64,000 bases of DNA from Takakia lepidozioides (lineage: Eukaryota > Plantae > Bryophyta), in NCBI GenBank assembly GCA_030704615.1, contig CM060733.1, positions 2,356,001-2,420,000 on the forward strand, in the 5' to 3' direction. Each line of letters opens with the position of its first letter. Position 1 is the first letter of the stretch. Made by a program: the position numbers and the translations under genes. Below are positions 1 to 64,000 of the stretch, piece by piece. The notes under the pieces were generated by a model that made no database searches, was not told where the DNA came from, and was given only the letters and a program-made list of their open reading frames with translations.

Positions 1-1104
1 GTGACGTGTGGTTAATTTAACATTTTCATTCTTCCTCTGTCGAACCTTTCGTATATCTGCACAGTGATGTTGCCTAGTGACAACAATGTTAAATTTAGCA
101 TTGCCATCGGGCGAGACATGTACAGTGATTCGCCTGTAACTACAGTCCTGGTTAGGTTTAATAGGAGGGCCCCGGTGAAGGAGCCGGCCCAAAAAGTGGG
201 GTATGCCGCTATTTGTACCCCGCGCACGGTATTCTTTAGTAAAAGGCGAAAGAATAGTTCGCTTTGCGCTGAGCACACGGCTGATGAATTGCATGATGGA
301 AGGCAAGGTTTATATAGGACTTATCCGTCGACATCTCTGCAAACGATATGGGATAAATATATGCCCAAAATTTTCCAGCGTAAAAAGCAAAACCCTACCA
401 CTGCAGGCTTCCTGACTCCTGACCCTGCTGTTAATATGTACGTGATGGTCCAGAAATGTTGAAGTGATGAAAAGCAAACACGGCGACTGCATTCGTGAGA
501 ATACTCTTGCAAGCCTTGCTTGATTGTTACTAAGAAGGCTTGCCCTGCGAACTTGGTATAGCTTAGTATCAATCGAGAGGGGGAGCATGCCATATGCCTA
601 CATTCTCCTCTCCTTGTCGTCTCTGTTTAGGAGTCCATGCTGAGAACAGGGAATAACAAGTGTCCACCAGTTCATCTGCTGATGATATGTTGTTTGCTGC
701 AGCTGATTATCTTTTGTGCGTTACAAGATTTGTCATCAATCCATGGCTGACAGGATAGAGGGTACCTCCGAAGCCGAGCCCTATCATTTACAAGCTTGAT
801 ACTGTGCAAAATGTGGCCCAGACCCGTAGCCGACCATCGAGATTCGGCCCCCCGACTGAAAAGCCTGAGAGTGCACGGACTGCTACTCGACATTTGCAGC
901 CAGAGTGTTCAGTCAGTGTCGTGACTATATCTGCCTAACAGTGTACAGCCAGGTGAGATCTAAATTTAACGGTGGTGGCACAACTGTGTGCGCAATACAA
1001 GAAGGTTTGCAACTCTGTCTCTAATTTCCTCACATGCACAACATGTTCAGTGATATGTAAATGCGCAACTCCACAAGGCAATCCTAGTTATTTGCTGTTC
1101 TGCA

Positions 1105-1485
1105 GAAAGGAAGAGGAGATTGTAATTGCCCATGTGAGGGCAGCCTGAAGACAATATCCACTGCACTGTCCGGGATGTTCTCACCAGAGAGTGACCCTCT
1201 TCAGGACGATCAAGAACATTGTCACGTTACCTCTGTTCACCAACTTTCAAAATCTTGAGGCTGAGCCTAAGGCCCTGGCCCTGTTGGGATCTAATGCTGG
1301 GTAGCTCACACACAACAAGTTGATGCTTGTGTGAAGGGCTTTTTAGAGGATATCTGGAAAAACCGAACTAATTGTCTTCACCAAGATAAAGTCACACTGC
1401 CGGAGTGAGCCCCTCACAAAAGGTAGCATCTATTCCGTTTTGTTCCGCCCAAACTGGGCCACATGGCTGCGGCAAACAACCGTCT
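1105..1485 (+). mobile_element. LINE 3' fragment (same family as 46823-47835)
   Basis: Aligns to ~47430-47825 (TTGATGCTTGTGTGAAGGG...GGATATCTGGAAAA...GGCAAACAA). Confidence 0.8.
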
Positions 1486-2166
1486 CTACAAGCTTCATCA
1501 TCTTGGAGTGTTTCAACTTCATCTTCGTCGTCTTCTTAAGACTCTTCTTCCTCATTCTATGTGGGAGTCCCACAACTCAATCTGCTAATAGCATGCTGTG
1601 AATGGGCATTTCTGTTGTTACTTTTTAGCGAGGGTTCTGTGTGAAGCCCATAAGTTAAATGATGCCCGTGGTGTGTGGTTGTAGGTGTCAGGAAAATCTA
1701 TGCAAGCGAGTAGGCTTGTTCATAAACAATCAATCATTTTCAGATCAGATTCCAATGGAGAGGAGTTTGAAGGGTGCCGCAAAGTGCTGAGCTCTATTTA
1801 CAGACTTGCCTCCCACCCATCATTGTGCGATACACATATTTGTGTGTAGGCTTAACTGAGGATGTACAGCAAATTTTACTTCCATGAATGCTTCAGGATG
1901 GTCATGGACCTCATACTGGCTTTGATGTTGTTGTGAGTGTCCTGTAGAAGATGTTCCCAGCTCCTTACAAGTGGTCGGGGGTGTATGCTGTCATCCATTA
2001 TAACCAACCGAGCTAAAAGGGGGGTCCTCGGTCAACCGTTTATTTTGTGTTGATAGCTCCAACTTTCAAGTCCTTGGGGAAGGTTAGGCCACTTCCACTT
2101 CCACTTTTCAGTGTGAGAATACCCAAGGAAAACAAAAAGGGGAAAAGAGAAAACGAGAGAGAGAGG

Positions 2167-2687
2167 TGTGAAGAACCAGATTCCTCTCTAGTCTTTATTC
2201 CCCATCAATGAATGTTATAACTCTGTGGGGATGAAGGTGCCTGTTACAACAGATGTGTCAGTGATGAGCATGTAAACTTGTCTTATATTAACCGCTAGTA
2301 GTAGATTAAGCAGTAGCCTTGTTGGCGGCATATCTGTCATTTCATCTGGATAACAATATGAGGAGCCAATAAGTGACAGCCATCTGGCCAGGCAGATGAA
2401 GGATGAAAAGACTATTTAATCAAGGGGGTCTAGAGCCCCAGTGTGCTGGTTTTTGGAGTGTTCATCTAGGTGTACCTGTGTGGATCTAGGTGTACCTGTG
2501 TGGATGAAAGTGTCTCTGTATGCGGTGTGTGATTAAGTTTAGGGAATCGTCCCTCAGGATCTGCAGTCCTCTAGAGTAAGATCCCTCATCCTATGCATGC
2601 TCGCTCTACTGTAGCTGTAGCTGTACTCCCCCTTTAAGCGCATCCACCACAGAGGAAGGGAATCTCTGGTGGGCGCCAGAATCTTGG
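2167..2687 (+). repeat. 5' LTR of outer gypsy element
   Basis: Starts TGTGAAGAACCAGATTCC and aligns with 37236-37707; the terminal CTTCACA is missing, probably a small deletion at a TTGG microhomology. Confidence 0.9.
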
Positions 2688-2693
2688 TGGAGA
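2685..2693 (+). promoter_or_regulatory. Primer-binding site of outer gypsy element (tRNA-Ala-like)
   Basis: TGGTGGAGA immediately after the LTR, complementary to a tRNA 3' end ...UCUCCACCA. Confidence 0.6.
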
Positions 2694-2766
2694 CGGGTCG
2701 CAAGATCTCGTCAATCATCACCTGGACATTCTCTGTTGGTACGACAGGTAGAAGTAGGCTGACGGC

Positions 2767-3789
2767 GTGACAATGGCGGCGCCTTCCCGTGCATGGTTGT
2801 TTTTGCTTCTAGCTATTGTCGTGCTTCCTTGTGTCTTTGTGATTCACTGTGTCACAGCAATGGCGTCTTCATCGCGCACTCCCACTGAAGCTGAGCTCAA
2901 CGCTTACAAGGAGACATCAGCAGGTAACTTTGAAGCAGTCTTTGCTGGGGTGTTGCGTGACTCAGTTGATCCCAAGCTCATCGTGGAGGTGGACTATCCT
3001 CCCTTTGGTGAACCATTTGAGCGGCCCGAGCTAGTTTTAGACACGCCCTCAGATCATTGGGTTCGTGAGTTCGAGCTCACAGCTGCCAAGGAGGGCTTGA
3101 AGCCCACGTGTAACAAAAAAGAGGCTGCTGAGCAACGCCGCAAAGTCATTGAGGCAGTGCAAGGTGCCAGAGCAGCAAAGCTCCTCCAATGCCTCTACGC
3201 TGCAGAAATTCACCGCAAGCTTCCTCTTTCGGTCGCTAAGGAGCGTCTACTTGCTAGTGAGACCCTGAGTTGGCCCGAGCTAGGGGTGCCGCAATTCACA
3301 GTTGCTAGTGAAGTCACCGTTGAGCTTGGCAGCTTTTTGCCACCACACTGACCGAGTCCAGTCAGGCTCTGGGAGTTAGTCCGAGGAGGGAGCTCTCTTG
3401 TTTTGGCCAATCTATGCCCTCTCTAGAAACCTGAGCACAATGTCGAGTTGTCTTGGGAGGATCATGTAGCAGACCTTCCAGTTTTTCGCTTTCCACATAC
3501 TGAGAACGACATCATCATCTTTCCTGGTACTGATTTTCGTGCTGAGAGGGTGGCCTTCAGTCTTCCCAACGCCGTGGTCACAAAATATCCAGTGCATACC
3601 TTGCTGGCCAAGGAGAAGATCATTCGCTCAGTAGTCCGCGTGTCCTTTTGGCTTAAGATTGACGAGAAACTATTGCACTTTTTGGGAGAATCCATGCACA
3701 TGCTTCATAAGCACAAGTTCGTGAGCTCACATCGTATCACTGACTGGGAGGACGAGCTGCAGCCCGTGCCAGGTCGGCAAGGAAGGTGA
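2767..3789 (+). pseudogene. Extra ORF upstream of gag (two broken ORFs, unknown function)
   Basis: ORFs 2767-3351 and 3448-3789 lie between the PBS and gag, on the same strand as gag; no recognisable domain. Confidence 0.45.
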
Positions 3790-3923
3790 GAACCGTCCCT
3801 GCTTTATCAATCCAAAATGCCTGTGACCACTAGAGCTCGTGAGTCTTGGAAAATTTTTGATGATTTGGTGAGGAAGAGCCGGCCGATGAGGCAAAGGTTG
3901 ATACTCCAAATCTTCCCGAACCC

Positions 3924-4337
3924 ATGTCCGAGACTCTATCTCCAGAGGAGCCTCTGGGGGTAGGCATTGCTAATCCTCCGCAAGGGACTCATGCAACCAC
4001 GTCAGGTAATAAGCCTAACCTTGATATCCAGGGTATCTGTGATGCTATGACCACAGTATCTAGTTGCCCTGCGTTGGTACAGTTGTTTTTAGACAAACAG
4101 ATTGGTGTGGTGCCCGTGACCAAGGCAAATGACCCTCAACGTTCTCACAAACGTCTATATCCAGAGTATGAGGTGGGTCAAGACTTTGAGAATTTTCTCA
4201 ACTTCTTTGAAATGAGTGTGAAATTTAATGAGCTGCCTGCTACGATGGTGACCAATTCCTTTCGCTTTTGCCTTAAGGGTGAGGCTCGTGATCTGTTTGA
4301 AGCAAGTATTAAGGATCAGGGTGAGGGGACGAGTTGA
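3924..4337 (+). pseudogene. gag: gag N-terminal/capsid fragment of outer gypsy element, truncated at the inversion breakpoint
   Basis: YPEYEVGQDFENFLNFFE...FRFCLKGEARDLF resembles a retrotransposon capsid; the ORF ends where minus-strand integrase sequence begins. Confidence 0.65.
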
Positions 4338-6130
4338 GACACATGAACTGTGTCCTTGAGCGCAGCAGTGGAGGCATGTTGGGGTAACAAACGATATTGC
4401 TTGCCAGGAAGGATCTCTGCAATCAAATAGGGCCCATCAATTCGAAGCTTGGCCTTGGAAACCTGCTTGCCAGGTTGAAGACGAACACACACGGTATGGC
4501 CGATGACAAAACTCTCAGAGTACACCACCTGCCGGTTGTAGTGTTTAGCCTGGGCAACCTGAGCCACTGCAATGTTGTGCTTGGCAATCTCCCGCAAGCT
4601 CAACCTGTGAGCAAAAACAGGGAGGTTCCTGCACTTGCACCTGTAAGACAGGGACGTGTAACGAGGTCCTAGCTTTTCTACCATACAATAATTCAAAAGG
4701 AGATAATCGAGTGCTAGCATGAACGGAAGTTCTATAAGCAAAGATAAGCACAGGCAAGGTGATGTCCCACTCATATATGAGAGCCCCATTCTTTTCCAAG
4801 AATTGGCACATTGATGATCTATCTCTACAACAAAAGAGCATCCATGTAAGTACTGCCTAAAATGCTTAACCCCAAAGATAACTGCGAGACCTTTCTTGTC
4901 TGTAATACTATAATTACGCTCATGACGATCTAGCCTTCTGGAAGCATAGGCTACAACCTGCTCCTTCCTATCTCGCTTCTGGCATAAGATAGCAGAGATA
5001 GCCGGATCTGAAGCATCAGTTTGCAAAAGAAATGGCTCATCAAAGTTGGGAAAAATGAGCACAGGGGCCGTGGTCAAAGCAACTTTGAGTTTTTCAAAGG
5101 CACGCTGTTCGTGTCACTCCATAAGAACCTGACATCCTTACATAACAAACGTGTTAGTGGCGCAGCAATTTTAGCAAAATGCATGATAAAACGCCGATAG
5201 TAGGAGGCCAGGCCAAGAAAGGCCCTAATACAATTTTTATCCTTGGGAGTTGGATACTCCCAAACAGTGGCAATCTTAGAGGGATCAGGACTGATAATCA
5301 GCGGCGGACAACAAATTACCAAGAAAGCGTAACTCAGACATACAAAGATCACATTTTTTTGCCTTTACCTTTAACCCAGCTGCTCGTAACCCGCATAGGA
5401 CTCTTCGAAGATCCACCATGTGAGCTTCAAAACTAGAAGAGTAAACATTAATGTCATCCACATAAACCAGGGCACACTCCCATCGAAGATTACCAAGCAC
5501 TATATCCATCAGCCGTTGGAAGGTTGCAGTGGCATTACAAAGCCCATAGGGCATGGTCTCAAACTGAAACATTCCCATTTTGCAAGTGAAGGCAGTTTTT
5601 TCCTTGGCTGAGTCTGTCAAAGGCACTTGCCAGAAACCAGCAGCCAGGTCCAGTGAGGAAAAAATGGTGGCTCCATTCAGTTGGTCAAGGGTTTCGTTGA
5701 TTCAAGGTAAATGATAGACATCTTTTTTAGTTAGGGTATTCAAACGTCTGAAGTCAACACAGAACCGTGTGGAACCATCATTCTTTGCAACCAAGACAAA
5801 TGGGACTGGCCCAAGGTGACACCGAAGGCTTGATGACACCAGAGTCTAACATCCTTTTTACCTCTTCTTACATGATCTTCCTCTCCTTCACACTCTCTCG
5901 ATAGGCATATTGTTTGATAGGTTGACCTTTAGTCACAATGTCATGAGAAAGCACAGAGGACATGCCTAAATCGTGAGAGCACTGACTGAAGACATCAAGA
6001 TTTTCCTTAATGACAGAATATAACTGACCTTTCTCAGCTTCAGTCAGACCAGAGCCTACCTTGACATCAGCCAACACAACAGCGTGAAAGGTATTACCTT
6101 TGGTGCAGAAACCGATTGAGACAATAAGAC
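4316..6130 (-). pseudogene. pol: Degenerate pol (RT, RNase H, partial integrase) of outer gypsy element
   Basis: MPYGLCNA..YVDD RT motifs; FLLQTDAS..VVAYASR RNase H; SPFELLYG and GPY..VHVSQL integrase C-terminus; many frameshifts and a deletion of the integrase core. Confidence 0.92.
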
Positions 6131-6138
6131 TAAGAACC

Positions 6139-6164
6139 CTATTTTAACTAATTCTGGACTTTTG
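6139..6164 (+). repeat. Left terminal inverted repeat
   Basis: CTATTTTAACTAATTCTGGACTTTTG is the exact reverse complement of 24984-25009. Confidence 0.92.
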
Positions 6165-6689
6165 GCTTAAATCCGGACCAAACTTAATATGTATTTGAAT
6201 TAAAATTAATTCAAAATTTGTTAATAATATCTTGGATAGTAATGTGTGATTGAACTTTGTGAAATTACAAGTGATGTCATACTTGCTTCAAAATGTAACA
6301 TATAAGATGTCTATTTGATATTGAAGTGCTTGTGAAGTTGTAGTGTAACTCAACAATTCATTGAACGTCAACTGGGAAGTCGAATGATGTAATATTACAT
6401 TATGTTACAATCACGATAAACAAATGTGTCGAATCGAACATGGGATAGACTCATAGTACTCTACCATACTTGATATAAGTTGATAGTAATTTTGATTGAA
6501 TCTTCATGTTCATAAGCACAATATTCATAGACAATGCCATTGGAATGATGTTTTGGGTGTGAGAAGGGCAGTAAAATATTAAAATAGCGTGAACATTAGG
6601 AAGATGACCTACTAGGGCAGTAAAATAAGGTTTGGGGTGTAACTAGATATATTAAGTGCAATAAGGTCCAAGTTTGTGGTGACTCGGAG

Positions 6690-7810
6690 AAGGGTTTAGG
6701 GTTTTAAAGGGTTTAGGATAGAAAAAGAGAAACAAATATGGACGACTCTAAACCTCTGTAGAATGGAAAAATGTAAGGGGAATTTGATATCCATGTAATC
6801 ATTCTATCATACGTTATCCAACTTGAAAATTAAAGAAAACATTAAGAGAATGATACAAATTTTACAAGAGGTAACATGGTAGTACAATAAGGTTTGGAGT
6901 TTATTATAAGTAGGGTACTACACTAAGGTTTTTGGTATATGGTAAAAGTAATGGTTTAAGGTGCTAAGGGTCACGCTTAAGCTTGGGGTAAGGATTATTA
7001 AGGGAAGGATAAAGGGAAGGGTAAGGGTTTAGGGTTTGGATTTCGGGTAGAAAGGGACAAACAAATATGGAATACTCACACATGGTAGTACAATAACTTG
7101 GTTTGGAGTGTAAGTAGGGTAGTACACTAACCTGGTTTTTGGTATATTATGGTAAGAGTACTAATGGTTTAGGGTAGTAAGTGTCAGGCTTAAGCTTAGG
7201 GTAAGGATTAAGGCCAGGGTAAAGGAATGGGTAAGGATTTAGGGTTTGGATTTAGGGTAGTTCAAAGGGACAAACAAATATAAAAGACTCACACATGGTA
7301 GTACAATAACTTGGTTTGGAGTGTAAGTAGGGTAATACACTAACCTGGTTTTTGGTATATGATAAGAGTACTAATGGTTTAGGGTAGTAAGTGTCAGGCT
7401 TAAGCTTAGGGTAAGGATTAAGGCCAGGGTAAAGGAATGGGTAAGGATTTAGGGTTTGGATTTAGGGTAGTTCAAAGGGACAAACAAATATAGAAGACTC
7501 ACACATGGTAGTACAATAATTTGGTTTGGAGTGTAAGTAGGGTAGTACACTAACCTGGTTTTTGGTATATGGTAAGAGTAATGGTTTAAGGTAGTAAGTG
7601 TCAAGCTTAATCTTAGGGTAAGGATTAAGGCCAGGGTAAAGGTTTGGATTTATGGGAGTACAGAAAGGTTTTTGGTATATGGTAAGAGTAATAGTTTAGG
7701 GTACTAAGTGTCCGGCTTAAGCCTATGGAAGGGTTAAGGTAAAACGAAGGGCAAGGACTTAGAGGTGATGATAAAGGTATAAATGGACAAACAAATATAG
7801 AAGACTCGCA
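6690..7810 (+). repeat. Subterminal tandem repeat, ~210-bp unit, G-run/TTTAGGG-rich
   Basis: CTCACACATGGTAGTACAATAA recurs at 7076, 7288 and 7498, with degenerate copies near 6875, 6700 and 7790. Confidence 0.88.
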
Positions 7811-8179
7811 CTCACTAGAACGAGACATTGCAAAAAAACATTTAGACCGGATTAGAAAAGAAAGAATCTAGGGGTTGTGCCAACATTTTTTTTTTTTGGG
7901 TGCATTGTCTGTTTTGTAAGCCAGAACCCCCATGTCACGAATATATGTAGATGAACAGAATGTACAGTAGTGCAGAGTCCAACACGGCAGAAAGAAATAG
8001 ATGAACGTCCACTGCCCACTCGAGGTTCATTGCGACAGAAAAAAAAGACAGGAAGGATTACCCAACGCAAACACGAAGGGAAAGAAGCGTAAATAAATTT
8101 TTATATCTTAAAATGAAAGACCGGAAATAACCTCAACATTTAGTCCATGGATGGAAAATGGTTCGCAAGAAGGAAACCT

Positions 8180-11100
8180 TCAGGTATCTGGCTGAAGGTT
8201 AGCAACCTCGAAATTCGCGCGCGCCTTCACTGCTTCCACCGCTGTAATTCTCTTGGTGCTATTTCTTGTCGTATTATTTCGTGGCGGCATTGTCCACACG
8301 ACATTGTTCACGTGGATCCATTGAGCAAGATCTGACGGGTTGTACTCCCAAACTTTTTGACCAACAGTCCTTGTACCTCTCAAAGTCTGAGGGGTTACCT
8401 CATTTCTTCTGTCTCCACCACTCCACCTTCACTTTCTTAAAATAAGGATCTTCCCTTTCTCGGATGACATCTGAAATTGCCATTCCCATCCAGACCGGGC
8501 ACGTCGTTGGGTCATGAGGGCGAACGAGCACAAAAAACCGTTTCTCAATATCCTTGAACGGATTCAAGGGTATCCTTGGATGCTCACACCTAGGGCCACA
8601 GTAAGGTTCTGGAACTTCATCCTCATCTTCCATATCTTCCAGTATCTGTGGCTGGATGCCATCCCTCCGATGGTTTGAGGACCAATTTGTTTTCAGCCAA
8701 AATCCCTCAAGAAGCTGAATACGATCCGGAATGTCCTGCATTGGCTTATCAAGTTCGGCGAGAATATTTCCCCAGTATTGGTCATATTGTTCCATCACAC
8801 CCCAGTAATGATCGTCAAGCAACATTCATTTGGTCCAAAAATCTCTGTATTTCTTAATACCATTTTTTATGAATGACTGTTTTTCTGAGGAGTCGTCCCC
8901 GACTCCCCATATCGGTCTTCTTGGAACGACATCTAGTTCTCCTTCAGGGAGATATGGAGTCCCATCAGGATTGGACTTCCACATCTTAACGCTGGAGTTT
9001 GTAGGAAGCCACTCCGAATCAGCAGCTGACTTCTTGTACTTTATAACGGGCCAGCCATCCGCATCCTTAAAAACTCGAAAGACGTGCATCTCTGAGATCC
9101 CCACCAAAGCCTCCTTTCCATCATGAATACAACCCTTAACAAACTTCTTGAAGTCGAGAACCTCCTGTGTGATTTGAGGAATGAATTGCATATCTTAGGA
9201 GATCATGAATGACCTCATCAAATCCGGAAGAATGTAGGTGCTGCGTTCCTTTAGCTTCTTCGAGAGATAGCTAAAAAATCCGTCAATATCCTCATGGGTG
9301 TGCCCGACCATGAGAAAACCAAGCTGGATCTCTTCAAAGACATCTTTGGCAGTGAGGAGGGATAGGAAAGCAAACATCCATCTGTTCTTATTGTCCTTGG
9401 AGGAGTTGTCCATCTACAAATAAAGTCGTCTAGGAAGTGGTCGAGCACCACGTTTATCGTGCGGCTTGCAGGGTTTCAGAGCCTCCAAACATCTCGATTT
9501 ACCTCTCATGAGCGTTTCAAAAAAATCATTTTGAACTTCAGTGTCGAAAATGTTCCTGGCCGGCATGTCGGCTTTTCCAGTTGACGCAGGCACCGAGCCA
9601 GCAACCCAATTGTGAAGTTTGAATTGTCTTTCCAGAACTCAAGAGAAAATTGAGCGTAAGCTCCATCTCCGTGTCCGTGCGTAACCATTCCTGTCAATGA
9701 GACAGGCAACTGACCCAATCCGGAGATCATCTTGTTCGTAGTCTGTAGCCTCGGAATAGCCGTTTTCCTATGATCCATATTATCATGAATAATACATAGG
9801 AACTCCTCCGGAACCATAACGGACTCATTCCTCCAGCTATGGTGCAGCCTTCTGCATGACTTTTGATGCCTCAAGTGCAAATCAAGCGCCCGCTTATGTG
9901 CGACCTGTTCGGAACTCCTCTTAATCGACTTCTTCATCAAGTCCTTGAACATCTCGCATTCTATGCACTTAGCAAAGGTGCTTCCTATTTTCCGAACCTC
10001 CACGTTAGGAAATATTCGATTCCGTATACGGCTTATAGCTAGCTGCGAGACCCCTTTCAAACCGAGCAGTGTGTTTGTCTGCACCCCAACTCCCCAACAA
10101 TGTCAACGTCCACTGGGCAGTGGAGGTTCTACAAAGTGGAAGAACAAGGAAGCATGATAGCATCAAAAAGAATAAAATCATCCACAGTATTTTGAAAAAC
10201 GAAAGGGGACAACGAATAAAAGTCACCTCGTTGGACTCCTCTCGAATTCTCTTCCAGTTCATTTCGGGTGGCAAAATTCTCAAAGTATCCCGACGTCCCT
10301 CTCCAATGCAACGTGTTTTGTGAGGCATAAGGTCAGTATTGGCATTGATAATGGACATAATGTTCCCCTCTGCCTGGAGTGTCCCTAGTCGCGGCCGCTT
10401 GACGCCACGATTTCCGTGGAAAGATGACAAACAGCCCTCTTTACTAAGCTTTTTGTACTTCATGTACGTTGACCTTCCAATTCCGTGTATTATCCACCAT
10501 GCTTTCTCACAAACATCAACACCTTCTATCGTAACATACCACCTGCGCGATGACCCATCCATAATGTGAAGTCGTTTTGAAACATTCAATCCAAGTTCTC
10601 TCCTCTCATCGAATGACGAACCCCAAAATGCAGTACGAATTGCCAAGGTTTTTCTCCAATCAAAATACTGGCAGCACTGAAGCTTGCAACAAGGTTTGCT
10701 GCTCACCGACCTCACTTCATCCAAAGTAAGATTTTTCTTGCATTTTTTTGAGTCCTCCATATTGGATGGATTTTTCTTCCTAGTAAAATGCTTGTATGTT
10801 GCTTTCAATACGCCTGTACCATGGTCGTCATTCTCCATGTCACTGCATGATCATAGGAAATTTTCGAGATCAACGGAGAGTATCCGGCCATTTTCAAGAA
10901 GTCTTGTTTTTGTTAACTTCACAATCGACAAGACTCTCCAAAGATTGTTCTGGTGACCAGAACCCCAACATCGTCCTCTCCAAATTTGTCATTTGGAATG
11001 ATCTCGTTAGGAATGCATGCCTGAATTCGGCCTTCGAACAGGCCGTTTCCGTCCTCCCCAAGAAGAAGACACTGCAAGTTTCTCCAACATTCTCTCCCCA

Positions 11101-11480
11101 GACCTGCAGACAGATCCCCCCTAGTTTCACCGTTGGACGGAATATCATTGTTTTCAGTGCTTTATCCTTGATAATCACTACCTTCTGTGATGGAATGACA
11201 TCCTGGGTTTCTCAGGGATGATGAATCCACAGTTTCATGCGTGCGAACACAGGACACGTCCCACACAATTGGAGTCCTAATCGCCTCCTTCAATGTGTCA
11301 GCATCCATGTGTCGATAAGGTAGAGGACAGGAGCCGAATGCGTCATCACAAAAGATCGGGGTAACTGAAATGGTGGACGAACACAAGTGGTGTCCGTGGC
11401 AAGTTCCATCCCCAGAAACATTCAGGCAATCTCCTGAGGCAACAACTGAAGGAGATCCAGGAAGCGACAGAAACACCCTT
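8180..11480 (-). pseudogene. Sola1/DUF7869-type DDD transposase, intron-containing, with stops and frameshifts
   Basis: CC..QCCQ and C..C cysteine clusters; IIHDNMD, MDNSSKDNKN and GFLMVGHTHEDID catalytic-type motifs; introns near 10080-10228 and 9414-9500; 5' limit approximate. Confidence 0.8.
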
Positions 11481-14400
11481 TGGCCTACTTGGAACCCATG
11501 AATTTAATAACCTCCACTGGGCAGTGGAGGTCCAGTAAAATCCTATTACTGGACTGAAGATTAACTGAAGGAAAGAAAGTCTTGCCACCGAAAGGAGAAA
11601 CTTTAAGTATAATTTTTTCGACTATTTTGAATGAGAAAACAATATGGATTGAAAAAATAAAGTCAATGTTTGGATCTACACTGGGACTGATAAAAAACAA
11701 TTGGAATTAAATTGGAGTATGAGGGCGGAGTAAAGACTACATCTATCAGAACTGTCAGATGAAGTCACAAATGCCAACCTCCACTGGGCAGTGGAGGTTG
11801 GATGATATCTGTTGATGAAATCAACCACATGGATGAACAATGGATAATGAAGAAGCCCTATGTAGATGAAAAAGTGATTCTATGGATGGATGAATAATAA
11901 TGTGGCGACTGACCAGTGGAGGTTTGGGAGTAACTTTAGACAAACAAAAGTAAGTTTAGCTGGTGCACATGGAGAGTACACAAAAAATTGAGTATCATAC
12001 TATCCTACGTGAGAAATGTGCAGTTGACACCTGAGACTAAGGAAGCAGGGAGAGACTCAGAGGCTGCTTCAGAAGTACCCTATGGGCAGAGTGGTGCAGG
12101 ACAGGCAAAGAGGTACACGTTGTCCAGAGGTGCAGGATGTCCAAAGAGGTGCGTGAGAGAAAAGAAGCAAGTGAGAGGTTCAAAGTGGGAAGTTGGTGTT
12201 GTGTGGATTCGGACGTTATATAGAGGTGACATGTAACTTTCATCTTTTAATCGCTCCAATGGCAGTGTGGTATGCTTTCTCTCCCGGATCGATTGTGGCC
12301 ACCGTGGATTAAGGCGGAATTGAACGGCTTATTTCAACTCGCGAAATCTCGGCTTCATTGAAAGTGTGCACAATTTTCCATTTATTGACAGCAGCCATTG
12401 TCACATTAATTATGGAACAAACGATAACGGCCGCGATCAGACTGAATTCTATCGTACTTGTACGTTAGTAGGACTACAAGTCTGGCATCATTATCGTGCG
12501 GCTCTGACAGCAGACTCTGGAATAAGCGTGAAGGATGTCGATTCTGACAAGTGGCCTGGAGAAATGAGGTCAGGCGGCTAATCGCCACAACTAATTCGGG
12601 ACTGCACATTAACAATCGATCATTATAATTAGCTGGGATGAATCCGGAGGTGAACCATAAAGCACTTTGAGATTGTTCTGTTTATATTTATCGTGCTTTT
12701 ACAGTGAATAAAACACTTGGGCGGGGCGGGGCATTACATGCCGGCGCATTGCATTGGACAGCGAGGGCGGTGCATTACAGGTGTGTGGAATGCTCTGTCG
12801 TGCCTTGCTTGCTTGCACATGTTTAATGTAGGGATGGACCCCTCGTGTCGGGTATCCCTCGATAAATGGGCAGTCCCTATGGTGGCTCTGGACCTTAAAT
12901 CGAGGAATGCTCAACACGAGGGGCCATCTACTATCCTTAAAGCCGTATGTTGTCAGGGAATATTGACGCCTGGCGGCTAACAGCCGAAAGTAATTGTGGA
13001 CGGCTCAATATAAGACAATGATTATACAGTGTGACGAATCCGTAGGTACAGCATTGTGTCCTCTGGCAGATTGAGTTCGAAACGACTGCCTAGGCGTGTC
13101 ACGTGGGTGGTTACATGTGCGTTTGGGGCGTGGGTTAAGGTTTGTTGGCTTCGAATCTATTTTAAGATTTTTGTAAGCGTGAGGGTTGCAGAGTCTGACC
13201 AATGGCGTCATTACAATCATTTCGTCCTTTTTTCATTCGTCTATCCAGTCGTCTGTCCAAACGTGTGTGCATTCGTGGAACAAAAGTTGAACTAATTTCA
13301 TCTGTGTGGATTGACAGTATTAATGTTAGTTTGCGTGGATGGGGCAGAACATCCATTTGGGCCGCGCGACCGTTCGATTTTGGACGGAGGCGATGGTTCA
13401 GATCATCCTTGAAGGTCACTTATAAGGGGTGCGCTCTTTGAGCCCGGCCTTTGGGCTTCCCATTTTCTACGCGTAAGCGCTGCGCGAGTGAGAGCTTAAC
13501 AGTTGAGAGAGGAGAGCATGAAAGAGAAGAGTTTTGGAGCTTGTTTTGCAGCGACTGGACACTGGAGCGTGGAGAGAAAGAGCAGACTTGGCCGAGTGCA
13601 GAGAGAGGAGAGAGTGAAAGGTGAAAGAGTGAAATAGGCGAAATTTGAAGAGCGGGGAGGAGAGACCGGACAGTGGCGAGTGGAGATTGCCGAGTGTAGA
13701 GGCGAGAGCACAGTGCAATTACCGGCAGGCGGAGGTGCGGAAGAGAGTATCAAACGAAGGACTGTGGTTGCAGGGGCACCAAAATGGACGGCACAAGCAG
13801 GTACCATTCTCTGCTGCACTGCACTGTCTTCAGTGCTTCAGTCCGTGCTTTAGTGCACATTAGGTTTCTGTTTCATTATTTGCTTCGTTGTTTGCTTCAA
13901 TGCTGTTTCATTCTCTGTCAATTCATTTCACTCCTGCTCCATTCTGTGCTTCAGTGCATTCCTGCGTCATTGCTTCACTGTTGTTTTTCAATTCAACGAT
14001 GGTTTGTAGGGTGGTTTTGTGTGCAATTGGGTTTGTGTGTGCTTGTTCTGGTCGATTAGGGTAATGGTTTAGGGTTGCGGGAGATTACCGTGCTGGTTGT
14101 ATTGCTTGTTTTGTTCATTGTGGTGGTTTATTGAGGACAGTGGTTTCGGAAATGCTCGGATGTTTATTTCTCAACCGTTTTCTTGATCCCCAAATCCAGC
14201 GTTAGTTGATGCATTTCTTCCCATTCAAATTCGATTCTGAATGGAAATTTTTATTTCTTATCCAATTATGTCGAATTCGGCAATTCTGAAAAACCACGAT
14301 AGCCTAGTCTACTTGTATTCTACAGTAGACATATGCTAACAGTAGGCTTCGTGCAGGCCAGAGTAGAGTATTCGTAGACCCATGTCATGCACATGAGCAA

Positions 14401-17400
14401 CCAGAAACTGGAACCTCCACTGCCCAGTGGAGGTTCGCGTGAATTCTGTATGCGGAAGCTGAAAGGCATTTTTTTAAAGTAAGGATGAAATCGGATAATT
14501 ACGGAAAATTTGAAATCAGTTTGAGACGATGTGGGAACGAGTGATGGAATCATATGTGTAACATTGTAAGTGTGACACATACTTTCCAACGAGACTGGGA
14601 TACGATAATTGGGAACCTCCACTACCCAGTGGAGGTTCGATATTTCTTTGGGTCAGCCAGTTACACACTCTGATTAGTTTTTGTGTCAGAATGAGAAAGA
14701 GGAACGAGGGTGGGGAACCAGTGTCTGACGATGAGTACAAGACAGCCAGATTAAATTGGAGCAAGAGACGGTGTTTGGTAGACGTGAAGGAAGCGGACCG
14801 TCCAGATCAAAAACATGGTGTTTCGGAACCAGATGAAAAATCCAGTTGGGGGTCTACCGAGCCGAACAAAGTGTCTATCAATGACGAAAATGTGACTGTA
14901 GAATCCCCGCGGAATGCATCCGAATCTCCGAACAATACACCTGAAGTCATCTGTAAGGATACCCTGGCGGAAATAAGAGAAAGCGTTCATGTAAACAATG
15001 ATATCAACGGATCTCCTGCCTACTCCCAAGATTATCCGACATACACCCCTTCAGACTATTCCCCAGACACATTGGCGGCGATACGAGTGACCGTTTTTGG
15101 ATATCCAGCATCTCCGGGTTACTCGCCAGCATCTCCTGAATCCACATCAGGATCTGAAGGATATTATCCTCCAAACTTCCTCCTGGACACTGAAACGAGC
15201 GGGGGAGTCCTGGAACTACTGGACGTCTCCGGATCTCCAGGGTACTTCCCTACGTTTCCTGATAGTATCATCGGATCCCCAAAATATACCCCTCCAAACT
15301 ATTCGCCTGATACACTCACAGAGATACGGCCACAAATATCTCCAATCAATCCCGGGATGCAATCTGGTGGTGTAGGATGTCTTCTGTTACAACCAAACAC
15401 AAATTCATTAGATAATCAAATAACATGATCTCTCTTACTAGCATCCATCATTCCAGAAATGAGAACCTCCACTGGACAGTGGAGGTTCGTATGTACAAGT
15501 CTTTCTACATGAAATGGGAAATCCTCCATATTTTACAGATGTTGAAGAAAAAAACTTTAATGAAAATGAGGCTCAGGAGCCATTGAGTACATCATCCTGA
15601 ACAGGACTAATCTACAATAGAAATCTTCGAACCTAATTCGTCCAAAATATACTAAGGAACTTCTCGCACTATATTCAGACGATTCTAGATTATATAACCA
15701 AGAACTATATAATGCTCCATCGTGCCTGTCGGTACACCTCCTGATCACAAACTGTCTTTTCATTTCAGAAGTCTTGGAGTAATAACAGACTTAAAATACG
15801 CAGAAGCTCTCGATATAGAGCTTGAATCTGAAAAGGAAAACCCGATGTTGATTTTGTTCCTGCATAAGGATGCGAGAACCCCCAGGACGTTTGGTTTCAA
15901 AGTGGAGGTGGGTCGTTTGAACAAGTCGTTGATGAGTAAATGTGTTGCACTGGGTTTTAGATTTCCAGACGAGGGCTCAGTATTTACAGACGTAGGTTTG
16001 TCGAGGACCTGGAGTATTTTTCTGGATCTTCTGCACGCAATGGGGAACGACATTCGCAAGCACTACAAAGAAGCATCAAAGCCGAAGAAGGGAAAACGCA
16101 AGTCGTCGACAGCCGGCAATGATAACAATGAGGCCGGGACTTCCGCAGGAAAGAAGAAACAGAAGGAGGATCAGGATCCAGCATTGATGTCAGATAACAA
16201 GAGACCTAAAGCTGGGGAGATTTTTGACAAGGAAAAATGCGAGAAGATGGAGGAGAGGCTCACGAAGGAATACAATGATGTATTTCCATTCGGATTCGAG
16301 AGTACCTTCCTTGTGAAGGTTTCCATGATGGAACTAGCTCCAAGAAGCATGGTTTACAGGCCGTTAAATATCAAGCATAAGGACGAAGTGAAAGCGCGAC
16401 TCTTCCAACTTCATTTGTTCGACTCCAAACATCCGGTGTATCTTGCGCCAATCAACCCTTCCAATCCTGAGAAGATTGCTTCATCGTGACCGAAGCAATG
16501 GAAGGAGATGGACGTATCAAGGTTCTTCGTAATTGGTGGACAACACACCATCGTGGTAACAAAGGTAATGGACTTCATTTCCTCCCAGACCTCTCTTTTA
16601 ACGAACCTCCACTGGGCAGTGGAGGTTGGTGTTGAACTACAAAATTGGATATGTCCCCACACTTTCAACTTTCTCACCCATTTTACATTAACTGTAGCAG
16701 GAACTTCTCGAGGATCTTGCCGACAACGAACTAAAGGAATACTACCGGGAGTGGCTTGCGAAGATTGTATGGTCTACCGATGAACAAAGGCTCCTGAAGT
16801 TGTCAAAACTCCTCAACGATCCCAATAAGGCGCAAAAGTTTGATACAACAATGCCGGAGAAAGTTGCGCATGCGCAAATGTTATTCAACCTGAGGGGGAA
16901 GCCAAAGAAATACAACGATCACACCACAAAGTCCGAGACGAAACAATGGAAGGTATGCATTTATGGAATCAAAATCTACTATTCACATTCATTTTATGCT
17001 AAAGAATACTTCTGTTGTCGGAGTGACAACTAATTTATCCCTGAATGAATGTGCAGGAGTTCATGTTTGCCTGTCATTTGATACTAGAAATGGGTAGCAT
17101 TAAGGAGGCAATGGTCCTGGTACTTTGCGACGACGACGTTTGGAAGATCTGGGAAGATGTTTTCAAAAACTGGGAGCAGGGAAAGCTACTCGACCCGCTT
17201 GGGATACAGTACAAGGGTGAACAGCAACAGCTCACGAAATCTGCTATCGCAAAGCTGCAAGGGTTGAATAGATGGCAGCTGATAAAAGTTGCGCAGAAAA
17301 TCTTGGACCTGAAATTGACCATTCGAGATTACAAAGGTCAAGACAAATCAATTCAAGGCATGAACAAGTACATAGATGACATGAAAATGCGCCGGTTTAT

Positions 17401-20073
17401 TGTCGACAATGTGATGGAAGTGTTGGGGTGGCCTCGGAGGAACAAACAGTGCACGGAACCGTACACTAAGGACGAGTGGCGTGAAGTGAAGAGAAAATAC
17501 CACTTCAATAAGGCAGAGTTCTCAACATTAAAAGACAAACTGGGGACGGATTACATCCAAAGCAAGATCAAGATGAACATGGAGACAAAACCACTCACGG
17601 CCGCTTTTGTTAAGTACGTCTCCTCCATCAAGAAAGCTTATGAGGATAGAGAGGATGCCATGGCGATTATTTCAGCGAGTTTCAAGACTCATTACGCTAT
17701 CATGGGTGAAGAAACAAAATTCGCCGATGCCAAGTCCCGTTTGCGACTCGCACCGAAGAAACGGTTTGACAACATAGCGATGGTGTTCGTCAATACAGTT
17801 TTTGAAGACAACTCTATCGTATTTGAGTCCAACGATTATGTGAACATACTGGAGGCCTTTGTGGCTTAGAAAATGAACACGAGTGCTTTTGTTTTCTTCT
17901 CGATGCAACCGTCCTCGGCCAATCTGGTCTCCTACATCCAAAATGGTCCTGGAAGAACATCGTATCTTGTCCGTCAGGGTTTTTATGTTCCGGGAGAGTA
18001 TGAAAATATTTACAAAAACAACACGATAATGTAATTGAATTTAAATTAATTTTAAGCCAATAAATAGGTTTGCACTGCCTTTCATTGGGGGTTTCTGGCA
18101 CGTATCGATTTTGTTTTTGGCTCAATTTTGTTCTGCGGCTTCCAGCATCCCACCACTACTCCCCCGCCAAAATTCGGACCAATAAAAAATGCCCCCAAAA
18201 AAAAGTGTTCTCTTCGCTCACTATTGCATAACTCTCTATGAGGAGTGCATGAAGTTGAACACAAATCAAGTTTGGAGTGCAAAACTGTGGTTTTGGGTCC
18301 AAATGAATTATGTTCGCTCCCAAATTGGGCACGCACGTTGCATATGGCTACATTACACGCCCCATTCAAAAACCGAATGAAAAAAAATCGTGAGCACGCG
18401 AAACACAGTCCAACAGGTCCCAAAGCAATAGCAGATCTCGGACTGTACTGTGTCTGGACTATGTTTTTGCAGCGACACTTGAGGAGATGAAGAATCCGGA
18501 TGAGCACATCTCTACCGTACTGTTAATCGAGCCAATACAGCCGATTCTGGAAGGGCCCTCTGAGAAGCCATCAGCTTTTGAAGAAGAGTGCAGGACTTAA
18601 AATCATGAGCTACGAGCTGACACATACGACTATTTGGCCTCCATGTTTTGTCGAGACGGGATGTCCGCTGTCAACATCTTCGGAGGCGTGATGTTGACGT
18701 ACGCCCTTCATGTAAGTGTAAAACCTTTTTGCATTTTAAATACGAATTTTACATTTTTGATCGAACACGTCCTCTATTTTACTGACTGGGTTTATCTGCA
18801 GGCAAGAAACATTCAAGTGTTTGACATCAACCACTCAACCAAGAAAAAGTTTTGCAAAGGAAAAGTTGAAGCGAATTTTAAGAAGCTTCAAATTGAGAAT
18901 GACAATGTTGCTGAAGAGGTTGACGGCGGAGACGATGATGAGGATGAGGAGGAGGAAGATGAAGACTTGGAAGAAGGAGGCGGACATTCCGAACACGTAG
19001 AGGAGGACGAGGGCATCGATGGTAACGGGGACAACGAGGGCCACGATGGTGACAAATGCAGACCATTGGGAGGCTGGACACCTAGATGTGATTCAGGACT
19101 TCAGAACTCAGTCACAGGATGGTATTGAGAACATCACCCAAGACGTTGCGGTCCACAATGTCGTGATTCTGGATGGGGATTCGTCAAGTTCAAGCGAGAG
19201 AACTAAGAGTAATCCTGCTTCACCATCAAGGGGTGCGGAGGCGAGCTCAATCGAGGTGCGCAACAATTTTATTGGGAGTGCAGACGACTGGTTCAAACCT
19301 GTAGAAGGGGACGAGCCGGTGCCAATGTCCCCGTCTCCCGCGAAAGAGATGGTAGAGAGAGCGAGGACAAAGAGCCCGTGTCCCACAAAAGATAGCGGAC
19401 ACAGAGGGAGGACTAAAAGCCCGTCCCTCGCAAAAATGGACAGTGGTGACAGAGCCAGGACTAAAAGCCCGTCTCCAAGAAAAAACAGCGGAGGCAGAGG
19501 CCAAACTCAGAGCCCAACTCGCTCTCAAAGTGTCTCCCAACATGTCAATTTGGATGTAGGTAACGAATGACACCTGGAGATTTATGGTGTCTTTAAGCAT
19601 TATAAATGGAACAAATTGTGTGTATTGCATCTGCTTGTGTTCTGGTTGTGTTTTTGGCAATACCTGATCTGTATCTTAATATTTTCCACCTTCTTGAAAT
19701 TTACATGTGACTGACGGTAAGAAAACTCGTATAGATCCATGAACGGAAACTGGAGGAAATCACACAAACTCGGACAGAATCCATCGCGACTCAAACAGTG
19801 AAGAGGCAGGTGGACTTAACAATAAGGGCCAGCTCAACTGATCCGGTCAAACAAACAACCTCCACTGCCCAGTCGACGTTGCGAGATGGAGGAGATGAGC
19901 TGGAGATGGTTGTTGCTCACCGCGAAGGAAAAGAGAGCAAGCAGCAACATCAGCAAATTCGGAACCCCTCCCCGAAACGGGTATACACCTCATAACCATC
20001 TTAGCTATGTTCTTCTTTGTCCTTCTTCTAGTTTTCAAAATAAATTAATTGTTCTGTTATTCCACAGGATGAT

Positions 20074-20810
20074 ATGATTCACCCTCCAATCGACTATCAC
20101 AAATCTGTGAACCCACAGGATTGGTATCGCCTCTCTGAGGGACCGAAAGGATCTCGACCAGGATACTACGTCCTGGTTCTTGACGTCGGTTACCTTGGTG
20201 AGGTTTACCTCCGAGATGGCCCGACATCCCCTCCCGCAACCCATCCTTGTGTGTGCGCTGGAAAATTCAAGCTTGCAGTCCGAAATGGGTTGGACGACTT
20301 CCTGAAATGGGTCCTTAAGCATTTTGAGGTCTACTTTTGGAACACTGGACCATTAGAAAATGTCCTGGATATAGGGCTGGCTTTGTTTGGAAGAAGGTTT
20401 TACAAGGTCAGGGAATTCAGCAATGAGAACTGCGTGAAGCATAGACAGACGTTTAGTGCCGAATGGCCCAAATATCCGAAAGCGCCAATATATCTTAAAC
20501 GTCTCTACGACCTTTTCACTGTAGACGACCCTGTAGCGTACAAATCAAACACACTTCTTATCGACACTGTAGAAAATATGTATAAGTCGTACTTGAATCC
20601 AAAGTCGCTCGGTCTCTTCCCTCCAAAATATAAAGCGCTCGTCGACCCATACAATGACAGGTTTCTTCTGGATGAACTCAAACCGCACCTGGAAGAGTTG
20701 CGGTTATCCGGAAAAGATGCTGATATATTCAATGTGGAAAAACCCATAGGATGTCCACCGTATAATGACCCAAAGGTCAAATGCCTCTTGCTATGGGATT
20801 TGCAGTGGCA
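20074..20810 (+). CDS. FCP1/NIF-like HAD phosphatase domain 1 (exon of cargo gene)
   Basis: VLVLDV, VRNGLDDFLKWVLKHFEVYFWNT, YLKRL, SNTLLID motifs; DxDxT degenerate. Confidence 0.75.
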
Positions 20811-20984
20811 GGTTTATCTTAGAAAACAAAAATTTCCTAACGCTTCATTGGAACAGTTTGAAACGTAGATGGCTGCTCTAGATTTTCATGAACCTCGACT
20901 GTCCAGTGGACGTTGCTCCCAATGTCAATCCTGTCCTTGGTTTATCTTGATTACCACCTGAGTGGATGTATGAATTTCTCACAG

Positions 20985-21715
20985 ATTGCAGCACCAGTTT
21001 CTCCAGTTGCGAAAGGATTGCGCTTGAATTTTTTTGACCTGAATGGAGTTTTGTGCAAAGTCTTGAAGCACCAGAAAGCTACAGTGTCCCCCAAATGTCC
21101 GAGACAGACTACATGATACCAGCTCTTGTTGGATTTCGACTTGTCTATAGGCGGGAAAAATATCGTGAGATGTGGACAGAGTTGAACAAACATTTCCGTT
21201 TAGGTATATGGAGCTGCATGATGTACAAGAACTTGCAGCCTATACTGGACTTTATGCTTCGGGGTCTTCCTCAACCGACATTCGTTATGTCTCAGGAAGA
21301 TTGTATCTCCTGTCCTACTTCTGTCCACCCTCAATTTATATCAGGATACGACCCGCCGAGTCTGTTCTTGAAGCCATTGATGATGGTCTGGCAAAGATTT
21401 GGTGGTCAGTACAACCTGAGTAACACTCTACTTATTGACGATTCAGCTATTAAGTGTGTGTTGAACCCGCCTGAATCCTGTCTGATTCTAAAATCGTTTT
21501 GAATCCGTTGAGACGGACTCTTGCTATCTCCAGAAGGTTCTTCAGATTATTTGCTTGAAATGAAGAAATCTCGCACCGTTTCCAGTTATCTCAGGGAAAA
21601 GAGGATAGGACTTAAGCTTTGTCAGAATGTTTCCACCGATCCCAAGTTTAAGCCTCTCCTGGATTATGTTGATGATTCTAATTACGGGAATCTCCGATAT
21701 GATGCTTCAAAATAA
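20985..21715 (+). CDS. FCP1/NIF-like domain 2 (frameshifted)
   Basis: FFDLNGVLC, HFRLGIWSC, FVMSQEDC, FLKPL, SNTLLIDDSAIKCVLNP. Confidence 0.8.
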
Positions 21716-23346
21716 AGATTTTATTGATCAACCACGTCTGTGATTCAATGTTTATTTTTGATTGGTTTTTTTATAGGTTGTATTGTTTTTCTAGAAAAAC
21801 TGTTGTGTACTGTGATTTCCTTTTCAATATGAATTGACATGGAATTGTTTGCTATTTCCTAGTCTCATCCAAGCGTTTCTCCACCCCATACCATCCCGAT
21901 CCTCTGAGATACAGGCCTTCTCCGAAACTCGTCTCGGGGGCTTTTTCAAATCCGACAACCTCCACAGTGCAGTGGAGGTTATCCCGTGTCTGTACATTGA
22001 CCTTGTAAGTTCATTTCTGCAGGTTCATGGCGATGCTGCTGATGCCAACTTCTTGTCGGGACCTCCATTGGAATCCTCCATATCAGAAATTCGTCTACAG
22101 AGGGACAACATTCACACTACTGTTGAGATTTCTGTCATCGACGGTGAAGCATCATCCAGGCACTTGGCTTCCCTTCAATTGCACGACCCTCTTCTTCAGT
22201 CCATTCCTGAAAATGTTGTTCTGTCGCATGATTGTTTAGGATTGAAATGTTGAAGATGGAAGACAACTTGACAAATGTGCAGGGGATTTCGTGGACCTCA
22301 CTCTACAATCCTCACCCTCCATGTTAAGTGTCAATGGTGTGAAATCTACCTCAAGAATGTCATCCGTTGAGGACGCGGCTGAGGCTGCGGCTCCGCAGCA
22401 CAATGTTGCCTCTCTTCCCTCCTTCTCTCCCAAGCAAGAAGGTTGGACATCCCAAATCAGAAGGAGTCAGGTAAAATTACTTATATCTGAATTCTAACTC
22501 GTCCTTTTGTTTTCCTTAGTACTGGGTCTGATGTTCTTGTTTTACTCCAGGCCAGAAAATCTGCGGATTGTGACCTTCCTGTCAAACGACGTCTTCATTG
22601 GAAATCTGTTCCGAGGTAATCCCTTCGTTACGTGTGAATTCCATTCAGGATGTGGAGTGCTCAAGGGACAATTTCCATTCCGTTCCCCTTCTCCGAAACC
22701 CTTTCGACGAGGACAAGGACGAAACTTCAATTGCAACTTCTGGGCTTCCCGACCCTGCAGTGTTGGCGTAATGTTCTGCACCGAGGAAGCGGAATAGGGT
22801 CCCCAAACCATTTCCATCTCTTCTATAAATCGGTTCCACCGGAGAGAAATCCTTCGTCAGAGACAAAACAGACTCGAGGAAGAAAAGGAATACCTCGGAC
22901 ATACCGGGGTCTCGTCAAAACACGTCCATTGGGATGCCAAGCCCGCCAGCGAGACTTTCCAATAAGGCGACATCGGTATTATTCGATATCATTTCTCCAC
23001 TTTTTTCTTTTTTCTGTTCGTTTGGTTATGCACTAATTAACTCCATCTTTTCTCAACAGGCGGGGATGCAGAACGATACCTTCATCAATTTCCCTCCGTA
23101 CAAGGTACTTTCCTGAACCTCCACTTGGCAGTCGACGTTCCTCTTCTTAGCAATATTCACTCTCCTCTTGAAACATTCCAAGCCCACAACATTGTGCAGT
23201 ATTTTGCCATTTTCTGCACAATCGTGTTGATCTTCCATACACTCAATCATTCTGGGTTGTGGGTATTTTTCATGGCAGAAACACTAATGTCAGTGTGTGA
23301 TTAACCTGCTCAGGATAACTTTGTCTCTCATCCTTTACATGCAACA

Positions 23347-24061
23347 GTGTGGAAGAGGAAACTGATGTTGTTAATTTTGAGTGTCAACGGACTCCTCTGC
23401 TACCGGCCACCCCCAACCGGCGGTGCACTGTTTAAGGAGAAATTTCGTTTCAGGAATGTGACACTTCAAGTTCCTGACATACGGTTTGTGGTGCCTCGGC
23501 CTGGAGTCTTGGAGTTTCTGGACCTTGCATTGAAGCATTTTCACGTGGCCATTTGGTCATGTGCCGATAGAGGTGTTCTTTGTAGGATGTTGGAGAGCTT
23601 CGTCCCCAAAATAACGAAGAAGTTTTGCTTCATATGGTCTGCTGAGGATTGTAAGGATACCACCGGTTATATCAGGCCCGGGATGAAATATCTCGTAAAG
23701 GATATTCGAAGTGTTATTGTCAGGTACCCTGGTAGACCGTTTGCTACGCAGGGGCAAATACTTCTTGTAGATGATGAGCCATCAAAAGGCCTGCGAAACC
23801 CACAAAATACTGGATTCTTCCCTTTCTCATTCAAGCCTTCACCAAACGGATTGCATGACCGGGATGATATGACAAAAGCAGTGTGGCCATATATATCGGA
23901 GTTGGCTGGAGCTTCAACAGTCGTTGATTACATTAGCGAGAACCGGGCAAAGTGTTCTCATAAGCCTATTGGTCGAGACCATGTTTGCTGGGCCTGGTAT
24001 GGAAGATATCTTGATCCTCGTATTTGGATCCCACAACAAAAAGAACTTGATTACCTTGGTA
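23347..24061 (+). CDS. FCP1/NIF-like domain 3
   Basis: LILSVNGLLC, PRPGVLEFL, HFHVAIWSCA, FIWSAEDC, LVKDI, ILLVDDEPSK. Confidence 0.8.
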
Positions 24062-24983
24062 GGTACGTGGATCCCACTCTTCTCTTGTTTGTTCATAATT
24101 TGATTTTCCAATTCTTTTGCAGCTGCATTTGCACTCTTACCTCAACATATCCATATGCAAAACTTCCACTTTGGGCCTAACATTTGTCATTTCCATCGCC
24201 TCTCCCCAGTTACGTTCAAGGAACGAATTCTAAAAGAGGAACAAGAGTTGCGTGATTGGGAAGAATGGCGGGCGTGCCGGGAGGCTTCAAGGGCATCAAG
24301 TAGAGTTGGCAGTAACATTTCAGATGACAATGTCAGCCGGTTTCACCTTCCTGAAAGTATCTCTGTGTCTTCTGGAGCGGAGACCGTTGCAAGTGGCTGT
24401 GGTAACCAGAGGCGTCTTTGGACACATGCCTTGACTGCGAGCCGTTTGGGAGGAGACTCAGTATTATTAATGAGTTAGTATAAGCCGTAACGGTTCTATG
24501 CCTTCAGAATCTATGGCTTGTATGGCATTAAGTCCATGAACGGATGGACAGTTGACGTTCATTTTTCTGTTGGTCCATCGCCTTCAATGATATAATCTCA
24601 AATAAAATATGAATGTTTCATATCATCAATCAGGTCCCGACAGACTCGTTTTTCCATGTTGTCCTCTTCATCACATGCCATCATTGTTTCATATTTGGTT
24701 CTGCCATTATTCCATGTTTGTTTTTGTATGTCACTTTGGATATCGGAGCTCTCATCATTGTTTGATTCATTGCATCCTCCCATTCCTTTTAATGAACGTC
24801 AACTTGGCAGTGGATATTCATCTAAGACCACAATACATACTTGTATTTTTGCGTAGAATGTGTGGAGGATTACATAATTTGTTGTTATATAGTGCACAAA
24901 TAGTCAAATAATTATAGATATATCTCTTTATTTCTATTATAGATTATAATTATTCATATATCTTGTATTATTTTTGGACGAAA

Positions 24984-25009
24984 CAAAAGTCCAGAATTAG
25001 TTAAAATAG
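24984..25009 (-). repeat. Right terminal inverted repeat
   Basis: CAAAAGTCCAGAATTAGTTAAAATAG. Confidence 0.92.
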
Positions 25010-25014
25010 AGTTT

Positions 25015-25187
25015 TAGTGATCCACTGGATCATCAACCAACCCAAGATCTCGCAACGTCAGGGCACTCTGAATTTCTGAGACATCGTCTAGGGCAATGGC
25101 TGAAAGACGAGCTATTACCTGGCCCTTGCGAATGCGAATGGGAATTCGTTCTGGATTAGCAACCAGCAAGAAGATGACCCTAGCGAT
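25015..25187 (-). pseudogene. Outer gypsy pol piece (dUTPase-like/linker region)
   Basis: Minus strand reads IFLLVANPERIPIRIRKGQVIARL, continuing the dUTPase-like segment broken at ~36152 and leading into the RT at ~6130. Confidence 0.7.
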
Positions 25188-25230
25188 TAATATAACTGAT
25201 ACCCATGTAACTTAAATGAAACTGAAGCAT

Positions 25231-25916
25231 GTACCGCCGCTACTGTCGGTTCCTCAACGTTCTGGGCGGCCCAACTTGTCGGCACCAGAGGTGCTTTTCC
25301 ATAGACCAATACGAAAAGGAAAACTCCCGTTGCGGAGTGTTCTGTGTTATTATAACAGAACTCTACCGCGTCTAAGTGTTCCACCCAGTCTGATTGGTCT
25401 GCCGACACGTAATTCCGCAAGATCTGCTTCACTACGGAATTCACTCTTTCCGTTTGGCCGTCGGTCGTAGGTCGGAAGGCGGTGCTCATCTTCAGCCTCG
25501 TCCCCATCTTCTTCCAAAGTGTCCTCCAAAATTTACTCGTAAACTTTGGATCGCGGTCCGAGACAATATCCTTCGGGACTCCATGATGTTTTAAGACGTG
25601 GGCGAAGTAAAGTCACCTTGTCTCTTGCGCCGTTGCCGTCTCCTTGGTGGGGATGAAATGGCCCATTTTACTGAACCTATCCACCACCACCATGATTGCA
25701 TCGAATCCTTTTGATAGCGGCATAGCAGCCATGAAATCCATCGAGACGCTTTCCCAAGTCCCCTCTGGAATCGGCAAGGGTTGCAACAGCCCCGCTTGCT
25801 TTTTGTACTCGCTCCGGTTTTGTTGGCATGTGGTGCATGTCTTGACATACTTCTCTGCCTCCTCCCTCAGTTTGGGCCAGAAATACTCTTTCTTCAAGAG
25901 TGCCGCAGTGCGCTTG
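25231..25916 (-). pseudogene. Chromovirus integrase fragment (left half of the target copy)
   Basis: Inverted near-copy of ~30017-30699. Confidence 0.92.
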
Positions 25917-26640
25917 TGTCGCGGCCCTTTGCCTTGAGGGCAGGGGGTCGGGACACATGAGGGGCTGCCCTTGTGGTGGGGGCAGCGGCAGCGATAGGTA
26001 TGGGGGGCTGAAGCACCCTTGAGTGCCCAAGGCACTCAAGGAGGCGGAGGCGCTCACTAGGTGGAGCCCCGCACACCGGGTTGCGGTGGAGGTGGCTCCA
26101 CAAGGGGTGGTGGTAGCTTAGTGGGACTTAGTGGGGGTGGCATAGGACTCACCATGGGGTGGAGACCTCGAAGTGGGAGTCGTGGGGAGTCTTGGGACTC
26201 ATCACGGTCCATTGGGGCCGCGGTGAGTGGGCCAAGACTCACCGCGACTCACCACCGGGAGTCGAGGGTTTTCGTGGTGGTTCGCCATAAAATGGCATGG
26301 CTGGTTATGAAACCCCCGCGGACAGCTACAGAAGTATATATAGGGAGTAGTAACCCCGAGAACGGTGCAAGCCCGTTGGTGACCAAAAACTAGTGAGTAA
26401 GCGAGCGAGCCGGAAAGCGACCAAAGAGTGGGGAGCTGTTCCGGACTGCCATCTACCAAAGGGAATTCTCCTAGTCCCAAATAGGTGGAGGGTTTAGAGG
26501 GAAGCGGAAGGGGACCGTTATGTCCCGGTGAGCAGCCGAAACTCCAAGTTGGCCCGGCGGCCAGGTTGGGAGTCAGGCGCGCGCATCAAAGCGAGTAACT
26601 ATGACTTGAAGGGGAGTTTACCGAATTGAGGTGTGCGACA
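25917..26640 (+). repeat. Chromovirus 5' LTR (724 bp)
   Basis: Direct repeat of 32162-32884. Confidence 0.97.
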
Positions 26641-26642
26641 TT

Positions 26643-26654
26643 TGGTATCAGAGC
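26643..26654 (+). promoter_or_regulatory. Primer-binding site (tRNA-iMet)
   Basis: TGGTATCAGAGC two bases after the 5' LTR. Confidence 0.92.
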
Positions 26655-26695
26655 TTAGAGTTCAGTACGCGATCGTCCTTGGGATTGGCCTCATC

Positions 26696-29600
26696 ATGGG
26701 GTCGGGCAAGCCGAAGCGAAAGCGGAACGGCCCAAAAGATGATGATCCCGGTGAGCCCGATGGGGGCGACGTGTCACCGAGGCGGCCGTTTGAGGAAGCG
26801 ATTAATGTTTCCGAAAACGAGGCCGCTCAGGAGCGGGAGGAATCCGAGGAGTCGGAGCCCGAGGAATCTTTGAGAGCTCCGACAAACCAAGAGATGCCTC
26901 CCATGCCGGCAGCCTTTTGGGAAGGGTTGTTGGCGCAGTTTGGCGGGACGTTGAAAGACGTGTTGAAGGCGGCTAATGCCACTTCCACCAAGGCAAAGTT
27001 TAAGGTGAAGCCTAAGGAACCCGGCACCTTCGAGGGCGTTCGAAACCGGAAGGCACTCAACACCTGGCTCCTGGAGCTAGAGCAGTACTTCCGGGCGGCC
27101 AAGTTGAGTGACGAGGATCGGGTGGAAGTGGCTCCCACCTATTTGAGGGGCTATGCTCAACAATGGTGGCAGAAACGCCTTCACGACCGAGGCCCAAGCC
27201 CGGAAACCTTGAACTGGAGTGAGTTCAAGGAATTGATGAAGAGACAGTTTGTGCCCCTCAACGCATCCTGGCTTGCCCGGGACAAGATGAGGAATTTGAA
27301 GCAAACAGATGACATTCGGGGGTATGTCCAGGCTTTCAATGTGCTGTTGCTCGAAGTCGCGGACATGGCAGAACCAGAAATGGTCTTCAACTTTGTGGCG
27401 GGACTGGCCCCATGGGCTAGGCGGAAGTTGGAGGAGAAGCCACCCAAGACTTTGAACGAGGCAATTGAGAGAGCTGAATGTTTCTCGGATGTCCCTAGGG
27501 GTGAGAGACAAGGCCGTACGGAGCTGAACCACAAGAAGACCCGGCGGGAAGGTGACTCCTCCCGACCGGAAAAGAAGTGGGATAGGCCACGCGGCGAAAA
27601 TGGCACGTGGAAATCGAAGGGAGGTCCTTCACACGTCAAGGCGGCACCCGGTGCTTCGAAAGGAAAAGCGGGTGGAGCGACTTATGGCGGACAGAAGGCG
27701 ACCTTTGATGGAGTGTGTTTCAATTGCGGGGAGCCCGGGCACATGGCCAAGAAGTGCACGAAGCCCCGACAATTGAACATGACTCGGGCGACCACGGAGC
27801 TGTCGGAAGATACCATCAGTCGCTTGGTGGAAGCGGTGGTCGCCAGGACTTGCAAGGTAGGCAAATTTTCTTGTGAGTTGTATCAGGAAACTGGCGCCTT
27901 ACGAAAAGGGAGTCAGTTATTGTTCGTGGATGGGATAATATCCGGAACTAATGTGTCGTTGTTGGTGGACACAGGAGCGTCGCACTCCTTCATGACGCCG
28001 GCGGCGGCGCGAAAGTTGGGACTCCCGACAAGTGACGTGGGGGCCTCTATTGAGGTGCGCTCTGCCAAAGGAGAACCTCAGTTGGCGACAAGGTTGGCGT
28101 TTGATGTTCCTCTTCAACTGGGGAGTTGGGAGGGACGTGAGAACTTCACTATCTGCGAGATCGATGGAGTGGATCTCATTTTGGGAATGACCTTTTTGAG
28201 CAAATCCGGAGCGGTCATAGATGGCCGCAAGAGAGTAGTCACGCTGCCATGTGGGAATGGTGGCGAGGTTTTACGAGTGTCGGAAACGCCCAAATCCGTG
28301 GGAGGGCGAATAAACCTTCTATCAGCAAAGGAGTGGGCCGTGGAGGAGACACACGAGTCCCAGTTTTTGCTTTACATTAGAGAAGTGAAAGGAGAAGGCG
28401 ATGGGGAGCCGAGCCCAGATTGGATCAAGGGGATTTTGGAGAAATACCAGGATGTGATGCCGGAGGATTTACCAAGCGGCTTGCCACCGCGAAGAGGAGT
28501 TGACCACAAAATTGAGGTGATACCGGGATCGGAACCGCCTGCCAAGGCGCCCTACCGGTTGAGCCACAAAGAGTTGGTCGAGCTGAAGACTCAGCTCAAA
28601 GATCTAATGTCAAAGGGGTACATCCGGCCGAGTAAGTCACCTTACGGAGCCCCGGTGCTATTTGCAGACAAGAAGGATGGGACGCTGCGGATGTGTGTCG
28701 ATTACAGGGCTCTGAATAAGGTGACTATCAAAAACCGGTACCCTTTGCCAAGGATCGACGACCTCTTCGATCGGTTGGCAGGAGCGAAGTATTTCAGCCG
28801 GATCGACTTGCGCTCCGGCTATCACCAAATTCGGGTGGCGGAAGGAGATGAGGAGAAGACCGCGTGCAGGACAAGGTATGGTTCATATGAGTTCTTGGTG
28901 ATGCCTTTTGGGCTCACCAATGCACCAGCGACATTTAGCACGCTGATGAACAGCCTTTTCCAGGAGTGGTTGGATGACTTTGTGATCGTGTACATCGACG
29001 ACATCTTGGTGTACTCGAAAACAAAGGAGGAGCACCTGGAGCACCTCAAAAGGGTGTTCCAAAAATTGCGAGAAGGGAAGCTGTATGCCAAAGCTTCAAA
29101 GTGCGAATTCGGGGTCACAAAAGTGGAGTTCTTGGGGCACGTGATTACACAGGATGGGATCAAAATGGATGACAGAAAGGTGAGGGCGATCTTGGACTGG
29201 GAGCCTCCGACTTCGGTCCCGGGAGTGCGATCCTTCCTAGGACTCGCCTCCTATTACCGGAAGTATGTGAGAAATTTCGCCAAGATCGCGGGGCCGCTGT
29301 CGGACCTTCTGTGTAAATCCAAAGTCTGGGTATGGAACACATTTTGTGGCCAAGCTTTTGCTGAATTGAAGCAGCGGATGACGGAAGCTCCAGTCTTAAA
29401 AATCCCGGAGTTCGATCGTCCGTTTGAGATTCATACAGATGCATCGGACTTCGCAATTGGGGGTGTACTTATGCAAGATGGACGTCCAGTGGCTTACGAA
29501 AGTAAGAAACTGAATGAAGTGGAGCGACGGTGGCCGACGCACGAAAAAGAGATGAAGGCGGTGGTACATTGCCTTGAACTCTGGCGCCACTATGTTGGTT

Positions 29601-31256
29601 CCAACCCAGTGAAGGTGTTCACGGACAATGTCACGGTGAAGTATTTTGCCACGCAGCCCAAGTTGTCCCCAAAACAACTTAGGTGGCAAGATACTTTGGC
29701 AGTGTTCGACGTGGATATCCAGTACAAACCGGGACGGGACAATGTGGTGGCCGATGCTTTAAGTAGAAAGCAGCAGCTCTTGTTGGTGTACAAGGGCGAG
29801 ACGGCGCTCCAAAGGAAGATCCGGAAGGCTTGCCGGAAGGATGAGCTGGCAAAGTGCGTGATGCAGAACTTGAGAATGGGGGTTAAATCGCAGTTCCACT
29901 TGCAAAACGGACTGCTCCGGTATAAGCAAAAACGTCTCTATGTGCCAAAGGGGGGGATCAGGGATAGTCTCTTGAGAGAATGCCATGATAGCCCGCTTGC
30001 GGGCCACGGTGGAGCCAAGCGCACTGCGGCACTCTTGAAGAAAGAGTATTTCTGGCCCAAACTGAGGGAGGAGGCAGAGGAGTATGTAAAGACATGCACC
30101 ACATGCCAACAAAACCGGAGCGAGTATAAAAAGCAAGCGGGGCTGTTACAACCCTTGCGATTCCAGAGGGGACTTGGGAAAGCGTCTCGATGGATTTCAT
30201 GACTGCTATGCGCTGTCAAAAGGATTCGATGCAATCATGGTGGTGGTAGATAGGTTCAGTAAAATGGCCCATTTCATCCCCACCAAGGAGACGGCAACTG
30301 CGCAGGAGACAGGGCGACTTTACTTCGCCCACGTCTTAAAGCATCATGGAGTCCCGAAGGATATTGTCTCGGACCGCGACCCAAAGTTTACGAGTAAATT
30401 CTGGAGAGCACTTTGGAAGAAGATGGGGACGAGGCTGAAGATGAGCACCGCCTTCCGACCTACGACGGACGGCCAAACGGAAAGAGTGAATTCCGTAGTG
30501 AAGCAATTCTTGCGGAATTACGTGTCGGCAGACCAATCAGACTGGATGGAACACTTAGACGCGGCAGAGTTCTGTTATAATAACACAGAACACTCCGCGA
30601 CGGGAGTTTCCCCTTTTGTGTTGGTCTATGGAAAAGCACCTCTGGTGCCGACAAGTTGGGCCGCCCAGGACGTTGAGGAACCGGCAGTAGCGGCGGTACT
30701 GGAAGAACGCGAGCGTTTGTTGAAGCTCGCAAAGTACAACATTGCCAAAGCTAGGAAACGGTATGAAAGGCAGGCGAATCGGAAGCGGAGGGAAGTGAAG
30801 TTTGAGGCAGGCACAGAGGTCTGGTTGAACATCAAGAATTTTCGACTACCTCCGGAAATGAGTCCGAAGTTCGTACCTCCGTATGCGGGTCCCTTTCGCA
30901 TTCGGAGGGTTATGAATGAGGATGTGTATGAATTGGAGCTGCCAGCAAACAGCAAGGTGCACCCAGTATTCCATGTCTCCCTTTTGAAGCCTTACTTCAA
31001 AGATGAAGCACGTCCGAATCGGCAGCAAGTGTTGCGTCCGCTACCTATGCTGTTGGATCATGAAAATGAACCCGAGTACGAGGTGGAGGCAATACTTAAG
31101 TCGAGGAGGTTCAAGAACCGAGAAACGGAGTATCTCGTCAAATGGAAGGGCTATCATCTTGTGGAGGCATCTTGGGTGCGTGCCTCAGAAATGGGAAACG
31201 CATCCGAGGCAGTTGCAGCGTTCGAAGGGCGACCTCAAAAGCGGAAGAAGCGTTGA
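26696..31256 (+). CDS. gag-pol: Gag-Pol polyprotein (gag, CCHC, protease, RT, RNase H, integrase, chromodomain); frameshifted near 30158-30211
   Basis: [33 protein letters not shown] and DDE integrase, [20 protein letters not shown] chromodomain. Confidence 0.95.
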
Positions 31257-32161
31257 TGGGGACATCAACCTTGGAGCGTGGGGGAGGAAATGCATGCTTA
31301 GCCCGGTTTAGCTAGCTCAGGAATCCGATTGCAAAAACTTGTATTGTACAAAAATTTGTGATAAAGGAAATGGGTTCCAAATATTGTGCGTCCTATTGTG
31401 TTTGGAATGGTGATGCATGGTATGGTTGGCTAGTGTGTAGAATGCATGCTAGCTTATAAAAGTGGGAGAGGTAAATTGGGTTAATCGTGTGTTTGCGCAG
31501 TGCCGAAATCGGGTGACTCCCATCCAAGGGGCAAGGAAACTTGCGCCTTATTTGGGAGTTCAAGTGCTAGTGCGCACCTGGCGCGTGCGCGTACTATAAC
31601 TGCACTACCGAGGGGGTTGCCTTGTAGTGCGGGCTAACGCGGAAGCTACGTGCTTCCGTTCACGTACTATAATCGTGTAGCCTCGGGACGAAGTCGTAGT
31701 GCGGCTTCGGCGTGTTCCCGTACCTCAGGCCAGCATTCCAAGGCGGACCCAATTGTAGTGATTGGGGCGCACGGTTGGTTCAAGGTTATCTTCCTAGTCA
31801 AAGAGGGTTCCAGGTGAACCCTTGCTCAAGGTGATGCCAAAAGCGGCATCATGAGCGATCGCAAGCAATGTTGTTGCAGTAAGGCGATTCGATCCTCGGG
31901 AGGATCGTTCCTTGGCCTTGAAGTAGGCCAAGAAGAGTGCACTGGGAGGAGCTGGAGAGGCTCCACCCTTGGCCGGGACTTGGAGGAAGTCGGCCGAACT
32001 AGCTAGTGGAGAGTGGAGTCAAGTGTGGGGTTTGGTTCTTTGCCATGGGACGCCATGGTACGGAAACAAACTCCTTGATGTGGGACGCCACAACTTGGAT
32101 GTTCGTTTCTACAAAATGGACAAGTCGATGAGGACATCGACTCCCTGTTGGTAGGGGTGTG

Positions 32162-32884
32162 TGTCGCGGCCCTTTGCCTTGAGGGCAGGGGGTCGGGACA
32201 CATGAGGGGCTGCCCCTGTGGTGGGGGCAGCGGCAGCGATAGGTATGGGGGCTGAAGCACCCTTGAGTGCCCAAGGCACTCAAGGAGGCGGAGGCGCTCA
32301 CTAGGTGGAGCCCCGCACACCGGGTTGCGGTGGAGGTGGCTCCACAAGGGGTGGTGGTAGCTTAGTGGGACTTAGTGGGGGTGGCATAGGACTCACCATG
32401 GGGTGGAGACCTCGAAGTGGGAGTCGTGGGGAGTCTTGGGACTCATCACGGTCCATTGGGGCCGCGGTGAGTGGGCCAAGACTCACCGCGACTCACCACC
32501 GGGAGTCGAGGGTTTTCGTGGTGGTTCGCCATAAAATGGCATGGCTGGTTATGAAACCCCCGCGGACAGCTACAGAAGTATATATAGGGAGTAGTAACCC
32601 CGAGAACGGTGCAAGCCCGTTGGTGACCAAAAACTAGTGAGTAAGCGAGCGAGCCGGAAAGCGACCAAAGAGTGGGGAGCTGTTCCGGACTGCCATCTAC
32701 CAAAGGGAATTCTCCTAGTCCCAAATAGGTGGAGGGTTTAGAGGGAAGCGGAAGGGGACCGTTATGTCCCGGTGAGCAGCCGAAACTCCAAGTTGGCCCG
32801 GCGGCCAGGTTGGGAGTCAGGCGCGCGCATCAAAGCGAGTAACTATGACTTGAAGGGGAGTTTACCGAATTGAGGTGTGCGACA
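32162..32884 (+). repeat. Chromovirus 3' LTR (723 bp)
   Basis: Differs from the 5' LTR, by eye, at one substitution and one G-run indel. Confidence 0.97.
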
Positions 32885-33355
32885 GCTTGGCTCCGCCGTG
32901 GCCCGCAAGCGGGCTATCATGGCATTCTCTCAAGAGACTATCTCTGCTCCCTCCCTTCAGCACGTAGAGACGCTTTTGCTTATACCGGAGCAGTCCATTT
33001 TGCAAGTGGAATTGCGATTTAACCCCCCTCCTCAAGTCCTGCATCACGGACTTCGCCAGCTCATCCTTCTGGTAAGCCTTCCGGATCTTCCTTTGGAGCG
33101 CCGTCTCGCCCCTGTACACCAACAAGAGCTGCTGCTTTCTACTTAAAGCATCGGCCACCACATTGTCACGTCCCGGTTGGTAATGGATATCCACGTCAAA
33201 CACCGCCAAAGTATCTTGCCACCTAAGTTGTTTTGGGGACAACTTGGGCTGCGTGGCAAAATACTTCACCGTAACATTGTCCGTGAGCACCTTCACTGGG
33301 TTGGAACCAACATAGTGGCGCCAAAGCTCAAGACAGTGCACCACCGCCTTCATCT
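32885..33355 (-). pseudogene. Chromovirus RNase H/integrase-ZF fragment (right half of the target copy)
   Basis: [14 protein letters not shown]...[12 protein letters not shown], inverted near-copy of ~29550-30021; joins 25916 across the GCTTG TSD. Confidence 0.92.
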
Positions 33356-33426
33356 AAAACCTCTATCTAAAACACCAGAAGCGACCAGGCAATGCTTCTG
33401 CAACATAAGCTTCTTCCGAGGGCAGC

Positions 33427-36152
33427 AAAGCCGTGAGCAGAACCCGTGAGCAGATTCCCCGAAGCGTGAACAGATTAAAAGCGTAAGCAGATTTCTTATG
33501 CGGACCCCAAAACCATGGGAACAAGTGGGCCTATTGCCGTGGACGCCAACTTCACTACAACGACGCAATCTCCGCTCCATCGGACCGAAGACAGACAGAC
33601 TCCATGACGACAAAGTGGCACGAATGCACGATGAAACATTCACGGATGAATGGATTTGGGATGGACGTAAAAGTGAAATGGATGAACGGTGGATGAAGCA
33701 GGATGAAAAGTTGTCCAGATGAGGGGACTATGGACGACTGTATGAGCATGTATCGTGAGGGATTAGCAAGCGCAGGGACCAGGCATTAAGGTGTCGTCAA
33801 CGACATCTTAAATCGCATGCTCAGCGTGAGAAATGAACCCATGAAAATCGTTGCAAGAAAAAAAATCTTGCCTGGAAAAAACCATAGGGGGGAGTTGTAA
33901 TCCTGCTCAGGGAAGTGCGAACTAAGATGTCGTCAACGACATCTTAATCCACTGCCCTGTTTGGACATGGGAATTTCACCAAACAGGATAAAACACAATA
34001 TATATATATATATATATAAGCCCAAAATGGAGAAAGGTTTGGGTTTACTAGAACAAAGTGGATCCCTGAAGAGTGACTGGTCTCATTTGCAAGAGAGTAG
34101 CTACCGTATGAGCAGTTCACGTGAGCATGCTCACGCTTTAAGTGGTAAACGTGAGCAGAATCCCTTAAGCGTGAGCAGATTAGTGAATGGGAGCCTACAA
34201 CCGAGGGAAGAAGATGGCATATTGCCTTGGACAAAAACTACACTGTACGGACACAATCTCCACCCCATCCAACGGAAGAATCCTTCATGGGTGACGACCA
34301 TATGGTACGAATGTGCAATGAAAAGCTGTCGGATGAATGGTTTTGAGATGAATGAAAAAATGAATGGATGAATGTTGGATGACTTTGGATGAAAAATGAG
34401 CGACATGAATGAACCATGGTGCGTGTGCAGGTGCTCGGGATTAAGGTGTCGTCAACGACATCTTAATTCCCAGTACGAGTTGGCACATGACAGCTTACGG
34501 AAAAACCAAAATCCCTGAATTGTTTTTCCCAAAAACTTTAACCAAAAATATTTCAACCCAAAAAACTTTCAAGGCGAAGAAGCCTTGGCGGTAAGGCGGT
34601 GTGCAAGTGGTGGGGATTAAGGTGTCGTCAACGACATCTTAATTCCCAGTACGAGTTGGCATATGACAATTCATGGAAAAATCAAAAACCCCAAAAAAAT
34701 TCACCCGAAAAAATCTGATGACGAACAAGCCTTGGCGGTAAGGCAGTGTGTGTGCAGGTGCTGGGGATTAAGGTGTCATCAACGACATCTTAATTCCCAG
34801 TACGTGTTTTGAAATGTTTATTTATAAAGCATGAGTTCACCTCTCTGCCTTCTTTAGATTTGGGTGTGAGCATTTCTCTCAACCTTGGATACCGTTTGAT
34901 TCAAGGTGGCCTCAACTCTGCACCTCTGCTTTCAATTTCAATGTAGTCTTGTGTTGTTCTGTGTTGTGCCATTCTCTTGTTTGATTGCTATTTGAGAGAT
35001 GGAATTAAGGTGTCGTTGACGATACCTTAAATCCATGCCCTCTTGGGATGAGTTTGCCATGAATGAGGATCTTACATGGTCAGATTTTTTTGAAAGTTGC
35101 CAACATCAGTTATGGAGTCCTGCCTCTTAGTGCCTGGATTAAGATGTCGCTGACGACACCTTAATCCTGAGAGTGAATTGCAGCCATTTTGGGATCTTTT
35201 GGGATGGAGTGGGACGAGCAGCTCTACTATCAAGTCATCGCACCTCTATTTGGGGGTTCATCGCATTCGACCCAGACTGAGAACATTGTTATGGAGCAGG
35301 ATCTGCAAAAGCCCAATGCTCTGGATGTTGATTCTGATTTCTCATGTGAGTAAGTGTTAGTTCAGTTGTGACACTTCACTGACACGACGGCGCATCCTTC
35401 TATTTCCATCTTTCCTGCACAAGTTGGGCGAGCAGAATGTATGTGAACTTACATTGTTTGTGTGTGTGTACAGGAGCCCAAGGTCGCCATGGTTCCTCCC
35501 TTTCTTTGCAAACCCGCAATTTTTCCCAAGTCCGAAAGCAGATTTTAAATTGTCATGTTATGCGGAGGCTGCAACTTCGGAATTTAGTCTCCTCTCTTCT
35601 TCCCCTACTGTGCTTTTAAACAGAGAGGGTTTTGTGCAAAGCAGGGCTAGTGTCTTCATAGACAGTTCTGCCTTCATTTTGGACGCCGACTCCAGTAGCA
35701 TAGAATATTCTTCGTCGGAATGAATCTGTAGTATTTAAACTATTTAGTTTGAAGCACCAAATGGCCTCTCCACCTTCTTTGCAATTGTGTGTCAGCAACT
35801 ATGTCGACTTCTGATACCTAGTGAAAGGACAATCACAACCCTCACCAGTGGGTCGAGGTTCACTCTAGAGCTAGGTGGATTTAGCAACCACTACTCAAAA
35901 ATGCATCTTAGTTTTGCATTCATCCACAAACTACATTCATCCATGTGCCATTCGTCGAACATACATTCATCCCCCATTCATCCATCATTCATCCATAACG
36001 ATGAATGAAGTATGCATGATATACTAGACACAACCCGCAGTAACAGGTCTTCTAGGCCGAATAGGTGTCCGCGGTTATAGGTGAGCACATGCAGAAGCGT
36101 GAGCAGAATTCTGCTCACGGAATTTTCTGCTCACGGATTCTGCTCACGGTTT
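33427..36152. mobile_element. Non-coding repeat-rich element (putative non-autonomous DNA transposon)
   Basis: Ends carry inverted CCGTGAGCAGAA repeats (33431-33454 vs 36120-36149); seven internal 26-bp palindromes; internal duplications; no convincing ORF. Confidence 0.55.
33786..35164. repeat. Palindrome family TTAAGGTGTCGT-CA-ACGACATCTTAA (7 copies)
   Basis: Copies at 33786, 33922, 34441, 34617, 34768, and reversed at 35005 and 35139. Confidence 0.92.
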
Positions 36153-36820
36153 AGCGATCCCCGCTTCTTCCAACCCTCTATTTCTAGATACCTACCTTGA
36201 GGACTAAGAAAAGTGACCCCCGTGGAGACGATCTTTTGTGAGTATGCAGGGATCTCAAAATCTACAGGGCTTCTCAGCAAGGTAGTGTTACTGGGTATGG
36301 CTAGTGGAGCACCAGTCTTCTTACCTGGGAAAGGAAGCGGCCACTGATGCAAACACAGGGGAGCTGTCTTAGCAAAATCAAAATAGCGTGTCCAATTGTA
36401 CTGTTGTCCAGCAGCTTGTTGTGCTTCTGCAACCAAGGTCTTCATTTGGGATAGGTGGGCTGTAGCACAGCCTGCTGGCAAAGTCACATGGTTCAGATGT
36501 ACCTTGCAAGACTTGGCACCGCTGGTTTGTAGCCACATCACATTGCTAAGAACATCTATAGTGGCACCTGCACCCTTCATCCAGTCAAGACCGAGCAATA
36601 ACTGTTCTCCTAATGTGACAATACAAGTCAGAACAACAGACTTGCTATTCACCGTCACTGGCCCAGTGACCAGGCCAATGGGTTGATATGTGGTGCCATC
36701 AGCAATGCTGATTGCGATGCCAGTAGCAGGGGTCAACTTCAAACCTAGCAATCTAACAATGGTAAGTGGAATGGCAGAAATTGTGCAGCCAGTGTCTACT
36801 ACACATGGAAAAGATAAGTG
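36152..36820 (-). pseudogene. Aspartic protease plus dUTPase-like start of outer gypsy pol
   Basis: CVVDTGCTISA catalytic motif, LLLGLDWM flap motif, then LRSPVDFEIPAYSQKIVSTGV dUTPase-like segment. Confidence 0.85.
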
Positions 36821-37235
36821 TCATATATGACATTGGGTCATGAGGGGGTGCACACGCTCTCTTCTGAGACTGCTCGTTTGCAGTTCGACCTCACCTGTCT
36901 GAATGTTGAAAATCGGCATGTGATTCTCACACCTCGCAAGCGGCGTGTGACGGAGGACCCTGCTGCTGAGGATTCTTAGCATTGTGACAAATTGTTTTGG
37001 ACTGGCTTTGTTTTGATTTGTGATCACTTGCTGGTAGTGTAGCTGTTTTGCTAGCCTCATCACCATGCACTTAGGGTTATTCCAGTGACGAGGTTTTATC
37101 CTTTGCTCAACTTGCAAAGCAAGGTTTTCCTTGTCCTGGTTTTTTCATCCCACTTGCTTGAGGTTTTGCACTGGACATGTTTATTGCAGCAGCTCACAGG
37201 AGCTCGCTTGCAAGGGCGGCGGCTGGCTTCACATA

Positions 37236-37714
37236 TGTGAAGAACCAGATTCCTCTCTAGTCTTTATGAATGTTATAACTCTGTGGGGATGAAGGTGACT
37301 CTTACAACGGATGTGTCAGTGATGAGCCTGTAAACTTGTCTTATATTAACCGCTAGTAGTACATTAAGCAATAGCCTTGTTGGCGGCCTATCTGTCATGG
37401 CATCTGGATAACAATATGAGGAGCCAATAAGTGACAGCCATCTGGCCAGGCTGAAAAGACTATTTAATCATGGGGGTCTAGAGCCCTGGTGTGCTGGTTT
37501 TTGGAGTGTTCATCTCTCTGTACATGTGTGGATGAAAGTGTCTCAGTATACGGTGTGATTAAGGTTAGGGAATCGTCCCTCAGGATCTGCAGTCCTCTAG
37601 AGTAAGATCCCTCATCCTATGCATGCTCGCTCTACTGTAGCTATACTCCCCCTTTAAGGGCCTCCACCACAGAGGAAGGGAATCTCTGGTGGGCGCCAGA
37701 ATCTTGGCTTCACA
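37236..37714 (+). repeat. 3' LTR of outer gypsy element
   Basis: TGTGAAG...CTTCACA; diverged copy of 2167-2687 with several indels; purine-rich tract AAGGGCGGCGG just upstream. Confidence 0.92.
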
Positions 37715-38142
37715 GAGGGTGAGGTAGTTGTGGAGTAATAATATACTGAAGAACTCATTTTTCTCCGAGTTCCTCATTGCCAGTCCCATGCTGTAGATAG
37801 CGCACCATTTGGAGGCCAGTTCAGTACTGGTCCTTACGTGAAAGACATAGAGGGCTCTTTGACAATACACTGCCTGGAGTGCTCTTAAACACATGACCAG
37901 ATTCTTACTAAAATCTTGCTGTGGAATACCTGACAGTGTACTCATGACATTTGTACCAGATCATACATCTTCTACATGATATTTGCAATAATGGGAAAAT
38001 TGGCATTCTCCTCATGATAGAAACAAAGCCAGACAATAAGAGTCGCACTGTGAGCTGATTCAAACAAAAGCTTCTGTTGTGTAGCTTTCCAGAATTATCA
38101 TACTTCATTGACTTGTAGTTGAGTTGATACATGAGCTCTCAT

Positions 38143-41097
38143 TTACGATGCTGCCACAGCAGCACTCTTTGGGGTCGAAGATGGGACGGATGTGTTGGGC
38201 AATACTTGAACACCCTTTAAGTCAAGAAGCCCCTTGTCTTTGAGCTTTGGGTCAAATCGCAATGTCTCCTTACAATTCCGTGAATGAAACAAGGTCTCTA
38301 ATTCTTTTTCAACCCGCTTAGCTGCCTGTTTCAAGGCCTTTGCCTTGGGTGGCCCTGGTGCTGCCTCTTCAAACTTCAGCTTCTCTTCCTCTGCAACCAT
38401 GCCCCACCAACCTGGTTCAGAATGTACTCATACGACGTTGTTTGCCGTAGCATTGTGGCCATTGACCCCGCGCCCAGTTTGAGCGGAAACAACCTGGTTC
38501 AGAGAGAGACTCAAAGTTCCTTTTGAAGAGAAATGAATTAGATCTCCATTGACTGCTCCAGTGATCTTGTCCGAGTACCATAACATTGTCAGTTTCATAT
38601 CACAAGCTGCTTTGTCGCGCTGCTGTAGATATGGCACTAGAAGGATCTGAATGTACTGGTACACTTCACATCTCGTGGAGTGATGCACAAGAGTTGATAG
38701 ACTTTCCTATGGGTCTAGAAGAAGTGTCACATGGTCATGCAGTTTGTATCGAAAAATATGACGAGGAGGTGCACACCTGTCATGAGAGGTTTGCAATCCA
38801 GTGGGTTCTCCCAAATATTTTGCAACTCCCCATTGTCATTTCCGCTGGGAACTGAACCATTCTCAGAGATCCATTTGTCTCGAATGCTTTCAAGTAGAGC
38901 TCGGCTGGGACGGTTCACATTCTGCACCTTCACATACCAGCACTGTAGCGGCTTGCGTGCAAAGTGTAGCCTCATACTCTGATAAACCTGTCCACATTGG
39001 CTGGATTCCTTAGTTCACCATAGAGAGCACACCTTGATGCCTTTCAATCTTAGGAGTTCCTTGCAGTAATAAATGCTCGCTACTCTCTCATGCAATCTCA
39101 ACCTCATTGACATGCAACACGTTCTCATACAAGCCAACCCTGCCAACTTCTGGTCCCCATAAAGGAGATATTATGCAATTGCGTAATCTTATTGGCGTAA
39201 CCCACATATGTAGCCTTGCAACCAGTGACTCCAGGAATGCACCTCTCGATAGGTGGTGCTCTCGGGATGTGGATGGCTCAAATTGACATTAAGAGGAGGT
39301 AGAAGCTTCAGGAGAATCCTTCAGAAAAAATATCACACTAACCATCTACACAACAGAGACATTGACGTAAGTACTGGTTTTGTCAACAGGGACTACCCAC
39401 CTGTCTTGAGACACCAACGTAATGTAGAGTCTTTTCCTCATCGAAAATGGCATACACACTTGCCTTTGAGTCGGCTTTGCTGCAATCCGCAATCATACCC
39501 TCCTCAGTCAAGAATGCTACGAACTCGAGATCACCCAAAGATAAAGCTTCCCCACCCACTTGTGCCTGTTGCCTTCGCAGTGCATCTTGCTTCCGCCTAT
39601 ATTCTTCTTGTGCCTGCATTTTGCTTCTGAATCATTTACCTCTGTATGTGTGTGTGTGTGGATGATGGACTACTGTGACCAGCTACAAGTGCATGCTCCA
39701 CATGGCAAGGGAGCATTGTCAGCTCTGGAGCTTCAAATTGAGATTGTCACCCAACAGGCGGTCTATATCATGCAAGTTTATGGTCACAAGGCCACTGAGA
39801 GATACCAACATACCAGACTTTTGATTTTCTTAAGGAAGGAGCAACTCTTAGTTGGGGGGGCGGGGCGGAGGGAGAGCAGAGAAAGAAAGAAAAGAAGTTT
39901 AGTATGTCCGCTGGAGTCCCAAATCAATATTTAGGGACTAATACACGCTGTTACAGAGTCTCTACCTGCATCATGCACATTATCTAGCTCAGTTGTTCAT
40001 TAATTTTGTTCGAAATCAAAAACACTTCGGCAAATCTTGGACCAAAACTTGCCTGGAAATCATAAACACTACTGTGCCAAAAACTGGCATCAAAAGCTTG
40101 CCTGGAATGTGAGCTGCCGTGTTTTTTCTTGGTGTTCATCAGCTGCTGCCAGTTTTTGCTTCCACTTTGGTTCTGCATTCAGTAGCTGTACTTATGTCAC
40201 CACCTCTGACAAATATCAAGTGTCAATTGATAGAAAAAAGGTACTATGACAAGGGCAAAGTTTCATACTCTGGGTTGCACAAACCAGGGATAGCATCAGC
40301 AAGCAAAATGCCGCTACCATGCCTTCACTGGGGAAGGTATCAGAGAACATCTTTCTCAAAGAACAACTGGTAAGCACTTTTTCAAGAATTTCCCTTTTTC
40401 GCAAGTTGGAGACAGATTTCTGAGCCCCCAAGCATGGACTGCACAGATATAGTATGGGGCTCCAATTGCAGATGGCTAAAGGCAGAAACTTATACCTGCT
40501 GAAGAAGCACATGCAATGCCCACGGACCTTGAATTCAACACCCTCACATCAGCCTGAATGCTCTTGTATGTTAGCTCCTCTCTGCCATGATCCACAAATT
40601 GCCAATGACATGCCCGCAGGGAGAAAATAAACTGAGGCTCTGCATAGAAACTCCAGTTTAAATCCCTGAAAAGTTCCTGATCAAATTTCCAGAAGTCTCC
40701 ACTTAAAACCCTGCAACTGTTATGGCAAAATCTCTCTCGAATGAAATAATGACGCCAAAAAGTGTGGATAAATAACGCGATCTGACTGTAGGCATTGTAA
40801 ACGACGAGAGTCAGTTTTGGCCAGTGGCGATGAGAGAGGAAAGGAAAAAGAGGGAAAAAACATTACGTCGGTAGGAGGGCCAATGGAACCCAAAAAGTAG
40901 GACTGAAACAGAACAGTAAAAAACGAATGGACACGCACAAACAGCGAGAGAGCAGCTGGAGACTTCAGCAACACTTACCCACAAAACTCTGGTCTCAGCA
41001 TGGAAATGGAGGGTGCTCTCTCGTGGCCCATTGAAGATCCTGCCATCGTGGCGAGCATGGTACTCGGGGTAGTGCCATATGCGCTAACTCCCGCCAT
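38143..41097 (-). CDS. Probably plastid-targeted GIY-YIG domain protein (cyanobacterial/GRXS16 N-terminal type, no glutaredoxin domain)
   Basis: Exons 41097-40979, (uncertain middle exons), ~39630-39401 (SVYAIFD..LHYVGVSRQ), 38987-38777 (VYQSMRLHFARKP..RPSRALLE..W..ENG.VP.GN), 38390-38143 (AKRVE..LRFDPKLK..GLLDLK); GT-AG junctions in phase. Confidence 0.8.
38423..38500 (-). mobile_element. LINE extreme 3' fragment in a GIY-YIG gene intron
   Basis: Reverse complement matches ~47768-47835 (CGCTCAAACTGGGCGC..GTCAATGGCCACAA..TATGAGTACA). Confidence 0.8.
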
Positions 41098-41587
41098 AGC
41101 TGCCTAGCTTAAGTGAGTGCTGCCAATGCGGCTCCCTCCTACCTTCTTACAGTTTACTGAATTATACACTTTGTTCATGAGATTCTTGTATTCTACCACA
41201 AACCCATCGCTGAACAAGCTCACAAACCCGCCTCGAGAAATCTCTCATTCCGATGGATCTGAAATTGGTGGGACAAAAACTTAATCCAGCCTTATCCAAG
41301 ATATGCCTGCTTGTTTCTATTGGTCCACGTCATCTATATTAGATGCTCTGATGTGGACAAGAGCGTGGATGAATAGAATAAGGGTGGACACAGAGATCGC
41401 TGGATGTCCTCCAAGCATCTGTGGAGATTTGGTGAAGGAGAGCAGCTTGCATGAACAAATTTTGAGGAGGGCAACACGGGAGGGAGTCACACTCTTCGCT
41501 GTGATTTTCACGGATCATTTGTAAGTCCTCGCAGGACTTGAGAGAGATTGAGAGGTAGGATTTGAAGCTGGGTATTGGAAGGAATCT

Positions 41588-44500
41588 ATGGCTATGGCGG
41601 ATTGTGGCACTCTGATGAGGGGTTTATGGAAAAACCCTAATAAGCAGCTCCACGGGTCTTCTGCTTCCAGGACTCATGGTTTGCCACGGGCAAGCCGAGC
41701 GCGTGTGCGGATGGCCATGCGCGCACTTTCGTCTCCCAATGACCCCTTTCTGGCGCACCTCGCAGCTGCGGCCACCACCCCACTTGGCCAAGCCCAATTG
41801 GCGCAATCCAGAAGCGTTTCGGATGACACGCCTCCGTTGCTAGATATTGTGACTGATTCCTTGACTATGGCAGCTCCAGCTCAGGTCAGTGGTTGTGGTG
41901 GAAATTGGACGAAGTAGCTTGTAAAGTGGAGTGGCAATCCGTCAGCCACTTCAGCCGTATACTTTCCAGGCATTTGTTACAAGCGATTCTCTTAGATTAT
42001 CGGCTCGGTTCATTCTTTAAAATTTAGGCTTGTTCATCAAGGAATTCACCTTGCATAAGTATCTCCTGTGCCTCTTTTGACTGTAGATTGTTGGAGGCAA
42101 GATCTACAAATTACCATGCAGTTGCTATGGAGATGGCGCACATGGTTGGGCTGACAATTATGTTGTCAATTTCAGTCACTAGTCTCCTCTTCTAATTCTT
42201 GGTGTGTTTATTATCACCATGAAATGCTAGATGCATGCTGGTGAGCCAAAAATCTTACGTGTCCAAATTACGCATTCTGGCCTTTAGGTGGAGCGTCAAA
42301 CATCATACAATGAGCACAGACCTCGCCGCCCACCCCCTGACCTTCCATCTCTGCTTCTCAACAGTCGGATTGTCTACATTGGCATGCCGGTATGCAAACC
42401 GTGTTTTAAAATCTTTTTGTATAGGGTTCAAGGGAGGCTTTGGAGTTGGTTGGAGTTAGGTGGTGCATGATGTGTATACTTATGTTGATGGGGAGAGGAG
42501 AGGGATTCTTTGGGTCTTTAGACATAGTCATTGATTATTTATGCTGGACATTGGTCATGGTTAACCAGGAAGGGTATAAGCCCTGTAGAATCTGGAGCTG
42601 TTTCTTGGATTCAAACCACCAGGGTGTGACGTCTGCCTGGAATCGCCATCGTGCTCACGCACAGTCCAGGATTATTCAGTCCAGGATTGATTGACTTTTC
42701 TTGTAGGAGGTAGCAATACCGTTATCTTCAAAAGGATCAAGTGATCTATTTATCTGATTCCCTTAGGAGTGCAGCTAGACAGTGAGAAATAGGGAGAGAG
42801 TTTAGAGGCTAATGGGAAAGAGATTGGAACAGCTGGTACCAGCAGTGACAGAGCTGGTGATAGCGGAGCTGCTGTATCTGCAGTGGCTGGACCCAAGGCA
42901 GCCAACTTATGTCTACATTAACTCGACAGGAACCTCTCGTGCTGATGGTGAAACGGTATCTCTGATCCCTTGCTCTCACTTCACTACCCCCTCCCCACAT
43001 TTTTCCATTCTCACTATATTTCCCTTTCTTTTAAGAGCAGGTGATTAGTGTAATCTGCTTGAACTGGATCTACGTCTTTGGTCCCTTATACTTTTGTCTC
43101 AGACTGCACCCATATTTGCTTGTGAAGTTCAGTCACATGGAATTCACAAACAATTGTCTTCATGTTGGTGGGTGTTGGCCAGGTGGGTATGGAAACTGAA
43201 GGGTTTGCAATATATGACACCATGATGCAAGTGAAGAATGAGGTGCCTGCAGCTTTTCTCCCTCTCTCTCTCCCCCCAACACCCCCCCCTCCCCGTGTTC
43301 ACCAACTTGCAAAAGCTTGAGGCTGAACCTAAAGCCCTGGCCCTGTTGGGGTTTAACTTTTGGCTGCTCAGACACAGCAGATTGATGCTTGTGTGAAGGG
43401 CTTTCTAGAGATATCTGGAAAGCCCGAACTAATTGTTTATACCATGTAAGTCCCACTACTTGAGTGAGCCACTTACAAAGGTAGTGTCTATCCCTAATTT
43501 TCCGGTTAAACTGGGTGTGGGTTCTGTGGCCACAAGGCTATGACAAACAAAGTGTTATGAGTACATCTTCCCCACGCACCCCCCTCCTTCACCTCCAGTT
43601 GGAACTCAATTTTAATATCTGTTTGAAATCACCTTGGGCAGAGCTCAATTTTGCAGCTTGGGTGTCATTTGCAGTGAGAGAACTATGTCGATGTGAAATT
43701 GAAATCGTGCTAAACCAGGAGTACCTACAATCCTGGGGTTCAATGGCTGCAAGAGTACTGCCTAGGAAAAATGCTAGTCTCTCTCTCTCTGCCTCGCAAA
43801 CACCCACAGTAGCACAGTAGCACAAACAGTGATGAGGTGCAACATGTGTTACAGATCCAAACAGTGGCAGTAGGTGCGGCAATCGGACAGGCATGCTTGC
43901 TACTGGCTGCTGGTGAGAAGGGCCGGCGTTATATGATGCCTCATTCTACAGGTGTTGTCTCTCTGTCCCCTTCGAGACCAATGAAATTTGGTGGGTTTGT
44001 GCTGTGTAAGTCAGTTGCTCACTGTGCTGTTGGTGAGTATTGCTGTTTACTCAGGATAGAGCTATCAGTAATGCAGTGAAAGCAGTAGCAACCTTTCCGC
44101 ACTTTGCGTTAGCATGTTGTGAAGCTAATTGTAAGGGGAGGGATGTGATGGGGCAGCTATGATTCAACAGCCTCGATTACCATCTACCGGCCAGATGTCT
44201 GCCATTGACGTCCACATAAGAGCTAAAGAGGTTCTCTCTCTCCCTCTCTCTCGGGCATGGGTTATATCAAGGTAAGTCCCAGTACCGGAGTGAGCCCCTC
44301 ACAACGGTAGTGTTTGTTCCCTCTTGTTCCGCCAGACTAGCCGCGGGGTCTCTGGCCACGAGGCTATAGCAAACAATGTCTTATGAGTACATCCTCTCGG
44401 GCATGGTTCAAACTTCAAGTTGATAAACAGGAGAAAATTGGGGTCTATTTCAACTTGATTCTGCTTATATGAAAAGGCTGGTAAATGTCCGAATCTGTGA

Positions 44501-45754
44501 TGTCCGAATCCATTCCAAGAAATTAAAACACAAGGCTGATGGAAAGTAGGTGTTTGGGCTGGCAGGTGATTAATAACAGGGACACACTCGTGGGACTGCT
44601 GGCCAAGCATACCGGCAATGTATAAATCTCTTCTTCTAGTCCTTTGCTACCTCTCCTAGTTGTGTCGATGGGCATGTCTTATTGCTGGGCATTCGGTTTT
44701 TGCTGAGTTTATATTTGAAGGAGATTGCTGTCCATATTGAAAGAGGGTCGACTGCATTCCAGTGAGTTGGACTTCTGACACTGGTGCTCAGCTTTGTTTG
44801 TCACTACTGGTATTTTGAAATGGCAAGAGGAACCACAAGAGAGATGCTCTCATTGACCGGACTCTGCCAAGGTTGGCTGTGGCGTAGCCATGACGGCATA
44901 GTGACTTCGGAATATAATTCTCTGGGCTAGGGTGGGGGTCAAACCCACCATGGCATGAAAGCTCACAACATATGAGAGAAAGGAAGGAAAACTATATAAT
45001 GTCCTCAGGGCCTGAAAGTCCATAATTGAGAGAGAGTTGTAGGAACACCACAAACATATTAAGGTGGTTGGAGGAGTTTGGTGACCCTCTGAACAATACA
45101 GACAGCAATATCTGTACTGCTACTGTGCATGTGAGTGTAAAGGGGAAAGTTAGTGATATAAGAGGAGGGGACGGTCCTAATCAGGGCACTGGGAAGCGGG
45201 TTGCAGTCATTTGAGAAAGTTGCCAAGGTGATGGAGAGGCCTTTCTACATGAATCCTCGCAAAGCTGTTGACTTTGGTGTGGCGGACAAGGTAACTTCAC
45301 TCTTTTTCTCTGTAAGTACAAACTGGTTAGATCACCAACCAGCAGTCACCCACTGGAATAGAACTTTGAGAGATTCCAGTTTGCAGATTTGGTGAGATAT
45401 TCTAAGACAGATTTTGAATGTCTTAATTTCCTCCATGGTTTAATCCTGACAAAGGCTTCCACCTGGGGTTGGAATTAGCTCGTAAATATTGTGTTCAAAC
45501 CCATGTACAGTGCATCCTTTCTCGAGTTCTCCTTTAGTTGGAAGGAGAAGGACCTTAGTGTGCAATATGTTCGATAAATTTGAATTGTATTCAGCTTTGC
45601 TCCTGGCGGGTTTTCCATCGGACAGATATTGTGGCGTGGCCAAGAAGCCATGGCTGAGACCTTGAAAACAGAAGAGTGGGATAAGAGAGCAGGCATTCGT
45701 GTGGTGGAGCGTCCTGCTGCAGCTTATGGTGCAGGCGAAAATGGCTTGGGTTAA
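41588..45754 (+). CDS. CLPR3: Plastid Clp protease non-catalytic subunit ClpR3
   Basis: Nine exons (41588-41884, 42288-42388, ~42834-42955, ~43183-43242, ~43855-43951, ~44157-44230, 44566-44619, 45207-45290, ~45627-45754): YNEHRPRRPPPDLPSLLL, LVPAVTEL, YINSTG, GFAIYD, MIQQP, ILWRGQE. Confidence 0.92.
43296..43570 (+). mobile_element. LINE 3' fragment in a ClpR3 intron
   Basis: Aligns to ~47560-47835; ends TTATGAGTACA. Confidence 0.85.
44261..44393 (+). mobile_element. 133-bp LINE 3' fragment in a ClpR3 intron with 13-bp TSD
   Basis: Flanked by CTCTCGGGCATGG at 44248-44260 and 44394-44406. Confidence 0.88.
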
Positions 45755-46822
45755 TAGGGGAATTTGTAATAAATTTTGAAGATGTAGTGGTGGCTAGCTA
45801 GAAGTAGTGATTGTATTTCAACTTGGGAACTGTGCCGCAATGCCCCTGTTAAATTTACAAGTAAATGTACTTGCAGTCTTTTCTCATCTGCAGATTAAAG
45901 CATAGCAAGTTATAGTGGGGATTCTTACTAGGATACATATCCTGTACGAATGTATCATAGGAAAGGAAGTCTAATAAAGAAAGATTCTACTGCATGGAAA
46001 ATCTTGCACTTGCATAGTATTGGCCAAAAGCTCAGGCACAAGGTGAAGTCCCCAACTAAATTCCACCTGGATCTGTGCTGGAAATATTACATCCAGCTGT
46101 GTGCAGGGGACGCATGGATTGTGAAGTTGTGTTCTTAGTTAAATAAAAGTATGGGTGGCACCAAACATTGTTGTTGGTGATTACATCTCTGGGCATTGTG
46201 CATCATATCAGGGATCGAGACCCGGGATAGTTCCTGTGATAGTCCAAGTTATGGTGGTGCAGGCCGGGTTTGCGGCCTTCCTTATGCTATTGTTCCTCTT
46301 TGCTCCCAAGAATTGGTGCTGGATGTTGATACTGTCCTGGCTCCATGTGGTCCTACCACTTCGTGTTGGAGCACAATTGGACTACATTGCACTAAGACGT
46401 CTCTGGTTCTTAGCAAACTACAAAACTACCACAATGGCTGGTATAATACTATGGCGTAAAATATTATGGCATATCATATCATTTCTTGGTCAGAAAATTT
46501 AGTTGTTGTATGGGATACATATATCCATATATATAACCATCTCCTAGAAGGAAGGATTGAAAACTCTTGCTGAAGCAAGCGTAACTTATGGTGTCACTTC
46601 ACCTCGAAGGGATATTGCCTTGCCTTCTGTTTGGAAAGGTCTAAGAGCCATATCCTGGGCAACGTGGTTGCCCAATCCTCCCCCAAGGACTCAAAAGTCC
46701 CTAGACACCTTGGTGGACTTGTCTCTAAGTACCTTGTCTAGACAAACAAGTAACAAAGAGCTAAGTCAATTTAAGAAGCAAGCAACCAACATAATATTAC
46801 AAGCATAAACATTTGAACTCCT

Positions 46823-47835
46823 ATGACGACTCTCATCTGCTACATTATTAGACCTGCCTTGGAGTACGGATCTGCTATATGGGTTGATAACTCCAACCAG
46901 GCTAAGTCTCTAGAATCCATTCAAGTGGGGGTGCTTAAGGAGTGTATGTCAGCATGCTCCAAAACAGCCAATGTGGCTGTTCGGGGTGAGTTTGGCATTC
47001 CGTCCTTAAGCTCCCGACGAGATGAATTCAAGGTCAGATGGTGGGGTCAGCTGCAACATATGCCCAACACCAGATATCCTAAGTTAATCGACTCTATATC
47101 TTGGAAACAGGACCGCCCTGTCAAACAGGCTAAGTCCTGGCAGAAGTGAGTAGAAGAGATCCTCAAGGACCTGGACCTGGATCCGCAAGCATTGACCCTG
47201 CTGGATAAATCTGACTTAGAGGCTGTAGTGTCCTCAGCCATGTCTGTTGCCATGAGATTGTCTGATGAAAATGAAGTTAGGCAGAAAACTTCCCTGAACT
47301 TGTTTCCAGTCTATGACATGGGGGAGGACATCTTGGATGACCTCAAGGGTCTACCCACTCTCGGCACTAGACTGAAATTTAAACTCAGGGCAGGAAGCCT
47401 ACCTTTGAACAGCAAACAGAAGCAGAGAGGAAAGGGAGAGTGCAATTGCCCGTTGTGTGGGCAATCTGAAGACAGTATTCATTTTCTGATACACTGTCTG
47501 GGGTTCTCTCACCAAAGAGACGCTCTCTTCAAATCTATTAAGGGTATTGTGCCTGTACCCCTGTTTACCAACTTTGAAAGTCTCGAGGCTGAGCCAAAAG
47601 CCCAGGCCCTCCCGAGGCCTAGTTTTTGGGCAAATCACACACAGCAGATTGATGCTTGTGTGAAGGGATTTCTAGAGGATATCTGGAAAACCTGGATTAA
47701 TTCTATATATGAAGGTAAGTCTTACTACCAACGTCAGCCCCTGACAGAGGTAGGTTCTGTCCCTTTTGTTCCCGCTCAAACTGGGCGCAGGGTCAATGGC
47801 CACAAGGCTACGGCAAACAACGTCTTATGAGTACA
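46823..47835 (+). mobile_element. 5'-truncated LINE (ORF2 C-terminus)
   Basis: IRPALEYG, ANVAVRGEFG, CPLCG..EDSIHFLIHC zinc knuckle; in-frame stop at 47147; ends TTATGAGTACA. Confidence 0.88.
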
Positions 47836-48066
47836 ATCTCATCTGCTACAACTATTGCCGATGAATCTGTCCTCTATCCCGACTAGCACTCCTGCAACCA
47901 TGAAGCCCCCAACAAAATGGCGTTTCCAGGTGCTCAAACAAGGGCCTACAACTTTTGACAGGTGGCCACTCCAGATGGAAGCTCAGTTTTCCCAGCCAAC
48001 TCAGAAGTCTTGTTCAACCTCCTGCACCATAAGAAGCGCTAGTCAGCCCTACAACTATGACACTTG

Positions 48067-53384
<5,318 letters not shown>

Positions 53385-54669
53385 TGCAACCCAACACACT
53401 AGTTGAGAGAAAGCCTGAAACCCTAATAGTGCGGAGGGGAGGGAGGGAGAGAGAGAGAGCGTGTGGGTGGCAGTCTCAAGCAGACGTATTCCAAATTGGT
53501 TCCAATTAGGTTTGCTAATTATAGACTAACTAATTAATTACTACCTAATCTGACTCAAGAGATCCCCTCTCATTACCCCATCTCTCGTATGTTGAGTGAG
53601 TTTTCATTGGCTAATCTGAAGACCTCTCTCCATATTGGAACGGTGAACATACAGGCTGAAATTAGTATTTCATTGAAGCATGGACGTCTTTAGATCGGTC
53701 TGTTCCTTTGATGAATCGCGTCATACAGTGGAAAGGAGAATTTGCAATGGAGAAGTACAAAATCAAGCGTATGATTGTGAGTGCCCACGGTGGGTTGACA
53801 ATGCAGCATCTGCGGGAATGGACCTGGTTTGGGTCTTGGTCTGGAACAAGCACCGACGACTCCAGCACCACCTTCACAAAATCTCTTTAGTGTTTAATTT
53901 TGTTTTGAACATACTAATCTCATGTTAAATGGCTGCACTGCGGAACACTTGCATAGTTCCGCTGTCACTGATATCAAATTACTGTAGTATGGAGGAAGGA
54001 AGAAGAAAAGAAAGACCGAATGCATAATGTCCACCTGGTGTGGAGAGAAGGGGCGAGGGGCAGGATTTTGTCAATCACCACAGAGAGGCGGGCTCCTTGC
54101 AGCCATGAAAAGCTGGTGAATATCTCTAAAATGATAAAAGTTCTTGGACTTGCCAACTTTAATCCTCAAAGATTATTGTTAGTAAAACGACATAGATTAT
54201 AGATCTGAGGAAGTGCTGGTCTGGGGCATAGAAAACAGATCCACTGGAAGACCAGGTTGCCGTGAGAAATCAGAACTGAAGTGTCGTCAAAGATGTAAAA
54301 TGTTCTGAAGTCTTCATTTGCTCACAGATTAGCAGAATATTTTAACCTTGAAAGTTCATTCTGTTTGAGAAGCACAATGTGTCATCTGAGTTAGCTACCA
54401 GCTCCCTACATGTTTGAAGTACAAATCATCATGGCAATAAGAAGGTACCTGCTACAGCATCCTTGTGTCAAAGTCATCACTCTTGCAGAGTAGCTCAGAT
54501 ATGCAGTGATAATGTGAAGCTCCTCAATAGTGGAATATAAGTTCTGCTGAAGAAGTGCAGGGTGATGATATTGCACAACAGGCTTTGAGAGGGTTACTGT
54601 CTCGACTAGTCTACATGTTGGGAGGATGTTACAGCCTATATTCGATTATCACTGAACACATGTCTCCCT

Positions 54670-57277
54670 TTGTGGAGTCAGGCCATGATTGCAAACAGTC
54701 ATCTGAACATCCTAATGAGCCCTTGTGGATTCACAGCTACAAGAAAACTGCAAGATGGTCAACTGGAAGCACCAGCAGCATGGTTGATTCAATCAGGAAC
54801 CTCGACCTCGACTGCTGCTTCTGGAAGAGTGCCAAGAGAGGAGGTCCAAAAAATGTCTTCTGGCATTCGTGGGCATCTGAGGACACTATCTGAGGCCGGA
54901 CAACTGAAAGAGGCTCTGCACATTTTAAAAGGAGGCAGTTCGGCAGACTCCGAGACATATGTATGTCTCTTGCATAAGTGCATGAAGATGAAAGGCCTAG
55001 CAGCAGGAAAGCAGGTGCACACACACATTATCCAAAGTGGATTCAAGCCAAATGTGTTTCTACTCAACACTCTTGTCGACATGTATGTCAAGTGCGGGAG
55101 TATTGTGGATGCACACCGTGTGTTTAACAAAATGCCTGAACGAGATATGTTTTCGTGGACTATAATGATTTCAGGTTATACCAAGTATGGTCGTGGTAGG
55201 AATGCCGTTGAGATCTATGAGCAAATGATACAACAAGGGCTGATACCTGACAAGGTCACGTTCATTTGTGTTCTCAAGGCGTGTGCAAGTCTGGCAGCCC
55301 TGGAAAAGGGGAAAGAGGTCCATGCAGACATCATGAAAGCTGGAATTGTACCAAATATCATTCTGGAGACCACCCTTGTGGACATGTATTCCAAGTGTGG
55401 GAGTCTTGAAGATGCAAAGGAAGTGTTTGACAGTATGGCTGAACGAAATGTGGTGTCATGGAGTGTGATGATTGTCGGATATGCCCAGCATGGGTGTGGG
55501 ATGGAGGCTTTGGAGACCTATGAGCAAATGATGCGGGAAGGGGTGAAGCCGAACCAGGTGTCATTTGTGGGCGTTTGCAATGCTTGTGCCAGCCTGGCAG
55601 CCCTGGATAAGGGGAAGGAGGTCCATGGCGACATTGTGAAAGCTGGGATTGTGCCAAATATCATTCTGGACACTGCCCTCATCAATATGTATGCTAAATG
55701 CGGGAGCCTTGAGGATGCAAAGAGAGTGTTTGACAAGATGGCTGAACGCAATGTGGTCTCCTGGAGTGCGATGATTGCAGGATATGCCCAGCATGGGTGT
55801 GGGTTGGAGGCTTTGGAGACCTATGTGGAAATGATGCAAGAGGGGGTGAAGCCCGACCATGTCACTTTCATTTGTGTTCTCAAGGCATGTGCCAGCCTGG
55901 CTGCCCTGGAAAAGGGCAGAGAGGTCCATGCTGCCATCATGAAAGCTGGAATCATACCAACTATCATTCTGGACACTACTCTGGTGGACATGTATGCCAA
56001 GTGTGGGAGCATCAAGGATGCAAAGGCAGTGTTCAACAGTATGGCTGAGCGAAATTTAGTCTCTTGGAATGTGATGATCGCAGGGTTCGCCCAGCATGGA
56101 TGTGGGATGGAGGCATTGGAGACCTATAAGCAAATGATGCAGGAAGGGGTCAAGCCCAACCAGATCACGTTCGTCTGCATTAGCAATGCCTGTGCCAGCC
56201 TTGCAGCCCTGGAGAAGGGCAAAGAGGTCCATGCTGACATCCTGAAAGCTGGAATTGTACCAAATATCATTCTGGACAATGTCCTTGTGGACATGTATGC
56301 CAAATGTGGGAGCATCGCTGATGCAAAGGAAGTGTTCGAGAGTATGGCTGAACGAAATGTAGTGTCATGGAGTGCAATGATCGCATGCCCAGCATGGTTG
56401 TCGTAGAGAGGCCTTGCAATTGTTTGAAGGAATGCAAAAGGAAGGCTTGAAGCCGAACAGTATCACCTTTATATGTGTTCTTTCTGCTTGTAGCCACGTG
56501 GGCCTAGTGGATGAAGGCAGACACTACTTTGATTCCCTGAGTCAAGATCATGGACTCACTCCGGCAGTGGAGCACTTTGGTTGCATGGTGGACCTTCTTG
56601 GCCGAGCAGGGCGAGTGGATGAGGCAGAGGACTTCATTAACAAAATGCCAATCAAACCTGGTGCAGTGGTGTGGAAGGCGTTGCTTGGTGCCTGCAAAAT
56701 TTATGGCAATGTGGAGGTGGCAGAACGTGCAGCAAAATATATTCTCCAGTGTGATCGACAGGATGCCGCAACTTATGTGTTGCTATCAAACATCTATGCT
56801 GCAGCTGGCAGGTGGGATGATACTGCAAAAGTGAGAAAAATGATGAAGGTCAGAGGTGTCAGAAAGGAGCCAGGTTGCTGCTGCATTGAGGTCGGCAACG
56901 GGGTGCACACCTTTGTTGTAGATGACAAATCACATCCACAAATTGAGGAAATCCATGCTGAGCTGAGAAAATTGTCTGGGCAGATGAAGCAGGCGGGGTA
57001 CATGCCTGACACGCGCTTTGTATTGCATGAAGTGGAGGAGGAGCAAAAGGAATTTTCTCTTGGCCACCACAGTGAGAAGCTGGCCATTGCTTTGGGGCTG
57101 ATCAGCACGGCCCCCGGGACGCCTCTCCGTGTTATCAAGAACCTTAGGGTGTGTGGTGATTGCCACACAGCTACCAAGTTCATTTCAAAGATTGTTGGCC
57201 GAGCAATTGTTGTGCGGGATGCAAACCACTTTCACCACTTCGAAAATGGGTTTTGTTCCTGTGGGGAGTACTGGTGA
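54670..57277 (+). pseudogene. PLS-class PPR-E-DYW organellar RNA editing factor, frameshifted at ~56385
   Basis: P-L-S triplets with a 303-bp period; E1/E2, PG box (KEPGCCCIEV), HSEKLA, CGDCH, terminal EYW; a 5-nt deletion splits ORFs 54670-56406 and 56414-57277; start codon uncertain. Confidence 0.9.
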
Positions 57278-59151
57278 AACACAGTTTTCTCTCGTAAGGT
57301 GCGAGTTTCTGGTTTCATTCATTAAAACTGTGCAGCTGCTTTGTTCATTTGCCACTCCCTGGGAATGTTGACTATGAGGTACTTTTGAGGGCATTTCTTC
57401 CTGGTATATCAACCTTCCAAGAGCCAATTATGGGGTCCACCCACCAGGAGATGGACACTCAGCTTGACATTGCAATATATTCCTTTGTAACCAATGGCAA
57501 TGTGGTTGCACGCATTAACTGTTGATCTACAGGGTGGTCTAGATCATGCTTGAAAACTAGATGTGGATGGCTGCTGTCGTAACTCCTAATTTGTGCATAG
57601 GTGTGAGACATTACCATTATTGACCTGCACAGTAGTCTCTCGAAAGGGAGAGAGGGAGAGAGAGCTCGTACATTTCCTGCAACATGAGGTGGTGGGCAAG
57701 TGTTCTGTGCAAGGGGTGATCTTCGCATGTTCTCCACCATCGGAAAGACAGGTATGTGTGGATTGTTTGCTATAGCTTTTTTGACTTCTTGTTTCGCACT
57801 CGCAGCTGTCTTTCTTTGCTTGGACTCTCGTACAAAATTATACCTCATATTCATCTGTGCAGCTGCACATGGGAAGTTTCCTGGCCCCGCCCTTATGTAG
57901 GTGTCACCCCCCTAATTTCAAATCATGCTGGAATGGGTGTCAATGGCCCACCCGCCATCCAAATGTTGTACAGCATGGCCCTGGTGATGGCTCTGAGGGA
58001 TAGTGCATTTATGTTCTCGAGGTCAAGCAACTGCTTGTATATGGATTTCGACTTGAGAAAATATAATTTGAAGTAACAATGTCATCACTCTCCTTAAATT
58101 GTTTCTTACCTGTTCCAGGTCATTGGTCGAGCGAGCAGCAATGCATCATATGTGTGAATCTCCTTTCTTCTTAGTATTCAGACCTGATGTAAGGGACGGG
58201 ATGTTGAGCACTCACCAATTACTATGGACTAGATAGAGTCAACAGGAGGAGGATTATGGGACTTGGCATGCCGCAACTGCAGGAGTGGTGAGGATAGCCT
58301 TTGCAACTGGCAACATCAGGTTGGTTGCCTTTTCGAGGAGAAAATCCTTTCCCTCCCTCTCGATTTCTCTGGAGTTCATACATGAGCATAGTCAGGTTTA
58401 AATCCAGTATCTCCACCATAAAAGGGGACCCGTTACTTCCTCCTGCCACCAAGAGTGGCTCCCGTGCACCAATACCTCCACAATCCAACGATGTGCCCTA
58501 TCTCTCCAGGATGTTTGCTTCCTTGAATCCTTCATCAGTTTTGCATCAATGCAAGCAGAGTTGGGCATGGTGTTTCAGTTTAGAAGACTGGGATTTCTAC
58601 CTAGAATACACTATACTACAAGCACAGGCCGAGTCTTCAAAAGTCAAAAGATTTCAGCTGAGCACACTGATTCTGCAATAAAATCCACGAAGGGAATTTA
58701 CTCCTGCACAGCATTGATGGTTGCATGTGTTGCAGATTGGTTTGCAACATTTCAATGAAGATTGAAGCTACGACAGATCATGCAAAAGAAAAAAGATGGA
58801 AAAAGATGACAATGAGGAAAGCAAACTGATAGTCAACTTGTTCAAGGTTTCGGCATGAGTACAAATGTTTGAAGCCTTGGTTATTTATTTTCATCGGTGG
58901 AGTGGTTGATCATATTGAACACATGTGCGAACACAGCTGAACGCCAACTGCCCACACACGGATAGGGACAAGTGGCCTACACCTCCAAATCAGTAGTTTT
59001 GTTATATACAATGACATATCATGCTACATGGATGTGAGCATCTAGCCAACAAGCAATTGCTACACTTTTAAGCTTGTTTTGCTTGAACGCCACTCACATC
59101 GATGCTGACAGATGGGGCACTCCGCGAGGGCCATTATAACAATATGGTCAA

Positions 59152-60423
59152 CTAGACCTGTTTATGTGCCACTTTGTAATCTCTCTTGTCCTTCTTGACT
59201 TCCTTGAGAAGGTGAAGATCCCACACAATGTTGAAATTGATATTTGCACATCCCAGCAGATTATTATCCTGATCGAAAATCTGTAGTTTGATCTTGTAGG
59301 AGCCCTGCACAAGAGTAACCATACAGCTGTAACAAAATATTTGTACTGATGATTGTGGTAGCTATGAACCTTAGTGCAGATCTCCATCCCTAAATGACAA
59401 GGCCACCAACTCTTACAAGAAGGGGTGAAGTAAAGATAGCCATCTGAAAATCTGAAGAGAGCTTGTCTGTTATTTACCGGGGGTGTGTACACTGGCAAAA
59501 CCTCTGTATTGATCAGCTGGAATTCTCCGGGAGAAATTGGGCACCTGGACTTGGAACAAAGGTCATCCCGCTCAGTGTGCACCTTAAATCCATAATAATT
59601 GACGGTCACAACAACTGTTCCCCCACTGATTTCCTGATCTGCCCATCCAACAACACTAACACACATTGGGAAGTTGGGTCGGGGTGCAGGGTTGTACTTG
59701 AGATTCATGTATATGATGATCCTTCACTATATATATACTTCATTATAGTGCAAAAACTGCTTGAAGAATGAATCCAGTTCAAACAAATGCCAAACAAAAC
59801 AGAGAAACAAAGCTCCCTGACACATAGTAACTGTGGTCCCCCTCTCCCCAATAGCAGTTAACATTTGACGCACAAGACCAGGACCCGATAAATCCCTGTC
59901 ATACAGCTCTGTGATATGTACATATACTCAATGATCTGCATGAGAAGCACCAATGAACGAGAAAGAAAAGCAGAAAGTGATCTTACGGGCAATGGTATGA
60001 AAGACGCCTCGCCTCCACTCACCACAGGGATTGCGTATTTGGCATTTTTATCTACACTGACCACACACATCTTCCTTACAAGTCAAAAACGTACATTGAA
60101 AGTCATTGCTTCGCTCAGGATATTACACTAAAAAACACAACACGACATTCCCATGATGGATATGCTACCAAAAATTTCCTACTCGGTTCACCCCAAATTC
60201 AGGGATCACTCCAAATGGGACACCGTAAGGATCAGTGTATTAAGCCCAAGCAGTGAAGAAATATTTGCTTACTTTCTCATCTCAATCTAGCTGGTACACA
60301 TATACTAAAAGGCAAAACTATCATCTCTTAGAAATTTCCCTCAACCATGCAAGCAGACATCAATACCAGAAGCAAGTGAAATACGGCTCAACCTTTGTAC
60401 AAAATCAACTTAGTAACATCCAT
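59152..60423 (-). pseudogene. ML (MD-2-related lipid-recognition, NPC2-like) domain gene, apparently degenerate at its 5' end
   Basis: Exons ISGGTVVVTVNYYGFKVHTERDDLC..CPISPGEF..LPVYTPP and GSYKIKL..GC..F; upstream exon DKNAKYAI-PVVSG is shorter than typical; signal-peptide-like exon at ~60423-60330 contains in-frame stops. Confidence 0.7.
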
Positions 60424-60639
60424 AAATAGGATTTCAAATATGTCACCCTATTCACCAAGGTTTATGAAGTTTGACCCCTCAAGTTGGCCTGGCTTACTCA
60501 TTTGAATAGTAAGTTCTAGGAAGGCAGCATCGCGGATGCCGAGCTGCAGAGAGCAAGTAGGTAGGTAAACCGATTGTTCGAGGTGAATGGAGAGACGAAG
60601 CTGCGGGTGTAGCTTCCAATTGCTCACGTGGGCCGTGGC

Positions 60640-61620
60640 TTAACCCCTAAAGGACAAGAGGTGTTTTTGGGTTTTTGGACAATTCCGGGACCCACCCTCA
60701 CACGTCAGCGGCTACCTGCCCACCAACGTTCATCCACATGGATTAACCGTACAAACCGCTTCCTATCTACCAAATGCATAAGCCCCCCAAATTTGGGGAG
60801 ATTCCATCCCTTGTATTTTGGGAGATTATAACATTTGAAGACGGTGCATTTTTTTGAAAATAGAAAAAACAAAGCAAAAGTTCATGTTTGACCAAGCAAA
60901 TTATCCATGATCCCAAATTTTCCTGGGAGAAAAAGTGCTATATTCCTGTGAAGTGCACAATCCCAAACCCTCACACCAAATGGGGGTCCGAAAAGAGAAT
61001 TTGCAAAGGAAATGGTATAGGCCCCATTGGGACCCCAAATTCTTCTTCATTTGGGAATTCCAACGGTCAGTCCCTCATAGGCCAAGAACTACACAAGCCT
61101 GCCCAAGAATTTCCCAAATGCCTAAATTGCATTTGGGATGTGGGATTTTGTGAAATTTCCGGCCCCCTCCAGGTCAGGCAATCGGTGGCCGGAATTTCGC
61201 CTGAATCCGGCGATGTTTTCCGGGCCACGTCGAGGTTTCCCATTATTTGCCAGGGCCAGCTCATTCGAGCCGTCCCCGTGTTCGTCGGCGTTTTGGGGAG
61301 GGCCTCACAAGCCCCCGACTCCAACCCCTGCATGGCCCCCGCCGCAAAATCCCACCCGCGTGGCCGCTGCCACCTGCCACGTCGACGGTCAACTGCCGTG
61401 CCCCCCCCAACCCAAAATCCTGCAATTTCCAAACTTCAAAAAATTCCTGACGGCTGAGTCTTTCTCTGTTGGGGGCGTCATAAAGACCTGCGTGTGCAGC
61501 TCGTTCCGCGCTACATTTTTCGTTCAAGCCGCTCATTCATTAGACTTCATCCGTGCATGCTACGGATGGATGAAAAATCGGGCCGACCCGATTCAGGTCG
61601 GCTCGTCGTTAAGGGGTTAA
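60640..61620. mobile_element. piggyBac-like MITE (TTAA-flanked)
   Basis: TTAA|CCCCTAAAGGAC ... GTCGTTAAGGGG|TTAA, imperfect TIRs, non-coding interior. Confidence 0.65.
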
Positions 61621-61769
61621 AGGACTTTTTAGGATTGTTGTAACCCTGCAAAGCTTTTATTTACAAACTGACATGAGGTAACTGTACAAAGTATGAAAAG
61701 TTCCCATAGCAAGGAAAGAGTTAACATAAAAAAATGAAAAAGAAATCATATCAAGCTAATCAAAGCGAA

Positions 61770-62210
61770 TGATCATCCCATCCAACTGCCTAAATGACAT
61801 CAGACAAAGAAATGGGTGTGACGTCGGGAAGAGTAGGAAGATGAGACGAAGCCATGCCAGCTACAGTAGACCGATGCAAGACGGACATAGCCTGTGCCTT
61901 CTATAGTGCTACGGAAACTCGTTGTCTATAGAAAGCTATGAAGACAGAAGCATGGGGAATGCCATTGATCTTGTTCTTAGCAGCATGATGAGCACAAGTA
62001 CGAAGAAAGTCGTCGAACTGACGATGAAGACATCCAAAGATCTCCACAGCCAGTGGAAGGAACGCATCTGTGGGATGACGGTCTTGATAGTCTCGTTGCT
62101 TGGTCTGTGCAGCAATCAAAGCGGCAGTGCCTTGGGAAGAGGCCGAGCGAGAAAGTAAGTCGGATCAAGTGGGATCGGCAATGACAACATCTGCAAGGGT
62201 GCACAAACCA
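61770..62210 (-). mobile_element. 3' fragment of an RLE-type (CRE-like) non-LTR retrotransposon
   Basis: DVVIADPT..AAQTKQRDY..FLPLAVEIFGCLH..YRQRVSVAL restriction-like endonuclease motifs. Confidence 0.7.
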
Positions 62211-62223
62211 TCTCGAGATAGGA

Positions 62224-62732
62224 TGTCAAGTTATTTTATCATTAGTGTGAAACTAGCTAGGAAATAGCTAGCTTTTACATATTGACATTTGGGATTGGCC
62301 CAAATGTCAATCCAGGGGTCAAGGCAGATTTAGGCCCTGGAGTGGTTATCTTCACGGCAAGCGCGGGGAGGCTCATCTTTCTCGAGTTGAGCCTCACCGC
62401 GCCTAGCTATGGCGCCGTAGTGTGGATTCCCCATGGCGTAGGGTGCACTTGGCTTGATTTGTATTTGAGTGATGAGTTTTGTCAAGTTATTTTACCACTA
62501 GTGTGAAGTTAGCTTGGAAATAACTAGCTTTTATATATTGACATTTGGGATTGACCCAAGTGTCAATCCAAGAGCCAATACATGTTTGGGCACCTAACGT
62601 TGTTATCTTCACGGCAGATCGCGGTGGGCTCATCTTTCTCGAGTTGAGCCTCACCGCGTCTAGCTATGGCGCCGTAGTGTGGATTCCCCATGGCGTGGGG
62701 TGCACTTGGCTCGACTTAATATATGAGTGATG
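62224..62732 (+). repeat. Tandem duplication, ~257-bp unit
   Basis: TGTCAAGTTATTTTA...GGTGCACTTGGCT occurs twice (from ~62224 and ~62480); probably part of an unclassified repeat running off the window. Confidence 0.8.
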
Positions 62733-63684
62733 TTTTCATGTGCAAGTATGTGAGTTTGAGAGAGCTTGTGTGCTTGTATCATTCGTTTCCCTATCACTCG
62801 AGAAAGATCAGCTCGAGTCTGTGAGTGCCAGGTTCGAGTTAGTTGTAGCACTTGTGTTTTCAGATCATGAGAAGCGGTTCAGCCTAGAGTGCAGGGAGCC
62901 GTGCATGAGCCTATCCAAAGCGGATAGAGTGCAAAGGCGAACAGGTTGCACGTTTGTCATGGATAGAGAGGCGGGTAGCCTATGTTGAAGAGCGGCGTTG
63001 CATAGCTCAAAGCTATGGCAACCAAGTTTGGGCTTCTAGTGTGAAGCGGAGGAGATGTTAGCCACGAGTGGGCGAACTGGTGATCGTCTTCTTCAGCTGC
63101 AGGCCGAATTAAGGAGCTGCTGAAATGTGGGTTGCGCATGGGAAGTTAGCATGTTGCAGGTTGGAGATGATAAGATCAGCTCCAGGTATTTCTGCCCGAA
63201 ACTAGTTGTTGCGGGTAGATGAGGAGCAGCCGAATGGTGGAGCTGCGAGGGGATGCATCGCAGTCCGTTGGGAGCTTTAGCTCCAAGCTCATGAAGAGGT
63301 ATGAGTGAAGAGAGGGGGCTGGTCCCTCTTGTGTGCAAATCAGTGCACTTGTGAAGCATGTGCTGAGTTGGAGTTTCAATCTGAAACTCACCAGTGTCAG
63401 GGCTCTTGGAGTGGCAAGAGCGAGGCTGGAAGGGCAGCAACGAGGCGCCCTAGAGCCAAGGGAAACGCATGAGAAGTGCAGGTGCACCAAGTTTCTAAAG
63501 GTGTGTATTTTCAGATTTGTTTTTGTGAGCTTCATGAAGAAAATGGAGCTTGTTGGGCAGCATATAGTTTGCTTGTTGAGTTGGGGGCACTTCTAGTGGG
63601 CCGTGAGAGCTCAAGAGTGCATGGCGATGGGGCTGATGGCTCCGCAGAAGCCATAGCTCAGTGGCAGTAGATGCAGGAGCAAAC

Positions 63685-63925
63685 CCCAGCTCGGGGAGAG
63701 CTCGGGAACGCGTGGGAACGTAAAAAACGCCTCGGGAACGCATGGGAACTCGTTGGGAGTTCCAGGGAACGCAAGGAATAGTGGCCGTGATGGACCGTTG
63801 GGGCGGTATCATGAGATACCACGAGCCCAGATCGTGATGGTTGACCGTGACTGTTGACCGTGACCGTTGACCGTGACCGTTGGAAGCTGTTGTGCGGGCA
63901 CAACGGGTTGGCACGGTGACCAGAT
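63685..63925 (+). repeat. Short degenerate tandem motifs (GGGAACGC; GACCGT)
   Basis: GGGAAC(G) recurs at 63704-63772; (GT)TGACCGTGA recurs at 63840-63880. Confidence 0.65.
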
Positions 63926-64000
63926 CGTGAGGATGGCGGGCCGTGAAGGCTCGTGGGAGTGGTACCACGGGGTATCACTGGGCAGTCCGTGGCCAACGAG

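Follow-up and report, generated by a model that had tools for sequence, protein, structure and literature searches.

The window analysed here, a stretch of 64,000 nucleotides (64 kb), contains an 18.9-kb Sola1-type cut-and-paste DNA transposon at 6135-25013, which interrupts a Gypsy pol region in the genome of a seed-free land plant. The element is bounded by terminal inverted repeats (TIRs) with arms of 30 nt that are 97% complementary, and its termini read AAC...GTT, flanked by TAAG and TTAG. By analogy with the 4-bp target site duplication (TSD) and AACCG termini of Sola1-1_Ec32, these flanks probably represent a 4-bp TSD, and they can also be read as a 3-bp TAA/TAG TSD. An earlier note on this DNA had described a TIR-bounded 18.9-kb element with a transposase, and its bounds (6133 and 25014) lie no more than 2 nt from the TIR-defined ends. 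The ends and the transposase gene are located as follows:

6131-6134, + strand: left copy of the probable 4-bp TSD (TAAG); the right copy (TTAG, 25014-25017) has one mismatch
6135-6164, + strand: left TIR, beginning AACCC; a related TIR occurs in elements from peat-moss samples
6907-7642, + strand: subterminal tandem repeat (210 bp, 3.5 copies), rich in telomere-like GGGTTTAGGG
8183-11476, - strand: decayed Sola1-type DDD transposase gene with stops, a frameshift near 9520 and an intron at about 10226-10079
24984-25013, - strand: right TIR, pairing with the left TIR

The transposase ORF matches DUF7869 (E=3e-26) and, compared by eye, shares the motifs DN..NKN and MVGHTH.D, in this order, with Sola1-1_Ec32; the same motifs do not fit Sola2-1_Ec32, and a Sola2 identity was rejected. 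The decay recognized in the earlier note is evident from multiple stops and frameshifts, and from 410 bp of foreign DNA inserted at 18028-18437, whose depth is about 100-400x that of the rest and which shows loose ends at both borders. Other genomic copies have neither the frameshift at 19054 nor the stop at 17867, the latter being private to the copy described here. The transposon is multi-copy in its host and the copy at 6135-25013 is dead.

Divergently from the transposase runs a spliced cargo gene that encodes, in this order, a ParB-like part, a degenerate methyltransferase (MTase)-like part and two NIF domains, followed by a third NIF domain that is probably a separate gene:

14691-15428, + strand: S/P/Y-rich ORF containing one or two heptads of the Pol II CTD kind, possibly linked to the ParB exons
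15769-16564, + strand: cargo exon, first half of the ParB/Srx-like domain (YRPL, GGQH), with an in-frame stop at 16487
16701-16952, + strand: cargo exon, second half of the ParB-like domain, a strand and then a helix ending in a conserved Asn
17057-18027, + strand: cargo exon, a conserved helical region and then a degenerate MTase motif-IV-like region, with counterparts in relatives
18028-18437: piece of an unrelated repeat of very high copy number, whose insertion breaks the cargo gene
18438-18711, + strand: exon ending in the MTase motif-I-like segment GMSAVNIFGG, kept in relatives
18802-19980, + strand: acidic, R/S/P-rich low-complexity exons (18802-19555 and 19735-19980)
19358-19499, + strand: 48-bp coding tandem repeat within the low-complexity exons
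20068-20868, + strand: NIF/FCP1-like domain 1, motif I DVGYL (PF03031, E=2e-7)
20985-21713, + strand: NIF domain 2, DLNGVL, frameshifted (PF03031, E=4e-7)
23348-24180, + strand: NIF domain 3, SVNGLL, without the catalytic Asp (PF03031, E=8e-11)

The ParB-like peptide pointed out in the earlier note is present, split by the stop at 16487 and followed by the intron 16565-16700. Homologous fragments of the first exon number 83, while the second yielded 53 profile matches and was aligned with 16 relatives. The Atlas feature neighbours of the first exon are DUF3723 (0.94), DUF6551 (0.90) and ParB_N (0.89), the first two of which we take to be ParB-like. Structure models of this exon, which covers half of the domain, reached pLDDT values of 39 and 56, and a fold search with these low-confidence half-domain models returned no ParB match. 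Exon-by-exon searches of the cargo against PDB, Pfam, PHROG, NCBIfam and PADLOC were blank, and an hhalign comparison with P1 ParB, whose relative profile held near-identical copies only, was negative. Taken together, motifs and language-model neighbours make a ParB/Srx fold likely. The canonical ParB CTPase motifs GxxRxxA and ENxQRE are replaced by GGQH, the commonest form among cargo homologues, and by LNxxN or LNNKD (the second exon of the domain reads LNNKD or LNDPN). With these canonical motifs missing, loading and spreading in the manner of ParB is at most conjectural. Moreover, neither helix-turn-helix (HTH) nor dimerisation domains of ParB were identified in the cargo, and the element ORFs include no ParA ATPase; the conserved helical region in the exon at 17057-18027 is a possible DNA-reading part. 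The homologue search with the exon-3 ORF was empty, no relatives turned up among viral and bacterial genome contigs or among phage and plasmid records, and two RNA-labelled runs yielded essentially nothing on the cargo. For the ORF at 14691, CTD mimicry fell under the cut-off (Rpb1 repeat, E=0.07) and such repeats were not seen in relatives.

The MTase-like assignment is made at the level of motifs: motif I reads NIFGG or SIFGGG, and the exon that carries it shares its intron position with relatives. NIF1 is phase-compatible with the cargo exons 5' of it and NIF2 with NIF1 across the intron 20812-20984, DLNGVL being kept in relatives. The counterpart of NIF3 in relatives reads SVNGVL or NVNGVL, and a homologue search with NIF3 was empty. 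Of the MTase-like and CTD-phosphatase-like modules named in the earlier note, the latter are borne out by three NIF domains that score above the cut-off. Both kinds of module look catalytically dead and are probably not enzymes: in place of the catalytic DxDx(T/V), the three NIF domains read DVGYL, DLNGV and SVNGL, of which the second and third are conserved in relatives. These observations bear on the idea that the cargo functions as a DNA methylase and deposits 4mC or 6mA on or close to the palindromes described below, for which the predicted N4C/N6A methylase in the accessory protein of an Ectocarpus Sola1 element (PMC12477816) and the conservation of the motif-I-like segment can be adduced. 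Against it, a DPPY-type motif IV, (D/S/N)PP(Y/F), is absent from the window copy and its relatives, motif I contains no acidic residue, and the exon-by-exon search retrieved no MTase family, so that an active methylase appears highly improbable.

Along the element is dispersed a 24-bp palindrome, AACCTCCACTG-NN-CAGTGGAGGTT, with a 2-nt spacer. Twelve matches with no more than three mismatches occur, all within 8004-23139 (100 shuffles gave none), and the roughly 14 copies counted in the earlier note resolve into these 12 and three degenerate or half sites:

6364-6387: degenerate palindrome, about 230 bp inward of the left TIR
8004-8027: palindrome 1, 3' of the transposase stop
10105-10128: palindrome 2, within the transposase intron
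11509-11532: palindrome 3, 5' of the transposase coding part, with an acceptor 24 nt away
11776-11799: palindrome 4, perfect
11901: degenerate/half site near palindrome 4 (half site 11914-11924)
14412-14435: palindrome 5, perfect, in the 5' intron 13801-14689
14614-14637: palindrome 6, in the same 5' intron
15464-15487: palindrome 7, perfect, in an intron ending at 15538
16604-16627: palindrome 8, perfect, in the intron 16565-16700 inside the ParB-like domain
19857-19880: palindrome 9, the sole one within a predicted exon
20891-20914: palindrome 10, in the intron 20812-20984
21957-21980: palindrome 11, between the NIF2 stop and the NIF3 gene, status uncertain
23116-23139: palindrome 12, in the intron 23105-23347
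24795-24818: degenerate palindrome, about 200 bp inward of the right TIR

At the same threshold none lies outside the element in the 64-kb window, as the earlier note had also observed, and a search of viral and metagenome contigs, sets that probably do not include the host species, did not find the exact palindrome. According to gene models made by eye, 11 of the 12 fall outside predicted exons in an element of which about 52% is coding (p about 0.002). The 24 arms depart from the consensus 14 times, nine of these being C-to-G changes at two positions only, acquired independently in each arm, and just two being transitions; this bias points to binding-site degeneracy rather than to decay or hairpin compensation. 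A role of the palindromes as intronic RNA hairpins, or a neutral origin by local duplication, would agree with the intronic position of most of them and with the folding of perfect copies as hairpins. Nevertheless, the mismatches in degenerate copies disrupt pairing and are not compensated, these copies fold no more stably than shuffled sequences (z 0.5 to 1.1), the flanking DNA is unrelated from copy to copy, and sites stand in both transcription units, so that this explanation is scarcely credible.

Relatives from peat-moss-sample metagenomes keep a near-identical TIR, the ParB-like exons, the intron positions and the twin NIF domains, together with a palindrome of different sequence, 22 bp long and with the same 2-nt spacer. 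This palindrome is strongly enriched (112 observed against 1.25 in shuffles) and confined to the elements, with 116 copies inside and none beyond the right TIR, where 26 were expected; it stands in 45- and 37-bp tandem arrays and clusters near gene starts and within introns. The 24-bp palindrome is absent from the relatives, and the 22-bp one from the window element. Thus, a homologous cargo accompanied by a different palindrome of the same geometry, confined inside the TIRs, favours a cargo-encoded sequence-specific binder of the VANC type, although this covariation counts as one event because two lineages were compared. Separately, L002 is not taken to be a version of the cassette carried by a CACTA element, since the CACTA end at L002:14239 marks a nested insertion into the NIF region.

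The palindromes could instead be bound by the transposase or a host factor, the cargo being an independent passenger. Transposases are able to activate their cognate copies in a sequence-specific manner (bioRxiv 2026.08.24.746577), confinement of the motif to the element is expected with either binder, and the transposase has also diverged between the two lineages. However, the TIR, its presumed site, is conserved while the palindrome, which shares no sequence with the TIR, has turned over. Moreover, the relatives' arrays lie directly 5' of the ParB exon, many relatives have cargo and arrays but no detected Sola transposase at a distance of 10 kb or less, and algal ParB cargo adjoins inverted-repeat arrays in a different transposon superfamily (bioRxiv 2025.02.11.637652). 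We regard this alternative as quite improbable.

The observations are best read as self-recognition by the cargo, the palindromes being self-restricted and mostly non-coding and the conserved cargo of the relatives having a palindrome of its own. The cargo would act as a ParB/Srx-like dimer that recognizes the palindromes, with their two-fold symmetry, in double-stranded form, thereby coating only its own family and marking the element as 'self'. Having lost catalytic residues, the MTase-like modules and the NIF modules, which resemble Pol II CTD phosphatases, would most likely act through binding or scaffolding to preserve transcription of the element or spare it from silencing, much as VANC proteins do for VANDAL. 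Binding of the palindromes by the cargo is probable, and the self-binding model also proposed for algal elements was counted in its favour; an anti-silencing or transcriptional outcome is put forward tentatively, at slightly under even chances. The reading as a whole, a transposon-encoded ParB-like self-recognition factor with a VANC-like effect, is evenly poised between right and wrong.

ParB condenses DNA around parS, and the cargo could bind the same sites for the mechanics of transposition or for inheritance, by coating, bridging or condensing the 19-kb element so that the distant TIRs can pair, or by shielding the excised DNA. The distribution of sites along the whole element in steps of roughly 1 kb, the presence of a degenerate site some 200 bp inward of each TIR, and the giant size of all ParB-cargo elements (17-21 kb in algae) are in line with this. 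Conversely, it leaves three CTD-phosphatase-like domains and an MTase-like domain unexplained, clamp sliding would require CTPase motifs that are non-canonical in the cargo, and the relatives' sites are uneven, clustering near gene starts and within introns; it is rather unlikely. Returning to self-recognition, a more elaborate version, in which land-plant transposons turned a bacterial-type ParB clamp into a programmable factor acting on chromatin, which loads at lineage-specific parS-like palindromes, spreads over 19 kb and holds or protects phosphorylated RNA polymerase II through its dead CTD-phosphatase domains, is unlikely too, and if true it would be a new polymerase-directed escape from silencing with co-evolving protein and site.

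To our knowledge, sequence-specific self-protection of transposons has been proven only for a few Arabidopsis systems. In the giant elements of brown and red algae, ParB-like genes beside inverted repeats have been seen, with the binding site neither defined nor tested. Here, two crisp, different candidate sites (24 bp in the window, 22 bp in the relatives) for two homologous proteins allow a cognate/non-cognate comparison, and conservation of the pseudo-phosphatase domains hints at RNA polymerase II as one target, a suggestion not made in the algal papers. If confirmed, self-recognition would carry the algal hypothesis over to land plants and would partly account for the persistence of giant transposons in heavily methylated genomes.

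Bacterial ParB dimers bind palindromic parS, and the cargo resembles them in its ParB-like motifs, found in the right order, and in the two-fold symmetry of its sites, whereas the element has no ParA and its CTPase motifs are replaced (GGQH; LNxxN/LNNKD). VANDAL elements likewise combine a transposon-encoded accessory protein with family-specific motifs enriched in their non-coding DNA; however, their host is a Mutator element, VANC motifs are short, non-palindromic and same-oriented, and VANC function is proven, while that of the cargo is proposed from sequence. We know of no ParB, MTase or NIF domain reported in VANC. The Arabidopsis motifs are family-specific, lie in introns and non-coding parts, and evolve via tandem repeats (PMC5735166).

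The architecture of the element fits an algal-type system: a giant transposon, a gene that is ParB-like by motifs, and inverted repeats of its own. The pairing of ParB with repeats, which the earlier note took to be undescribed, had already been proposed as self-binding in algal transposons (PMC12477816; bioRxiv 2025.02.11.637652). In the red alga Bostrychia, Plavaka PAG3 is a giant DNA transposon with a ParB-like accessory protein, adjacent inverted-repeat arrays and proposed self-binding (bioRxiv 2025.02.11.637652). It differs from the window element in its EnSpm/Plavaka transposase, in the fusion of ParB to a 2OG oxygenase, the methylase being encoded by a separate gene, in the absence of NIF domains, and in tandem arrays instead of dispersed intronic sites. 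Ectocarpus Sola1-1_Ec32, whose best transposase match is the moss Sola1-1_PPa, carries an opposite-strand gene with ParB-like and N4C/N6A MTase domains, whose product was suggested to bind the element that encodes it and to modify it (PMC12477816). The two elements share the order of transposase motifs, giant size (21.5 vs 18.9 kb), AACC termini and an accessory gene with ParB-like and MTase-like parts on the opposite strand, and the 4-bp TSD of Sola1-1_Ec32 has a probable counterpart in the window element; in contrast, the window element has a degenerate MTase part, added NIF domains, TIRs of 30 bp rather than 282 bp, and documented, family-specific palindromes, which are unmentioned for Sola1-1_Ec32 (PMC12477816). 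What is new is the land-plant Sola1 version, with its pseudo-phosphatase modules and the turnover of the palindrome under a conserved TIR.

The TIR-bounded element described in the earlier note is real, its 30-nt arms (6135-6164 and 24984-25013) matching at 97% in an inverted-repeat comparison of the window. Since Gypsy pol sequence is read on the minus strand on either side, the element was inserted into a retrotransposon, and the flanking TAAG and TTAG are compatible with a 4-bp duplication with one change. Contigs 90-99% alike from publicly available DNA runs for this species cover 14300-20200 evenly and in thousands, thus placing the element in a multi-copy family, and other copies in these contigs lack the frameshift at 19054 and the stop at 17867. 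These two lesions, together with a piece of a much more abundant repeat inserted in the cargo gene (18028-18437), bear out the decay stated previously, and the copy in the window is dead. The inserted piece is an internal fragment with a depth 100-400x that of the transposon, present in RNA-labelled runs too. The contigs of RNA-labelled runs gave no real support for cargo expression; a single one of 260 nt, matching the ParB-like exon (16319-16398) at ~85%, faintly suggests transcription of a related family. Telomere-like GGGTTTAGGG-rich arrays occupy the left end of the element (6680-7750), and similar arrays lie upstream of the cargo at metagenome loci bearing its relatives (L002:4330-6060, head-to-head; L063:2630-4040). 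Elsewhere in the window, a young LTR retrotransposon (25915-32884; 726-bp LTRs, 99.7% identical) sits in an older related copy of opposite orientation, with inverted matches of 25231-25916 to 30016-30699 and of 29550-30020 to 32885-33355; a 303-bp tandem unit in 3.7 copies (55275-56385) reads like a PLS-class PPR host gene; 62224-62732 is a direct duplication of 257 bp (87% identical); 2167-2687 matches 37236-37707; and a small repeat family is dispersed at 1102-1485, 38419-38492, 43292-43565, 44263-44396 and 47422-47835 (72-93% identity).

Gene models were predicted from sequence alone, and homology searches were run exon by exon. The minus strand carries the transposase claimed earlier (DUF7869, E=3e-26), whose motifs agree with those published for the Sola1-1_Ec32 transposase rather than with Sola2. 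Opposite to it, the divergent cargo resolves into a spliced plus-strand gene, in which six introns give one long reading path through a ParB-like domain, helical region, MTase-like region, low-complexity linker, NIF1 and NIF2. An upstream S/P/Y-rich ORF (14691) may be linked to the cargo exons, and its CTD likeness is weak.

16565-16700, plus strand: cargo intron, GT-AG, phase-compatible
16953-17056, plus strand: cargo intron, GT-AG, phase-compatible
18712-18801, plus strand: cargo intron, GT-AG, phase-compatible
19556-19734, plus strand: cargo intron, GT-AG, phase-compatible
19981-20067, plus strand: cargo intron, GT-AG, phase-compatible
20812-20984, plus strand: cargo intron, GT-AG, phase-compatible
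23348-24180, plus strand: third NIF, domain match

The palindrome AACCTCCACTG-NN-CAGTGGAGGTT occurs in 12 copies at ≤3 mismatches, all between 8004 and 23139 and thus confined to the element as first noticed, versus 0 in 100 shuffles; with three more at 6364, 11901 and 24795, which are degenerate or half sites, the total, previously put at ~14, is 15. All but one of the 12 lie outside predicted exons (p ~0.002). Departures among the copies are mostly C-to-G changes, which fall on two positions and arise separately in either arm; in folding, the degenerate copies do not surpass shuffles. Together, these features are characteristic of half-sites recognised by a dimeric DNA-binding protein, and not of hairpins or random decay. 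That the palindromes represent RNA structure or a relic is highly improbable, the folding result speaking against RNA structure.

Relatives of the cargo were found at 72 loci in JGI metagenomes, which from their ids we take to be peat-moss samples. In common with the window cargo they have exons 1-3, the positions of introns and a pair of NIF domains; some keep a divergent Sola transposase upstream (L005, L037, L025), and a TIR closely resembling that of the window terminates at least 13 distinct loci. The window palindrome is absent from these relatives, which carry their own, ~ATGCCT(A/G)GTG-NN-CAC(C/T)AGGCAT, with the same 2-nt spacer. A pattern seeded from L005 gives 112 sites versus 1.25 in shuffles, common to well-separated subclades, and a decay-tolerant pattern finds 116 sites across 117 kb of element sequence, with 0 versus 26 expected in the 26 kb past the right TIR. 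The sites form 45- and 37-bp tandem arrays, placed both inside the cargo and upstream of it; this cargo is 30% identical to that of the window. Therefore, on the covariation raised in the earlier note, the TIR was retained as internal motif and cargo both changed. A structural role of the palindrome-bound cargo, pairing or protecting the ends of the 19-kb element, is unlikely, and binding of the palindromes by the transposase (cf. bioRxiv 2026.08.24.746577) is less likely still. Most loci with >7.5 kb upstream (L014-L078) hold cargo and palindrome arrays with no Sola transposase found within ~10 kb, and are possibly non-autonomous or deleted forms; in L021 and L025 it lies only ~1 kb upstream. 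The relatives' palindrome (L005:8663-9373 and similar) varies mainly as ACG/ATG/ACA and GCG/GTG/GCA, which implies half-sites containing CpG, unlike the window consensus, where CpG is absent; methylation could affect binding in just one of the two lineages.

The first cargo exon has 83 homologous fragments, and the ParB-like domain runs YRPL, helix, strand, GGQH and, after the intron, strand, helix and a conserved Asn, an order that parallels the N-terminal domain of ParB/Srx. In most decayed relatives the YRPL Arg is His or Cys, as expected from CpG loss. A language-model search returned DUF3723, DUF6551 and ParB_N clusters; the half-domain models, which are poor and cover half of the domain only, gave no fold match, and HMM library searches with cargo exons were blank. 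The canonical CTP motifs GxxRxxA and ENxQRE (PMC11229316) are absent from the domain; the cargo is likely ParB-like, and to call it a CTP clamp would be conjecture. In relatives, a motif-I-like segment of the MTase-like part is kept together with the intron after it. This part lacks a DPPY-type motif in both window copy and relatives and had no MTase family match in family searches, absences that argue against an active methylase, a role we consider very doubtful. The NIF domains carry DVGYL, DLNGV and SVNGL where DxDxT is expected, the latter two being conserved in relatives. Since CTP motifs, DPPY-type motif and DxDxT are each missing, all three enzyme-like modules look like pseudo-enzymes. 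A CACTA element (Transposase_21, DUF4218) is nested in the NIF region of one relative (L002:14239-19954). In the likeliest reading, to which we give about an even chance, a cargo dimer would bind the palindromes, coat copies of its own family and, through non-catalytic modules, keep that family transcribed or unsilenced; the NIF domains could plausibly contact Pol II at its phosphorylated tail, a target suggested by known FCP1/SCP substrates.

Ectocarpus harbours a 21.5-kb Sola1 with a ParB-methylase gene on the opposite strand, and such proteins have been suggested to bind and modify their own element (PMC12477816); like the window element, it is a giant Sola1 whose ParB-like cargo is opposite in strand to the transposase. 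Red-algal Plavaka elements carry ParB cargo beside inverted-repeat arrays, and self-binding has been proposed likewise (bioRxiv 2025.02.11.637652). Therefore, the pairing of ParB and palindromes, which the earlier note took as undescribed, is an idea already published; a literature search of incomplete coverage found no land-plant description of such a system. VANC is a functional analogue whose function is proven (PMC5735166). The element is thus genuine and coherent, and represents a variant, new and open to testing, of a type of system that is already known and for which self-binding is a proposal.
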